This document shows, piece after piece, positions 1 through 64,000 of a DNA stretch of 64,000 nucleotides; position 1 is the first letter of the stretch; the number at the start of each line of letters is the position of its first letter. The DNA comes from Candidatus Heimdallarchaeota archaeon (GTDB lineage Archaea > Asgardarchaeota > Heimdallarchaeia > Hodarchaeales > Hodarchaeaceae). The stretch is from NCBI GenBank assembly GCA_048881705.1, contig JBHLSH010000006.1, positions 13,233-77,232 of the forward strand, given 5' to 3'. The translations under genes and the position numbers were made by a program. Below the pieces are notes generated by a model. The model ran no database searches and had not been told where the DNA came from. It saw nothing but the letters and a program-made list of their open reading frames with translations.

Positions 1-468
1 CTCACTGGAGGAATAGCATTGATATTATTCTTCTTTGTCCGGACACTCTTAGGACTGCCCAGCACATATTTCCCCATTTGGTCTGCTAATGGCGTTCTCA
101 TCGAGAATGCTTTTATGATCCAGAATTATTTCTGGATGAGTAAATACCCTCCAAGCATAGTTTTTCTCCTTTGGACTTTAGGAGGAATGTGTCTGGCATT
201 AGCAGCGGGATTTTATTTGCAGGAAAACGAAAAGTTTCAAAAGTGGGCAAGCGGCATCTTGTTATTTGGAAGTACAGCTTTGTTTTTCTATTGCACTCAT
301 TTATTAATCTACGGGGCGGTGCCTGTTGTTTTGGGATTAGTAAAATTGTTTTCTATTCAGGTCACATTGCTCGTATGGATCTTGGGTTTGTTAATCTTGT
401 ATCCTTTATGTATACGATTTAAACAAATCAAAAGAAGATACCCCCATTCTTTGCTTAAATATATTTAG
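1..468 (+). CDS. Polytopic membrane protein, C-terminal fragment. DUF1624/HGSNAT-like acyltransferase family suspected. The gene runs off the left edge of the window.
   Basis: The frame is open from nt 1 (LTGGIALILFFF...) into the listed ORF 19..468. There are about 4 hydrophobic helices. 'YPPSIVFLLWTLGG' and 'FGSTALFFYCTHLLIYG' resemble the C-terminal half of DUF1624 proteins. Confidence 0.45.
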   Translation, partial: LTGGIALILFFFVRTLLGLPSTYFPIWSANGVLIENAFMIQNYFWMSKYPPSIVFLLWTLGGMCLALAAGFYLQENEKFQKWASGILLFGSTALFFYCTHLLIYGAVPVVLGLVKLFSIQVTLLVWILGLLILYPLCIRFKQIKRRYPHSLLKYI

Positions 469-510
469 ACGTGTTATCACATCGTTAGTATAGAATTTTA
501 TCAAAACAAC

Positions 511-1827
511 CTAAAGAAAAGGAGATAGAATTATTAGATAAATCGTCCCAATCAGAAGATGGAAGACTCCGAGAACTCCTCCGAGCTTAAAAAATTCGAA
601 GAACGAGATTGGAGACCCCTCACGATTAGCCAAATTAATGGCCAATATATTCGCTGGACTACCTATCGGTAGGATATATCCACCTAGATTTACAGCAATC
701 ACTAATGCCCACCATTTTATCTCATCAACAACCCCGATCACTTGTAAATCCGCAAAAACTGGTGCTAGCGCGGCAGAAATTGGAATATTGTCCACAACTG
801 CCGACATGGCCCCAATTCCAAATGATATGAGTGGTAAGCTAAAAATCAGATCTAATTCAAAAAAAGGCGTTAAGATTTCACCGAGGATTTCTAAAATACC
901 GAGGATTTCAATCGATCCCACCAATATGAACAATCCCATTATGAAGTAGATAGAAATCCATTCAACATCCCGAAAGATATCTTTAGGGTGCATTCCACTA
1001 AACAACAGAAGCCCGGCGGCAACTACAAGTGCAATTTCTGCTGCTTTAAGGTGAATAATCGACCCGAAAATAAACCCTGAAACAAGAATCATTAATCCGA
1101 ATATAACTGAATAAAAAGTCCTTCGACTTTCGATAAGAACTCCCGGATCCAGACGGAATACATCCGATACAAGGTCGGGAGAAGCATCTTGAAACTTATT
1201 ACGTGCATATAAAATATAGAACGGTAAGGCCGTTAATAGTAGAATTAAACTAAGCGGCCCCATAACCATTATAAAGTCAAGAAAGGTGATCCCGCTTTTA
1301 TCTGCAAGAACTATGTTTGGTATGCTCCCGACGAGGGACGAAATCGAGCCAAAATTTGCTGTTATTGCTTCAATGGTTAGTATTGGACGAAAATCAAAAT
1401 CTAAAATTCGATAAATCTCTACAGTCAATGGTGCCACGATCAACATCGTAGTGATTACATCGAAAACGAAACTAATAATAAAAGTCACTAGAGTGAGCGA
1501 TAATAATAAAGTTCTTGGATTTCCTCTAGTAAATCGTACAATTATAATGCTAATATATTGAAAAAGGCCAGATCGGCTAGAAATGATGGTAATTATCATC
1601 ATCGCAGTGATAAAAATCAGTGTATTCCATTCAACTCGGAAAATGATGGTTTTAAATTCCGTCGGTTGCCCTTCATATTCCCATTGAGTTATTATCAAAA
1701 GAACTGATATGGCACCGGCACCTAATAGAGCTGAAATTGGCCGATGAAGCTTTTCTGCGGAAATAAGTATGTAAGTACCAACAAAAATTGCGATACCTAT
1801 GATTTGTATAAGTTCAAGTGCGGCCAT
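511..1827 (-). CDS. ArsB/NhaD (CitMHS-like) ion-transporter superfamily permease
   Basis: 438 aa and almost entirely hydrophobic helices. 'AVVDNIPISAALAP' and the N-terminal 'FVGTYILISAEKLHR' are typical of the ArsB/NhaD permease superfamily. Confidence 0.65.
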   Translation of the reverse strand: MAALELIQIIGIAIFVGTYILISAEKLHRPISALLGAGAISVLLIITQWEYEGQPTEFKTIIFRVEWNTLIFITAMMIITIISSRSGLFQYISIIIVRFTRGNPRTLLLSLTLVTFIISFVFDVITTMLIVAPLTVEIYRILDFDFRPILTIEAITANFGSISSLVGSIPNIVLADKSGITFLDFIMVMGPLSLILLLTALPFYILYARNKFQDASPDLVSDVFRLDPGVLIESRRTFYSVIFGLMILVSGFIFGSIIHLKAAEIALVVAAGLLLFSGMHPKDIFRDVEWISIYFIMGLFILVGSIEILGILEILGEILTPFFELDLIFSLPLISFGIGAMSAVVDNIPISAALAPVFADLQVIGVVDEIKWWALVIAVNLGGYILPIGSPANILAINLANREGSPISFFEFFKLGGVLGVFHLLIGTIYLIILSPFL

Positions 1828-2193
1828 TAAGAAAACTTCACACTCTCAGGATTTTACGCTCATAATAGAATACTGATTTTTCTTTTTTACTAATTATTTC
1901 ACAAAGGCATAATGAGGAGTTCATACTCTTATAATGCATCTTACTATTGGACATCCACATACCTGGTACACTTACAAATCCTCTGAATTTTCAAGCTAAT
2001 TCATGCGTAGCCATTATACCTCTATGCAATTAAATTAATAAGAATGTTGTTGATCAAACATAAGTGATAGATTCCAATTAAAGAGAGTCAATAGTTTTCA
2101 CCATATTCAAAATTAGTTTTCCATGGTAGTTTTGATCCTCTAATAAGAAGATCTTTCAGATATCGTATATTAAAAGCGCAAGGATGTCACATT

Positions 2194-3117
2194 TTGAAGG
2201 AACTTGATATAAAATCCAATATTGATCAATTTGTTGGGAAAATTATAGATTTCATAGGTAACGCAGTAGAGGAAAGAAAATATGAGGGGGTCCTAATATG
2301 GTTTTCAGGGTTCATTGATTCGACCGTAATTACGAAATTATCACTAGAAACCCTAGATGAGGATAAGATAAAGATCCTACTCCGGGCGGAAAAGTTTTAT
2401 GATGATTATGATAAGATATGTAAAAGTTCATTAGATTACCTAGGGATAAAGAAAAAGAACATTGAAGAATGCGATGTCGATGAACTATTGGATAAGTTTG
2501 GCTCCGGGCCTCTAGTCGAGGGATCAATCAGGCAGATTCCCCTAGTAAGTACGCGCCTGAGCTATTCCTTTCTGAAAGGGGCCTCTCTTGGTGAAATAAT
2601 GGATAAAACGTATGGTTTTGTTGGTAAAGCATCCTCGGGGAGAGATGAATTACTCAATCGAATAATCGCGCACAATAAGCTTAGCTCTAGGATTCAGATG
2701 GCCTCGGCATATTTGATTGCAGAAACAGAAAATCGACTCTTGATCAGTACTCTGAATAAAACCGAATTGATGACTGGTTTATTCACCAAGTTTGGAAGGG
2801 GACAGTGTGCTGATATAATGCCTCTTGGACATCTGTATAGATCCCAGATATTACAGTTGGCAGAATTTTTGGATGTTCCAGAAATTATAAGAAGTGCTGC
2901 TAAAGTCGACCTCCTTCCAGGGGTAGAGAACAAATATTTGTATTTCTTTAATCTGCCGGCTTATGATGTCGACAAGGTTCTGGTATTATTAGAAACAGGC
3001 CGATCGGTTCAGGACATTCAAAGCGAACTGAACCTATCAATTGAAGAGATTGAGAGAATTAGTACATTTGTTGCATCATCCGCGTATTCAAGAGGTGTAC
3101 CTCTGATAATTGAATAA
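2194..3117 (+). CDS. NAD+ synthetase (NadE)-like PP-loop ATP pyrophosphatase paralog with a divergent motif
   Basis: PP-loop 'WFSGFIDS' versus canonical SGGxDS. The NadE core is present: 'NKTELMTGLFTKFGRGQCADIMPLGHLYRSQILQLAEFL'. Uses a TTG start. Confidence 0.6.
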   Translation: MKELDIKSNIDQFVGKIIDFIGNAVEERKYEGVLIWFSGFIDSTVITKLSLETLDEDKIKILLRAEKFYDDYDKICKSSLDYLGIKKKNIEECDVDELLDKFGSGPLVEGSIRQIPLVSTRLSYSFLKGASLGEIMDKTYGFVGKASSGRDELLNRIIAHNKLSSRIQMASAYLIAETENRLLISTLNKTELMTGLFTKFGRGQCADIMPLGHLYRSQILQLAEFLDVPEIIRSAAKVDLLPGVENKYLYFFNLPAYDVDKVLVLLETGRSVQDIQSELNLSIEEIERISTFVASSAYSRGVPLIIE

Positions 3118-3284
3118 ACAAAACCTTCACAGCAAATCCACCTCCAAATTTCAAATCGACTCAACTAATCCGTTCTCAAGAATAGTACTTGGCAATCGGT
3201 TGATAGATCCAAAAAAATCCAAATGACAGCTTTTGATTGAGGATGAATCTATTCAAGGTCAACTATTGGAAGTTCGTTTAAATC

Positions 3285-4244
3285 TTATATCTCCGGTATT
3301 AAAGGGACCGTTCTAGCGTACCTGGATACATCGTAATAATATCTGATCTTCTGTATCGCATCAATATGGACTCCAGTCTCCTTATGGATTTCTTCCAGGG
3401 AATAGCTTCCGACCTCTAATCTTAATAAGACGCGATCAACTTCCCTATGTGATAGATCAAAGAAAAATTTATAACTCGTTGGTATCTCCTCTACTCTTTC
3501 ATCAAGATATTTCTTCAGGTTAAGATATTTTGCCAATTGAACCACCTGTGTTTTATAAAGCGCAGCTAAAGGTAGGAAATCGGCCGCATGATAGGTTCCG
3601 AATTTCGTAAAGAGCCCTAAGAGCCATTCTGTTTTATTGACATGACCAATATAAGATTTATTTTCTATTTCAGCCAGAAGGAACGACAGAAGCATATTCA
3701 GACGTATCCGGCTTTTATAGTGGGCTATTGACTGACGAATAAACTTCTCCCTTTTGGTCCTTGGCCGTTTTGAAGGAGGGCTGAAGGTTTCCAACTCAAA
3801 ATCATCGCGGGCCATGCTTTTAAACAATATATAGCTTAAATTATAATTCAATATCGGGGAGCTGTCAGTAACTGAACGAGCTACCATCTTTCCGGTTTTT
3901 TCTGAGTAAACCCTGCCAATATCCCGAATCAGATTCTCTATATTGATGAAAACAAGACTTTCGTTTGGTAGATCAAGATGCTGTTTTATCAACTCTGTGT
4001 CCCTCTCCCTAGTTGGTTTTCTGCTACTGAATCTCCCTTGAGTTACGATCAAACTGACATTTTCTGCCCCCACGGCTGCGCATGCCAATTTAACGTTAAC
4101 AAGAGACTCAACCTCGTCTCTAAAAAGCAGGACTAGGCCTTCGATGTCTCTTTTTTCCAAGAAAGAACGTAGGAATTCCACAATTTTCTCTTCAACAGAA
4201 CTTGGGTCGATTTGTAACCTTTCATCCAAAACCATTTCGCTCAT
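3285..4244 (-). CDS. NadE-like paralog with an eroded PP-loop, probably non-catalytic
   Basis: Core 'NKTEWLLGLFTKFGTYHAADFLPLAALYKTQVVQLAKYL' and C-terminus '...RTVPLIPEI' parallel ORF 2194..3117 ('...RGVPLIIE'). The SGGxDS position reads 'LLFRDEVES'. Confidence 0.5.
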   Translation of the reverse strand: MSEMVLDERLQIDPSSVEEKIVEFLRSFLEKRDIEGLVLLFRDEVESLVNVKLACAAVGAENVSLIVTQGRFSSRKPTRERDTELIKQHLDLPNESLVFINIENLIRDIGRVYSEKTGKMVARSVTDSSPILNYNLSYILFKSMARDDFELETFSPPSKRPRTKREKFIRQSIAHYKSRIRLNMLLSFLLAEIENKSYIGHVNKTEWLLGLFTKFGTYHAADFLPLAALYKTQVVQLAKYLNLKKYLDERVEEIPTSYKFFFDLSHREVDRVLLRLEVGSYSLEEIHKETGVHIDAIQKIRYYYDVSRYARTVPLIPEI

Positions 4245-4297
4245 TGGCTAATATTAACGCACTTATGATAATTGCCCTCTTGACTCGAATTCACGAT

Positions 4298-5371
4298 TTA
4301 GATCGGAACGAAGGTTTCGTCTTTGGAAATTGACCTGATCAGGTTGACGACCAAATTAACGCAATTTTCCACGTCATCTAGACTGACAACCTCACTAGCA
4401 GTGTGCATATAGCGATTTGGAATACTGACTAGGGCTGTCGCTGCTCCAACTAGTTGAAGCGCATTTGCATCTGTACCTGTTCCCCTATGTGCCGCCTTTC
4501 TTTGATAGGGTATATGAAGATCTTCAGCGAGCTTAACAATCTTTTGAAATAAGTTGGGGTTTATATTCGGACCTACAGAGATAATTGGGCCCTGACCAAG
4601 CTTGGTATCACCTACTAGTTTCTTCTTGATTTCCGGTGCATCCGCCGCATGTCCGACATCAAATGCGATCCCCACTTCTGGTCTTATACTTCGTGCTGCT
4701 ACAGTGGCACCACGCATTCCGATCTCTTCTTGTACTGAACTTACTCCATATACTCCTGCAAAGAACTGCTTATCGCTGGAAAGTTCTTTCATGATTTCCA
4801 TGGTGACAAAGGCACCGATCGCGTCATCAAAGCCAGCCGAGGCTGCATAGTTATGGTCTCCCAGTCGTTGGTATCCGTGATCAAAAACCGCAAAATCACC
4901 GATTTCAACTTTTGATTCTGCTTCCTCTTTATCGTGACATCCAATATCTATAAAGATCTTTTCGATGTCGGGAGACTTTTTACGTTCTTCTGGTTTTATT
5001 ATATGAATAGGTTTCCTCCCAATGACTCCAGGTATCGCACCATCCCGTCCCCAGACTTTTACTCGTTTTCCGGGCAACGTAGACGGATCAAAACCGCCCA
5101 GAGGTAAAAACCAAAGAAATCCATTTTTATCGATGTAGCTAATCTGGAAACCGATCTGGTCGATATGCCCTGCGAGCATAACCTTTGTAGGCGATTCTGG
5201 ATTGATTACTGCAATTAGATTCCCAACTCGATCTCCGTAGAGCTGATCCAAGTTCGCCTCTGACTGGAGGTAATCCTTGATTAGGCGTTGGGCGGAAAAT
5301 TCGTATCCCGTGGCTCTCGGTGTTGAGAGTAATGCTTTCAGAAACTCCTCATTGATGGTGTATGTCATCAT
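4298..5371 (-). CDS. M42 family metallo-aminopeptidase (TET/FrvX-like)
   Basis: 'MLAGHIDQIGFQISYIDKNGFLWFLPLGGFD', 'FDDAIGAFV', 'VQEEIGMRGA', 'AFDVGHA' and 'IPNRYMHT' match M42 metal-ligand blocks. Confidence 0.85.
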   Translation of the reverse strand: MMTYTINEEFLKALLSTPRATGYEFSAQRLIKDYLQSEANLDQLYGDRVGNLIAVINPESPTKVMLAGHIDQIGFQISYIDKNGFLWFLPLGGFDPSTLPGKRVKVWGRDGAIPGVIGRKPIHIIKPEERKKSPDIEKIFIDIGCHDKEEAESKVEIGDFAVFDHGYQRLGDHNYAASAGFDDAIGAFVTMEIMKELSSDKQFFAGVYGVSSVQEEIGMRGATVAARSIRPEVGIAFDVGHAADAPEIKKKLVGDTKLGQGPIISVGPNINPNLFQKIVKLAEDLHIPYQRKAAHRGTGTDANALQLVGAATALVSIPNRYMHTASEVVSLDDVENCVNLVVNLIRSISKDETFVPI

Positions 5372-5397
5372 GATCGGGCTTTAGGTCTCGAATGGAG

Positions 5398-5406
5398 AAA
5401 AAAAAA
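5398..5406 (-). terminator. Oligo-T tract (T9 on the minus strand) downstream of the GTPase gene
   Basis: A9 run on the plus strand, 38 nt downstream of the stop at 5444..5446. Archaeal RNA polymerase terminates at oligo-dT. Confidence 0.4.
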
Positions 5407-5443
5407 CTGTCGTTAAATCCAATTGAATTGGAAGTGAACGCTT

Positions 5444-6085
5444 TTATGACATACGAACCGGTAGTGCGCCTGATTCCCTGTTCTGAGATTGCATTTTCTG
5501 TTTATGAATCAAGCTATTAATTAGTTCGGTTGAAAGCAATTTAAACGTCTCGTCGATATTAACATTCTCTTTGGAGGATGTTTCAACATAATGAATGGAA
5601 AAACCATGCGTTTCCTGAACTAATCGTGATAATCTTTTGGCATACTCAATCCCCTGCGCTGTGGAGACTTGCCCATGAGATGATATCATCCCGCGAAGAT
5701 CGCATTTCGCGCCAACAAGTATTAATGGGCGCTCCCCTTGACCGTTCAGTTTCCAAAACGAGCTGAGCCATTCTTCAACATTCATGAAGGAGTTAGGATT
5801 TGTTATGTCAAAAAAGCATAACGCCGCAACCGCTCCTCGATAATACAGGTTGCTCACAACTTTAAACCGGGGCTGACCAGCAAGATCCCAAATCTGGTAT
5901 TTAATTAGGTACTCCGTTCTTGTGGGCCCATATTCCAAAGTGACTTCTTTCGCGGCAAAATCCGCTCCCAATGTCATTAAATATTGAGATTGGAAAGTAT
6001 CACCCAACCAAACTCTTCTGAACGAACTTTTACCTACTCCACCATCTCCAACCAATACAATTTTCGCTCGAAGAACTTTTACCAT
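5444..6085 (-). CDS. Rab/Ras-like small GTPase (eukaryote-like, Asgard-type)
   Basis: G1 'GDGGVGKS', switch I 'TLGADF', G3/switch II 'WDLAGQPRF', 'YYRGA', G4 'GAKCDL', G5 'ETSSK'. Collinear with Rab sequences. Confidence 0.9.
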   Translation of the reverse strand: MVKVLRAKIVLVGDGGVGKSSFRRVWLGDTFQSQYLMTLGADFAAKEVTLEYGPTRTEYLIKYQIWDLAGQPRFKVVSNLYYRGAVAALCFFDITNPNSFMNVEEWLSSFWKLNGQGERPLILVGAKCDLRGMISSHGQVSTAQGIEYAKRLSRLVQETHGFSIHYVETSSKENVNIDETFKLLSTELINSLIHKQKMQSQNRESGALPVRMS

Positions 6086-6628
6086 CAGTAACCCTCATTT
6101 TGAACCGGAAAAATCCCTTTTTAATAGCTCATCTATCCGATCCTACTCAAGTTGGTGAATGCGCCTCGAACCCCTATATGAGGTTTCCCATTTGCATTTT
6201 ATTTAAGTTAATATACTCACGATTTGATTTATGGGGTGTGTAAACGGCTTTTTTTTTAAAATTTATGGTTGTTACTTGTTTTCTTCCCGTTTTTCGGGTG
6301 TAAGGAAAAGGAAAATCGTGCATAAGGTACTTTGTCCTCTTATTCTTCACATATGGTGGTTAATGAGCATCCTGATCATGAATAGAGCATTTAAGCGGTC
6401 AAACCCCTAAATCAGCGATGAATGTTCGTTTTTGGATTTTTGAATGTTGTAACATCGAATACCTAAAACCCTCCTAACTAAGTCTACTTAAATGGGAAGA
6501 ATCTACATTGATGATCCCTTCCTTGCATGGTCGACAGGCGATTTAGTGCTAATATCAAGCGTCAAACAGAAACTATTGCTCCATTTGTCCATTCTTTGGT
6601 CATAAAAGTGTTAATTCTTATCTAAGAG

Positions 6629-6644
6629 AAAAAAAAAAGAAAAA
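6629..6644 (-). terminator. Oligo-T tract (T5-C-T10 on the minus strand) after propeller-like gene 1
   Basis: A10-G-A5 on the plus strand, starting 11 nt downstream of the stop at 6655..6657. Confidence 0.5.
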
Positions 6645-6654
6645 TGGAATTCAT

Positions 6655-7989
6655 TTATTCCTTCGTTTTCCGTTTAGCAATCAAAATTCCTATGCTTAAC
6701 AAGAAACCCAGGCCCGAAAAACTACTAGCACGTGGAGATGTTGTCGATGTGTTTTTAAACCATCTGACCTTGATTAACCAAAAGTCAGCACCACCGGCTC
6801 CATACGAAAAGGTTGAACCAGCAATCACAAACTCGTTATTCGCTGTCTGGATAAATGAATTTGCGCTTTCGCTCAAGGCTCCACCGAGAGTGAAGTTCCA
6901 TTGGGGTTGGCCATTATTATCCGTTCTAACCATCCAGACATCAAAACTCCCAGCACCGAATGAAGACGTTCGTCCAGCTAGAATAAAACCGCCATCATCC
7001 GTTTGGATTCCCGACGAAGCTAAATCCGCGTCTACCCCCCCAATGGTGTTGTTCCATTCCTGTTGCCCACTCGCGTCTGTCTTTAACAAAATAGCATCAC
7101 CTAAGCCAGCACCGTATGAATCCGATTCTCCAACCAGGACATAACCTCCATCAGCTGCCTGGATAACTGAAAGAGATCTATCAAAGCTCGTACCTCCGAA
7201 GTCTTTATCCCATTCAACCTCTCCGTTGGCATTGGTTTTCACTAACCACATATTATCAGGTTTGATCCCCGCATCTGAAGAGCGGAGTACTCCTACCAAG
7301 GCAAATCCCCCATCAGCTGTTTGAATTAATGAGATTCCAGTATCTGCCGCTCCTCCTCCGAATGTTTTGTCCCATTCAATCACTCCACTGGCATTGGTCT
7401 TCACTAGCCACATATCATCTGACCCTGCGCCTGAGGAGCGAGTGGTTCCAACCAAAGCAAGCCCCCCATCCGCTGTTTGGATCACTGAATTAGCGAAATC
7501 ATCCTCCGTTCCACCATATGTCTTATTCCACTCATGTTTACCATTGGTATCCGTTTTTACCATCCAAACATCCAAGCCGCCCGCGCCAAACGAGTTAGTT
7601 CTACCTGCAATGAGAAACCCACCATCAGTCGTTTGAACTACTGAGCCAGCTCTTTCGTCATCGACACCTCCAAATGTCTTATTCCATTCCGACTGACCGA
7701 TGGCATTGGTTTTTATCAACCATAAATCATCAAAACCTAAACCATACGATTCAGTGAGCCCTACAAGGACGAATCCCCCGTCGTTAGTCTTAATAAGGCT
7801 TGGTGGATAAAGGAAGCCTGATCCTGCTCCATCATCAGCTATGCCACCATAAGTGCGATTCCATACCGTTTCAATCGAAATTGATATGTTGGCCCTTGTC
7901 CTTTCTATGTCAAATCTTTCTACTGACACAACACTGATCGGAGTAAAAATCAGGATCACAAATAAAGTCAAAATGAATTTTTCACCCAT
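6655..7989 (-). CDS. Secreted 7-repeat (propeller-like) surface protein with a Ser/Thr linker and a C-terminal TM anchor
   Basis: The ORF track extends to 8031, but the ATG at 7989 (MGEKFILTLFVILIF...) has GGTGA 5 nt upstream and begins a signal-like helix. There are seven units of roughly 50 aa: 'WNKT.GG...D.A.SVIQT.DGGF.L.G.T.S.GAG..D.WLVKT...G'. The tail is 'TSTTSPRASSFSGLGFLLSIGILIAKRKTKE'. Confidence 0.75.
   Translation of the reverse strand: MGEKFILTLFVILIFTPISVVSVERFDIERTRANISISIETVWNRTYGGIADDGAGSGFLYPPSLIKTNDGGFVLVGLTESYGLGFDDLWLIKTNAIGQSEWNKTFGGVDDERAGSVVQTTDGGFLIAGRTNSFGAGGLDVWMVKTDTNGKHEWNKTYGGTEDDFANSVIQTADGGLALVGTTRSSGAGSDDMWLVKTNASGVIEWDKTFGGGAADTGISLIQTADGGFALVGVLRSSDAGIKPDNMWLVKTNANGEVEWDKDFGGTSFDRSLSVIQAADGGYVLVGESDSYGAGLGDAILLKTDASGQQEWNNTIGGVDADLASSGIQTDDGGFILAGRTSSFGAGSFDVWMVRTDNNGQPQWNFTLGGALSESANSFIQTANNEFVIAGSTFSYGAGGADFWLIKVRWFKNTSTTSPRASSFSGLGFLLSIGILIAKRKTKE
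6760..7870 (-). repeat. Array of seven tandem coding repeats (about 48-55 aa each) inside gene 6655..7989
   Basis: Repeat units were read directly from the translation. Boundaries are approximate. Confidence 0.7.
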
Positions 7990-8196
7990 CTGAATCACCT
8001 CTATTTCGGTATCGGCCGAATGTTCCGTCAATCGTGTATTTCTATGATTTTCTCGAATCTGTTTTTAAACCATTTCTTGTTTGGTTAAGCCTGTAAAGTA
8101 GAATTGGATTAATACAAACTAAATGCATTGTTAAGCGACCAGATCGTTTCCAATGAAGAATAACACTGTTTTACATACATCTATCATTGGTGGGCG

Positions 8197-8205
8197 AAAA
8201 AAAAA
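8197..8205 (-). terminator. Oligo-T tract (T9 on the minus strand) after propeller-like gene 2
   Basis: A9 on the plus strand, 12 nt downstream of the stop at 8217..8219. Confidence 0.5.
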
Positions 8206-8216
8206 GCAAGCCGTCT

Positions 8217-9587
8217 TTATTTCTTTCTTAGCTTCCGAATAAAATCGAGCATTCCCAGACTCAGAAGGATGAGAAAACCTGGAAATCTAGTGGGTTGTGA
8301 AGTAGTGGTTGCGGTGGTTGTTACTTCAACTTCTTTGACCTTGACCAGCCAGAAATCAGCGCCCCCTGCACCATAAGACTCAGTGGTACCTGAAATGATG
8401 AATCCACCATCTGAGGTCTGGACAACCGATCCACCTGCATCAGTTCCTGATCCTCCTATTGTGCTGTTCCATAAATGCTGCCCATTCGAATTTATTTTCA
8501 CAATCCAAACGTCCTGGGCTCCAGCTCCATACGATGATGTCCTTCCAACGAGGACGAAACCTCCATCTGATGTTTGAATCCCAGTTTCAGCTGAATCAGG
8601 TTCTGTTCCTCCTATGGTGCTATTCCATTCGTGGTGCCCATTAGTATTTGTCTTGACAAGCCATCCATCACTGGAACCAGTACCAAGCGACGATCTTGTC
8701 CCCACAAGGCCAAACCCTCCATCTAAAGTTTGGATAGCAGTTATTGCAACGTCGAAACCCTCTCCCCCAAAGAAGTTCTCCCATTCTGTCTCTCCACTGG
8801 CGTTAATCTTTACCATCCAAAAATCAAAAGTGTCTACAAGAGAAGAAAATGGCGCTGATTGTCCAGCAATGACAAATCCCCCATCTGAGGTTTGAATTAT
8901 AGAATTAGCGGTTTCAACTCCAGTTTTTCCGAGTGTCTTATTCCATTCAGCAGTTCCGCTTGCATTTGTTTTTACCAACCACATATCAGAAGCGCCAGCA
9001 CCATAGGATATAGTCCCCCCTGCGAAGAGATACCCTCCGTCGGTTGTTTGAACTACCGAATTGGCCCAATCATTGGCTGGCCCTCCAAAAGTTCGATTCC
9101 ATTCGTGTTGGCCATTAACATCAGTTTTCAGTAACCAGGCATCAAATCCACCTCCACCAAAAGATTGAGTTGTGCCTGCCACGACATATCCTCCATCGTT
9201 TGACTGGATCACTGAAATAGGCCTGTCGTCCTGTATTCCTCCAAATGTCTGATTCCATTCGGGATTACCGTTAGGATCGGTTTTTATCACCCATATATCA
9301 TCGAAACCAGCTCCATATGATTCAGTAAGACCTGTAATTAGATATCCCCCGTCTACGGTTTGGATCATAATGGGGGGAAGAAATAGACCATAGGATGCCG
9401 CTGCGCGGACGCTAATTGCCCCCGAAGCTATTCCATCATCATCTAATCCACCGAACGTTTGATTCCATACTGGCTCTATAGATGTAATTTTATCAGTTTT
9501 CACATTATCCAATTCATTTATTGAAACAATACTCACTGGAGTGTAAATTAATAAAAAAAATAAGATGTAAATGAGGCTTTTATTCAT
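8217..9587 (-). CDS. Secreted 7-repeat (propeller-like) surface protein with a PGF-CTERM-like anchor. Paralog of 6655..7989.
   Basis: N-terminal signal-like 'MNKSLIYILFFLLIYTPVSIVS'. Seven repeats of the same consensus as the neighbouring gene. The tail is 'TTTATTTSQPTRFPGFLILLSLGMLDFIRKLRKK'. Confidence 0.75.
   Translation of the reverse strand: MNKSLIYILFFLLIYTPVSIVSINELDNVKTDKITSIEPVWNQTFGGLDDDGIASGAISVRAAASYGLFLPPIMIQTVDGGYLITGLTESYGAGFDDIWVIKTDPNGNPEWNQTFGGIQDDRPISVIQSNDGGYVVAGTTQSFGGGGFDAWLLKTDVNGQHEWNRTFGGPANDWANSVVQTTDGGYLFAGGTISYGAGASDMWLVKTNASGTAEWNKTLGKTGVETANSIIQTSDGGFVIAGQSAPFSSLVDTFDFWMVKINASGETEWENFFGGEGFDVAITAIQTLDGGFGLVGTRSSLGTGSSDGWLVKTNTNGHHEWNSTIGGTEPDSAETGIQTSDGGFVLVGRTSSYGAGAQDVWIVKINSNGQHLWNSTIGGSGTDAGGSVVQTSDGGFIISGTTESYGAGGADFWLVKVKEVEVTTTATTTSQPTRFPGFLILLSLGMLDFIRKLRKK
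8350..9476 (-). repeat. Array of seven tandem coding repeats inside gene 8217..9587
   Basis: Read from the translation. Boundaries are approximate. Confidence 0.7.
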
Positions 9588-9682
9588 ACAACGGACCTCT
9601 AAACGGTTATTTTTCAGTTCTAAAGAAAAAAATGGAAGTACTAAACCAGACCGAAGTTCCCGTTTAAAAGGATTCCCCGCTC

Positions 9683-10762
9683 TTAGACTTCAATCAACCC
9701 TTTCCATGAGGTCACAAATTCCCATAATGTCTTATAGAGACTTTCAAAGACGGAATGGTACGCAACTTCGAAACCGTGACTGTTCTTTCGAATATGCCCT
9801 ATGCAGGCCGTTTGAGGACTGGCACCAATACTACCAACTTGACCTGCATCACTCCCACTTGTCGTATAGACAAGCTGTTGAAGCTCAGTCCCGGCATTTT
9901 TCGCCTTATCAGACAAAGCCTGGTTCAATCTGGTGCTATAGAAATACCCCCGATCACGGACCCTAATTCCAGGTCTACTATCTAGTTCCGTAGGTGATTC
10001 AGATGCAATTGGACAGCCATCCACAGCTATGAAGTAGGTAGGAGTTAGTGATTGTGCCAGATATTTAGCTCCAAAACAACCGATCTCTTCTCTAGTCGTA
10101 AATGCGACGATAAGATTCACAACTGGAGTCACATTCTGTGCTTTTAGGGTTTTCAATATATGAAGTAGGATGGCAACCCCTATTTTATCATCAAATGTCC
10201 ACGCTCCTATCAGTGGATCTGATTCTTCTCCAAAAAATATGGGGCCTCGCTCCGATTGACTCGGAGTAATCAGAGTTCCAGGTTTAACGCCATAACTTTT
10301 CAAATTTTCAGGAGTTAATCCAGTGATAACAGAAGTTTCTTTCCACTCTAATTTTTGTACACTACCTGCTGCGTGCCCTGATCCCATCGCCGTGACGCCA
10401 GAAATCGTCGCATTGTCACCAAAGATGTCAACTGGCCGTTCCCCATATTTCCATGTTAATGACCCACCTACCCTCTCAACTCCTAGAGTCCCGTCATCAT
10501 TAATTTTTGTTACCATCAATCCGATTTCGTCGATATGGGACGCTAGACAACAGGTTTCTTCGCTTTGTTTCCGCCCTCCAACTTGAACATAGACATTCCC
10601 TGCCAAATCTTTCTGGGGATCATATCCCCACTTATTGCACTTATGATAGATGTAATCAGCTATCTGATCTTCCATTCCTGATGGAGAAGGAATAGCTAGT
10701 AATTCAATGAATTCTTGAATTATTGCATTCTGCTTGATATGCTCATATCTTCCGGATTCCAT
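9683..10762 (-). CDS. M42 family metallo-aminopeptidase, second paralog
   Basis: 'LASHIDEIGLMVTKINDDGTLGVERVGG', 'FDDKIGVAIL', 'TREEIGCFGA' and 'AVDGCP' are collinear with ORF 4298..5371. Confidence 0.8.
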   Translation of the reverse strand: MESGRYEHIKQNAIIQEFIELLAIPSPSGMEDQIADYIYHKCNKWGYDPQKDLAGNVYVQVGGRKQSEETCCLASHIDEIGLMVTKINDDGTLGVERVGGSLTWKYGERPVDIFGDNATISGVTAMGSGHAAGSVQKLEWKETSVITGLTPENLKSYGVKPGTLITPSQSERGPIFFGEESDPLIGAWTFDDKIGVAILLHILKTLKAQNVTPVVNLIVAFTTREEIGCFGAKYLAQSLTPTYFIAVDGCPIASESPTELDSRPGIRVRDRGYFYSTRLNQALSDKAKNAGTELQQLVYTTSGSDAGQVGSIGASPQTACIGHIRKNSHGFEVAYHSVFESLYKTLWEFVTSWKGLIEV

Positions 10763-10871
10763 GGTATTACATCACTAGGAAGAAAAAAAAGGATATGAAT
10801 AAAAAAAACTCCCCTCAGTACCGAACCTTAATGTTAAGGAGAACTTAGTTCTCTCTACAGGTGTTAGCTGT

Positions 10872-12326
10872 ATGAAAGCAGACGAAATCGAGATAACTGA
10901 GGATTTTGTTGAACGTCTTGAAATTCTAATAAGTGATGAGATGGTACGGCATAAGGTACCTGGAGCAAGTATCGCAATTGTCAAGAAAGACAAGATCGTA
11001 TATTCCCAAAGTTTTGGGGCAAGAGATCTAGAAGAAAATCTCCCTGTTACTCCATCTACATTATTTAATATTGCCAGTGTAACAAAATCAATTATATGTT
11101 TAGGTATTATGAGGTTAGAGGAACTCGGAAAACTGGATCGCCACGATCCGATTTCAAAACACATTCCCTGCAAATTGGGCTTTGCGGATGCACCAATCAC
11201 CATTCATCACCTAATGACGCACACTTCTGGGATTCCCGAAATCGTAGGAGGGATAGCGCACTTAGATTTGGCCATGGAAGTTAACATTGAAACCCCCTTT
11301 ATCCCGTTTATGAATTGGAATGACTTTTTCAGACATATCAACGGTGCCACGGAGTACGTCAGCGAAAAACCAGGGAATCGATTCTATTACCAGAACTACG
11401 GTTACACCATGCTTGGACGTATTATCGAAGTTGTTTCAGGTCAGGATTTGCCTGAATTCATTAAGCAACATATTCTTAACCCTCTCCAGATGAATGAATC
11501 TACTTTCTTAAAGAATCAGCTAGATAAAATGGGGGATGTCTCATCCGCATATAAAATGTCAGAGCAGGAAGGCCGAATAGTGAGGACTTCCTATTATCGT
11601 GAGAATGAGATCTTCGGATATGCACCCGGGGGATTATTCAGTTCCGTTCCTGAGCTAGCTAACCTAATAATCATGTACTTGCATCGAGGTGAATTTCGTG
11701 GTAATAAACTAATCAGTAGTGACAGAATCGATGCAATGACTTCCATTCACTGGAAGGAGACAGCAAATTCAAAATTATATAGTAGTACAATTGGAGATTT
11801 CGGAGATTCGGGGTATGGGTACGGATTAGCAATTCATGAGAACTTCTATGGGCATAAGATAGTTCATCATTCTGGTAGCTGGATTGGGGCCAGCGCTTGG
11901 CTCGCGATGCTTCCTGATTTAGAGCTAGGAGTTGTATTTTTGTCGAACAAACATCCTAGTCCTAGGATGATGGCTTTAAGCGCGATAGTTATGCTTCTGG
12001 GAAGAGATCTCAACAAGGAATTTCCGCTTTTACGTCATAGGAACCATATAGAGAAACTTGCAGGAGAATATGAACTCTATAAAGGGGTAGGCAAGATGAA
12101 ACTAGCTGCAAAAGGAGGGCTTTTACAATATCAGTTTGATTATTGGGGAATTAATTCACCATTAATTCCTCTAGAAAGAGACGATATGGATTCAGTAACC
12201 TTAAACTATTATCTGGTGACCGAGGTGGGAGCCAAAGATCCAGTGGAATTTGAGATCGATGAGCACGGAACGATCTGGATGCATCACGAGCGATTAAAAT
12301 GGAAAAAAGTGAGAGAGCTTGAATAG
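10872..12326 (+). CDS. Beta-lactamase-fold serine hydrolase (class C / esterase EstB-like, PBP family)
   Basis: SxxK 'ASVTKS', YxN 'YQN' and 'HHSGSWIGA' in the KTG/HxG position. About 480 aa with an extra C-terminal domain. Confidence 0.85.
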   Translation: MKADEIEITEDFVERLEILISDEMVRHKVPGASIAIVKKDKIVYSQSFGARDLEENLPVTPSTLFNIASVTKSIICLGIMRLEELGKLDRHDPISKHIPCKLGFADAPITIHHLMTHTSGIPEIVGGIAHLDLAMEVNIETPFIPFMNWNDFFRHINGATEYVSEKPGNRFYYQNYGYTMLGRIIEVVSGQDLPEFIKQHILNPLQMNESTFLKNQLDKMGDVSSAYKMSEQEGRIVRTSYYRENEIFGYAPGGLFSSVPELANLIIMYLHRGEFRGNKLISSDRIDAMTSIHWKETANSKLYSSTIGDFGDSGYGYGLAIHENFYGHKIVHHSGSWIGASAWLAMLPDLELGVVFLSNKHPSPRMMALSAIVMLLGRDLNKEFPLLRHRNHIEKLAGEYELYKGVGKMKLAAKGGLLQYQFDYWGINSPLIPLERDDMDSVTLNYYLVTEVGAKDPVEFEIDEHGTIWMHHERLKWKKVRELE

Positions 12327-12482
12327 CAGTAGCCTTTGAAATTGATTGCCATCTTTGTGTCAAATCCATTGAGAACTGGCTGCCATTTGAAATATCCTCG
12401 GTTTCATACGGAACTGGGATCGTCCCCAACGGTTTAATCTAAGCGAAATTCTACCCTGATTATTGTGATATTTTGACCTGAA

Positions 12483-12504
12483 CTGTAATAACGCTGTAAT
12501 AACG
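12483..12504. repeat. Perfect tandem direct repeat, 2 x 11 bp (CTGTAATAACG)
   Basis: Read directly: ctgtaataacg at 12483..12493 and again at 12494..12504, about 75 nt upstream of the lipase ATG. Confidence 0.9.
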
Positions 12505-12578
12505 TCCTAAAAGGATTTATCACTACTTAGCACATTTGACGGAGAGCCAATAGGAAAAGGTTCTGAGAGGTTTTCTAG

Positions 12579-13430
12579 ATGAAGGTCACGATTAAGACAG
12601 GTTTACTCATTCAATTAATTTTAATTTTGATTACATTTTTCAGTTTTTACAATCGAACAGAACTGGTAGAGGGCAAAACTACATCATCTCAGCATAATCC
12701 CATTTTATTTGTACACGGATGGAATAGAGACAGTTCAGATTTTGCGCTTATGACCGATTGGTTTAAGTCCGCAGGATGGCCCACTACAGTTCTTTATGCC
12801 AATAATTTTGACGATAGCAGTAATTGTTCAGTTCAGACCAACATCAACAACGCAAAAAGGATAAAGCAATGGGTAACCGATATTTTAGCCGAAACTGGTG
12901 CGGAAAAAATCGATATCGTAGGTCATAGTATGGGAGGATTGAACAGCAGGTATTATATCAAATTTCTGGGTGGGATAGATTATGTGGATGATTATGTGAG
13001 CTTGGGAAGCCCCCAACATGGAGAAAATGTTGCAACATGTGGTGAACAGGGAGTAAATGATCTTGCGGTGATTTTAAACGAAGGAGATGAAACCCCAGGT
13101 GGAATATTAAATGATACCGTGGGAAAGCGAGTGGATCCATTTTCCGAAGTAATTTACAACGGTACACATATTCCTGGTAATATTTCCTATACGTCTATTT
13201 TTAGCAAAGCCGATACAATTCCATATGTTTCTCCTCCTCTTGATGGAGGAAATAATGTTGAAGTTGAAGATTTAACTCACTTCCAGTTATATCAATCTGA
13301 GGCCGTATATGAGATAATTAGGGATGCGGTTGATGATACTACACCAAGTACAACAACTAATACAACAAGCTGGACGTTTTTACCAATTCTAACCTCCTTA
13401 TTTCCCATCATATGGATAAGACGAAAATAA
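12579..13430 (+). CDS. Secreted triacylglycerol lipase-like alpha/beta hydrolase with a Thr-rich linker and a C-terminal TM anchor
   Basis: Signal-like N-terminus. 'PILFVHGW' and nucleophile elbow 'VGHSMGG', as in small Bacillus-type lipases. The tail is 'DDTTPSTTTNTTSWTFLPILTSLFPIIWIRRK'. Confidence 0.75.
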   Translation: MKVTIKTGLLIQLILILITFFSFYNRTELVEGKTTSSQHNPILFVHGWNRDSSDFALMTDWFKSAGWPTTVLYANNFDDSSNCSVQTNINNAKRIKQWVTDILAETGAEKIDIVGHSMGGLNSRYYIKFLGGIDYVDDYVSLGSPQHGENVATCGEQGVNDLAVILNEGDETPGGILNDTVGKRVDPFSEVIYNGTHIPGNISYTSIFSKADTIPYVSPPLDGGNNVEVEDLTHFQLYQSEAVYEIIRDAVDDTTPSTTTNTTSWTFLPILTSLFPIIWIRRK

Positions 13431-13462
13431 AAACGTTTATCCTCATGAAGAAACGGTTGAAC

Positions 13463-13798
13463 TCAGCCCACTTTTTTGGATTCTAAGCTTACCTCAACGG
13501 CTCTATCGATCCAAACTTGTAATCTTTCCTCATCATTCATAATTTCTTCTGGAAGTGTCCAATAGGACATGGCAATTTTTTTCCCCTTTCGTTCATATAT
13601 AAATGGATGAGAATCATATAATTTAAAATCGGCCCTATTTTGCGGTCCTACTTTGAAAAATAGTTCGCTATCAACAATAATTGCGAATATCACCTGATTT
13701 TTATAGATACCATATCCCCCAAACATTGCTTTAGATGTGATATCTTCGATATCTTTGAAGACATCGTTAATGATATAATCTAGATATTCCCTTGTCAA
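13463..13798 (-). CDS. TfoX N-terminal domain protein
   Basis: 'KAMFGGYGIYKNQVIFAIIVDSELFFKV' and 'YWTLPEEI' match the TfoX_N pattern. Confidence 0.65.
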   Translation of the reverse strand: MTREYLDYIINDVFKDIEDITSKAMFGGYGIYKNQVIFAIIVDSELFFKVGPQNRADFKLYDSHPFIYERKGKKIAMSYWTLPEEIMNDEERLQVWIDRAVEVSLESKKVG

Positions 13799-13967
13799 TG
13801 AATCACCGATCTAAACCAAATAAAATCATTCTATAAAATGTAGATGCGAATTATCTTGGGCGCGCGCCATAATCTATGATAATTCAGGAATTGTTATTTT
13901 AAAATTCGTTTATTCACCAAACTGCTTCTCGTTGCTGGAAGGTGTTATAAAGGTTTCAAGCTCCTAG

Positions 13968-14951
13968 ATGAATGATATGAAAAAAATTCTGGTGGATATC
14001 CGATTTCGTGGACACTTTAAAGAGACTATTAAACTAATCATAATAATCCTCAATTTGATTGGATTTTCGATCGGTATTATAGTGGGAGGACAATCTCATA
14101 TCTATATCGAATCAATAGTGGTTAATAATGAAAGAAATTACGAGGTTGAATCCTTTCCAGTTTTGAATGAAATCATAATCACCGCAAATAATACAAATAC
14201 GGAGACAGTTAATCTCACAATATTCACACAGCACACTGATACGGGTTTTTACGAGAAATTTGAATTAAACCCAGGAGAGAGTATATCAAGTGATAATGAA
14301 TATATTTTGGCCTATGCAGACAGTTCTCTGTTGGAAGTTACCTTTCTTACTTCTTCTGGGCCTCAGGGGGTATTAATTTCCATCAAAGGTGAAAACAGGA
14401 GGCTATTTGCAATACTTCAGGATTTTAAGGTTCCGATGCAAAGAAATCCCATGTTTACAGCCTATTTTTTCATTGCTGTCTTAATTCCAATGTTACTGCT
14501 CTCTTATCTTACGTTCTTTATCAATTTCTTTTACATAAGAACCAACCAGCTGCATAAAACCTCTTCTGGTAAAAGATTACTACTTGAAACTGGGATACCC
14601 GTAATTTATCTTACTAGCTGGTTTATTTTACCTATTCCCCCTTTTGTTCTCATGCCCGTTATGATTTTCATATTCCTCGTTTCAGCTATTGGTTCAAGAA
14701 TTGTCGTGCAGAGAAATCAAACCTGGTCTGAGGGATTCTTAACCACGGGATTCACGTTCTCCGTTACAGCGATTCTTCTCTATTTCTTCTATGCCCCTTT
14801 AGAGCCAGTGATTTATAACAATCAGGTGATCATAGAATTATTGCCAATTCTTCCTATAACCCTTAGTTTCCTAATCTCTGGAGCGATCGCGCTTTTTGTT
14901 GGATTTCGGTTCCCTCTTCCCCCTCGTGAGACTCAGGAGACTATAAAATGA
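13968..14951 (+). CDS. Hypothetical membrane protein: N-terminal TM, an ectodomain of about 130 aa, then about 6 TM helices
   Basis: Long ORF with a clear hydrophobic helix pattern. No family recognised. Confidence 0.5.
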   Translation: MNDMKKILVDIRFRGHFKETIKLIIIILNLIGFSIGIIVGGQSHIYIESIVVNNERNYEVESFPVLNEIIITANNTNTETVNLTIFTQHTDTGFYEKFELNPGESISSDNEYILAYADSSLLEVTFLTSSGPQGVLISIKGENRRLFAILQDFKVPMQRNPMFTAYFFIAVLIPMLLLSYLTFFINFFYIRTNQLHKTSSGKRLLLETGIPVIYLTSWFILPIPPFVLMPVMIFIFLVSAIGSRIVVQRNQTWSEGFLTTGFTFSVTAILLYFFYAPLEPVIYNNQVIIELLPILPITLSFLISGAIALFVGFRFPLPPRETQETIK

Positions 14952-14964
14952 CAACAGTGTTAAA

Positions 14965-15204
14965 TCAAGCGTTTTTTTCTTCCTGTAGCGCTATTGCTTT
15001 ATTCAACGTCTCCAAGAACTCATCCAGCGGAACTCGATGAACGCGAGCGGCTCGTTCCACAGTCAAAGCTTTTGTTATAAATCTGCGCATGGAGTACCTT
15101 CCAACACGTTTGATTCCGAATACCTCCATCACGTCAGCGATGTCTCCGTACTTCTTCAAAATGTCTGAAACTCGGGTATCTTTCGTTATTTCCATAAGAA
15201 TCAA
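14965..15204 (-). CDS. DUF1858 domain protein
   Basis: 'ITKDTRVSDILKKYGDIADVMEVFG' and 'TVERAARVHRVPLDEFLETLN' resemble DUF1858 small proteins. Confidence 0.55.
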   Translation of the reverse strand: MILMEITKDTRVSDILKKYGDIADVMEVFGIKRVGRYSMRRFITKALTVERAARVHRVPLDEFLETLNKAIALQEEKNA

Positions 15205-15393
15205 ATCCTTTCGTAATGGCCAATGATAACTCTGGGAGTTATTAATTTAGTCTGCAATTATTCGTAGTTTTCGGGAAGAGGAAGGATCTAAGATGAATTC
15301 CCGTTTTGAATGCGGTGGTACTCACTAGGGTTGTCCGGAGGTGATAAAAGAATCAGAATCAATCTGAATTAATCCCGCTCATATTAACCGTCT

Positions 15394-16503
15394 CTATTCT
15401 GAAATAGAAATGATCCTATGCTGCGGAAGAAAGGAAAAGTGCTTTCTGATGAGGGGATCTGCTTTAGCGTATATACTAATGTTTGCTGAATCTAGATCAG
15501 AGCCAAAATCCCTCACAAATTGCCTGGTAAACTCCTTCAAAGCGGAGCGTAATAACAAAGATACCTTATCAGCTATTAAGAATGTCACAATCTTCTGATC
15601 GGTCTCAAAAAGAAAGATATAGTTGTCAGTCTTAATCAATTGAATTTTTTCGGTTCTATCGATCACTGATTGAACAAACTGCACGTTTGCGGTCATCAGG
15701 TGAGGGATTAAGATATTGACATCGGGCCCCTGTTTCTTGGTGTTAAAGAGAGCATCAAATATTGAAAGCCCCATATTCATGTTCATAACCGATAATCGAT
15801 ATACATTGAAGGGTAAAACTCGGAGCACTCGAGCGTCAATGACAATAGCTAAAATAACAAACAGAATTCCAATTGCTAAGGCAAATATTTCAATCCCCCA
15901 AATGGCAAGCGAGATTTTGGTAGCTATCAGAATGGCTGGAACCAAAATCGGAAAAATACAACCCAAAAAGAATAGTATTGAGGCTCTACTGTAATCCTGC
16001 GGAATATAAGGGATAAAATGGCTGATTTGGTAAATAACAATAAGAGTTAGTAATAACATTTCAACAACCAGAATCGTACGCGGGAAATCCGCGAAATACG
16101 GCCCTATTCCTGGATCCCAAAGAAAAGATTCTGGCTGGATAGCCAATATGATGCTCATTCCGACACCAAAGGTAACGGCTGTGATAAGAATACTATATGG
16201 TTTGTCGGCCCGCAAGAGTTCAATAAACAAAACAAGCAGAAAACACAACAGAATAAGAATAATCACGCCAGCGCGATAGAGGATTAGGGAGAGTTGGAAT
16301 TCAATATTGGCGATTGTGTATAACAAAGTGTGAAGCAAAAAATAGGGTACAAGCAAGAGGTGAATTATCGTTAGAATAATAAGTGGGCGAGATCTTGAGG
16401 AACGATACACCGAGAGGGTTAAATAAAACCCCAACAGTGTAAGTAAGAGCGAAATAAACGCTAATATGGTATACTGCAGTTGATTAGCGGTTAAAGGGCT
16501 CAT
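15394..16503 (-). CDS. 7TM membrane protein with a C-terminal cytosolic longin/roadblock-like domain
   Basis: Seven hydrophobic helices in aa 12-225. The C-terminal 140 aa show a beta-beta-alpha-beta-beta-beta-alpha pattern ('GLSIFDALF..', 'LMTANVQFVQSVI', 'IQLIKTDNYIFLFETDQKIVTFLIAD', 'LLRSALKEFTRQFV'). Confidence 0.55.
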   Translation of the reverse strand: MSPLTANQLQYTILAFISLLLTLLGFYLTLSVYRSSRSRPLIILTIIHLLLVPYFLLHTLLYTIANIEFQLSLILYRAGVIILILLCFLLVLFIELLRADKPYSILITAVTFGVGMSIILAIQPESFLWDPGIGPYFADFPRTILVVEMLLLTLIVIYQISHFIPYIPQDYSRASILFFLGCIFPILVPAILIATKISLAIWGIEIFALAIGILFVILAIVIDARVLRVLPFNVYRLSVMNMNMGLSIFDALFNTKKQGPDVNILIPHLMTANVQFVQSVIDRTEKIQLIKTDNYIFLFETDQKIVTFLIADKVSLLLRSALKEFTRQFVRDFGSDLDSANISIYAKADPLIRKHFSFLPQHRIISISE

Positions 16504-16946
16504 ATGGTTAAGGAAAAGTTCTAATGTTATTTTAACCTACTGAAATAATTTACACCCGTAATTTACGAAATTAATGTTAAAGCGGATCTAGGTTTCCCCA
16601 ATGAAAATGGATATCTCGCTATTTGATTACTCCGCCAACTGGATTGCGGGCATATTGAAGCCTTTGATTTCATCCAATCGCTTACTACCTAATTCGGGTT
16701 AAAGACAACGACATTTCTTAAGAGAAGAAGAATTAGTCCATCTCTTTCCGATCACTAATCCTAGAAAGGGCCTTTTCATTAATATTATCTCCGCTACGGG
16801 ATTTGTTAAAAACTGGGTTGTTTTTTCTCTGATTCGTCAGGAATATTGCAGATAATGCAATAGTACTCTCATAGAGGATAAATCCTAATGCGCCGTTTTT
16901 TAATATTGGTTTAAGCTCTTATCGACACTCAAGGAGATTAACCAAC

Positions 16947-18251
16947 ATGAATTATGAGTCACAATTTATTAAAGAGACAAAAGATAGAATCAAGAATCTT
17001 CAAAGGCAAGGTCAACCCAACAAAATTCCTTCCATGGTTTCGGAGTTCTGGAATACTGTACAATCATCAGATTATCCAATTATTGAAAGATTGGAAGATG
17101 CAAACATCGCCAACAACAATACAGAATATAATTTCGTCACGTTTTTATATCGTACCAGTAAAAATGTTGATAATGTATTCTTGTTGGCCGAATTCAACTT
17201 CATTGATCCAAAAGATTATTTATTTGAACATATTGATGGAACTGACATTTTTTATAAAACATTCTTGCTTCCAAAAGGTGCACAAGCGGAGTATAGGATC
17301 TTTGAAAATGATCCGCTTGATGGTATCTTTGCAGGAGCTAAATATCAAAACCGTTTGGAGAGGTTTCACGAACACCCAGATAAATTAAGTAGACATATTC
17401 GACGGATTCCTAATGGGTATCTGGGAAAAAAAGACCTTTTTATTGCCAGTTTACGTCCTTTTCCCCCAGAAATCTCCAATTTTGTGAATAATAAGAATCA
17501 GCAGAAGGGCGAAATTTCGACATATGAGCAGGAGAGCGATATCCTTGGATGTTCCAGAAAAATAAGTCTCTATACTCCAGCTGATTATAACGCCGAAGCA
17601 GCCTACAAGTTCATATTCATACATGATGGAAGTGCTGCTTTGAGCTATGGCGAAACACACACCCTAATTGATTATCTAATTGCTTCAAAAGCCATCTCTC
17701 CCGTTGTTGGAATTTTTACCGATCCTGGAGTAAAAAATGGGAATACAACGCGAAATGAGGAATATCCATGTAATCCTCACTATGCACGCTCAATTGTTCA
17801 GGAAATACTTCCTTGGGTTCGGGAAAACGTTAGCATTAGCAGCGATCCGAACGATGGGATTATCGCGGGTTCTAGTTACGGCGGATTAGCCTCCTTCTAT
17901 TACAGTTTCATGTACCCCGAAAGCATTGCCAATGTTCTATCTCTATCAGGTTCCTTCCATTGGGGAAGGCCAGATGAAGATTATCCTTATGAGTGGCTCC
18001 CCCGAAAGATTGCCTTCTCCGAGAAGAAAGCAATAAAGGCATATTTGGAGGTAGGGAAGCTCGAGGGAGAATATCATTGGAATAGCCCTGGATTTCCAAA
18101 TCAGATCGTCAGTCATAGACACTTCGTAACTATTTTGAGGATGAAAGGGTATTCATACGAATATAATGAATACAACGGTGATCACAGCCCTACTTCCTGG
18201 ATAAAACCCCTAGAAAGGGGATTACGGTATTTTTTGGGTAAAAGAACTTGA
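16947..18251 (+). CDS. Esterase D / enterochelin-esterase-like serine hydrolase
   Basis: 'FIFIHDG', nucleophile 'IAGSSYGGLASFY' and C-terminal 'GDHS'. AAGGAG lies 12 nt upstream of the ATG. Confidence 0.7.
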   Translation: MNYESQFIKETKDRIKNLQRQGQPNKIPSMVSEFWNTVQSSDYPIIERLEDANIANNNTEYNFVTFLYRTSKNVDNVFLLAEFNFIDPKDYLFEHIDGTDIFYKTFLLPKGAQAEYRIFENDPLDGIFAGAKYQNRLERFHEHPDKLSRHIRRIPNGYLGKKDLFIASLRPFPPEISNFVNNKNQQKGEISTYEQESDILGCSRKISLYTPADYNAEAAYKFIFIHDGSAALSYGETHTLIDYLIASKAISPVVGIFTDPGVKNGNTTRNEEYPCNPHYARSIVQEILPWVRENVSISSDPNDGIIAGSSYGGLASFYYSFMYPESIANVLSLSGSFHWGRPDEDYPYEWLPRKIAFSEKKAIKAYLEVGKLEGEYHWNSPGFPNQIVSHRHFVTILRMKGYSYEYNEYNGDHSPTSWIKPLERGLRYFLGKRT

Positions 18252-18528
18252 GGATTGCCCTTTCCAAAGAAATCTCCATCAAATAATTCGAAATTGCCTG
18301 ATTGCAGTATCAGGTTGGTCCTAGACGGAGGTTATCCTGAGGAACTGGTGAATATGCATAGAATCGTGGAATGAATAGTAAACTCTCTCCAAAATCATTC
18401 TATATGGAAATCATCCAATATTACAGAGTCAGAATACAGAGTTCGTAGATAGAACGAAAAAAACGATAACCGATATAATTACCTATATATGCAGTTATAG
18501 ATACCGCGGATGTTCGAGATGAATTCGC

Positions 18529-18882
18529 TTGCTGGATGATCTCCTCCTATCAAAATGGCAAACCGAGTACAAGAAAGGGTTTTCTAAACCTCTCATCCTT
18601 TTCACGCTCGCCAAAATAGGAAGTAGTTATGCCTATCTTCTCACAAAGAAGATTATGGAGTTAACAAATGGAGAGATATCGATAGCAGGTTCGAATATTT
18701 ATCCTATGCTAGCAAAACTAGAAGAAGACCGATTGATAATCAGTCAAAAAGACGAAAATGATAGAAAATACTACGAGCTGAGTGAAACTGGTAGGGATTT
18801 TTTGGAACAGTTAGAACTCTCGATTAAAGAATTTAATGAGATAATGCTAGGATTAACCAAGAAAGATGAAGGAGAGCTCTAA
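18529..18882 (+). CDS. PadR family winged-helix transcriptional regulator
   Basis: 'PLILFTLAKIGSSYAYLLTKKIMELTNGEISIAGSNIYPMLAKLEEDRLIISQ...RKYYELSETG'. Uses a TTG start. Confidence 0.8.
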   Translation: MLDDLLLSKWQTEYKKGFSKPLILFTLAKIGSSYAYLLTKKIMELTNGEISIAGSNIYPMLAKLEEDRLIISQKDENDRKYYELSETGRDFLEQLELSIKEFNEIMLGLTKKDEGEL

Positions 18883-19558
18883 AGTAATGTCCCGATCGAA
18901 GGCTTTGGATCCTATTGACGGTTATCTACGAGAGGTAAGTGCCTTGCTTCCCTACCCTGAGGAAAGAAAAGCTCCCATCCTTGGAGAATTAAAAAAGGAT
19001 GTAGAAGATGCGATGGGCGCTGAAAAACGTCCTCCTTCTGTCGTTTTTGGATCCCCAGTCGAAGTAGCTAAGAATCTGAGTATCGCGAATGATTGGGGAA
19101 CAAAACCTGCTGGATGGGGAACACGTCTGATCGCTTCATTCATTGATTACGTGGCGACCCTAGGAGTCTTCATTCTGTTCGCTATCATTCAACTTATCCT
19201 ATCGGACTTTCAAATCGATGAAATAAGATGGAATTCAATGCACATTCCTTTTGGTTTGCTTTTTATAGGTATTCCAATTATGGGGTTACTTTTGAGTTAT
19301 TTTATTATTCTTGAAAAGACCTATTCCACAACCCTTGGGAAGAGAATATTGGGTCTTATAGTTGTAGACGAGTCAGGGATTAATATAACTTGGACCCAGT
19401 CTTTGATTCGCAACTTTACAAAAGTTCCTTTTCTGACCTCATTTTTGCCATTCGATATTATTTTTGGGATTGTATCGGAAAAAACACGCGGTAGGAAGCA
19501 GAGAGTTTTGGATTTTGTCGCAGGGACCAAAGTAATGCAGCAAAAAAAACGGATGTAA
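18866..19558 (+). CDS. PadR-associated membrane protein: DUF1700-like N-terminal helical region plus an RDD-family membrane domain
   Basis: 'IDGYLREVSALLPYPEERKAPILGELKKDVEDAM' followed by 'RLIASFIDYVATLG...' and 3 TM helices. It overlaps the PadR stop codon. An alternative ATG lies at 18887. Confidence 0.6.
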   Translation: MKESSKVMSRSKALDPIDGYLREVSALLPYPEERKAPILGELKKDVEDAMGAEKRPPSVVFGSPVEVAKNLSIANDWGTKPAGWGTRLIASFIDYVATLGVFILFAIIQLILSDFQIDEIRWNSMHIPFGLLFIGIPIMGLLLSYFIILEKTYSTTLGKRILGLIVVDESGINITWTQSLIRNFTKVPFLTSFLPFDIIFGIVSEKTRGRKQRVLDFVAGTKVMQQKKRM

Positions 19559-19568
19559 GGGTGCTTTT

Positions 19569-22500
19569 ATGGGATTAAGATCGAGTTTACTTATAGCTAA
19601 AAGAGCATTAACACGTAGAAAAGCCAAGAATATCAGTGCCATCCTTGCCATTACGTTAGGCGTAACGTTGATGGTTGGAATTCAGATAACAACGGATACG
19701 TTGGAGAACTCCTTTCTAACCGGTTTACTTCTTGATGAAGGCGAAGTGGACATTCGAGTTGGAAATGCAACGGGGAATTATCTAGCTATTGAAGTTCAGG
19801 ATAACATCTCTGAGCTAGTTCCAGACGGAAAAATAATGCCTGAGCTGACATCACGAGGTCCTGTAATGGCGGGTTCTCAGTTTGAAGACTCCGTTCAATT
19901 TGCAGGGATTCCCTCCCAATATCCAGAGATCTTTGGTGACTTTTATGATTGGTTTACTCAAGAAAAAATGAATATTAGTGATTATTTAACTGATAATAAA
20001 AGCGTTTTGTTGTCAAGCAACTTGGCCGAGGATTTGGATATAGAAAAAGACAGTCAATTACCAATAACCTTGGTTACAGAGTTTAATAACCAATCCATCA
20101 TTCTTCTACCAAATGGGACTGGTCCCCCCATTCCAACCCCGATTTTTACTGTCGAACAGGTTAATCTCTCTGTTGTAGGTTTATATGACTCCAATAGACC
20201 AGGGATTGGAGCGCAATATACTGGTCTTTTGATGTCCCTAAAGGGCCTTCAAGATTGGCTGAGTCTTCAGGATTTTTCTCGAAACTCAAATTTGGTTAGT
20301 TCCTATTTGATATCCTTTCAATCTGATCACTTTAATACCCGTATTGACCCTGATTTCCTACAGGAGAAGCTAGATTTTTTAAATGAAACTCTACCTGTCG
20401 GCCTTGTTAATGGAGAAACTCAACAGTTATTCGCGGCATCGTCTCCCCGTTTACTGTTTACGGAAATTATTGATCTTGTCTTCAGCTTCATGTCTACCTT
20501 TTTAAATGTTCTAGGTCTGTTGATAGTACTCACGGGAGTATTACTTATAACAAATGTTCAACTAATGAGTGTTGAAGACCGAGAGTTCCAAACTGGCGTA
20601 TTACGAGCTGTAGGGGAAAAAAGAAGAGGGATTTTTGTTTCTATGCTCTCTGAAACTCTTTTTCAAGGTGTTATCGGGGGGATAATTGGATTGGGTGGAG
20701 GACTAATTTTTGGTCAAGTCGTCGCACTCTATATCGCCAGTCTTTTTGAGACAGGCCAGTTTAGCGTCCGACCAGTCATAAATCAAACCATTATCATTTT
20801 CTCCGTCCTTATTGGCGTTGCCCTCGGTATTCTTACAGGCCTTCTCCCAGCATTACGAGCTTCACGTGTGAATGTGGTAGAAGCCCTTCGCGGCATTAAA
20901 ATTCAATTCGAGGAAAAATCTGGTAGAAACCTAGTATTATTAAGCGTGTTGCTGGTAATCGGTGGAACACTCATTCTCTTAACAAATGGAGTTTTTGATG
21001 ATAGTCTACAATACATTTGGGAAATTGAAGGATGGGACTCATTGGACGAATGGAGGAATATCCTCCTTGGATCGGCAATTCTCTTTTCTGGCCTTGGTAT
21101 CATTCTATCTAGCTTTATAGACCGGATCAAGGCCCTTAATTTGACAGCACTCGTCATCTGGGCAGCGCCAGTTTTTCTGTTTGTCGTGGCAATGGGAGAA
21201 GGGTGGATCTCTGAATTTTCAGGTGGTCCATTTAATATCGATGTTTTTATCATTGCAATAATAGAGGTTGTAGTTGGATCGGTGTTAATTGTTGGTCTTA
21301 ATTTGTCTCCCCTGATGAGATTCCTACGTAGAGCACTTATGCGAATAAGAGGTGTTAAAGGAGTGGCTCAAGTTGCACCAGCTCTAATCTCATCGCATAA
21401 GACACGTTCAACTCTAACCTTTGCAATCTTTGCAGTAGTTCTCACTCTGAATGTTGTAGTCGCAGCGCTTGTAGCAACTAACCTTTCTAGCTCGATAGGC
21501 CAGGCCGAGACAGACTCTCGCGGTATAGATTTATTTGTCTCACTTAACAAGCCTGAAGTGGTATTAAACGATACCTCCTATACAAAACTATTATTTAACG
21601 TATCCGATAGTATAACTGACGTCATAGGGATGAAAACATTCCACAGCAGGACGGATTTCACCAAATATATCGCCCTAAAAAAACCCGGCTCTGAGGGATA
21701 CAATCCATCGACAGACCATCTTCCGCTCAAATTTGTAGAACTACGGTCAGAGCAAATCAGAGGCAATGCCACTAGCGCTGGAGATGAAAACTGGAGATAT
21801 GATAGCTTTTTAGGGAGTTTTCCTGATGGCGTCGGTGAACTTTCTTCCTCCTCTGGAGGTTTCTTCGGTCCTGGCTTTGGTGGTCAATCTGATGATTTGG
21901 AAGCATTGGAACTCTCAAAAAAAGCATTTGATGCTTTCTTCAATTCCTCCTATACCATGGCTGCATATAATGTGTCGTTCTCATTGTCCTCCCTAAGCGA
22001 TTTTGACATTGAAGACTTTTCATCTTTTTTTGAATCGGATTTGGAAGATGTAGAAAAATTAGAGAATGAGAACGGGTCATTAATTAAAAATCCTATCGTT
22101 TTTACCGATTCTCTAATCCTCCCACTTGGAATGCAGATCTTTGTGCCTATGAATATGACATTTAGTCCCTCGGCTAATAGAACAGAAATTGTTTATCAAC
22201 CGTTCACAATTGGTGGGAAGTTTGACCGAGAACGAACTGTCGGATTTGCTCTCTCGGGTGGTGGCTTTTCTACCAGAGCTATCGGAGAAGAGAGTGATCA
22301 ATCAAACTTTCTGGGGAGAATCTATATTCCTGAGCGGTTTTCAAAATATACGAATTTTTTTGGTGAAGCTGGAGGAGCTTCCTACTCTTCAAGAAAACTG
22401 AATCAATTTGACACCTTTCTAATTAAAACCTCCTATGCGTTTGATGATCCAAGGATAGAAGAACTTGCTATCAAGATCGAGAATTTCACAAATACAGAAG

Positions 22501-22985
22501 AAGCCGGATATAGAAAATTAGCTAATGATGACTTTCTGGTTGCAACCACTACCTCATTGTATTCCGAGGTAGAAGCAAGCTTGGAATCGACCGTACAGAT
22601 GACATCATTCCTAACAATCTACGTTAATTTCGGATTAATTATCGGTGCTGTGGGAATGGCCGTGATTAGCGTTAGAAATGTTTCTGAAAGAAAACGAGAA
22701 ATAGGGATGATGCGCGCAATAGGATTCCCAAGATTTCAGGTTATGTTAGCTGCCCTCTTGGAGCTATTGGTGTTAGGATTTATTGGTTTAATCATTGGTG
22801 TTGTCAACGGGCTTTTGATTAACGTCGGCTTTGCTAATATGATGGAAGTGCCGATAGTTATCCCATGGGACACATTAGCAGCCTATCTTTCTTTAATTAC
22901 CCTTATAGGATTGCTTGCAGGAGCTATACCTGGATTCATTGCTTCCAGAATACCTGCCGCGGAGGCCTTGAGATATGTTGGATAA
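19569..22985 (+). CDS. FtsX/MacB-type (type VII) ABC transporter permease with two FtsX modules and two large extracytoplasmic domains
   Basis: Two FtsX signatures: 'VEDREFQTGVLRAVGEKRRGIF' and 'SERKREIGMMRAIGFPRFQV'. Each is followed by 3 TM helices and preceded by a soluble loop of 270-360 aa. Confidence 0.85.
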   Translation: MGLRSSLLIAKRALTRRKAKNISAILAITLGVTLMVGIQITTDTLENSFLTGLLLDEGEVDIRVGNATGNYLAIEVQDNISELVPDGKIMPELTSRGPVMAGSQFEDSVQFAGIPSQYPEIFGDFYDWFTQEKMNISDYLTDNKSVLLSSNLAEDLDIEKDSQLPITLVTEFNNQSIILLPNGTGPPIPTPIFTVEQVNLSVVGLYDSNRPGIGAQYTGLLMSLKGLQDWLSLQDFSRNSNLVSSYLISFQSDHFNTRIDPDFLQEKLDFLNETLPVGLVNGETQQLFAASSPRLLFTEIIDLVFSFMSTFLNVLGLLIVLTGVLLITNVQLMSVEDREFQTGVLRAVGEKRRGIFVSMLSETLFQGVIGGIIGLGGGLIFGQVVALYIASLFETGQFSVRPVINQTIIIFSVLIGVALGILTGLLPALRASRVNVVEALRGIKIQFEEKSGRNLVLLSVLLVIGGTLILLTNGVFDDSLQYIWEIEGWDSLDEWRNILLGSAILFSGLGIILSSFIDRIKALNLTALVIWAAPVFLFVVAMGEGWISEFSGGPFNIDVFIIAIIEVVVGSVLIVGLNLSPLMRFLRRALMRIRGVKGVAQVAPALISSHKTRSTLTFAIFAVVLTLNVVVAALVATNLSSSIGQAETDSRGIDLFVSLNKPEVVLNDTSYTKLLFNVSDSITDVIGMKTFHSRTDFTKYIALKKPGSEGYNPSTDHLPLKFVELRSEQIRGNATSAGDENWRYDSFLGSFPDGVGELSSSSGGFFGPGFGGQSDDLEALELSKKAFDAFFNSSYTMAAYNVSFSLSSLSDFDIEDFSSFFESDLEDVEKLENENGSLIKNPIVFTDSLILPLGMQIFVPMNMTFSPSANRTEIVYQPFTIGGKFDRERTVGFALSGGGFSTRAIGEESDQSNFLGRIYIPERFSKYTNFFGEAGGASYSSRKLNQFDTFLIKTSYAFDDPRIEELAIKIENFTNTEEAGYRKLANDDFLVATTTSLYSEVEASLESTVQMTSFLTIYVNFGLIIGAVGMAVISVRNVSERKREIGMMRAIGFPRFQVMLAALLELLVLGFIGLIIGVVNGLLINVGFANMMEVPIVIPWDTLAAYLSLITLIGLLAGAIPGFIASRIPAAEALRYVG

Positions 22986-22998
22986 TGGAGGTAAAAGA

Positions 22999-23742
22999 AT
23001 GTTAGAAACGATCGCAGAAGATCCAGATTTTGTTGAGGCAGAACCAATCCTCTATATCACCGATTTGCATAAACGTTATAACGAGGGAAAATCGAATGAA
23101 GTACATGCTCTTCGTGGATTAGACCTGGAGGTAAAAAAAGGGGATATGATGGCAATTATGGGACCTTCCGGGTGCGGAAAAACAACCCTACTCAACATGA
23201 TCGGACATTTGGATGTTAGTTCGGGAGGAACAATTGTAATCAGTGGCATTGATACCGGAGAGCTTTCCGATCGGGAGATGACTGCCTTTCGAAGAGACAA
23301 CATCGGTTTCATATTTCAGCTCTTCAATTTGTTTCCGTTTTTGACAGCGGTAGAGAACGTAGAAACTCCCCTATTATTAAAGGGCCTTAAATCAGGAGTT
23401 GCAAGAGAACAGGCCAAAATGCTTTTGAGAGACCTAGGAATGGGAGATCGACTATATCATTATCCCTTAGAGCTTTCAGGTGGCCAACAACAACGAGTTG
23501 CAATCGCGCGTGCTTTGATTAATCAGCCTGCGATTATTCTGGGTGACGAACCGACGGGAGATCTGGACAGTACCACAAGTGCAGTGATAATGGAACTCTT
23601 TCGTAGAATAAATACGATGAATAAACAGACATTTGTTCTGGTTACGCACAACAGGTGGATTGCCGAAAAATGCGATTACATCGTCCATATGACCGATGGG
23701 GTAATTTCCAATGTTGAGTATGGCCCGTTTCAGGAGGACTAG
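22999..23742 (+). CDS. ABC transporter ATP-binding protein (MacB/LolD/FtsE-like)
   Basis: Walker A 'GPSGCGKTT', signature 'LSGGQQQRVAIARAL', Walker B 'ILGDEPTGDLD', H-loop 'VTHN'. The ATG at 22999 has GGAGG 7 nt upstream. The ORF track start at 22975 overlaps the permease stop. Confidence 0.9.
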   Translation: MLETIAEDPDFVEAEPILYITDLHKRYNEGKSNEVHALRGLDLEVKKGDMMAIMGPSGCGKTTLLNMIGHLDVSSGGTIVISGIDTGELSDREMTAFRRDNIGFIFQLFNLFPFLTAVENVETPLLLKGLKSGVAREQAKMLLRDLGMGDRLYHYPLELSGGQQQRVAIARALINQPAIILGDEPTGDLDSTTSAVIMELFRRINTMNKQTFVLVTHNRWIAEKCDYIVHMTDGVISNVEYGPFQED

Positions 23743-23744
23743 CA

Positions 23745-26528
23745 GTGGTAAGAGTATACACCGCAGCCTTAATAGATAAACCTCTACGCTCTATAAATAA
23801 GAATTTACAGAAAAAAATTACTTCTGATTTGAGAAAATCTCTAAAAGTTCGGGGTGATGCAGTAACTGGCCAGGAATTGAACACATTCCTCCTAGTTTCC
23901 GGCAGAAACGGAAAGAAGGGATTTACTCCGGAAATGATAGACAAGGTTGAAAAGGGAACCATTCAGAAAAGACTTAAACAGTATTACACCAGAAATGAGT
24001 CACGTTTTAGGAACCATATGAAGAATAATCAAGAGTTATATGAAACCTCGCAGGTAGTAAAGGAATTCATCCGGGAGATTGATTCGTCGCTTCCCAGAAA
24101 GTTTGACCAACATTTAAAGAAAATTAACACGGATTTACCGGAAATTTTCTGCCAAGTTAGCATGAAGAGCTTTATTACATTATGGGAGATTGAGGAGAAA
24201 GAAGAATATCGTTTTAACCTATCTGGATTTGATTTTCCCATATTTACTGGAAAAACCAATGGAACCTCATTCGATATAGGTGGGTTGGTAGATAAACTTC
24301 TCATCGTAAATTTCTTTGAGACTTTCTTAAATTCAACTCTCCAGCGATTGGATGAGATGAACCACGTTCTTGAACGCCTTGAGTACGAACTTGCCAAGCC
24401 ACACTATCTGATTAAGAACGAAAAACTGCATGCCAAATTTTCCCTCTTTCTACGAATTCTGGTTGCGAAACTAAGCGCCCTACAAGAGCTAGAAAACTCG
24501 ATCTTTCGTATCTTTAGTCTGTTTGACATACCGTACATGATTCTTCTTCAGTATCATTTCAAGAGCGATTTTCTAGATTTAAATAACGAAATTGCCAGGA
24601 TTTGTGAGGAGATAAATACAGGGAAAAATAAACTCAATGAGGTTGGGGAGCGAATTGATCGTTGTCAATTATCCCTCCGAGATTATCTTGATGATGGTAT
24701 TAATGGAGTAACTGTAACCAATTCTTTTCAAGTTTTCAAAGATGCCTTGAAACCACTGGCCGATTTAAGTATCGATTTATTTATAGAATCTGAGATGTTA
24801 AAACTTTGGTCGGATTATTTCGGCTCGGATATTCCTTATTTCAGTTTTAATGTGCAATTAGACGAGGATACCGACACCGAGGAGGCTATTGAGATTGAAG
24901 ATGATGTCATTTTAGCTGTTAGAGGGCTTTATAAGAACTATAACCTTGGTCGTACTACCGTTTATGCAGTGAGGGGAGTAAATCTCGATATTAAGGCTGG
25001 TGAGTTTGTCGCAATCGTTGGCAGTTCAGGCGCAGGCAAGACAACACTATTAAACTGTATGGCCAGTTTAGATACTCCTGATCATGGTGCCGTTTATTTT
25101 CGAGGGAAAGACTTACACCATATGAAAGATTCGGAGAAAGCAGAAGTTAGACTTCACGAAATGGGCTTTATCTTCCAGAGCTACGCTTTATTACCTCATT
25201 TTGACACTCGTGAAAATGTAACCCTTCCAGCAAATCTGGCAGGCGGACTAAGCAAAACTATCAGAACTCGAATTGAGAATCTGTTGGTTGGAGTAGGGAT
25301 AAGCGAACAGGCAAAGCAATATCCTGCCCAATTGAGTGGAGGACAGATGCAACGGGTGGCAATTGCACGAGCTCTTACTAATCAACCTACTATCATATTT
25401 GCTGATGAGCCCACGGGTGATTTGGATTCAGTAACTGGGATTCAAGTGATGGAATTGTTAAAGAAATTCCATGAGGAAACAAGGACGACGATTGTGATCA
25501 TCACACATGAGGAAAGCATTGCTGGTTATGCGGAGCGGCAGATTATGATGGAAGATGGAATAATTACACAGCGAAAACGGCCCGTTGATCAAGCTGGGCA
25601 GTCCATCCTGATGGAAAAGCCGCCAATCATTAAAACTGAGGCCGAACTACCTCCAATTTCGAACGAAAGAGTAAGCAGAATCGAAGAGAGGTTGGGGATG
25701 ATTGAGAAGAAAAATATAGAACTATTGGGTAAGGTAGTGAAAGAGGTTCAAAAACAGTTAGATGAGGTAAGAGGCAAAATAGAAGTTCTTGGGGTCGAAA
25801 CCAATAAAAAGCTGCTGGATCTGAGTACAAGATTTGAACAATTAAACACCAACGCCAGTAATTGGTCCTTTGCAATCAATGAGCAGATGGAATCATTTCG
25901 TGCTCAATACGTTCAAGCGCTGGAAGAGCTCCGGCAATCTACAATCAGATCAGCCGAAAAGGAAACCATTCTTTCTCAAAAGTATACAGAGCTTGTCGGG
26001 CAACTAAGAGAAAAAGAACGTATGGCAATCGAAAAAGGTAATTTAAATAAAATAAGGCTCAGTGCATTACAAAAGGAGATACAAAGGAAGGAATCAGACC
26101 TAGGGATCTATAAGGATAGATTAGAAGAGCTGGAGTCTGAAATAAAGGTAAAACAACAGCATATTGATGAATCCGCTGAAATCAAAATGAAGACCGAAAA
26201 CCTTGTAAACAACTACAGAAAGCTAAAGGAAGCTTATGATGATAAGAGTAGGGAAGTGACTCAATTACAAGCTCAACTAGCAGCCGTGACTGAAGATACC
26301 CAGAAGATCGTCAAAAGCACCAATGCAATAAAGGCATTCCTCGATGAGAGTGATTCAGGTCGAATTCTGTATCAGCTGCTTAATTCTGAACGTATGACTC
26401 TGGATGAACTAGCGGCTCGGACAGAAATCGCAACATATACTGTTTACCAAATTGTTCAACATTTTCGTGAAATTGGTGTTGCTCAATACGATAATTCTAC
26501 TCGTATAGTAACCTTGGTAAATAGATAG
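23745..26528 (+). CDS. Atypical 927-aa fusion: unknown helical N-terminal domain, ABC ATPase, long coiled coil, C-terminal winged-helix
   Basis: GTG start with GGAGG 8 nt upstream. Walker A 'GSSGAGKTT', 'LSGGQMQRVAIARAL', 'IIFADEPTGDLD' and 'ITHE' at about nt 24909-25575. Heptad-rich E/K/Q/L segment at about 25660-26350. The tail is 'RMTLDELAARTEIATYTVYQIVQHFREIGVAQYD'. Confidence 0.8.
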   Translation: MVRVYTAALIDKPLRSINKNLQKKITSDLRKSLKVRGDAVTGQELNTFLLVSGRNGKKGFTPEMIDKVEKGTIQKRLKQYYTRNESRFRNHMKNNQELYETSQVVKEFIREIDSSLPRKFDQHLKKINTDLPEIFCQVSMKSFITLWEIEEKEEYRFNLSGFDFPIFTGKTNGTSFDIGGLVDKLLIVNFFETFLNSTLQRLDEMNHVLERLEYELAKPHYLIKNEKLHAKFSLFLRILVAKLSALQELENSIFRIFSLFDIPYMILLQYHFKSDFLDLNNEIARICEEINTGKNKLNEVGERIDRCQLSLRDYLDDGINGVTVTNSFQVFKDALKPLADLSIDLFIESEMLKLWSDYFGSDIPYFSFNVQLDEDTDTEEAIEIEDDVILAVRGLYKNYNLGRTTVYAVRGVNLDIKAGEFVAIVGSSGAGKTTLLNCMASLDTPDHGAVYFRGKDLHHMKDSEKAEVRLHEMGFIFQSYALLPHFDTRENVTLPANLAGGLSKTIRTRIENLLVGVGISEQAKQYPAQLSGGQMQRVAIARALTNQPTIIFADEPTGDLDSVTGIQVMELLKKFHEETRTTIVIITHEESIAGYAERQIMMEDGIITQRKRPVDQAGQSILMEKPPIIKTEAELPPISNERVSRIEERLGMIEKKNIELLGKVVKEVQKQLDEVRGKIEVLGVETNKKLLDLSTRFEQLNTNASNWSFAINEQMESFRAQYVQALEELRQSTIRSAEKETILSQKYTELVGQLREKERMAIEKGNLNKIRLSALQKEIQRKESDLGIYKDRLEELESEIKVKQQHIDESAEIKMKTENLVNNYRKLKEAYDDKSREVTQLQAQLAAVTEDTQKIVKSTNAIKAFLDESDSGRILYQLLNSERMTLDELAARTEIATYTVYQIVQHFREIGVAQYDNSTRIVTLVNR

Positions 26529-26895
26529 TTCTCATAAGAGATAAGTTACTTATAATACGATTATCAATCACGTTTCTTCTCCCCACACTCCAATGTTATT
26601 TCAGGTAGCCAATACAATGAGCTTCGCGTTGTCCGTTTCAATCGATTACTAGCGATCTTCTTCGTCTTCCAGGTGTCAAACTTATTTGGTGTTGTCCTCA
26701 GAGTGAGATTCCTGTTCAATCGGGATTGTTCTTCAAGTTAAGCTTCCTTGACTGATTTCTTTTCGTACTTTATTGCTCCTTTCGATATTAATCACGAGCT
26801 AGCTTAATATCCAGTAGGAATCTTTGGGGAAATGCCTATTTAATTATAGATCTTTTTGATCCGCTTGAATCCAGAGTTTTATCGGTGGTTAAAGC

Positions 26896-27714
26896 ATGTC
26901 ATCATCAGAAAACAATCTTGGAAGTTATTATTATGTAGAATTTCCCATCAATCGACAGATCCTTAGTGACCTGTATGATGAATTTCTTAGGAAACATTAT
27001 TCCATAGGTTACCTGGAAGTAAGTGTTTCCAAAGCTAAAGAATTGATTAGCAAATTTGCAGTGAAGACTGGGGAAAGAATTTCCTTCACCGGCTGGATTG
27101 TGAAGTGCATCAGTGATGCTGTCCTTCAGTTTCCAGAGTTTAATTCGTATCGAAAGGGCAGAAACAAACTTGTAACGTTTGAAGACATTGATATTATCGT
27201 AATGGTGGAGCGTCAGGTACATGATAAACTTATTCCAGTTCCTTATTCGATTCGAAAGACCACAAAGAAAGATTTGTTGACTATTTCCAGGGAAATAAGA
27301 ACAGCACAAAACATGGAAGTAACTGAGGAAAATCAGCTTCTTGACCAGGGAATCCTCACCAAACTATACCCGTTTATTCCAGGAATTATTAGACGACGCC
27401 TGATTAGACGTATTCTTCGAAATCCTTTTTCTATTAAGAAACAAGGAGGGCTAATTGTAGTTACTTCGGTCGGTATGTTTACCAATACTCGGGGGTGGGT
27501 AGGCGGGTTCGGCGGGATAACGACGCTCAATTTTGCAATTGGTGGAATCACTCAAAAACTCGTTAAATCTGGCGGTTCTATCAAAGAAGAACAATATTTG
27601 CAGATTACATTATCTCTCGACCACGATATTATTGATGGGGGTCCGGCTGCTCGTTTCTCAGCTTATTTAGTGAATTTATTTGAAAATGCAAGTGGTTTGA
27701 ATGGATTAGTTTAG
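26896..27714 (+). CDS. Stand-alone 2-oxoacid dehydrogenase acyltransferase (E2) catalytic-domain protein
   Basis: Catalytic motif 'SLDHDIIDGGPAARF' (DHRxxDG type) at the C-terminus. No lipoyl or E3-binding domain. GGTGG lies 7 nt upstream of the ATG. Confidence 0.75.
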   Translation: MSSSENNLGSYYYVEFPINRQILSDLYDEFLRKHYSIGYLEVSVSKAKELISKFAVKTGERISFTGWIVKCISDAVLQFPEFNSYRKGRNKLVTFEDIDIIVMVERQVHDKLIPVPYSIRKTTKKDLLTISREIRTAQNMEVTEENQLLDQGILTKLYPFIPGIIRRRLIRRILRNPFSIKKQGGLIVVTSVGMFTNTRGWVGGFGGITTLNFAIGGITQKLVKSGGSIKEEQYLQITLSLDHDIIDGGPAARFSAYLVNLFENASGLNGLV

Positions 27715-27951
27715 CATCAAATTCTATGCCCTCTTCGACCTATCTTTATCTGTTGGCAATAGCCCAAATACCTGATTTTAGAAAAGGAATTTCCGAATTT
27801 AAACCTAAAACGCCTTCTTTTTAGATTCATCTAACTTTAAATTCAAGAAAAATTGTCATTGGATTCACCTTAATTAGATATATCAAATTAGATACCGTAA
27901 TACTGATATAACAATAAGGAAACTGCTGAATAGGCAAAAAGAGATGACACC

Positions 27952-28317
27952 ATGGTTGAAGTAGAAATAACGCTTAGTTTTTTATGGGTCTCCATAATGT
28001 TTTGTTATTTATATGGGGATGTGTTTTCCATACTGGCTGGGGATTTTAAACCAGGTGAAATAGATGGAAAACCATTAAGCGAGTACATGGTTCTAGGAAT
28101 GGCCATGATAATGACAATTCCAATAACTATGATCGTCCTAACCTTAGTATTGGATTACTCAATCAGTCGTTGGGCAAACATTCTCGTTTCTCTGGGCTAT
28201 ATCATTTTCAATGTGTTATCCCTTCGGAATTATCCAAGCTATGAAAAATTTACTCTGCTGGTATCCATGGTATTTAATGTAACAGTAGTCTATCTTGCAT
28301 TCACTTGGGCAATCTAA
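27952..28317 (+). CDS. Small 4-TM membrane protein (DUF6326-like). Paralog of 40014..40379.
   Basis: 121 aa. Shares 'LYGDVFSILAGDFKPGEIDGKPLS' and the overall helix layout with ORF 40014..40379. Confidence 0.55.
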   Translation: MVEVEITLSFLWVSIMFCYLYGDVFSILAGDFKPGEIDGKPLSEYMVLGMAMIMTIPITMIVLTLVLDYSISRWANILVSLGYIIFNVLSLRNYPSYEKFTLLVSMVFNVTVVYLAFTWAI

Positions 28318-28322
28318 GGATT

Positions 28323-28994
28323 TTAGAAGAATTCAGATAATGTTGTTTTGGGGCTTTTCTTTTTTGCGGGTTTTATTGTAGCCGGCCCGTTATCCCCCTT
28401 ACTCGGTAGTGTATCAACAATCCAACTATTCATCTCTCCCTCATACGGTTTAAGGATCGCTAATAACTCTTCTTGAGTTTTCTCATAATCGAGCCAAAAA
28501 TCGACTAGTTTTTTATCAAAAATGACTGGCATTCTATGAAAAACCTTTTCAACAACGGGATGAGGTTCAGTTGTTAAAACTGCACACTTATACCTCATCC
28601 TGGTCTCCTCTTCATCAAAATAAGAATTATAAATACCAGCAATTCCGAATAATGGCTCATTTTTTAAGGAAAAGTAATATGGGATTCTTTCTTTACCCAC
28701 TCGCTCCCATTCAAAAAAACCGTTTGCAAGAATAACACAACGTTTTTCCACAAAGGCTTTCCTAAAAAGCTTTTTTTCATGAACCGTTTCACTTCGGGCT
28801 TTATATGATTGAAAACCTTTTGTATAACCCCAATACATTCGAACTAGTTTGTATCCTTCTTCATTTACAATTGCAGTTGCTCTGTTTGTTGGTTTAAGAT
28901 TGTAATAAGGAAAAATCTCAAGGTTCCCTGGAGAAACGCCAAATGTTGATTCAATTTCATCTTTTGACGCAAAAAAGGCAAATCTGGAAGGCAT
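28323..28994 (-). CDS. SOS-response-associated peptidase (SRAP; YedK/HMCES family) lacking the N-terminal catalytic Cys
   Basis: 'YYNLKPT', 'MYWGY', 'KARSETV', 'NGFFEWE' and 'HRMPVIF' are collinear with YedK. The N-terminus is MPSRF rather than MCGRF. Confidence 0.8.
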   Translation of the reverse strand: MPSRFAFFASKDEIESTFGVSPGNLEIFPYYNLKPTNRATAIVNEEGYKLVRMYWGYTKGFQSYKARSETVHEKKLFRKAFVEKRCVILANGFFEWERVGKERIPYYFSLKNEPLFGIAGIYNSYFDEEETRMRYKCAVLTTEPHPVVEKVFHRMPVIFDKKLVDFWLDYEKTQEELLAILKPYEGEMNSWIVDTLPSKGDNGPATIKPAKKKSPKTTLSEFF

Positions 28995-29176
28995 AGGATT
29001 CGATTCGGCACCTGTTTTAAAAAAATGTTTTACGAAGCTTAAAATGGGGGACTCGTTAAGAATGCCTGAATTTTAACTGGAGAGGATAAGTCATCTACTC
29101 AAAGAATATTGATGGAGATACAATTACATTTCGGAAAGCGGATTTCGGAGATATTCCCTCTCTCATAAATGTCTAC

Positions 29177-29995
29177 ATGGACTCACTGACCGACTTAGAA
29201 ACAAGAATGAATGTTTCTCCTTCTCTGCCGTCTAAATCAGAGATGGAGAAATTCTATCGGCATGCCATGTCAAGCGGGGACTTTTTTGTCGCACTTGCTG
29301 ATAAGAAGATTATTGGATTCAGTGGGGCTATTATCCGAGACACATTATGGTTTTTATCAGCCTTTTGGGTTCTTCCTTCTTTTCAAAAAAGCGGTATTGG
29401 CTTTTCTCTTCTTGAACGCGTATATGAGAAAGGGGTCAGTCGTGGTGCGTCAGTTTTTTGTGTATATTCTTCTAGTGATTTTCCAGCATTAGCATCTTAC
29501 ATGAAAATGGGTATGTTTCCTGGCTACCCAGTTTTTTATTTTGAGGGAACTCCGAAAAGAGCTTCCTTTTCAGAAGCTAATTCACCTCGATCTGAGGAAT
29601 TACAGGAAGGTATAGCCACAGAACTAGATTTAGAAATTCGAGGGGTTGATAGATTGACAGATCATAGATATTGGAAATCATTAGGATCAAGAGCGGTTCA
29701 AATTGAAATTGAAGGCACAATGGCGGGATATTACTATGTTAGAGAGGGATTTATTGGTCCTGTGGTAAGTAAACAGTCCAAGGACATGGAATTATTACTT
29801 AATTTAGCTATAAAAGACGCTGTGGACTTTTCTCCAAATAAAAATATCACATTAATGGTTCCTGGTATCAATCATCTTGCCCTAAAGTGGATCTTGAAGA
29901 CTGGATTTAGAATCAGGTCGACTTCACATTTTTTGACATCAAAAAAGTTTGGAAACCTTACTAATTATCTTCCCTCTGGCCCTGGTTTATATTGA
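29177..29995 (+). CDS. GNAT-family N-acetyltransferase with an extra C-terminal domain. The 5' end is uncertain.
   Basis: GNAT motif A 'VLPSFQKSGIGFSLLERVYEKG'. GNAT-like sequence 'ITFRKADFGDIPSLINVY' continues upstream of the first in-frame ATG with no canonical start codon. Confidence 0.6.
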   Translation: MDSLTDLETRMNVSPSLPSKSEMEKFYRHAMSSGDFFVALADKKIIGFSGAIIRDTLWFLSAFWVLPSFQKSGIGFSLLERVYEKGVSRGASVFCVYSSSDFPALASYMKMGMFPGYPVFYFEGTPKRASFSEANSPRSEELQEGIATELDLEIRGVDRLTDHRYWKSLGSRAVQIEIEGTMAGYYYVREGFIGPVVSKQSKDMELLLNLAIKDAVDFSPNKNITLMVPGINHLALKWILKTGFRIRSTSHFLTSKKFGNLTNYLPSGPGLY

Positions 29996-30003
29996 TTGAT
30001 TAA

Positions 30004-30483
30004 TTGGGTGATTTGATAGATATGAAGCTGAAAGGATTTGAAAAGTTACAGCAGAAATTACCAGGGTACAGTGGCAAAAGGTTTGTCATTATACCACTGA
30101 TTGGGCTTGTCTCTTTTATTTCGAGCTTTTTTTTCTTATTACTGAGCTATTGGATCCCCAGTTTTCTTCCCGATTATGAACTACTTGGTTTGGCTGAACC
30201 AATATTACCTATTGCTGGTCAAGTGGTCATATTAATGATAGGGTTTTTCCTAATCGCGCGAGTATGGAATAGAAGACTGTTCCTACTCAAAAAACATAAG
30301 GAATTGGCATATCAGCGAGGAGTCATTTCAGGATTCATCGGCGTACCTTTTGTGCTTGCAACGGCACTCCATAGCTTATTCCCAATAGCTTTTTCCTGGG
30401 AACCAATAAATCCAACTACTGCTCAAATGTTCTTTTCACCATTCATATCAAACTTGATAAGTAAAAAAGATAAGGGATCTTGA
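30004..30483 (+). CDS. Hypothetical membrane protein (about 4 TM helices)
   Basis: ORF with hydrophobic helices. TTG start, with an alternative ATG at 30022. No family recognised. Confidence 0.4.
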   Translation: MGDLIDMKLKGFEKLQQKLPGYSGKRFVIIPLIGLVSFISSFFFLLLSYWIPSFLPDYELLGLAEPILPIAGQVVILMIGFFLIARVWNRRLFLLKKHKELAYQRGVISGFIGVPFVLATALHSLFPIAFSWEPINPTTAQMFFSPFISNLISKKDKGS

Positions 30484-30568
30484 ATTTTTCTATGCAAGTC
30501 GGATTTACATCATGGAATCATATCAATTCTTTCTGAATAATATCTTTGGGAACACCTTCCAAGCCATG

Positions 30569-31138
30569 CTAGACTTCCCAGATTGCAGATAAATTACTCT
30601 TCAATTCAGAATATCTATCTCTTAACCGTTCATTCAATGTTTCCATCTCCTCCTTAACAATTACAATCCATTTGAGTAATGATTCTAAAATGATCAAATC
30701 ACGTTTAGCTTTGTCTAATTTTTTGGATTCTGAACTTAAGGTGCTTTTCCAGTGATCCCTAATATTGATTAGCATATCATGTCTGTCAGGTAGGTTTTTG
30801 CTAAAATTAGTTAATTGATTGGTGAGTAATTCTAAAAATGTAGTTGGTTCGACATTATACTCCCATTCTAAAGAGCCAGGTTGGCGTTTTCTTCTGATTA
30901 AACCTAGATTTTCCAATTCTTTTACAATTCTACTGATAGTAGAGGGGTTGACTTTAAATTTCTTAATAAGACTTCTTTGGGTGATAATCTTTTTAGAGGT
31001 GTTAATAACACACAATCCATAGATACGACCTAGTAGAGGAGAATTACCACTGTCATACATGACATCTTCGAAGAAATTCATCATTTCTTCCTCAATATTT
31101 AAAATTTCATCAAGATTACCCTTACTTCGTGCATTCAA
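30569..31138 (-). CDS. GbsR/MarR-type winged-helix transcriptional regulator
   Basis: 'FFEDVMYDSGNSPLLGRIYGLCVIN...QRSLIKKFKVNPSTISRIVKELENLGLIRRKRQPGS' matches the GbsR-like N-terminal wHTH. The C-terminal half is helical. Confidence 0.65.
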   Translation of the reverse strand: MNARSKGNLDEILNIEEEMMNFFEDVMYDSGNSPLLGRIYGLCVINTSKKIITQRSLIKKFKVNPSTISRIVKELENLGLIRRKRQPGSLEWEYNVEPTTFLELLTNQLTNFSKNLPDRHDMLINIRDHWKSTLSSESKKLDKAKRDLIILESLLKWIVIVKEEMETLNERLRDRYSELKSNLSAIWEV

Positions 31139-31208
31139 GGCATTTCACACGTTGAAAAATTTCCTTCCAATAGAAATATAAATTTATTGCAATTACTGGG
31201 AATTGAGG

Positions 31209-31231
31209 TTTTTGCAAGATTCTTGCAAAAA
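31209..31231. promoter_or_regulatory. Perfect 23-bp palindrome TTTTTGCAAGA-T-TCTTGCAAAAA, a candidate operator
   Basis: Read directly. It lies in the divergent intergenic region between the GbsR-like regulator (ATG 31138) and ORF 31264. Two further TTGCAA cores sit at 31187..31192 and 31239..31244. Confidence 0.55.
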
Positions 31232-31263
31232 CAAGGAATTGCAAAAAAAATTCTTGGTGATAA

Positions 31264-31533
31264 ATGATGGAAAATGTGCTGTTAAAATCTGAAGATAAAA
31301 GATCCCGTTCTGAAATTGTTACATTCCTGAACGAAATCGCAATGAAAATTGATAGTGGTATGGTTAAGTTAGTACAGGGAGAACAGAGCTTAGAACTAGA
31401 AATTCCAGAGAATCTGACCCTTGAAATCAAAGTTGAAGAAAAAATAAAACCTAACCATCCTAAAAAGATGCAATTAGAAATTGAATTAGAATGGTATGAA
31501 GGAGACAAGCGCGAATCTATACAACTTGGATGA
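31264..31533 (+). CDS. Small acidic protein, amphi-Trp-domain-like
   Basis: 'RSEIVTFLNEIAMKIDSGMVKLVQGEQSLELEIPENLTLEIKVEE...MQLEIELEWYEG' resembles amphi-Trp domain proteins. Confidence 0.5.
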   Translation: MMENVLLKSEDKRSRSEIVTFLNEIAMKIDSGMVKLVQGEQSLELEIPENLTLEIKVEEKIKPNHPKKMQLEIELEWYEGDKRESIQLG

Positions 31534-31950
31534 ATTTATTTTATGCATATCAGCATTCTAATTGAAGAATTAAAGTAGGACATAAACAATTGGTCTAGAC
31601 TCACAAAAAGTATAACCGATGTTTCAATTTTCCTCCCTTTAATCTTTTTTTAATACCTCAAGTAAGCTTTTTTCACATATTATGTTACTTCCAAACGTCT
31701 TCAAACAGTAATTTTGCGACATTGAAAACCTGCCCTTCAAAGAGTAAGTTAACGGAAAGCAAACAGGTTTTGCCATAGATGAATTTTTATTATCAAAAGC
31801 TAGTTAAATTAAATGGATAAGGAGATATTCTCATAGGGATTGGAAATATTCTTAGGGAAACAACGCTCTTAATCCTAACAAAATTTTTAAGGTTGGACAA
31901 GGATTAATTTAAATAATTGAAGTATCTATTCAATTTGGGAGTCTTCTATA

Positions 31951-32853
31951 ATGGAAGAAGTGGCACAAAGTGAGGAAATGACAGTAACCGCGAATAATAT
32001 TACTTTAGTTTACGATACGTTTGGAAATTCCAGTAATCCTGCTTTATTGCTGATTTCGGGGTTGGGAATCCAAATGATTCTTTGGGATGAAATTTTTTGT
32101 AAAGCCATTGCGGCCAGAGGGTTTTGGGTTATCCGTTTTGATAACCGTGACATTGGTTTATCCACTAAATTTGATGAAGCTGGGGTTCCTGACCTGATGG
32201 AGTTAATACAGCGAGTTATGATGGGTGAACAGCCAGAAGTACCATATAGCCTTCTTGATATGGCAAAGGACGCGATTGGCTTATTGGATGCATTAAACAT
32301 CGAATCTGCGCATCTTGTTGGGGCGTCAATGGGAGGAATGATCGCACAAATGATCGCTATACATTTCCCAAATCGAGTAAGAACTCTCACATCGATTATG
32401 TCAACAACAGGAAATCCCGAACTCCCTCAACCTGAACCCGAAGTATTTGGAATTCTCGTAAATAAACCTCCTGACAATCGCGATGGATACATTGAATATA
32501 GTGTTGAGATTTGGAATTTACTCAATGGGCCTTTCTATCCCTTAGATGAAGAATTGGTACGAATGAGAGCTGCTAAGATATTCGACAGAAGCTATTATCC
32601 TTGGGGAACTGGGAGGCAACTAGCTGCGGTGATAACATCTGGTAACCGGAATGAATTGTTGAAAAAGGTAGATATTCCTACCCTCATTATTCACGGTGAG
32701 ATCGATCCACTAGTCCCCGTTGAAGGTGGAAAGGAAACTGCCGCAATGATTCCAAATTCGAAATTACTCATCATAGAAGGAATGGGTCACAACATTCCAC
32801 TTCAAGTTGCACCGCAGATAATTGAAGCAATTTCAGACCATGCAGAGCATTGA
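31951..32853 (+). CDS. Alpha/beta hydrolase fold protein
   Basis: 'PALLLISGLG', nucleophile elbow 'LVGASMGG' and C-terminal 'GMGHN'. Confidence 0.8.
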   Translation: MEEVAQSEEMTVTANNITLVYDTFGNSSNPALLLISGLGIQMILWDEIFCKAIAARGFWVIRFDNRDIGLSTKFDEAGVPDLMELIQRVMMGEQPEVPYSLLDMAKDAIGLLDALNIESAHLVGASMGGMIAQMIAIHFPNRVRTLTSIMSTTGNPELPQPEPEVFGILVNKPPDNRDGYIEYSVEIWNLLNGPFYPLDEELVRMRAAKIFDRSYYPWGTGRQLAAVITSGNRNELLKKVDIPTLIIHGEIDPLVPVEGGKETAAMIPNSKLLIIEGMGHNIPLQVAPQIIEAISDHAEH

Positions 32854-32887
32854 TTTCGCAGCCTTCAACTAATTAAAAAGAAGAAAG

Positions 32888-34375
32888 TTATTTTAACGCC
32901 GAGCCGATGAAGGTTACTAGGTCAGTTCGTAGTTTAGCTAGGGATGGTTCGTGGATATACATCATATGACCGGCGTGATAAAAGGTTAGGGAAATATTTC
33001 CACGTAAGCTGGGATCTAGCCCCAAATGATTAAATGTATACTCTGTTGCAAAGAATGGAGTCGCTAAATCGTAGTAACCGTTACAGACAATTATTTTCAG
33101 ATAGGGGTTCATGGCAATGGCTTCTCTTACCGTTTCTCCAACATCAAGATATTTATTATGAAAATCTTCATACTTCCACTTTTCAAATATTGGAGCAAAT
33201 GTCCTATAAGGTAAATCGCTCTTGAATTCAAGGTCCTTTGAGACATAGTCGTTTAATGTCGCTGCGTACGGGCCCAAAATTGAAGCCATGCTGGGATCAA
33301 ACTCATATTTGGCTTCTGTATCATCACGATCAATGCCCGTGAACCTACTATCTAAACGACCCACAGTTCGGTGGGAATCACGTAAGAGTTCCTTAACAAA
33401 CTTATGAATGTTGATCCTTAGGTTGGATCCTTCAATATATTTTTTAGAGAGGCCGGTATAACGGTGTAATTTCTCTATGATACTTGTTTTTTCATCATCA
33501 GACAATGAATCTCCCTTCAATAGGCCCAATGAATACTCAGTTGAGGCAAAATCTCTCACTTCACCTAGGGTAGATTCCAAATTCTCTAAGAGATCTTCAG
33601 GTAGCATTTTATGATAAAAGGCTGTTGAAGTGTAGGTGGGAAGGAACAGGAGATATGGAAGATCATTACCAGTATCAAATCGGGCTGTTTGAAAGTTGAG
33701 GATTGAGGAAACAAGCATTACCCCATTTAGATAAAACCCCAAATTCTTTTGTAAATGGCCGCAAAGCCCAGCTGCACGTGTGGTACCGTAACTTTCACCG
33801 ATTAGAAATTTGGGTGAGGTCCATCTCGAATTTCGAGATGTATATAAGCGAATAAATTCCCCAACAGACTCAATATCCTTCTTATACTCGTGAAATTGAG
33901 CATCCTTCTCTCCTGGAACGGCCCTTGAATAACCTGTACTTACTGGATCTATAAAAACCAAATCGGTTGCATCTAGGATGGAATATTCATTATTAACGAG
34001 GTCATATGGTGGTGGCACAGCTTTAGCGTCATCAGTCGCCGATATGACACGTTTAGGGCCTAAAACTCCCAGGTGAAGCCAAACCGAAGAAGACCCTGGC
34101 CCTCCATTGAAAGAAAATGTTAGGGGTCTTGTTTTCAAATCTGCTACATTATCCAAGGTGTAGGAGATATGAAAGATAGATGCTTTGGCCTTAGGTTCTT
34201 TTTCTTCCTCTTCTTCCTTTATAATAAACGTTCCTACCTTGGCTGTATAGGAGATTTCTGTTCCATTGATAATTGCAGTATGACTAGTTTCTACCAGTTC
34301 TTCTTTTGGCAGTTTTGGTTTTTTCTCCTCTGTTTCCTCAGATTTCTTCTTTCCTTTATCGTTTTCTGACATCAT
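32888..34375 (-). CDS. Peptidase S10 (serine carboxypeptidase) family protein
   Basis: 'FNGGPGSSSVWLHLG', nucleophile 'IGESYGT' and C-terminal 'HAGHMM'. The N-terminus is Lys/Glu-rich with no obvious signal peptide. Confidence 0.8.
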   Translation of the reverse strand: MMSENDKGKKKSEETEEKKPKLPKEELVETSHTAIINGTEISYTAKVGTFIIKEEEEEKEPKAKASIFHISYTLDNVADLKTRPLTFSFNGGPGSSSVWLHLGVLGPKRVISATDDAKAVPPPYDLVNNEYSILDATDLVFIDPVSTGYSRAVPGEKDAQFHEYKKDIESVGEFIRLYTSRNSRWTSPKFLIGESYGTTRAAGLCGHLQKNLGFYLNGVMLVSSILNFQTARFDTGNDLPYLLFLPTYTSTAFYHKMLPEDLLENLESTLGEVRDFASTEYSLGLLKGDSLSDDEKTSIIEKLHRYTGLSKKYIEGSNLRINIHKFVKELLRDSHRTVGRLDSRFTGIDRDDTEAKYEFDPSMASILGPYAATLNDYVSKDLEFKSDLPYRTFAPIFEKWKYEDFHNKYLDVGETVREAIAMNPYLKIIVCNGYYDLATPFFATEYTFNHLGLDPSLRGNISLTFYHAGHMMYIHEPSLAKLRTDLVTFIGSALK

Positions 34376-34465
34376 TCTTCTAGAAAGGATTTGGGATCTG
34401 GAAATTAAAGATTGATCTACGTAAACATAGAGTTCATTGAATTCACTCTATTATACAAAAGCGTC

Positions 34466-36670
34466 TCAAATATTAAATTCAACGAATATGGGACTGGACC
34501 AGGCTTTTTCCCCGTCGTTTTGGACGACTCTCACATAATAAAGATTTAATCCCCGTTTAATGGTTTGATCAGTAAAATCAAAGATTGCAGCGATGGGATT
34601 TTCTTTTTCGGGGATCCTTGAGATTCGAACTTCTTGATCAAATTTCCCCGCGTTAATCACCAAAGGTTCACTAAGCTGGTTTAAAGAAAATGAAAAAACG
34701 GCCGGTTCCGTATTGAAGCTAAGACTTGCATCCATCGGTGCATCCAATGTCAAGATTATCCCGTCTATATCTCCAGCGGTTGTAGAAAACCAGCTTACAT
34801 AATGATCATTTTGCTCAATTATCCCCTCTCCTGGTAGGTCAAAGGCAAATTCCTTTGCTGCCAAAATTTTTCCTTTCTCAAGGGTAATTCGCCCCTTCCA
34901 ATCAGTGTTTCTACGTCTCGTCGCCACCCTGGCTCCGCTCCAAGCTATTTTAATTTTGCTTTGATGGAAATCCGAATCGGATAATTTAGGCTTATATAAC
35001 GATTCCAAACCTCTAAAGAGGTCAACCCTCTCCAAAGACGTCGTACCTATTACTTCTACATGGAATGTGGGCGGACGATCAACAGCAATCCTATCGCCCA
35101 TAATCGCATCACCGCATGTTACTTGCAGAATTATTCGCTTGCCAGTTGTAGCATAGACATGGCGATTCTTGAAAGCCTTCCATAGGGAGTTCCGAGAGAG
35201 CTCGCTGGCGTACACCCCCATCAATCCCCCGTTAACTGCCTCAAGCTTTGATATAGGAGATGCGCTTCCTGGTCTACATGTATGGTCATCGCTCCCTGCT
35301 ATAAAACCAACAATCAATTTCTTGGCTAAAGCTTCTCTGGCAAACCATTCAAAATGCCCATGAACGGAGGCTATCTCAATAAACGGTGTTAGGCTGGGTT
35401 CATGGTAATCTAAAATGGCATGTCTTCCTCCAATATGGGGAATTACTAATACGTCTGATCTTCCTCTAAAGGTCTCCAAGAGAGCCATAATTGGATATCG
35501 ATCAGTATCCTCATCTGACTTATCTTTAACCAATGCGTGGCTACTCCGGTAGATCTGCTGATCATCCTTCAGAAAATAGACGTTATGATCTCCTCCTGCT
35601 GGAGTGTTTCCTGACCATTCGTACCCCAGAAATGTAATAAACTTCCCTGGCTCATGATATTCCTTAACTGTTCTTTGAGTATCTTTATAGTGATCTCTGG
35701 TAATTTGAAAATCATTCCCAACATGAGAAACGAAATCAAGACCAGCTCCTTTTGCGAATCGGAAATATTGGTCTAAGGTTCCTGTTCCAACAGTCTCCTC
35801 AGTTTGTCCATGTAAATCCCCCCAATAAAGCCTTTTCACCAACTGTTCACTATGAACAGCTATTGGATTACTTGTGCCGCTTAGGCCGCTATCCGATTCA
35901 TATGCAGTAAGGTGCCAAATACCTGTTTTTTGGAAAACTATGTTTTCAAAGCGACGGATCCCCTCGTCCTTAGCTTGAAACTTGTATGAGGGTGGTAAAA
36001 CCGCTTCAGATTGGCTACACGTAAAATGAACATTTCCCTGGAAGTTGGGAGTAGGATTCCCCCATTTGTCTTCAATTCTTACGACAGCCCAAATGGATAG
36101 CTCTAGTTCTGTTTGGGACGGAGCAACTACCTTCATCACGGCAGGTTCTCCAGAAACAATTCTTAAAACTGGAGAGTCATGAATCAATACATATTTTCCT
36201 GTCCCAAATGCATCTATCAAAACATGAAATTCGAAAGTATCTTCTACGAACGTTTGCGCCTTAATACCAGGACTCCCGTTGCTGGTCTCCCCATATACGA
36301 TTGTTACAGTATCTCCCTCGGATAGGTATCCGTCAAATACAGTCAAGGTCAAGCATGGCCTCCAAGGGCGGATATAGCCACGTTTTCGAAAACTTACTTC
36401 GATCTTTGCTTTTCCTGTGGTTTCTATAGTTGTATAATTCGGCCCACTAGCATTTTGGAACTGGGGTTGTTTCCAATCTGTTACGTCTCTCCAGGCAACC
36501 TTGATATGTCCTCCATCGTCAATCCCGTGCTTGCCAATAGCTATCGTTAGAGTCCAAGTTCCATAACTTCCTGCGATAACCGCATCATTGGGCCGTATTT
36601 TAGCATGACCGTAGATCGCTTTGTGTTTATCTGGTGCCATCATTATCTGTTTTGGCCATCTAAGAAACAC
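34466..36670 (-). CDS. DUF3604-like (PHP-related) metal-dependent hydrolase with N- and C-terminal beta-rich domains
   Basis: 'YWGDLHGQTEETVGTG', 'GYEWSGNTPAGGDHNVYF', 'IPHIGG', 'SVHGHFEW' and 'GSDDH' resemble DUF3604/PHP metal-ligand blocks. Confidence 0.55.
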   Translation of the reverse strand: MFLRWPKQIMMAPDKHKAIYGHAKIRPNDAVIAGSYGTWTLTIAIGKHGIDDGGHIKVAWRDVTDWKQPQFQNASGPNYTTIETTGKAKIEVSFRKRGYIRPWRPCLTLTVFDGYLSEGDTVTIVYGETSNGSPGIKAQTFVEDTFEFHVLIDAFGTGKYVLIHDSPVLRIVSGEPAVMKVVAPSQTELELSIWAVVRIEDKWGNPTPNFQGNVHFTCSQSEAVLPPSYKFQAKDEGIRRFENIVFQKTGIWHLTAYESDSGLSGTSNPIAVHSEQLVKRLYWGDLHGQTEETVGTGTLDQYFRFAKGAGLDFVSHVGNDFQITRDHYKDTQRTVKEYHEPGKFITFLGYEWSGNTPAGGDHNVYFLKDDQQIYRSSHALVKDKSDEDTDRYPIMALLETFRGRSDVLVIPHIGGRHAILDYHEPSLTPFIEIASVHGHFEWFAREALAKKLIVGFIAGSDDHTCRPGSASPISKLEAVNGGLMGVYASELSRNSLWKAFKNRHVYATTGKRIILQVTCGDAIMGDRIAVDRPPTFHVEVIGTTSLERVDLFRGLESLYKPKLSDSDFHQSKIKIAWSGARVATRRRNTDWKGRITLEKGKILAAKEFAFDLPGEGIIEQNDHYVSWFSTTAGDIDGIILTLDAPMDASLSFNTEPAVFSFSLNQLSEPLVINAGKFDQEVRISRIPEKENPIAAIFDFTDQTIKRGLNLYYVRVVQNDGEKAWSSPIFVEFNI

Positions 36671-36747
36671 AAGATTTTTGTTTTCCTACTTCAAAAGCTC
36701 TAGGAGGAATCTCATCATGTGCCCATCTCAGCAGGGGTGCTGAGCTC

Positions 36748-37806
36748 ATGGAAGAACTATTACATTGGTTATTGACAACTGGAGGACCTGTGATTCGTTA
36801 TCGCACTTTCACTGAACTTAATCCGGAAAATCAGGATTATAATGCTGCTGAACTGATTTCTAGCGTGAAAACCTCTCAGAAAGTGGCATTGTGGCTTTCC
36901 CTTCATCCATCATCCTCTAGCGGGAGCCCTTTTGGAATTCATGGATCAAAAAGATATTTTTATGAGAATTTCGCCCCAAAAGTAATCCAATATGGATTAA
37001 ATGCCTCCATGGACATGTTGAGCCAATACCTAGCGTTTTTTTCATCAAAAATTAACCTATCTAAAGATTGGGGAATCTTAAATCTAGTAAAAACCTGTTA
37101 TGCAGCCTTCACTATTCAGCTGGGGGTTAATGATGACGCCTCTCTGTCTTATCTGGTGAGACGTCTCAACCAGATCTACACCTTTGTTAAGGATGGAATC
37201 TATGATATTTATGTGGAACCCTCTAATTATCCCTCAATCCCAAAGCCATTGCGTAACAGACCTCTTCTTAACCCAGATCACTATATTGACAATTTAATCC
37301 CTATTCCGACAATATATGACGTATTAGCAGCCAAAACACTGTATAATACGAATTATGTTGACTCCAATAAAATCAATACCATCATAAATTATATCTTCAC
37401 GGATCAATTTGACTCGTTGCATCCTGAATATGGATTATATTATGATTCAATAAGGAAGAGATTCTATGTTCATGGATGGAAACCCCATCTTGAAAATTAT
37501 TCATTTCGAAAGACTCCAATCACGAATGCGTCCCTTTTGCTCCTCCAGCTGTATATATACAGTCACTTCCCCGCAGTCCAATCTCAAGATTGGTTTATTT
37601 GGGGAATGGAGATATTAGAATCATATCGAACAGATCGTGGAACGTTTATTTTGCCCAAAGGATTTTTACGGGAGAATTTTTCAGGTTATTGGGTGAATGG
37701 TTCTTATATGGGGTTGGGCGAAAACAGAAGGAGCAAGAACTGGCGAGAACTGGAATCAACATATTGGATTTTGACTATCAAGAAGAATCTGAAAATGAGA
37801 AGTTAA
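36748..37806 (+). CDS. Hypothetical protein
   Basis: 352-aa ORF, divergent from the DUF3604-like gene. No family recognised. Confidence 0.45.
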   Translation: MEELLHWLLTTGGPVIRYRTFTELNPENQDYNAAELISSVKTSQKVALWLSLHPSSSSGSPFGIHGSKRYFYENFAPKVIQYGLNASMDMLSQYLAFFSSKINLSKDWGILNLVKTCYAAFTIQLGVNDDASLSYLVRRLNQIYTFVKDGIYDIYVEPSNYPSIPKPLRNRPLLNPDHYIDNLIPIPTIYDVLAAKTLYNTNYVDSNKINTIINYIFTDQFDSLHPEYGLYYDSIRKRFYVHGWKPHLENYSFRKTPITNASLLLLQLYIYSHFPAVQSQDWFIWGMEILESYRTDRGTFILPKGFLRENFSGYWVNGSYMGLGENRRSKNWRELESTYWILTIKKNLKMRS

Positions 37807-37828
37807 GACCATGAAAATGGGCTATAAG

Positions 37829-38707
37829 CTATAAGCCACCCAATTTTTTAATTCTGTCTAGTCGTTCTGGTTCATCATTTACAAGCCATTTGTCCTGAGA
37901 AAGTAGTTCATACGCCAATCTGAAATGCTCTTGAGCCAATCCCTCATCCTCTTTCATAAGATATAGCTCTCCAAGTTCCTCGTAGTTATATCCCCCCTTC
38001 TCAAGTTTGTTATGGTCACGATATCGATTAACCTCCAATTGAAGTTCTAATGCTTTATCTATGTTGTTAAGCGATCTATGAACCCTTGCGACACACCACA
38101 TAGCTATGGCAATTGTAACTGGATTCCCTTGGATTCTTCGGAATTCCAAAGCTTTTTCGAACAATCGAAGGGCTTTCGTGTAATCCTTTAAATTATGGAA
38201 ACTCCATCCAGTATTATTCAACAGCGGTCCAAGCCAATTTCTAGTGTCCTCATCTATACTATTCTCCGCAACCTTTATGGCTTTCTCATTCCATTCTATC
38301 TGCTTGAGTGGATCTTTTTCAACTATTGCCATCATATGGAGGGCATCTACTTCCAAAAATTCCTCTTTAAAATTTTTTGCAAAGTGTACAGCCTTTTCAA
38401 AGCATTCCATAGCTTTTTCGACGTTTTTACTAGAATTAAATGTTCGCCCTCTCTCTAAGTAATATCGTACTCTAACTTTCGAGGAAATATCTTGGTTTAA
38501 AGCCTCTTCCACTTCATCGAGGATCCTATGTGCTTCCCCAAAATTGTACTCTAAACCAAATGTTCGTGCGACCTGAGTTTGAATCTCATATGCTAAATCA
38601 AAGGCTTTAGCACCCCTGGCATTTTCTAGATGGACGAGGAATTTCTGTCGGGTTTCACCTGGTTCAGAGAAATTCCAATCCTTGATAAAATCATGATAGG
38701 TGCTCAT
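37829..38707 (-). CDS. TPR-repeat protein
   Basis: Recurrent 34-aa helical-hairpin pattern, for example 'AMECFEKAVHFAK', 'ALRLFEKALEFRR', 'AQEHFRLAYELLS'. Confidence 0.6.
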   Translation of the reverse strand: MSTYHDFIKDWNFSEPGETRQKFLVHLENARGAKAFDLAYEIQTQVARTFGLEYNFGEAHRILDEVEEALNQDISSKVRVRYYLERGRTFNSSKNVEKAMECFEKAVHFAKNFKEEFLEVDALHMMAIVEKDPLKQIEWNEKAIKVAENSIDEDTRNWLGPLLNNTGWSFHNLKDYTKALRLFEKALEFRRIQGNPVTIAIAMWCVARVHRSLNNIDKALELQLEVNRYRDHNKLEKGGYNYEELGELYLMKEDEGLAQEHFRLAYELLSQDKWLVNDEPERLDRIKKLGGL

Positions 38708-38972
38708 TTTGGATCAAGAAGGTTAGTTCACAGGGAGGAATAAAATCGATTGAAACGAAGAAATTAGATTCCGATTCAAGTAGTCCTTGGTTTGGATGTT
38801 TTTCGCTTGAGGGATAGCCAGAAAAATCGGAAATCATCCGTTTCACAACTGTTTATATGCAAAACAAATTGTAACCTGCTGTTCACCCAAATTCCTCTAC
38901 GCTATGATTTCCTTGGAAAACGTTGGTAAAGAATCAATCTGGCAGAAGTTGATTAAGGTGGAAAATCAGAAT

Positions 38973-39992
38973 ATGGAACCAAACAAAATGAGAGCGGTTG
39001 TTTACACTGAATATGGCCCTCCTGAGGTACTTGGTTTGACGGAGGTAGAAAAACCCGTCCCCAAGGACAATGAAGTACTTATTCGAATCCGAGCGACAAC
39101 AGTAAACTACGGGGACTTGCTAGCTCGGAATTTTAGATACGTTTCTTCTAGTGAGTTCGCGATGCCAATGCTATTCTGGATGATCGCAAAGATAGCATTT
39201 GGGCGTAGGAAACCACGAAAAAAAATCCTGGGTAATGAATTTTCTGGTGTAATTGAAGCAATCGGAAGAAATGTGACATTATTTAAGAAAGGGGACGATG
39301 TTTTTGGTTGTTCCTCACAGAAAATGGGCGCTTATGCTGAATATATTGCATTGCCCGAGGATGGAATCCTATCCTTAAAACCTTCCAATATGAGCTTTGA
39401 GGAAGCAGCTGTTGTTCCTTATGGATCAATAATGGCGTTAAACTTACTCAAAAGGGCAAAGATAAAATCAGGGGATAAAGTTTTGATTAATGGTGCTTCT
39501 GGGGGGATAGGTTCAGCTACTGTACAGTTGGCAAAATCTCAATACGATGTAGAAGTGACTGGGGTTTGTGGTACCCCAAGATTGGAATTTGTGAGGTCAT
39601 TAGGAGCTGACAAGACGATCGACTACACAAAAGAAGATTTTACCGAGCATAAAGAGAAATATGACGTAATTTTCGGCGGATTGGGTAAAACCCCGTATTC
39701 TAGAGTAAAACATTCTTTAGCTGAAAACGGCCGATATGTTTTGAGTAGTTTTAAACTGAGGCAACTGGGCCAAATGCTACGAACCAAAGCCTTTGGCCGC
39801 AAGAAAGTAATTTGTGCGCTTTTGCCTGAAAAGGGTGAGGATTTAAGGACTTGTAAAGCCATGATTGAGGATGGAAAGATTAGGGCGATTATTGATAAGC
39901 ATTTTAGAATTGAAGAGATTGTTGATGCCCATAGGTATGTCGAAGAAGGACATAAAAGGGGGCATATCGCAATCCTAGGCTTTGATGAGTAA
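38973..39992 (+). CDS. Medium-chain dehydrogenase/reductase (NADPH:quinone reductase / Zn-ADH-like)
   Basis: 'MRAVVYTEYGPPEVL', 'VLIRIRATTVNYGD' and Rossmann motif 'INGASGGIGSATVQLAK'. The ORF track starts at 38904. The ATG at 38973 is preceded by AAGGTGG and fits the family N-terminus better. Confidence 0.85.
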   Translation: MEPNKMRAVVYTEYGPPEVLGLTEVEKPVPKDNEVLIRIRATTVNYGDLLARNFRYVSSSEFAMPMLFWMIAKIAFGRRKPRKKILGNEFSGVIEAIGRNVTLFKKGDDVFGCSSQKMGAYAEYIALPEDGILSLKPSNMSFEEAAVVPYGSIMALNLLKRAKIKSGDKVLINGASGGIGSATVQLAKSQYDVEVTGVCGTPRLEFVRSLGADKTIDYTKEDFTEHKEKYDVIFGGLGKTPYSRVKHSLAENGRYVLSSFKLRQLGQMLRTKAFGRKKVICALLPEKGEDLRTCKAMIEDGKIRAIIDKHFRIEEIVDAHRYVEEGHKRGHIAILGFDE

Positions 39993-40013
39993 TAACATGA
40001 TGGCGTGTGAAAA

Positions 40014-40379
40014 ATGGAAGACGTAAGAATAATACTGTCAGGATTATGGATCTCGGTTATGTTGATTTATTTGTTTGGTGATGTAATGCGATTATACGCC
40101 GGTGATTTCACGCCTGGAGAAATTGATGGCAAACCATTGAGCCAAGGAATGTTGATGGCAATGGCAATAATCATGCTGCCCCCGATTTTTATGGTTTTCC
40201 TATCTTTAACCTTGGATTATACTCTGAATCGATGGCTAAACATCATTATAGCAGCGTTCTATTTTCTCTTCAATCTTGTCGGTCTTCGCACATATCCAGG
40301 TGCTTATGATAGATTCCTGTTGATTATTTCTCTGGGATTTAACATAATGACTGTTTGGTTTGCATGGAGCTGGGTTTAA
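40014..40379 (+). CDS. Small 4-TM membrane protein (DUF6326-like). Paralog of 27952..28317.
   Basis: 121 aa. 'LFGDVMRLYAGDFTPGEIDGKPLS' is shared with 27952..28317. Confidence 0.55.
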   Translation: MEDVRIILSGLWISVMLIYLFGDVMRLYAGDFTPGEIDGKPLSQGMLMAMAIIMLPPIFMVFLSLTLDYTLNRWLNIIIAAFYFLFNLVGLRTYPGAYDRFLLIISLGFNIMTVWFAWSWV

Positions 40380-40459
40380 TGTCTTCAAAACTGGGTAATA
40401 TGTCCTCACAATTGAGTCCGAAATGATAATTCAGAACTCCCAGCTATACCGAAAAGAAA

Positions 40460-42022
40460 TCATTTTTTTTCCCAATCCTCTACTATCTGCTGCGCAGAAT
40501 TAACGTACCTTTTCAATTCCTCCTCAGTTCTGTAAAGTTTCTTTAGAATCATTCTTTCGAACATGGTATTGAACTGCGTAAGTTCGATTCGGTCACTCAA
40601 CGAGGGTTCCATTTCCGAAATTTTCTTCCATTTATCTAGATTCCGTTTTAATGCCTTTTTTTCTAATGAAATTGCGTAAGCGAGTTTTTTCAACCCTTTT
40701 TCTTGGGAAAGAACTTCAGCCTGGGTTAAAAGCTTCTCTGCGTTCTCAATATCTAATTCAAGTAGTGATAGGCGTGATTGAAGCAAATAGATTTCCGTCA
40801 TTAACCAATGGGAAGACTGTAACTTCGCGACCGATAACAAACGAGAGATTACCTGCTTTAATTCTTTGAAAACATCCTCATTCCCTGTTGCTTTTAATTC
40901 AAAGACCAGTAGTTCTCCTAGGTTTAAGAGAGCGTCTATAGTTAATTCGTGCCAGAGTATTGGTTCTTCAGCAATCTCCCGAAATATCGTTTGAGCCTTT
41001 GTTTTATCCATAAGCCTCTCACTCGTCTTGAGGATCATCGCCCTAGCGAGACGCACTTTTTGATCACTAATGGCAATAAACCTTAATTCATTTGATTCCT
41101 TCATTTCTTTGTGTATTTCCTCCCTCTCTTCTAATGAGAGGTCTTTTACGTAGAACTTGATTGTGTTATAGAGAATTTCCACTCTCATTGCATATTCATG
41201 GATGTTTCTAGATACCTGGAGGGCGTGTTCGAGATGTCTTTTTCCCGAATCAAATTCTCCCATCATGCTATGGGCCTGGCCTATATTGTTGAGTAGTCGG
41301 CTTATATTAAATTGAGAACCTATTGACTCAAACTTCCTTAAACTCCCGGTGAAAAACTCCAACGCAGTGTCCATTTCCCCTCTTGCAACATTAGTTACTC
41401 CTATTCCGTTTAGAATATCCGCTGGAATTTGTTGGTTACCCACTCCCTCTAGGAGTGGCAAACTACTTTTAAAGTAATCAAGCGCTCGATCAAGCTCGCC
41501 CTTGCTCAAATACAAATAACCCATGCTGCCGAGACATCTTACCTTCTGTTCTACATCATTGATTTGCTCACTAAGATTGAATGCCTTCTCATAATATTCA
41601 TAAGCTGGATTAGGATTATTAGTTATATAGTACAGCCGCCCCATCTGGTAATAGAAACTGGCCTTCATTCGAAGAGTTTCAATTTTCTGACCCTCCAAAA
41701 GGGATCCAATAATCTTCTCCTCCTTCCTTGCTAAATCGAGCGCCTCTGAAATGTTACCATCTAAACGATGGGCGAGGATAAGATTGTTAAGTGCATCAAA
41801 CTCCCTTACTTTATTATTCATTGTCCTACTTTTTTCTAGTAACTCAATCGCTAGCTTTTTCCCCATCCCAGATTCTCCTAAACGAAGATAAAGGGTACTT
41901 CTGAGAAATAGGGATAAAAGTTTATCATTTTCCCCTAAAATATTATCTAATTGGGTGAGAGCGGTATCAAACTTCTCAAGGATGCTAATTTCTTCTTTCT
42001 GATGGAAAAGGTGCTCAAACAA
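40460..42022 (-). CDS. Large TPR-repeat protein
   Basis: Many TPR-like hairpins ('AYEYYEKAFNLSE', 'ALDYFKSSLPLLE', 'ALEFFTGSLRKFE', 'GKRHLEHALQVSR'). Confidence 0.65.
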   Translation of the reverse strand: MFEHLFHQKEEISILEKFDTALTQLDNILGENDKLLSLFLRSTLYLRLGESGMGKKLAIELLEKSRTMNNKVREFDALNNLILAHRLDGNISEALDLARKEEKIIGSLLEGQKIETLRMKASFYYQMGRLYYITNNPNPAYEYYEKAFNLSEQINDVEQKVRCLGSMGYLYLSKGELDRALDYFKSSLPLLEGVGNQQIPADILNGIGVTNVARGEMDTALEFFTGSLRKFESIGSQFNISRLLNNIGQAHSMMGEFDSGKRHLEHALQVSRNIHEYAMRVEILYNTIKFYVKDLSLEEREEIHKEMKESNELRFIAISDQKVRLARAMILKTSERLMDKTKAQTIFREIAEEPILWHELTIDALLNLGELLVFELKATGNEDVFKELKQVISRLLSVAKLQSSHWLMTEIYLLQSRLSLLELDIENAEKLLTQAEVLSQEKGLKKLAYAISLEKKALKRNLDKWKKISEMEPSLSDRIELTQFNTMFERMILKKLYRTEEELKRYVNSAQQIVEDWEKK

Positions 42023-42243
42023 GGCTTCAGCCCTCTTTTAAAGGTGTTTTAATTTTCAAGGTTTTCACAGTATTTAACAGAGAGTTTTCCACACTCTTTA
42101 GGTTTATATTTGAAAAACAATTCGAGAATTTAGATATAAAACATGCGAATAGATAGATCGGGATTTTGGGTTTTGCTCAGGGTCACCATACCTCCCATTC
42201 TAATCATGGACTTCCATCATTTATCCAAGCTTATGTGTGAACG

Positions 42244-43059
42244 TTACGATTTCTTGAAAACACGGCTTAGACAATTGATCTTGTTACGTAATGACTCAGA
42301 AAGGTTTGGATTGGAAAAGCTGAGACTTAATAGATCCTCCAGCGCGCATCGAAACTGCTCGACGAAATCTTCAGAACTTGAACCCACGGAAGCGAATTCC
42401 TCTAGAGCTGACGGGAGTAACCTGCAATTAGTTTCATTTAGAAATGCCATGGTTTGATTGAGATTGGCCTCTAGGGCCTGATACTCAGTTTGATAAAAAT
42501 TCCCCATATAATCGGTGTCACAATAGTATAGGAACCCAATTTCCGACTTCAGCCAATGGTTGTGATTATAATCAAGAAGAATCCTGGACTTTGAAGCAAG
42601 ATATACAATGTCCAAAAGATTCACAATATCTACTTTTTCAGAGAATTCGCAAACGGGGTAAAATAGAAATTGTTGAAGAGTAATAAAGTATTTTTCGGTA
42701 TTGATGAATAGAGTGGGAGGATAATGATCGCCCAGGGTTGTGATTAGCTGTTCTATCCTTTGTTTTTGATATGCAGGAAGATTAAGACTGATCGTTTGGG
42801 TCGAATGGGGTTGACGATTGCAACGGATTACATAATGGGCGCACATGTCGTGGAAAGGGGCCTCGACAACAGTTACCGACTTTACCAATCCATAATCTGG
42901 ACGTGTGACCTTATAGAAGGAGTAGAGTTTATGATACATATTCAACGGGGAAAAAAAGGCATCTAGTAGCGTAATTACTTCTTTTTGGTCTATATCGGCA
43001 TTGAAGGGCCACTGGTGCTTGGTAATCTCAACAGGAAAACCAAACATCTTTGGGTGCAT
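42244..43059 (-). CDS. Hypothetical protein
   Basis: 271-aa ORF upstream of the TPR gene on the same strand. No family recognised with confidence. Confidence 0.45.
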   Translation of the reverse strand: MHPKMFGFPVEITKHQWPFNADIDQKEVITLLDAFFSPLNMYHKLYSFYKVTRPDYGLVKSVTVVEAPFHDMCAHYVIRCNRQPHSTQTISLNLPAYQKQRIEQLITTLGDHYPPTLFINTEKYFITLQQFLFYPVCEFSEKVDIVNLLDIVYLASKSRILLDYNHNHWLKSEIGFLYYCDTDYMGNFYQTEYQALEANLNQTMAFLNETNCRLLPSALEEFASVGSSSEDFVEQFRCALEDLLSLSFSNPNLSESLRNKINCLSRVFKKS

Positions 43060-43512
43060 TTACAAGACCGGTTTATGATAGCCTTTAAGAAAGTACTCGA
43101 TTAGATTGTTTTATCTTGAGTCTTTTTTTCCTTGATTGATATTCGAACCAAAAAAACAGGAAGGAACCAACAGGTATATTCGTTCCAGGTGTCATTATAT
43201 TGGATACTAATTGCGACATTAGATACATTGAATGATTCTAAGACTGTACAAAATTCTAATTTATACAGAGCTCAGAGGCCCTTGGCTATTCAAGATGGTA
43301 CCTTATCAAATATCTGTCCAAGAAATCTGACTGTTGTCTCACATGTCTTATTCAAGGTAGTTGGCAAGGTTCATAAGTGAAATATTCCTCATTGAATTTC
43401 TTACAGTGCATTAAATACCTTTCTTCAGTTCTCATTAGAAAGGGTACCAATCAGCTTAGGTGATGAAACACCAATTCGAAAGGAAGTCAATTCTCTGAAA
43501 AGTCTCGCTATC

Positions 43513-44337
43513 TTGTCCCATAAGGGCGGTGTTGGAAAAACAAGTATTGCTGTTAACTTAGGTTGTCATCTCGCCAAGATTGGAAAAAATGTCATCATTC
43601 TTGATAACGATTTTTCTGGACCATCTCTAGTAACGTTTTTTCAAAAGAATATCTCCGTAAATTGGTTGAACGATTACCTGATGACAGGAGAAGATCTGGA
43701 TCATTGTCTTCAAGATGTTTCTCCGTTATTGAATTTACCAGGAAGATTGTATATTGGTTTCGCTGACCCAACTCCGGAGCGCATTCAAAGCATTATCCGA
43801 ATCGATCAAAAAACGTCCATTGCAATGTTACGACATTTAATTGCCCTTAAAAAAGCCGTCCGATCTCCACCATACGATATTGACTATTTGATTGTGGATT
43901 GTTCTCCAGGAACAGGATATAGCACGGTAAATGTCATATTGACTACAGATTCAAGTTTGTTTGTAGTCAAATTAAGTAATGCTGACCTTTATGGCACATC
44001 TCAAATGATCTCGGGACTTTACACACAGTTGAAGAACCGAACCCTGGTCCTTGCCAATCTAATCCCAAGCAACGTCCTAGTTTCAGGAAACTTGTCCCTT
44101 ATTGAGCAACTGATTGAGAAGCGATTTACTCAAGAGGTCGGTGACAAAGTTGTGGAGTTTTTGGGTTGGATCCCAACCGATCTTGAACTTCAAACTATTG
44201 AATTTAATGAAGCGGTGAAAAGCCTTAAGCAAGAACCTTCTCAAAGAAACATTTTTACGTTGCACAATCCTTCACACATCTTTTCCAAGATTCTGATTGA
44301 TTTAATTCCTGCTCTATTTGGAGAGGAAGTTCATTGA
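43513..44337 (+). CDS. MinD/ParA-family deviant Walker A ATPase. The 5' end is uncertain.
   Basis: Deviant Walker A 'SHKGGVGKTS', 'ILDNDF' and Walker B 'LIVDCSPG'. The first beta-strand ('SLAIL') lies upstream of the only canonical in-frame start (TTG 43513). Confidence 0.8.
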   Translation: MSHKGGVGKTSIAVNLGCHLAKIGKNVIILDNDFSGPSLVTFFQKNISVNWLNDYLMTGEDLDHCLQDVSPLLNLPGRLYIGFADPTPERIQSIIRIDQKTSIAMLRHLIALKKAVRSPPYDIDYLIVDCSPGTGYSTVNVILTTDSSLFVVKLSNADLYGTSQMISGLYTQLKNRTLVLANLIPSNVLVSGNLSLIEQLIEKRFTQEVGDKVVEFLGWIPTDLELQTIEFNEAVKSLKQEPSQRNIFTLHNPSHIFSKILIDLIPALFGEEVH

Positions 44338-44972
44338 TCGTTTATGCAGTTTATTTTATCCTGGAAGATGGCAGAACTATCCTCTCCGAAACTTACCAGA
44401 ATCCTGATAATATACCGAATGAGGTGTTATTTGGAGGATTGATTACGGCATTGCAGCATGTTGCAGCTGCCATGACACGAAATCAATCCGAAATGCGGAC
44501 GATAGAAATCGAAGGATTAAGTTACCATATCAGGTCCTTTGGTCTTATCAGGGTAATTCTCGTCACAAATTTTTCTCAATCCCCAGATGCAATCATCCAA
44601 ACGCTTGGGATGAGGTTCTTGAAGACCTATGGAGAACGTTTGTTGTCAAACGAGATCTTGCTTGATCTTAACATTTTCCTACCCTTCAAACAAGTGATTT
44701 CTGAAATTCTTGGCGAAGAAATCGTGGATGGATCGAAATCGATCGTTCCTAGCAAGGTCTTAACAACTGGCGAGATTTACAGTCTTCCTCATGAACTTCA
44801 GGACGCTGCTCTTGCCATGATTTCTCTCAAAGAGGCTGATATCGCAACAATTGCTACAGAATGTCAAACCACCCCTGATTTAGCTTCTAAAAAGTTACAA
44901 AGACTCCAAGAGCTAGGATATATTGGGAAAAAAGATATTGGTGGCCATGTGGTCTTTTTTTGCTCGATCTGA
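44334..44972 (+). CDS. Longin/roadblock-like N-terminal domain fused to a C-terminal winged-helix domain
   Basis: The TTG start overlaps the ATPase stop by 4 nt and has GGAGAGG upstream. N-terminal beta-beta-alpha-beta-beta-beta-alpha pattern ('VYAVYFILEDGRTILSE', 'LFGGLITALQHVAAAM', 'IEIEGLSYHIRSFGLIRVILVTN'). C-terminal 'IATIATECQTTPDLASKKLQRLQELGYIGKK'. Confidence 0.55.
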   Translation: MIVYAVYFILEDGRTILSETYQNPDNIPNEVLFGGLITALQHVAAAMTRNQSEMRTIEIEGLSYHIRSFGLIRVILVTNFSQSPDAIIQTLGMRFLKTYGERLLSNEILLDLNIFLPFKQVISEILGEEIVDGSKSIVPSKVLTTGEIYSLPHELQDAALAMISLKEADIATIATECQTTPDLASKKLQRLQELGYIGKKDIGGHVVFFCSI

Positions 44973-45070
44973 ACTCTAAACTTCCAAAAATGATGCTTTT
45001 TGCTCAAAATGATAATGTTCCTCGTATACGACATGCGATCCTGAAAACGATGTAGGAATATCCGAGGAAT

Positions 45071-46039
45071 TTAGTGAAACTTTGGACGTTGACGTTTGCT
45101 CCCCGTCCGTTCATGAACCAAATCATCCCTGAATCCTTCTTTTCCAATATACATAGATTCAGAAAAGAGCTCACATGGATAGATATCCATCGTTCGGTCT
45201 TTCAAAAACCCACGAAGGTGATTGGGCAGATAGCCCACGATATTGGTAATTATTTCCTCAACATCCACCCGCAGACGATAATTTCTACGGAAAAACCTGG
45301 TTATATTTATGAGATCTGCCCTAAGAAACCTTACAGCACTATCTATGCGTATTCGGATTGGGGTTTCGACAAAGGTTTTGCTGTTGTATTGAACAGACTG
45401 ACTTACATCCATCGTAACCAGTTTTCCCTCTGAATTCACCATTAAGTTGTGCTCGCTATAGTCTCCATGAATATATTTTCCATTGATAAATAAACGAGCC
45501 AGGATATCAATTGCTTCATCTAAGAAATCTCCAGGATCACCAAATGTTCGTAAATCGTAATCTTTGAGAAGAGGGGCAGGGTTATACGATCCTCTCTTTT
45601 CTGGAATGAACTCCATCACGATAATGTTGTCATTTAGAAAGTGAGGTTTTGGTGCAGGAACGTGTTTTACCATTTCGGACAGGTTCCAAAACTCTTGCTT
45701 GGCTGCCAGGCAGGCCATATCGTTAGGTAGCACATGCTTGGTTCCCCGAATTCGCTTCTTAATTGTGCTAGTAAAATACCGAAAAACCTTACCGCACGAT
45801 AACTGACCATTATGGTTCTCTGCTAAAAGGACAGTTGCTTCCTTTCCTCCTCCGATGACCGAAAGCACCTTCTTTATTTTTCCTGTTGCGAGCAGCTGCG
45901 CTTTAGCGTCCGCGATGCGGACCTCCTGCAGCTGCGTCCTTTGTACAGAAGAATGCCGGTATTCTTGCCGAAACGGCCCCGTTTTCTGATAACGCGAATA
46001 ACCTAATCTTTGATTATGATCAGAGGATATTAGAACCAC
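45071..46039 (-). CDS. RIO-type serine kinase (Rio1-like; no N-terminal wHTH seen)
   Basis: 'IGGGKEATVLLAE', catalytic loop 'IHGDYSEHNLMV' and metal-binding 'TMDVSQSV'. Uses a GTG start. Confidence 0.85.
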   Translation of the reverse strand: MVLISSDHNQRLGYSRYQKTGPFRQEYRHSSVQRTQLQEVRIADAKAQLLATGKIKKVLSVIGGGKEATVLLAENHNGQLSCGKVFRYFTSTIKKRIRGTKHVLPNDMACLAAKQEFWNLSEMVKHVPAPKPHFLNDNIIVMEFIPEKRGSYNPAPLLKDYDLRTFGDPGDFLDEAIDILARLFINGKYIHGDYSEHNLMVNSEGKLVTMDVSQSVQYNSKTFVETPIRIRIDSAVRFLRADLINITRFFRRNYRLRVDVEEIITNIVGYLPNHLRGFLKDRTMDIYPCELFSESMYIGKEGFRDDLVHERTGSKRQRPKFH

Positions 46040-46668
46040 CTGAAATTTAGATAACTCTTTTTAGGTTCACCTGTAAACCATTCACCTATAAAGAATGGTG
46101 AGGTTGTTTCACAAGATGTTAAATTGTGCTAGATTTAAAAATATTATTCTCTTATATGATCTATGATTCTGAAACGGGAGATCCTCTTATTACATCGAAA
46201 AACAACAAATTGGGGATCAATTCCAGTCTTTTATAAGCAGTTTTACCATCGAATGATACCCTAAGACCCCAGAAGGGCGTCTCTATTCGTGTTGGAATCT
46301 TATTTCGTGCGACTATAGGAATCCTGATCGGGTCCTATTGCGAAGAGAGCAAACCCTCATTCCGTAGATTGCGCCGAGACAAAATTAACTGACTAAAGCG
46401 ATCCAATCACGGTGTCTGACAACCCTTACGCACACAAATTCGTTCCCAATTATCTTTAATTCACTCATTGGTACTCAGGCACCTCCATTTAGTTGGATCA
46501 AAGCTACTTCTCAATGGGAGATCGGTTTCATTGAGATTGCGCCAGCCTCCCTTAAATTCCATAAATATCTTTCTATAATGGCGCGAAAGTATTGAATAAA
46601 CAGGCACCTTAGTGATTAATTCTCGAAACACTCAATCGGGGGAATCTCTTCTTTTCTCTTGCCCCTAT

Positions 46669-47775
46669 TTACCCCATAGCACAACGATTTGGACCAATTT
46701 CTAATTCCTGGATCTGATCAGGAGCTAAGAATAGTCGTCCACAATTTATTTGAACTATGGTTCTGTAAGACGGTGGTTTCTGGATTTTTTTAATACTATC
46801 AACCGCCCTAGTTACGAAGGTATCCTTTTCAGTTTTATGAACAGGATCCTGAGTAAAATCTTCTATGGTAGTAATAATCGGTTTATGGAAGTGATTCATG
46901 GCGAACTTGCCATGATGCGCCGCTGCGATAAATTCGTTTGCTGGTAGTTTTGCGATTGTTGTAGTTAAGGTGTGGAAAAGATCGCTAGCAAACTCTTCGA
47001 CCTTGTCCGCCAGATCTGGTCTACCGATGCCGTCAGCAAAGACTGTATCACCAGTAAATATACCCTGATGCTTTATTCGAATTGTTGTTGACCCTTTAGT
47101 ATGGCCAGGTGTATGCATTGCTGTAATAGAGTAGTTTCCAACTTGGATGGAATCATTATTTTCCATTGGAGTAAATTCGAAATCGAAAGGATCAAATGTG
47201 GAGAGACGGAGTTCTGCATCCATTTTGCTAGATAGCTCACGAGCTCCCGAAACATGATCTGCATGGCAATGAGTATCGAGAACGTGCGTAACTGTTAGCC
47301 CTTCATTGTCAATATGATCCATGTATGGCTGGATGTCATATACCGGGTCAATAACTACTGCTTCATCTTCATGCGAAATTATATAGGAAAGACATCCCTT
47401 GGCAATTCTTCGAAATTGTGTAACGCGAAGATTGGGCTCTTTCGTCGGAATTTCAACCGGGTCAAGAATACTACTCCACTCCTTGAGACCGCCGTGTAGA
47501 GACAGGGCACTTATCCCTTGGGAGCGAAGAATTTTCGCCGCCATGTTGGAATCATTACCTCGTGTACAGACAGTAATGATTTTTCTGTTCTTGAACTCGG
47601 CTCCAAGTTCTCGCTTCTCGAATAGCTCTCGGAGTGGTATATTTTTGCTGTCCAATAGGTTCCAGTCATAATAGGCCTGGGGAGATCTAACATCGATAAG
47701 AGCCAGATCTTCCTGCGCTTGGAGCCTATCGTGTAGTTCCTTGGCCGAGATTTCCAGGGATGGATTAAGATTCAT
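46669..47775 (-). CDS. Rhodanese domain fused to a metallo-beta-lactamase-fold hydrolase (persulfide dioxygenase-like)
   Basis: Rhodanese active-site loop 'VCTRGNDS'. MBL motifs 'LDTHCHADHVSG', 'HTPGHTKGS', 'FTGDTVF'. Confidence 0.85.
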   Translation of the reverse strand: MNLNPSLEISAKELHDRLQAQEDLALIDVRSPQAYYDWNLLDSKNIPLRELFEKRELGAEFKNRKIITVCTRGNDSNMAAKILRSQGISALSLHGGLKEWSSILDPVEIPTKEPNLRVTQFRRIAKGCLSYIISHEDEAVVIDPVYDIQPYMDHIDNEGLTVTHVLDTHCHADHVSGARELSSKMDAELRLSTFDPFDFEFTPMENNDSIQVGNYSITAMHTPGHTKGSTTIRIKHQGIFTGDTVFADGIGRPDLADKVEEFASDLFHTLTTTIAKLPANEFIAAAHHGKFAMNHFHKPIITTIEDFTQDPVHKTEKDTFVTRAVDSIKKIQKPPSYRTIVQINCGRLFLAPDQIQELEIGPNRCAMG

Positions 47776-47859
47776 ATGCTAAGGTCCGATTTTTTTTTTG
47801 TTAAAAGTTTCCTTTACCTAATCCAACATAAGTCATTAAAAGAAGCTATTATGGTGTTA

Positions 47860-50661
47860 TTAATCGCCATTACCTCCGTTTCCTCCGCCATTACCTCCTT
47901 CAATATCACCTTCAATTCCGCTTTTTCCCAGTATGTTTTTTATCTTGTTAACTCCTTTTTCCAGATAACCAGTCTTATTGCCTACATATAGCAGAACAGC
48001 GGCGCCGCCTCCAAGAACTACTGCGGTTGTTATCAATATCAAAAGGGGATCTGGGGGAGGTAGGGGAACCGAGGTAGTAAGAGGGGGTACAGTTTGGCGG
48101 GTATACAGCAATTCGACCGGTCCCACGGTTACATTCAGATCGTAGGAAGTAACCAATCCTATATCCATTGAAACTCGAAAATACAAATCGGAGGTATTAT
48201 GTTCGCCTATATATGACGTGTTAATAGTCTCTGGCTGGCTCTGAAGGCTGCCTGGTCTCAGTTCATTGGCTGTCGCCATGAAACTTCCGTTTGGATACAG
48301 TATATCCAGACCAAGACTCTCACCTGTTTGGTACGTTATTTCGACGATAATAGCTTGACCGGCGGGCACTTTAACAACAAAATAATCATCGTCCATGACT
48401 CGAATTACAAGTCCGGATTCCGTGTAGGAAACAGCTGTGTCTAGAACTTCATCGACGACGGTTATACGGGTGGCATCTTTTAAATTGTCATTATCTTCAT
48501 ATATGTCATCTGTTTCGCCTATACTGATTGTTAAATTGTAGTAATTAAAGGGCCCATCACTGTGGACAACTATGAAGTATTTCCCGCTGGATGGCGCCTG
48601 GAATGTAATTGATTCGTTCTGAACGGGCGAATGGGACTTAGCGGCTGAGGATTGATCGTCAAACAATAGATCTAGATCGATATCAGTGAGCCAATTGATT
48701 TGGCCAAATGGTTCCGGAAAATAGTCTAAACTAACATTAATTTCGTCTGTTGCAGCTAGATAAACATAAAACCAATCATCATCTTCCCGAATGATTAGAT
48801 TATCAAAAATTCCTTCAGCAATCGGGGCGGCTTCTCCAAAATCGTTATTTACTTCAAACCTATCGTCCTTAACGAATACTGTGACAGTCAAATTATAATC
48901 ACTAAATCCGTTGACTAATATACCATCAGCAAATACCCTAAAAATATAGTCGCCCGAAACTTGGACATTAAATTGTATGAATTCACTGTTTGAAGGATTT
49001 TGCTTAGACACCGCAATCGGCGGAAGGGCTTCGCCAAATATACCATATAACTCCATTTCAAGGTTTCCCAATGTGCCATCAAAGTCGATCTGAAGACTAA
49101 GATTGTCATTTTTCTGGAGAGGAATTCGGAACCAATCCGGGTCACCTTGGAGAGACACTAAACCAGCAAATGGATCGACGATGGTGGGTGCAAATGTATA
49201 GTTACTCGGACTCAAGTCGGTTGGATTTCCTGAGTTGTCGTTATCCTCCAAATCATCGTCCACTCCTCCTACATTCACCGTTAAATCGTAATACCTCGGA
49301 TATTGATTCGATGCTTCAACATGTATTAGATAGTTTGAATCGGAATCTGCCCGATGGGGGCCAATCCCGAGGCCGCTTTGACCGAAAGGTAATCCTGCGA
49401 CGGGCAGAGCAGCATCCAGTTCGGACTGAACAGACGAATTTTCATAAACTGTTAAGTTCATCTCGCTAATCAAAGCAGGATACCACTCGACCTGAACGAA
49501 GAGTCTTTCTTTCTGTTTTATCGTGACATTATACCAGTCACCATTGCTTTGAGAAATTACCATACCTGGAAGATAACGTCCACCAGGAGTGTCAATTTTC
49601 ACCGTGTTATTTCCACTTCTGCTACCGAAGTCAACTTCAATACCATCCTCGATATCTATGGTCAGATCATAGAAATTGGCCGTAGAAAGCCGTGTATTAT
49701 TAATGTTCAGGTAATACCAACCTGTATAGTTTGTCCGAAAGGTTAGCAGACTTGATGAGGAGGTACCTGGGTCAACAAATTGAACGAAAGGAGATGTCCC
49801 GTTTAGAGCGCTGGTTAAATTGAATATTCCGATATCTGGGCCACTTAGCTCAGCTCCTGAGGTATCAGTGTATGAATCTACCGTGATGGCGACTGCAGTG
49901 TCATTATAGAACCACAAGATATACCAATCATTATCACCGTACTCAGTGACCGTGTCACTCGAGAATCGAAGGTTTTTATACACACCTGGCACAATTTCAT
50001 CATCTGAAGCGCCGTCAGTAGGATCATCTAAAGAGGTCACCTCATCGTTGCTTTGGAGCCACTCCCATTGGTCATCATATATTATATGGAGATCGTAAAT
50101 CAATGAATAATCCAAGGTATCATAGCCAATCGGAGGTTTTACAACAGTTACATTGATTGTCCAGAGTTCAGGATTCGGGCCCACATTTGTCGTTATTGGC
50201 CCAATGGCCTCTTCACTACCGAATCCTTTGCTTTCTCCCAGAAGGGTTCCATTCTTAGCTCTGAGTTCCAGATCTATATCTCCCACAAAAGAAGGATGTT
50301 GCGTTAGGTTTACCTCGAGTCCACTAGAGATATTTAACGCCAAATACGGATTAAATTCGATAAGAACTTGAAAAAGGAATCCGCTATAAACCGTGAAATT
50401 GTAGAAGTCGGGACTTGTGGTATTAGCGACTAGGGAAGTGGCAGGAGGGTTTGAAATCGATTGACCCCCTAATGGATACGCTGTACCAGGAAAATCATTG
50501 CTTTGAGCTCCTCCTTCCCAAAGTGTATCACTTGGCCATTGCATTGGAGCGGCAGTTACACGATCTGGAAATAGACCACCAGACAGACCAAATTGGGTAA
50601 TCAGAAACAAAAGGAAGAGAAGGAGTCCAAATGGCTGCTTCGAACGTTGCCTCACAAACAT
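47860..50661 (-). CDS. Secreted surface protein built from six PPC-like (pre-peptidase C-terminal-type) beta-sandwich units. C-terminal TM helix and a Gly/Asn-rich tail.
   Basis: The signal-like 'MFVRQRSKQPFGLLLFLLFLITQFG' has GGTGG 8 nt upstream of the ATG at 50661 (the ORF track start is 50685). Six units each carry 'D.DWY/F' ('GDNDWYILWF', 'NGDWYNVTI', 'GDPDWFRIPL', 'EDDDWFYVYL', 'MDDDYFVVKV'). Each unit ends in 'Y(D/N)LT(V/I).(V/I)'. Confidence 0.7.
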   Translation of the reverse strand: MFVRQRSKQPFGLLLFLLFLITQFGLSGGLFPDRVTAAPMQWPSDTLWEGGAQSNDFPGTAYPLGGQSISNPPATSLVANTTSPDFYNFTVYSGFLFQVLIEFNPYLALNISSGLEVNLTQHPSFVGDIDLELRAKNGTLLGESKGFGSEEAIGPITTNVGPNPELWTINVTVVKPPIGYDTLDYSLIYDLHIIYDDQWEWLQSNDEVTSLDDPTDGASDDEIVPGVYKNLRFSSDTVTEYGDNDWYILWFYNDTAVAITVDSYTDTSGAELSGPDIGIFNLTSALNGTSPFVQFVDPGTSSSSLLTFRTNYTGWYYLNINNTRLSTANFYDLTIDIEDGIEVDFGSRSGNNTVKIDTPGGRYLPGMVISQSNGDWYNVTIKQKERLFVQVEWYPALISEMNLTVYENSSVQSELDAALPVAGLPFGQSGLGIGPHRADSDSNYLIHVEASNQYPRYYDLTVNVGGVDDDLEDNDNSGNPTDLSPSNYTFAPTIVDPFAGLVSLQGDPDWFRIPLQKNDNLSLQIDFDGTLGNLEMELYGIFGEALPPIAVSKQNPSNSEFIQFNVQVSGDYIFRVFADGILVNGFSDYNLTVTVFVKDDRFEVNNDFGEAAPIAEGIFDNLIIREDDDWFYVYLAATDEINVSLDYFPEPFGQINWLTDIDLDLLFDDQSSAAKSHSPVQNESITFQAPSSGKYFIVVHSDGPFNYYNLTISIGETDDIYEDNDNLKDATRITVVDEVLDTAVSYTESGLVIRVMDDDYFVVKVPAGQAIIVEITYQTGESLGLDILYPNGSFMATANELRPGSLQSQPETINTSYIGEHNTSDLYFRVSMDIGLVTSYDLNVTVGPVELLYTRQTVPPLTTSVPLPPPDPLLILITTAVVLGGGAAVLLYVGNKTGYLEKGVNKIKNILGKSGIEGDIEGGNGGGNGGNGD

Positions 50662-50678
50662 GCGTCGTACCACCGTTA

Positions 50679-53600
50679 TCACCATACTCCCTGTTTTTCT
50701 CGAACATGGAACTGGGCTTTCAGGCCCTCAATAGATACCAAAAGCCCAATCAACGGGAATATAACATCGTAGAAAGAAATCCACAAAAAAACTGACCTTT
50801 GATGTTCACTGAAGGGAATGATGAGTTCCTCATAGGATGAATAGGGATTATTAGCCCGTAAGACGACTACTTCGTTCTCATTTCCATGTAGAAAATGTAC
50901 CCAGCCATCTGCAGTTCCAACAGCCACATCGATAATCCCATCATTATTAAAATCTCCCATTGCCATACTACGGATTAGATAGGTTGGGATATAAGATACC
51001 CATTGAACTTCGCCAGAGGTGCCATCGAGAGCATAAATATTATCATGATTGAGAGCCAAAACATCAAGGGTTCCGTCATTATTCATATCTGAAATACGAT
51101 ATTCCTCTAGATAGAAGATAGAATGATCCTGGAATTCCCACCAGACCATGATGGTACCATTTGAAGTCATCGTCAGCGCATAATGCCTATCGCCAAATGA
51201 GCGTATAACAAGATCATCGTATCCATCACCCGTCAGATCGGCTGTGATCAGGTGGGAAAACCGGAAGGTCACATTTTCATGGAATGAACGGGTTGCGTTG
51301 ATATAATCCGCAGCAGTATTCGACCAATCTGTGCTATGGTAGGTAATAACTGTACCATTCCTAACAATAACTGCGATTTCCGGCAAAGGATTTGCTGTAA
51401 AGTCACCAACCGCGAAATCTTGAACCTTGGTCCAAAAACGGTTGAAAGGTGCAACTACACCAGAATCAACAGCTTTGTAGAACCATATCGCTTTTTCATG
51501 AATCGAAACTGCAATGTCCATAAGTCCGGTTCCTAAGAAGTCCGCAAACTGTATTTTGGTGAAAGGTCCAACAGGATTAATGGATTCCCAGATGATAGTC
51601 CCTTTTAATGTTACGGGATGTAGAGTCGTATTGTAGACAAGAATCCGTCCCTTAAACGGGTTAAACCAATACCCCATGCTTATGACTAGCTCCTCGGTGG
51701 TTCCATCATTATTTAAATCTGCGAACTTCATATCGTTAACGATTACCGGTCCGAGGTGATCCTTCCAGATGGGGAGGCCTGTTTCACCATTTATAGCGTA
51801 TATACGACCATTGAGGAGAACGACTATAACATCCGTATAACCATCCTGCATGAAAAAGTCATGGGTCACAAGATGTGTAATTGGAAGAGTCGTGCGATAT
51901 TTCCAAATTAAGTCCCCAGTTCGGCCATCTAGGGCAATTACATATCCCTGTGTATCGCCATAGACGATGTCATCTACTCCGTCCTTTGAGAAATCTCCAA
52001 CAGCCATATCAACCACGATCCCACGAGTCTTGAACGCCAGGGTATTGTTCTTCTGAATGGCCATTGACCGATAGCGTGTGGGCTCGTTGCGTACCCAGGT
52101 ACCCATTGCGACTCCATTGGCATTTTCTATTATACCCAACTCACCAAATTCACCAAAATTACCCGCTGCAACTGACATGATGCTTCCTTCATGTTCTACG
52201 AATAATAATGGTGTACCGTAACTACCATCAACCGCGGTCAAGGCGCCTGTATGCTTGAAACCTGGTTGATACTCGGTTAGGAACACAAAGTCATCAGGTT
52301 CACCATCTCGATCGATGTCAGCTTGTTTTATTTCGTTCGCATGAGTATCATGCATGAAATACTCCCAAAGAACGTCATTTATGGCCAAACCGCTTATCGT
52401 AACCAATTTGGTTGTTGGTCCACTCCCTATGAATGAGAAGTCATCCATACAGTACCAACTTTCCCAACCAGGCTGGCCTGGGGTTCCTGAAACTCTTACT
52501 TTATAAATCCGTCCCTTTGGATCATTTAATTCCACATAGGTGTTTGGTGTATTGCTGGGGAATGTGGTCAGCGTTAAAAGTTTACCATCCTCATCATATG
52601 CAAGCAACGTAAAGTTAAAACCGTAACCTATGCCCGTTGAGAACCACGCGGATACTTTTCGAGCTTTTTCCTTAATGATAATTGAATTATTGGCCTCTCC
52701 CGAGTACGCCACGATGTTCCCTGAATGTGCAACACGGAATCCAGCGGCCGAATAGGTATTCCAGCCATCAGTAATTATCGATGGGGATGTTTCGGAAAAT
52801 ATCAGTCCAAGGGAGTTATTTCTAATTCTCCCCAATGGAATCGATTCAAAAGTCTCAGTATGGTTGCCACCGTTTGTACGAATCTGAAACATTACGTCCA
52901 TGTATGTGTCTTGGTTGAAATCATATAGAATGGCGTCTTTATAATTTCCTATAGCTTCCGAGAATGTGTAATTTCCTAGAGCGACTGAGAAGTTGTTTCC
53001 GTTATAAACCGTGAGTGTACCCTCTTCAAGAATCAGGATGTCTGATGTATTATCTTGATTAACGTCTAGAATGGTACTAGTAAGGCCAAAACGTGAATGA
53101 GTAGTATTAAATTGATATAAAGGAGTACCATCGTACGAAAAAATGGCAACGGTACCATTCTGTGTGATAAGGCCACTCTGCATTTTTCGCGCCACGATGG
53201 CAAGGGTGTTATTCCCGCTAGCAATGTGTTCGGCTTTCCAAGAAGAATCGGGGAATGAAACATTGCTCCATATTGACGTGGCACCCGTTGATGGATTGGC
53301 TAGAAAGACTTGATGCTGGTTTGGTACCAGAATATCAGAGACGTTATTTGAATCTAAATCGACGAGATAAAGGCCTGTGTAATTATTCTGGTCAAATCCA
53401 GACAATATCATATCCGCCCGAATTTCAGTGCCTGTAGCACCATTGAGAACAAACAAACTCGAATCTCCCTGGGTATCATCATATATCAGAAAGATTGCGT
53501 CCTTAACCTCGTCACCATCCATATCCAGCGATTCCAGCGAAAGGATCCATGAGTTTTTGGAAACATAGCTTGAAAGATTATAGGTCCAGAGAATGGCACC

Positions 53601-56600
53601 ATTGGTTCCGTTGAGGGTTCTTATAATCGGATATCCTCCATAACCCGTACCCGCTGGATCCGAGGCTGCCACGATAATATCATCAAAGCCGTCACGACCA
53701 AAATCAGTGGATGCAATAAGTTCGTCTGGAACGGGATCTAGGCTACTTATATCGCCAGTCAGCGCTATATTTTCCCAAAGAACGTCCCAGTCAACGAAAA
53801 GAAGATTTGTTCGAGGAGCATTAACCACCATACCTTCAAAAGCGTAAACATTGCCCTGCTCACTGGATATAATTACTTCATCAATTCCGTTTCGATTTGC
53901 ATCGAAAAGTTCGATATCCGTCGTTGGATTGGGGAAACTATCGCTCTGCCAGCCTTGATAGTATTGAAGTGCCTGTTTACGCGGATCATTGCTACCTCCG
54001 GTACGGGAGACTTCTACTAGATAGGCTTTGTTACCCGAAGCGATTGCAATTTCTCTTCTAAAATCGTTATCGCTATCCCCTGTATCCAAAGCCGTCACCG
54101 AAGTAAAATCAAAGAGGGTGAAGTTAGAGGACGGGTTCATTCCGAAGAATATGTTATTAAAGTAACCTCTATCAGGGTTCCTTTTATCTGTGTTAAATCT
54201 ACCACTTCCATAACTATCGGGGGCCGAGGATACTGTCATGCCAGGAGTATATCCGCTACCTTGATTAGGATCACTAGAAGGATTGTCACTTCCCGTGGCA
54301 TCGTCTCCAAATGCAATCAAACTGCCACCGTATGCAGTATATTGGTTAGTACCGCCAGTAACCACAGTTTGATAATTGATGTTATTACTACCCGTCATAG
54401 TGGACGGGGAATAGATCAAAGCACTGCCACCTCCGCCTTGCAAGGAGACATTTTGAAGTAACCCGATATTTACTCCCTGATATGATAAACTGCCGCCTCC
54501 TGTTGTGAGACCTCCACCCACCGCCTTCACCAGACCCGAATGAGCTGAAATATCTCCGAGCGATAGTCCCGCTCCCAGGGACGCCATATGTATTGATTGA
54601 GAGTACCCTTGATTGAGAGTTTGTACTGAGGCAGCTGTACCGGCTACGGTAACCGATTGGAATGTGAAAAATGAGTATTGTGCCATAAATGAGTACGCGA
54701 AGCCTCCTTCCCAATGAGCAGTAATGGCAGGACCGATCGAGATTAGAGATCTTACTAGAACAAAAGGATTTGATTTGAGAACCATGACACTGAATCCAAA
54801 GGCAGGGAAGCTCAAATAGGTCGCAAACGGAGGTGTGGTTGTTACGGGTTCAGGTTCTCGCCACGTATCTCCATCATCTTTTGAGTATGTAACGTGGAGC
54901 GCTCCCGAAGGATTTCCTCCATCCGCTTCATAAATTACCATCAGAGCGTGGTCTTGAGTGACAGTTTGAGTAATCGAAGGATGAAGTTCATCGATGGCGT
55001 CCACCGTCGCTCTTGAATACCCAAACGTCGCATCCCAAACTGGAGTAGAGTTGGATCGCGCTACCCAGATATCTAAATCCACTTTTGCTTCAATGTATAA
55101 TCTCCCTGTGAATACGAGAACCACATCCCCGCTCACGGAACGTACGGCATCATGTGAGACTGCCTGGTATCTATTGGCCGTTGCATTGGTGCCTATGCTA
55201 GGGAGTTGCCCCATTGGTGCAGCAGTTGGGTTTAAATAGTCTCCTTGCCAGTAAATTCCTCCATCCGTGCTATTGAGATACGAAATAGCAACGCGCTGCA
55301 TGGTGTTGTTTGAAAAGCTCCAAACAGAGGGATTGTAAAGCCAATTAGTTCCAGGAAGAGAAGACCCATCTATTGCCAAGGTATAACCTGCCTGTTGAGC
55401 GACGCCATTCTCCCACCAAAGGTTGGCGGCATCCGCTTTTAACTCTAAGAGCCAGATTCCCTCGGGATTGCCAAAGAAGCCAGTGAAGCTTAGATGGCCT
55501 GTAAAGGCCAGCCAAATGCGCCCATCACTCGTTTGGAATAGGGAAGGATGGAACTCATATGCTGAAGCTGCATACGGGAATGGACCCCCTCCTACGCTAT
55601 CTACAACGAGTTTACTGGTGGTAACCCGACCCCATTGCTTCCAATTTTCGCCATAATCATCACTAGTGGCAAAATAAAGGTAAAGCCCTGCTTTAAAAAT
55701 CTGTAACCAGTGACCTTTGGCAAAGATTATTGAATGGTTAAACTGCAATTCAATAAAGTCAGTATTTCTCAGTGCAAGTGGAATTTTCGCTTCAAGATCG
55801 AACATCTGTTTTAGCTTGATTGTTGGGAAGTTGACAAAGCTAGTCAGAAGAGTGCGATTGATGTAAGTATTATCGCGGGTTCCGTCTAGTTCCGCGTTTT
55901 CGTATATCACAACTCCCTTAAATGTCCCAGCAATTATCTCTGAATAGTTATCATAGTCCTGATTATCCACTGTGACATCGAATACTGGATTATCTTCCAT
56001 CCACAGGAGCGGCGCCCACCAAGTATAATCATATGTTCCAATTTGGTTTTCTAAGATAGCTACAAATCCGTTGGTTTGACCCCACCATGTAGTGTTCGTT
56101 CCACCAACGATTATTTCATTCAGTAGATCTCCATCAGTATCAGCCACCACAATAGACTCTATTGATAGTGTTCTCACTGATGGGGAAGCTAACGGATTAC
56201 CTGGGACAAAGTAACGCCCCCGGACAGGATAGGGATCGATTAAGAAGTTTTCGTAGAATTGATTGGCCCCATTGCTTTCAAAGACAAACAGAAACGGCCC
56301 AGCTCCGAGGATAAACTCCCCGTAACCATTCAGGTCAATGTCGCCTCCGAAGGCTGCAGCAGTAAACTGCGTAACCCCTAAATCCTTGAAGAGGTTTGCC
56401 CATACGGAATGGCGCATATCTGCCTGCCAGATCAGGACATATTCGTCATCAATGGAAACAAATCCGTCATTGTTTTGTTCCCAAACGAAAATGGATAATC
56501 CCGCGGTGGCCACCATCTCTAGGAACCCATCGTTATCCATATCTAGCCCTACAACCAGTTCTTCAACGTGATCCCAAATTGTTCTGTAGAAAGTTCCTGA

Positions 56601-59600
56601 GACTCCTTCTAACTCTTGCCAGGCATATGGTGAGGACGTTGACAATTCCTCATGCGTGATATCCTGCGAACGGAACGCTCGTTTGTAGGTATTATTCGTA
56701 AGATGCTCAAAGACATAAAGATTGTTATCATAATCACCTACAATTACTTCTTTTCGCCCATCTTGATCCATATCGCCTGTTTTAAGAGTTAAAGTCCAGC
56801 GTTTTAGCTCAGCTTCAGAGTTCCATACCTCAAAGACATGATACCCGTAATTGGCTAGCGTATTTCCGTGGCTATCTGTACCGGATTTTAGATTGATCTC
56901 TAATCGGGCTATTAGGGGATTAGTCCCCACCACGAAAGCGTTATGATTATCGTACTCGGCATCTAGTTGCACAATCGAATCAGTATGCCAATTATAGGTT
57001 GTAAGGTGTGTTATTCTTCCAGAAGTTCCATCTAATGCTGGAGCTGCCTTTGTTAAGTTGTTAAAGCGTAAACCACCCCAACTATTAGTATAAAGCCATT
57101 TATTCTCGCGCCATTTAGGATTTCGCCCCGATCCTACATTCTGGTAATATGTAGTGGCATTTATTGTTCCTTTTCGGTTCGACCATCCCACCGAAAGATC
57201 CATATCCCCATCCTCATCAAAATCATAGAGAAATGGTGAATCAAAAAGCTTATTGGTGGCAGAATCGATAATATCTCTAAAATAATGCGTATTCAATTGG
57301 AAAAGCGCATTTTCGATGTTTTCTATCAAATAAACTCGTCCGTTGGTTAAAACAAGATCCAAATCCCCGTCTCCGTCGATATCTCCGCTAGTGAGCTGGG
57401 GCATACGTTGCGATTTTTCAAGGGCACGTTTGAGCAATCCAGTTATCTCCACTTGAGCAAGATCAAATTTAGGTCCTTTATACACCCCTAAGGGGGGTGT
57501 TGTCGTATCGAAGGTGAATACATCGATGCCTGCAACTGCTATGTTATCCCGAGTAGGATCGTAGAGTAAATTTGGATTGTTGCTTGCCCACGACAGGATT
57601 AACGCTTCTGGAAAGTAATCCGCATCTTGGTTTAGATCTACAAAAGTCGGAGATACCATTTTATCCCAATAAAAAGGATTATTGTTAACATCGGCGAAAA
57701 ATGCTCCGCCCAGAGTTGAAACATTATGAGTCAAAGCGGGGAAGACCGCAAGTTGGCCGGTAGTTGTACCTATAATTAGATCGTTTTCAGGGATATGAAG
57801 TTCGATAATATCTTTAAGTGGTGAAAATTCCGGAATTCCGTTTAATATAGCATCAAAGAATGATTTAAACAACGAAACATGGGTTAAGGATGAGACTTCT
57901 CCGTAAGATCCAGATGGAGGAGGAAGTATGCTCGCTAATTGTATAAACTTCCATCCTACGACTTGTTCGATTATTGGACTCTTTGTTTCATTGAAGAGCC
58001 ATGTTGGTATCTTTCCTGGACTCTTAACTTCAACGATATCCCAGATATTTGTCCCTTGTGTGTAACTGTCGTTTTTGTAAGAGTTCCACAATAAATCATA
58101 ATTCTTCGTGGTGGGATTATAGCGGAACATCACAATCTTTCCATCCGATGTTCCCAGTACGATTTTCTTTCCTTCGGAAACACCGGTTGTGTACGCTCGG
58201 AAATAATCGAGGTCAAGACTCCCAATAGTTAGAGATGTAGCGGTATCCATAGGCCTGTAAAGCACTGGAGCATAGGCACTATCAATCTTAAAAACTGTGT
58301 TGGTAACATTAATGCGCATATAACGAGCGTACGCCCAATGGCGTTTTGAGAGTGCTGGGTCAATATCGAGAAGCAAAGGTTCATCTATGCCGTTTCCTAC
58401 ATTTATCAGCGCAGTGGAGATATCGAAGGCCTGGATTAGTTCCCATTCCTCCCCTTCACGGGATATTTCAAACGAGATCTTACTTAGATCTGGGGGTGTA
58501 TCATCCGCAAACCACATTTGCACATCATAGCCCAACCCTTCACTTGGGATCGCAAATAATCCGTCACCCATAATTTCACCGTCTTTCCCCCAATCGACGA
58601 TCGCTGACGCCAAGGGTCTTACGCTGGCATTGAAAACAGTATAATTTCCGTCAAGTGGTTGAAGTTTTTTATCCAAAGCCATAACTGTGTTTTTGGGGAG
58701 TCCAGGTTGGTCAGGGTATTCGTAGGGTTCCAAGTAGATGGTATTGTTGGCGAACCAGGGGGGTCTGAAATAAACGGTGGCATTTACATCGCTCATGGTC
58801 GTGATAAGAGAGGTGATTTCACCGGTATCGTTATTATTTGACCAGGTCATCCAATCGATCCAATGGTTTAGGAAATGGCCTGCACCTTCTAAACCGCCCA
58901 ATTCCCACGAATCTAACGGTTCCCAAAGCTGTTTGGTCAAATAGGTCCCTTGGCTGCCAATAGAAGGGTCAAAATTAATGACATAGGTGCCCTGGCCTGC
59001 CGCGACATAGACAACCTCATCAGGAGTATCATCATCCAAATTATCGACTGTTACCCGAATGATCGGCTTCCATGAAAGATTTCCGGTATCCCAGTGATAA
59101 CGGTATGAATTATCTTGAGTTAGAGGCCAAGGCTTCCCATTTATGGTAAGAACAGTTCCATTGTTTTCATGGATATACACTCTGCCATTCTGTGTACCAG
59201 CAACAATTTCTGGTAGTCGATTCCCATTTGTGTCTCCGACCGATAATGAAAATATTCTTTCTCCTACGGGGATTGTTACCTTTTCCGCGTATTCAATCCA
59301 ATGTTGCTTGCTAAAGGGATAGCCAGAGTGGTTGAAATACTCGTATACATGGATATTACCATCCCAGGCCCCTGCAATCACATCAGGCAGATAATCCTTA
59401 TCTATGTCTGCGATTTCTACGCCCCATACTTGTTGAATCTTGGGAGAAGTCCAGACATGGACAAATTGGTTTTCCATATTGTCAAAAGGATCGTAAATGT
59501 GCTCTTGTTCAAAGACGTAAACATGACCATCCGCTGATCCTGCTGCTATCTCCATAAAATCATTATTGTCTGTGTCTCCAAATGCTAAGGACAGAACATC

Positions 59601-60080
59601 TCCTTGAATAATCTGGTCCCCAGAATCCCAAACTTTGTCGTAATTGCGTGTCTTTTCATTCCATCGGTAAAGGTGGATCTCATTATCGTAAAGGTATCCG
59701 CCACCTACCGCGAGGAACTCCTTGGAGGGATCTGTCTTGATTACACGAACCGCTGCTTTTGTCAACCAAGGTTCCCAAACCTTCTGGTACTGCAATTCAT
59801 TATTCATTAAATGCTTCGTTATATCGTAGTCTTCAGGAATGTACCGCTGGTGTATTCCTGGCTGAGATGTATCCAATAAGGGTTGAGGAGAACCAGCGTT
59901 GACGCTTCGTTTTAAAGGTTCAACAGAGGCAGAGGAATTGAACAAACCTTCAAGCAAAGGCATAGCAACAAAGCGTGAACCGTTTCCAAGACCAAGGTTA
60001 GGCAGAATTATAATACAGCAGAGAAGCATCATACCTATCAGGCGCGTCATCCATGCCACCTTCCTGTGAGTTCTAGCCAT
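50679..60080 (-). CDS. Giant (about 3130 aa) surface protein: multiple FG-GAP/VCBS and PQQ-like beta-propellers, a BNR/sialidase-like module, a Gly-rich segment and a C-terminal TM anchor
   Basis: The ATG at 60080 is preceded by GGAGGAGG and begins the signal-like 'MARTHRKVAWMTRLIGMMLLCCIIILP'. FG-GAP-type motifs: 'SGDIDGDGDLDLVLTNGRVYLIEN', 'YDFDEDGDMDLSVG', 'GDFNNDGIIDVAVGTADGWVHF'. PQQ-like motifs: 'ALDGRTGDLIWKY', 'AINGETGLPIWKD'. Asp-boxes: 'SDDYGENW', 'SKDDGDTW'. The C-terminal helix is 'VFLWISFYDVIFPLIGLLVSI'. Confidence 0.85.
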   Translation of the reverse strand: MARTHRKVAWMTRLIGMMLLCCIIILPNLGLGNGSRFVAMPLLEGLFNSSASVEPLKRSVNAGSPQPLLDTSQPGIHQRYIPEDYDITKHLMNNELQYQKVWEPWLTKAAVRVIKTDPSKEFLAVGGGYLYDNEIHLYRWNEKTRNYDKVWDSGDQIIQGDVLSLAFGDTDNNDFMEIAAGSADGHVYVFEQEHIYDPFDNMENQFVHVWTSPKIQQVWGVEIADIDKDYLPDVIAGAWDGNIHVYEYFNHSGYPFSKQHWIEYAEKVTIPVGERIFSLSVGDTNGNRLPEIVAGTQNGRVYIHENNGTVLTINGKPWPLTQDNSYRYHWDTGNLSWKPIIRVTVDNLDDDTPDEVVYVAAGQGTYVINFDPSIGSQGTYLTKQLWEPLDSWELGGLEGAGHFLNHWIDWMTWSNNNDTGEITSLITTMSDVNATVYFRPPWFANNTIYLEPYEYPDQPGLPKNTVMALDKKLQPLDGNYTVFNASVRPLASAIVDWGKDGEIMGDGLFAIPSEGLGYDVQMWFADDTPPDLSKISFEISREGEEWELIQAFDISTALINVGNGIDEPLLLDIDPALSKRHWAYARYMRINVTNTVFKIDSAYAPVLYRPMDTATSLTIGSLDLDYFRAYTTGVSEGKKIVLGTSDGKIVMFRYNPTTKNYDLLWNSYKNDSYTQGTNIWDIVEVKSPGKIPTWLFNETKSPIIEQVVGWKFIQLASILPPPSGSYGEVSSLTHVSLFKSFFDAILNGIPEFSPLKDIIELHIPENDLIIGTTTGQLAVFPALTHNVSTLGGAFFADVNNNPFYWDKMVSPTFVDLNQDADYFPEALILSWASNNPNLLYDPTRDNIAVAGIDVFTFDTTTPPLGVYKGPKFDLAQVEITGLLKRALEKSQRMPQLTSGDIDGDGDLDLVLTNGRVYLIENIENALFQLNTHYFRDIIDSATNKLFDSPFLYDFDEDGDMDLSVGWSNRKGTINATTYYQNVGSGRNPKWRENKWLYTNSWGGLRFNNLTKAAPALDGTSGRITHLTTYNWHTDSIVQLDAEYDNHNAFVVGTNPLIARLEINLKSGTDSHGNTLANYGYHVFEVWNSEAELKRWTLTLKTGDMDQDGRKEVIVGDYDNNLYVFEHLTNNTYKRAFRSQDITHEELSTSSPYAWQELEGVSGTFYRTIWDHVEELVVGLDMDNDGFLEMVATAGLSIFVWEQNNDGFVSIDDEYVLIWQADMRHSVWANLFKDLGVTQFTAAAFGGDIDLNGYGEFILGAGPFLFVFESNGANQFYENFLIDPYPVRGRYFVPGNPLASPSVRTLSIESIVVADTDGDLLNEIIVGGTNTTWWGQTNGFVAILENQIGTYDYTWWAPLLWMEDNPVFDVTVDNQDYDNYSEIIAGTFKGVVIYENAELDGTRDNTYINRTLLTSFVNFPTIKLKQMFDLEAKIPLALRNTDFIELQFNHSIIFAKGHWLQIFKAGLYLYFATSDDYGENWKQWGRVTTSKLVVDSVGGGPFPYAASAYEFHPSLFQTSDGRIWLAFTGHLSFTGFFGNPEGIWLLELKADAANLWWENGVAQQAGYTLAIDGSSLPGTNWLYNPSVWSFSNNTMQRVAISYLNSTDGGIYWQGDYLNPTAAPMGQLPSIGTNATANRYQAVSHDAVRSVSGDVVLVFTGRLYIEAKVDLDIWVARSNSTPVWDATFGYSRATVDAIDELHPSITQTVTQDHALMVIYEADGGNPSGALHVTYSKDDGDTWREPEPVTTTPPFATYLSFPAFGFSVMVLKSNPFVLVRSLISIGPAITAHWEGGFAYSFMAQYSFFTFQSVTVAGTAASVQTLNQGYSQSIHMASLGAGLSLGDISAHSGLVKAVGGGLTTGGGSLSYQGVNIGLLQNVSLQGGGGSALIYSPSTMTGSNNINYQTVVTGGTNQYTAYGGSLIAFGDDATGSDNPSSDPNQGSGYTPGMTVSSAPDSYGSGRFNTDKRNPDRGYFNNIFFGMNPSSNFTLFDFTSVTALDTGDSDNDFRREIAIASGNKAYLVEVSRTGGSNDPRKQALQYYQGWQSDSFPNPTTDIELFDANRNGIDEVIISSEQGNVYAFEGMVVNAPRTNLLFVDWDVLWENIALTGDISSLDPVPDELIASTDFGRDGFDDIIVAASDPAGTGYGGYPIIRTLNGTNGAILWTYNLSSYVSKNSWILSLESLDMDGDEVKDAIFLIYDDTQGDSSLFVLNGATGTEIRADMILSGFDQNNYTGLYLVDLDSNNVSDILVPNQHQVFLANPSTGATSIWSNVSFPDSSWKAEHIASGNNTLAIVARKMQSGLITQNGTVAIFSYDGTPLYQFNTTHSRFGLTSTILDVNQDNTSDILILEEGTLTVYNGNNFSVALGNYTFSEAIGNYKDAILYDFNQDTYMDVMFQIRTNGGNHTETFESIPLGRIRNNSLGLIFSETSPSIITDGWNTYSAAGFRVAHSGNIVAYSGEANNSIIIKEKARKVSAWFSTGIGYGFNFTLLAYDEDGKLLTLTTFPSNTPNTYVELNDPKGRIYKVRVSGTPGQPGWESWYCMDDFSFIGSGPTTKLVTISGLAINDVLWEYFMHDTHANEIKQADIDRDGEPDDFVFLTEYQPGFKHTGALTAVDGSYGTPLLFVEHEGSIMSVAAGNFGEFGELGIIENANGVAMGTWVRNEPTRYRSMAIQKNNTLAFKTRGIVVDMAVGDFSKDGVDDIVYGDTQGYVIALDGRTGDLIWKYRTTLPITHLVTHDFFMQDGYTDVIVVLLNGRIYAINGETGLPIWKDHLGPVIVNDMKFADLNNDGTTEELVISMGYWFNPFKGRILVYNTTLHPVTLKGTIIWESINPVGPFTKIQFADFLGTGLMDIAVSIHEKAIWFYKAVDSGVVAPFNRFWTKVQDFAVGDFTANPLPEIAVIVRNGTVITYHSTDWSNTAADYINATRSFHENVTFRFSHLITADLTGDGYDDLVIRSFGDRHYALTMTSNGTIMVWWEFQDHSIFYLEEYRISDMNNDGTLDVLALNHDNIYALDGTSGEVQWVSYIPTYLIRSMAMGDFNNDGIIDVAVGTADGWVHFLHGNENEVVVLRANNPYSSYEELIIPFSEHQRSVFLWISFYDVIFPLIGLLVSIEGLKAQFHVREKQGVW

Positions 60081-60081
60081 T

Positions 60082-63000
60082 TTACAGACCTCCTCCTTCA
60101 TCTTTCTTCCTACGCCAAAGTTTCCGGAAATCAAGGCTCCAATTGAACTTACGTTTCATGAAACTGCCAGTGTAAATGGCCAACGCTGTTAGTGCGAATC
60201 CAAAGATGCCTCCCATAATTATACTAGGTAAAATGACTTCTAACGGATCCATTTGGATATAAAACTGAAGTTGTCTCACCACCTCACTACCATCGGGGCG
60301 AACCCCCGTAACCTGGAGTAAATAAGCTCCCTTCGGCAGAGTCATGAGTGAACTTTGCCATTGATGTTGCCATCTGACGTAATTTAGAGCTTTTAAGGAA
60401 TGATCCGTGGGACCGCTCAAAAATTGATAATTAACCTGTTCAAAGTTCGTGAAATTTGTAGCGGTGACCGTTACGGTGGTAATATCGGAATATGTATCTA
60501 AGGGAGACGTGATTGCCAAACCCCCACGATATATATCCAAGACACCGTACATAACGGAGGCATTGGTGAATGTAAGGGGATCGGTTCCTACGAGAATTTC
60601 CAATCCATCAGAAAAGGTATCGTTGTCCGTATCCCAATTCGAGGCGTTAGTACCATATATTTGCCATTCTGCTCCATCTAGTAGACCATCATGGTCGCTA
60701 TCTGGATTAAAGGGACCGCCACCCGGTACAATCGTAGTAGGAGAAATAGTTCCATTGGGGCCATCCCCAAAGTACTCATATCCGTCAGGCACGCCATCGT
60801 GATCGCTATCAAATAGTAATCCATCTAATGTACCGTTTACCAAGCTATCGGTAATCATTGGGTCTGTTCCATAGGAGAATAATCCATCTGGATCGATTTC
60901 AGCGCCATCTGGTAGGAGGTCATCATCGGTATCCGGATCATCCGCGTAGGTAGGATATGTTGGAGCGTAAGGGCCAAGGAGGTTAATCTTAAACTTGATA
61001 GGACCCTCGAAAGGAGCAGGGATTACCGCGGTGGTTTCATTTGCATCTAATAATCCATCTGCATCGGTATCGTTTTTTAAGGGATCGGTCAAATGGAAGA
61101 AGATTTCATCATAATCGATGAGGGTATCATTATCCGTATCAATACTGTCTGGTCTGGTATTGTATATGTCAATTTCTTCAGAGTCCGTTAGAATATCGCC
61201 ATCGCTATCTGCCAGCACAGGGGATGTATTATATGGCCGGAGGGCAGTGAATCCGATGTAGGGATAAATTAAGCTCGTGAAATTGGCGATCATTAGTTCA
61301 AGACCATCTAGGATGGTATCGCCGTCAGTATCATTACTCAGGGGATCCAGAAGCAATGGGGTAAAATCGGGGATTAAACCTGAGCCTAGATACAATTCCC
61401 AACCATCCGAAATGCCGTCAAGATCTGTATCACCATACGTAGGATTTGTTCCGTAATAATATAGTTCATCCCCATCACTAGCTCTAAATGTCAGGTCTAT
61501 TTTACCGCCAGGATATACCACGAAGTACGTGATTGAATCTAGATCAGTATCCCACATGAGGGGGTCAGTGCTGATGTTATTGTATGTTCCATAAACCTCA
61601 TCTCCGTCACGTATATAGTCGCCAGTCCACACGCCATCACCGTTCTCGTCCAAAGATAAATCCCATTCTTGAAGTCCATCGAAACGGCCGTTATTATTTA
61701 GGTCAATCCACTCTTCTGAATCGGTATCCGGATCATCAGGCTTAGTACGATAAATGAAAAGCTCTTCAAAGTCATTCAACCGATCATTATCAGAATCTTC
61801 GTCCATCGGATCAGTGAAATAGACATACAATTCGGACCAATCTGAAATACGATCACCATCAGAATCCACAGAGAAAGGATTGGTATGATACCAGTAAAGT
61901 TCCTCCCCATCAAGCAAACCATCGTAATCTGTATCGGGCCAGTCCGGACGAGTTCCATATTTGAAATATTCATCGCCGTCAGTGACTAGGTCGTGGTCTC
62001 CGTCTGGATTACGAGGATCAGAACCCAATAATACTTCCTGAAGATCACCTAGTCCGTCACCATCCGTATCAGGGTTGGCATAGTGGGTATGGTTTGAATC
62101 TGATTTCAAAGTACCCTCTAAACCGTCAATCAGACCATCATCGTCTGTATCCGCATCGTTAGGATCGCTGGGTGGATCTAGCGATAACTCATAGCCATCT
62201 GAATTTAGAAACTCATTCACGGGAGGACTGTCGGTTGTGGTGTGATAGGGTTCGTAAAACAAAGCTTCCAATGAACCGGGAAGTACATCAGGACGAGTTC
62301 GATTGAAATCTCCAATCCCTGTGTCCCCATCAGTGTCAGGATTAACAGGATTGGTATAGGTTACATTAAGAACAGGTTCTCCCTCAATCATGTAAACAAT
62401 AGGCATTCCCTTAACCTCCCACCAATCTGAGGTCAAAATATACGATCCATCCTTAATCTTAACCCAGAGTCGTATCTTACTAGCGGATATCTTTCCATCC
62501 CAGAGCTGTTCCCATGAATCATCGTCGGTGTCATTATCAAGGGGACTCGTATACCCTCCATTGAAGATTATGGGAGGAGTGTCAAGGTCATAGTTCCCTT
62601 GACCCAGATCATTGGATGTTTTATTGTAAAGTGCTGCATCAGCTAGGCCAGGTAACCCGTAATATGGCCCAAATTCGCCCTCCTCGCCATCAAGAAGCCC
62701 ATCCTGATCCGTATCAGGATTTAAAGGATCAGTACGATCAAAATACTTTTTTCCCCCAATCATAACGAATGGAACCGAGGGTGTTATTCCAGTGATATCG
62801 TGCGCATGATTTACTTCATAATAATCGTCAACACCATCTTCATCGGTGTCTGTATCTAAAGGATCGGTTCCGATGATAATAGCTTCTTCATAATCCGACA
62901 ATCCATCCCAATCTGAATCCGGCTGAAGCGGATTTGTCTTGGTATTGTGATACTCAACAAAATCATCCAAACCATCTGAATCAGAGTCTGCTAAGATTGG

Positions 63001-64000: not shown

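Follow-up and report, generated by a model that had tools for sequence, protein, structure and literature searches.

The 927-codon gene at positions 23745-26528 (+ strand) of the window, the whole stretch of 64,000 nucleotides of Candidatus Heimdallarchaeota archaeon DNA analysed here, encodes one of two ATPase subunits, the second and specialised one, of a type VII ABC machine (MacB/FtsX-type, YbbAP-like) conserved in archaea. Two layers of origin can be recognised in its product. The N-terminal domain together with the ABC domain represents an old and widespread archaeal family of ~608 aa, and the C-terminal ~300 aa are a recently captured duplicate of a clade-specific, free-standing gene for a coiled-coil/winged helix-turn-helix (wHTH) protein. 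The captured copy lost its first ~35 codons and now extends the reading frame of the ATPase gene past its 3' end, by way of a short Pro-rich linker. As an overall explanation we tentatively favour a specialised ATPase subunit whose captured stalk and wHTH make it a putative transporter-associated regulator.

Gene model and domain organization

The frame opens with a GTG start and runs through all 927 codons with 0 internal stops. The initial annotation had divided the product into an N-terminal domain, an ABC ATPase, a coiled coil and a C-terminal wHTH, and each of these parts was recovered, the coiled coil as a long helix predicted to be of this type. It had further regarded the layout as uncatalogued and unusual. 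In the literature searched, no paper and no curated Pfam or NCBIfam family with this architecture was encountered; the combination of N-domain and ABC domain is, however, not unusual among archaea, being that of the large ~608-aa family, which extends from Asgard archaea to Bathyarchaeia.

The N-domain (aa 1-385; 23745..24899, + strand) is a conserved cytoplasmic alpha/beta domain with 0 transmembrane segments in a hydropathy scan. It had been described as helical sequence devoid of familiar motifs: the latter part of this description stands, with no significant match in Pfam, NCBIfam, PADLOC or PDB sequence profiles, whereas the AlphaFold model (pLDDT 90.4, pTM 0.86) combines ~8 strands with long helices and is thus alpha/beta. 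Foldseek returned no fold match at E<=1e-3 in PDB or BFVD, the best E values being 0.04 and 0.016 with TM scores of ~0.2 or below; CorA-like and de novo helical-bundle matches were taken as noise.

The central nucleotide-binding domain (NBD; aa 386-612; 24900..25580, + strand) is of the MacB/LolD/YbbA type according to Pfam, NCBIfam and its motifs. Pfam ABC_tran matches aa 410-557 with an E value of 3.9e-33 (115 bits vs a cut-off of 25), NCBIfam LolD/MacB/YbbA-type models match aa 386-616 (E 1e-58 to 1e-63), and direct reading recovers Walker A (GSSGAGKT), LSGGQ, Walker B (IIFADE) and the H-loop (ITHE). The elements expected of PF00005, from Walker A, Q-loop and signature to Walker B with its catalytic Glu and the H-loop, are accordingly all in place (GSSGAGKT, LSGGQMQRVAIARAL, IIFADEPTGDLD and ITHE), and the canonical MacB/LolD-like transporter ATPase initially proposed for the centre of the protein is borne out. 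The 927-aa protein scores below every NCBIfam equivalog cut-off (LolD 214 vs 307.75, MacB 206 vs 966, YbbA 197 vs 336, FtsE 186 vs 265); by these scores, its NBD shares the type of these proteins yet belongs to none of the named equivalogs.

The pairing of an ABC ATPase with a coiled coil is shared with Uup and SMC/Rad50, in which the coiled coil contacts nucleic acid. Uup is an ABC-F protein with two tandem NBDs, no permease and a DNA-binding C-terminal coiled coil (Pfam ABC_tran_CTD), and in SMC/Rad50 the coiled coil is inserted inside the ABC head. An ABC-F (Uup-like) assignment was ruled out by the single ABC_tran stretch, the lack of any PF16326 (ABC_tran_CTD) match in the whole protein and the adjacent permease; an SMC/Rad50-like one was ruled out by the complete NBD, contiguous over aa 386-612, with the helix placed after it. 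A defence system of the Lamassu/Wadjet kind was also rejected: the PADLOC matches are weak, compositional or generic to ABC proteins (those to LmuB/JetC being weak coiled-coil matches), and the NBD is of transporter type with a permease alongside.

A type VII ABC operon

The genes of the operon lie on the same strand and overlap or abut; a search for RNA runs that might document their co-transcription found none. The first (18529..18882, +) encodes a PadR-family winged-helix regulator of 117 aa (Pfam PadR, E 4.4e-14), found at the equivalent position in L004 and L005. An AT-rich palindrome upstream of it (18474-18499) was the sole find of an operator search and is probably promoter/TATA sequence. 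The following gene (18866..19558, +), for an RDD-family small membrane protein of 230 aa with 2 hydrophobic segments (Pfam RDD, E 1e-17), is present in the Asgard L004 (76% identity) and missing from the Bathyarchaeial L005. The third (19569..22985, +) encodes an internally duplicated FtsX/MacB-type permease of 1138 aa, with matches to Pfam FtsX (E 1.5e-31; 109 bits, 2 stretches), MacB_PCD and the NCBIfam ADOP duplicated permease. It has two FtsX modules, and Kyte-Doolittle hydropathy places two large extracytoplasmic domains at ~aa 41-309 and 637-1016 and linking transmembrane segments at ~454-636; orthologues in L004, L005 and L008 are 55-95% identical. Directly upstream of the 927-aa gene lies a plain ABC ATPase subunit of 255 aa (22975..23742, +; ABC_tran E 1.5e-32, LolD-type E 1.1e-66), which has intact motifs, shares 43% identity with the NBD of its 927-aa neighbour and is the presumed NBD partner of that protein.

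An NBD gene beside a permease of FtsX fold whose extracytoplasmic domain is MacB-like places the operon among type VII (MacB/FtsX) systems. Like E. coli YbbAP(-TesA) and MacB/LolCDE/FtsEX, it combines a LolD/MacB/YbbA-type NBD with FtsX modules and MacB-like extracytoplasmic domains, and the permease, like YbbP, is internally duplicated. For YbbAP, two NBDs to one pseudo-symmetric permease is the established stoichiometry (PMC12646458). Since the permease encoded here is internally duplicated, one chain should likewise take two NBDs, and we infer by analogy that two different NBDs serve one pseudo-dimeric 1138-aa permease. In contrast to YbbAP, where YbbA forms a homodimer, there are two distinct NBD genes, one of whose products bears the 385-aa N-domain and a 315-aa C-terminal stalk/wHTH; moreover, the 1138-aa permease has more linking transmembrane helices, and, unlike in YbbAP/MacB systems, the host is an archaeon and there is no outer membrane partner. 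The initial annotation had pictured a system operating without a two-component partner, and a domain scan from 16947 to 28994 indeed detected no histidine kinase or response regulator domain in the operon or the flanking genes.

The fused frame in related genomes

In a window that derives from a metagenome, two neighbouring genes might have been joined by a sequencing or assembly error, or by a chimeric join, a risk that the initial annotation had itself raised. Such an origin could be read from two public records. The first-found nearest database entry, P0001 (from L003), is annotated as 'partial', and a second gene, of 310 aa, is called beyond a stretch of 23 N; the fused gene of L029, on the closed chromosome CP070760.1, is annotated as 666 aa only. 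Both records can be accounted for, however: L009, which is 99.5% identical to L003, has 18 in-frame nucleotides at the N run, and the 666-aa call is a late start within an open 930-codon frame. Single-frame tblastn HSPs span aa 1-927 in L008 (86.5% identity), L009 (74.3%), L029 (74.7%) and L010 (71.7%), where the full fused ORFs measure 927, 940, 930 and 904 aa, respectively; one called protein, P0157, is 904 aa long. The fused ORF is thus uninterrupted in five species including that of the window, the other four being 904-940 aa long and 72-87% identical to it. The junction itself (nt 25581-25661) is spanned with 0 differences by Logan contigs of 6.3 and 5.7 kb (public runs X1 and X2) and likewise by a unitig of 228 nt (public run X3, a different sample).

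Selection was compared between the different parts. The dN/dS values are 0.07 for the NBD (against L008), 0.095 for the stalk, 0.12 for the wHTH and 0.41 for the linker; the stalk and the winged helix are therefore under purifying selection (dN/dS ~0.1). Together with the public contigs, the five in-frame orthologues and the resolution of the N run by L009, this makes mis-assembly or read-through so exceedingly improbable that we discarded it. The fusion is confined to one small Heimdall-type Asgard clade, in which five species carrying it were found; with so few carriers, it is dispensable for the ABC system.

Origin of the two layers

At least 249 database clusters are related to the N-domain at E<=1e-3; nearly all are proteins of ~604-625 aa from Asgard archaea and Bathyarchaeia that consist of an N-domain and an ABC domain, with E values down to 5e-193 and 96-100% of the N-domain covered. 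Members of this family (e.g. P0002, P0011, P0074) are deposited only under generic ABC names. They align end to end with aa 1-612 of the window protein at 46-77% identity and are encoded in an identical operon, the order PadR-(RDD)-2xFtsX-ABC-ABC being syntenic in L004, L005 and L008. Whereas family members end a few residues past the NBD, the window protein and its four orthologues run ~300 aa further (315 aa in the window).

The additional segment has its relatives elsewhere. Residues 640-927 are homologous (E 2.7e-80) to a family of free-standing coiled-coil/wHTH proteins of ~333 aa, with which (P0121-P0156, ~305-360 aa) they align at 38-53% identity, and a mid-stalk motif as well as the wHTH are common to fused and free proteins. 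Some of the latter are annotated as 'MarR family' or 'chromosome segregation ATPase'. A basic N-terminus (MFRKKKPSE...), a three-arginine wing and a Macro-domain gene directly downstream are peculiar to the free proteins, which have no adjoining transporter. The free gene was found elsewhere in the genome, beside the Macro-domain gene, in 17 of 17 loci, which rules out loss of a stop codon between adjacent genes as the source of the fusion. Free paralogues persist in the same genomes as the fusion (L011, L026, L027); within the window, no second free copy and no M20 or Macro neighbour was found. The fused C-terminal modules are monophyletic in 100/100 neighbour-joining bootstraps, so the fusion arose once. 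A PDB profile search with the C-terminal module returned generic coiled-coil noise only.

The stalk and the winged helix

The fusion junction, as defined by alignments, falls in the NBD tail and a Pro-rich linker (aa 613-639, ~27 aa; 25581..25661, + strand), which is little conserved (39% identity between genera) and modelled by AlphaFold with pLDDT <50. The subsequent stalk (aa 640-868; 25662..26348, + strand) is delimited by AlphaFold, heptad signal and homology. In the monomer model it is a single Pro-free helix of 229 residues (model residues 25-253, pLDDT up to 97) that would measure ~34 nm if straight. Its a/d periodicity score (0.41 vs 0.26 +/- 0.03) lies above 500/500 shuffles, and the heptad pattern is weak at aa 699-768. 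The heptad-rich segment initially placed at nt ~25660-26350 coincides with this one helix (nt 25662-26348). At mid-stalk there is a conserved motif that does not follow the heptads, NASNWSFAINEQ..FR..YV..LEELRQ (family form N(S/A)SNWSFAxNEQ..FR..YV..LEELRQ).

The C-terminal wHTH (aa 869-927; 26349..26528 with the stop codon, + strand) was delimited from AlphaFold, Foldseek and Pfam matches within the family. The AlphaFold model of these 59 aa has the succession H-beta-H-H-beta-beta (H255-265, E268-270, H271-278, H282-295, E298-301, E306-309; pLDDT 73-83), that is, the H1-beta-H2-H3-beta-beta order of the wHTH fold, and Foldseek matches it to PDB winged helices of MarR, IclR, ArsR, TrmBL2 and PF0095 (E ~4e-3, probability 1.00; rmsd 1.7-2.7 A over 54-61 columns). 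The window domain itself scores under the Pfam gathering thresholds (TrmB 16.2 vs 25.6 bits, MarR_2 14 vs 27); across the family, MarR_2 is matched at E<=0.1 by 35/37 members (best 3e-07) and TrmB by 28/37 (best E 4.6e-06), and the PADLOC Csa3/CARF3 wHTH models also match. The initially proposed C-terminal wHTH is thereby supported by predicted fold, PDB matches and relatives alike, and from these models and profiles it appears to be of the DNA-binding type.

The window wHTH has a net charge of -1 to -2, and values range from -5 to 0, i.e. acidic, across all 22 fused and free sequences. The wing reads RRARL in free paralogues vs RIVTL in the window, two of three arginines being gone; each copy retains at least one Arg/Lys there. 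The putative 'recognition' helix GIATYTVxQIIQHFR is near-invariant between fused and free paralogues, even though their overall identity is no more than 40-50%, which fits a conserved protein partner and a conserved operator equally well.

Possible roles of the tethered module

Transporter ATPases act as a meeting point of transport status and gene regulation in ABC ATPases with C-terminal regulatory domains (MalK-MalT, the MetN C2 domain, ModC) and in BceAB-BceRS flux sensing. There, the NBD has as its partner either a regulator distinct from it or a domain that binds small molecules, or it passes its signal to a histidine kinase. In the protein described here, by contrast, a long stalk joins the wHTH covalently to the ATPase, and the operon has no kinase or response regulator; because of the latter, the analogy with BceAB drawn in the initial annotation is conceptual only. 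Direct coupling of transport to transcription, as proposed there, is retained in a weaker form, namely a tethered regulator whose availability may depend on the transporter.

In the mechanism that we consider, ATP-driven opening and closing of an NBD heterodimer would power the permease through mechanotransmission, a mode of action outlined for the MacB family in a review (PMC5985334). The 229-residue helix would pair with a second stalk, contributed by another transporter complex or by a free paralogue, and the paired stalks would place a MarR/TrmB-like pair of winged helices up to ~30 nm off the membrane, so that the winged helix would be a binding module anchored at the membrane and associated with the transporter. 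Its most likely role would be that of a tethered or sequestered putative DNA-binding regulator, whose availability would be set by the transporter and which would act alongside the PadR repressor of the operon rather than replace it. Taken as a whole (mechanotransmission, a paired stalk and a tethered wHTH predicted to bind DNA), the balance tips somewhat against this mechanism. Several findings count against coupling: the operon has its own PadR, the wHTH is acidic, the wing arginines are reduced and the stalk is 229 residues long. Furthermore, the invariable partner of the free family is a Macro-domain gene and not a transporter.

In a different role, the stalk and wHTH would bind proteins and no DNA, and the fusion would anchor a complex beside the transporter or bridge two of them. 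Winged helices are known to bind proteins in kleisins, ESCRT-II and cullins; the acidic character of the wHTH in 22/22 fused and free sequences, the strongly conserved non-heptad motif at mid-stalk and the retention of free paralogues in fusion genomes would all suit such a scaffold, and a 229-residue helix is atypical of repressors and more typical of scaffold proteins. The mid-stalk motif and the invariant helix 3 would then serve as interfaces with other proteins, possibly with the free paralogue as pairing partner of the stalk. However, every sequence or fold match is to a DNA-binding regulator (MarR, IclR, ArsR, TrmBL2, Csa3) and the wing keeps at least one Arg/Lys in all copies, and we judge recruitment of protein partners fairly unlikely.

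It is also conceivable, if unlikely, that the two halves are physically joined yet functionally uncoupled: a duplicate would have landed downstream of the ABC gene, the stop been lost, and the modules act like their unfused relatives. The short and relaxed linker (dN/dS of 0.41, low identity between genera) is compatible with this, as is the restriction of the fusion to a single small clade, given that relatives in their hundreds function unfused. Against it, the frame has been preserved in five species whose proteins have diverged by ~25-30%, all indels being of whole codons. In addition, the fused copies form a separate clade, have altered wing residues and lack the ~35 residues with which the free protein begins; these features suggest that the module has adapted to being fused.

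The regulator reading that we prefer also has a stronger version, a one-polypeptide transporter-regulator without a kinase, in which the activity of a cell-envelope ABC machine would directly set the DNA occupancy of a Heimdallarchaeia-specific wHTH factor and the more widely distributed N-domain would be a regulatory domain, cytoplasmic and so far unrecognised, of type VII systems in archaea. ATP-dependent closing of the asymmetric NBD pair would be relayed through the stalk, or else the stalk would form a heterodimer with the free paralogue and thereby hold it at the membrane. We consider this version quite improbable.

Significance of the fusion

Gene fusions serve as 'Rosetta stones', in that they hint at a functional connection between proteins encoded apart in other organisms. 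The fusion described here connects two families, both uncharacterised and restricted in lineage, in the group of archaea nearest to eukaryotes. One is a MacB-type ABC machine that is widespread in archaea and has an asymmetric ATPase pair as well as an N-domain without known fold relative; the other is a long-stalked winged-helix protein whose gene otherwise always occurs with one for a Macro domain. Should the tether have no function, there is still a gain for annotation, with a fused gene model of 927-940 aa in place of 'partial' or truncated public records. If it is functional, it would constitute a rare case of a DNA-binding-type module carried covalently on a transporter ATPase, and would offer an experimental handle on both families through their binding targets, their partners and the effect of ATP. 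The two families defined here merit names.

Gene model and operon context

Window positions 23745-26528 (+) hold one uninterrupted 927-codon frame with a GTG start (VVRVYTAAL at 23745, 2 bases past the stop codon of the upstream ABC gene), as against an ATG start (MVKVYT/MVRVYT) in four of four fused orthologues. The encoded protein is cytoplasmic, with no transmembrane (TM) segments in a hydrophobicity scan. Its centre had been annotated initially as an orthodox ABC nucleotide-binding domain (NBD), in agreement with the Pfam match to ABC_tran (aa 410-557, E 3.9e-33) and with the unbroken Walker A, LSGGQ signature, Walker B with its glutamate and H-loop. The best NCBIfam matches (aa 386-616, E 1e-55 to 1e-63) are the LolD, MacB, YbbA, DevA and FtsE models, and scores fall under the equivalog cut-off of every named model, which rules out identity with LolD, MacB, YbbA or FtsE. 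An SMC/Rad50-like protein is excluded, since the putative coiled coil comes after a complete NBD, and an ABC-F/Uup-like one by the single NBD, the adjacent permease and the missing ABC_tran_CTD. Judged by its predicted domains, the system is type VII ABC-like, having passed the corresponding domain tests.

Window 18529-26528 carries the operon order conserved among relatives: PadR and (RDD) come first, then a permease (~1120-1138 aa) that contains two FtsX modules, followed by the plain NBD (~253 aa) and the NBD with the N-terminal domain (N-domain). The two NBDs are separate genes, 43% identical, with complete catalytic motifs in both. The permease has linking TM helices and a pair of large extracytoplasmic domains, a layout that resembles the pseudo-dimeric plan established for YbbP of E. 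coli, where two NBDs are bound (PMC12646458). The MacB family works by mechanotransmission, and the NBD pair would drive the permease likewise (PMC5985334, PMC12646458). On the closed chromosome CP070760.1 (501363-523363; L007/L029), the part of the permease that adjoins the fused gene is its C-terminal half alone (aa 510-1138), and the RDD gene lies upstream at a distance of ~6 kb, beyond pyrimidine-biosynthesis genes and others, pointing to a rearranged or disrupted operon in that genome. An AT-rich palindrome (TATAATTACCTATATA / TATATATGCAGTTATA) at window 18474-18499, ~30 nt ahead of the start of the PadR gene, is probably the TATA/promoter region of the operon and possibly an operator. 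Elsewhere in the window, three consecutive, very large minus-strand genes encode a 940-aa protein with a PPC domain (47860-50685), a 3150-aa FG-GAP/beta-propeller repeat protein (50679-60134) and a 1298-aa protein with a bacterial TSP3 repeat (60082-63981), all probably giant surface proteins.

An N-terminal domain without known relatives

The first 385 residues (window 23745-24899) have no match in Pfam, NCBIfam or PADLOC, consistent with the initial description of this part as lacking a recognised family; it is not, however, purely helical as then supposed, the AlphaFold model (pLDDT 90.4, pTM 0.86) being alpha/beta with ~8 strands. Structure searches of PDB and BFVD returned nothing at E<=1e-3, nor did a PDB sequence-profile search give a match, and we propose this domain and its relatives as a candidate new domain family. 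At least 249 protein clusters from Asgard archaea and Bathyarchaeia were retrieved at E<=1e-3, nearly all of them 604-625-aa proteins with the layout N-domain plus NBD, which occur in Hod-, Heimdall-, Thor- and Odinarchaeota and in Bathyarchaeia; remoter paralogues (31-36% identity) are found in Hodarchaeota and Kariarchaeaceae. Save for its C-terminal end, the 927-aa protein is thus a member of this unnamed archaeal family.

A helical stalk ending in a winged helix

The AlphaFold model of aa 616-927 (input of 37 homologues, mean pLDDT 83.6) begins with a disordered linker and continues into a single unbroken helix of 229 residues (aa 640-868, pLDDT up to 97) with the winged helix at its end. 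The heptad-rich segment of the initial annotation is recovered here as a proline-free stalk, whose a/d hydrophobic periodicity exceeds that of 500/500 shuffles, heptad character being weak at aa 699-768. In the orthologue alignment, the stalk start (window 25662-25760) has an 11-residue insertion in L009, as in the free-standing paralogues, and a deletion of ~37 residues in L010; stalk length is therefore not fixed. The C-terminal wHTH, likewise anticipated, has the predicted topology H-beta-H-H-beta-beta and superposes with MarR, IclR, ArsR, TrmBL2 and PF0095 domains (Foldseek E ~4e-3, prob 1.00, rmsd 1.7-2.7 A over 54-61 columns). Among 37 members of the C-terminal module family, Pfam detects MarR_2 in 35 and TrmB in 28; the window's own winged-helix sequence falls below threshold for both.

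The fusion is genuine and under selection

Whether the fusion might be an artefact, a concern raised initially, is answered in the negative by public assemblies, orthologues and selection. Logan contigs from three public runs show no differences at the junction, which is covered by two long contigs and, from another sample, a 228-nt unitig spanning 25473-25700. A representative-library search with the full protein found P0157 (904 aa, 73% identical, aligned over 1-925), whose gene is preceded, on the same contig, by a plain ABC gene. Scanning GTDB species genomes with the C-terminal module gave 22 loci, four of which align over aa 1-927 in a single tblastn HSP and frame: L008 (86.5% identity, complete ORF of 927 aa), L029 on CP070760.1 (74.7%, 930 aa), L009 (74.3%, 940 aa) and L010 (71.7%, 904 aa). 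The closed-genome annotation gives 666 aa (P0305), whereas the frame is open for 930 codons. A further locus, L003, is recorded as a 624-aa 'partial' ABC gene and a 310-aa gene without a start because a scaffold gap of 23 N (L003:4093-4115) coincides precisely with the fusion linker, where a short repeat (CCAGAG..CCAGAG) occurs; L009, 99.5% identical, has 18 nt in frame there. In the comparison with L008, for which dS (0.6-0.9) is not saturated, dN/dS comes to 0.09 for the N-domain, 0.07 for the NBD, 0.41 for the linker, 0.095 for the stalk and 0.12 for the winged helix; the low values in the last two indicate that the appended module is kept by selection. Public records assign the five fusion-bearing genomes (L008, L009, L010, L029, L003), all close relatives, variously to Thorarchaeota, Hodarchaeota, Heimdallarchaeota and Hermodarchaeota, labels that cannot all hold, since the 927-aa protein is 72-87% and the permease 78-95% identical.

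Capture of a free-standing gene

The N-domain+ABC layer is old and wide, the C-terminal layer young and narrow. The C-terminal 312 aa match 36 free-standing proteins, each 302-362 aa long (E down to 2.7e-80) and each from a Heimdallarchaeia-type genome. These free genes do not adjoin ABC transporters; at each of the 17 genome loci (L011-L027) a Macro-domain gene follows 15-75 nt downstream on the same strand (for example L012:5824-6825 with Macro at 6863-7402, and L001:10001-11582), and in 12 of the 17 an M20 peptidase gene lies upstream within the locus. Coiled-coil/wHTH and Macro genes form a conserved and hitherto undescribed pair in Heimdallarchaeia. Fused modules form one clade (100/100 NJ bootstraps), and nearest to it lies the free copy L011, whose genome also bears the fusion; three fusion-bearing genomes demonstrably retain a free paralogue (L011, L026, L027). 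Relative to the free protein, the fused copy begins at about residue 35-40; in place of the basic N-terminus (MFRKKKPSE...) it has a 15-aa tail of the NBD (…RKRPVDQAGQSILME) and a Pro-rich linker that is variable. Most simply, a single duplication of the free gene would have been followed by insertion 3' of the ABC gene and by loss of the stop codon and the 5' end.

Possible roles of the fused module

A lone amphipathic helix of such length would not be stable, and the stalk therefore probably pairs. Its partner could be its counterpart in another complex, or else the free paralogue's stalk (40-50% identical), and pairing would put two winged helices up to ~30 nm off the membrane. Our preferred reading, held tentatively, is that the module represents a transporter-associated DNA-binding regulator in membrane-tethered or sequestering form, and transport-transcription coupling would then be its hypothetical mechanism. 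Against this, the operon already contains PadR; the winged helix is acidic in every fused and free copy (net charge -5 to 0); fused copies lack two of three wing arginines; and helix 3 (GIATYTVxQIIQHFR) is almost unchanged across paralogues, as is a motif in the middle of the stalk (NSSNWSFAxNEQ..FR..YV..LEELRQ), conservation that would suit a protein partner equally with an operator. These features make a role in scaffolding or partner recruitment, although itself doubtful, almost as likely as the regulator. That the fusion is functionally uncoupled seems to us unlikely. A Bce-type module is ruled out, kinase and response regulator both being absent from the operon and the flanking genes scanned, and the likeness to MalK-MalT, MetN and BceAB is conceptual only.

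The fusion that gives the 927-aa layout is genuine, under selection and restricted to a clade. The initial description of this layout as undescribed stands for the fusion, for which we found no description in the literature searched, but goes too far for the N-domain+ABC portion, a common one in archaea; in its other parts the proposed anatomy was correct throughout. The parts of the fusion were already in public databases, under generic or wrong names only. Its N-domain is a confident fold without known relatives, and the fusion joins two uncharacterised Asgard families by a functional link that can be put to the test.
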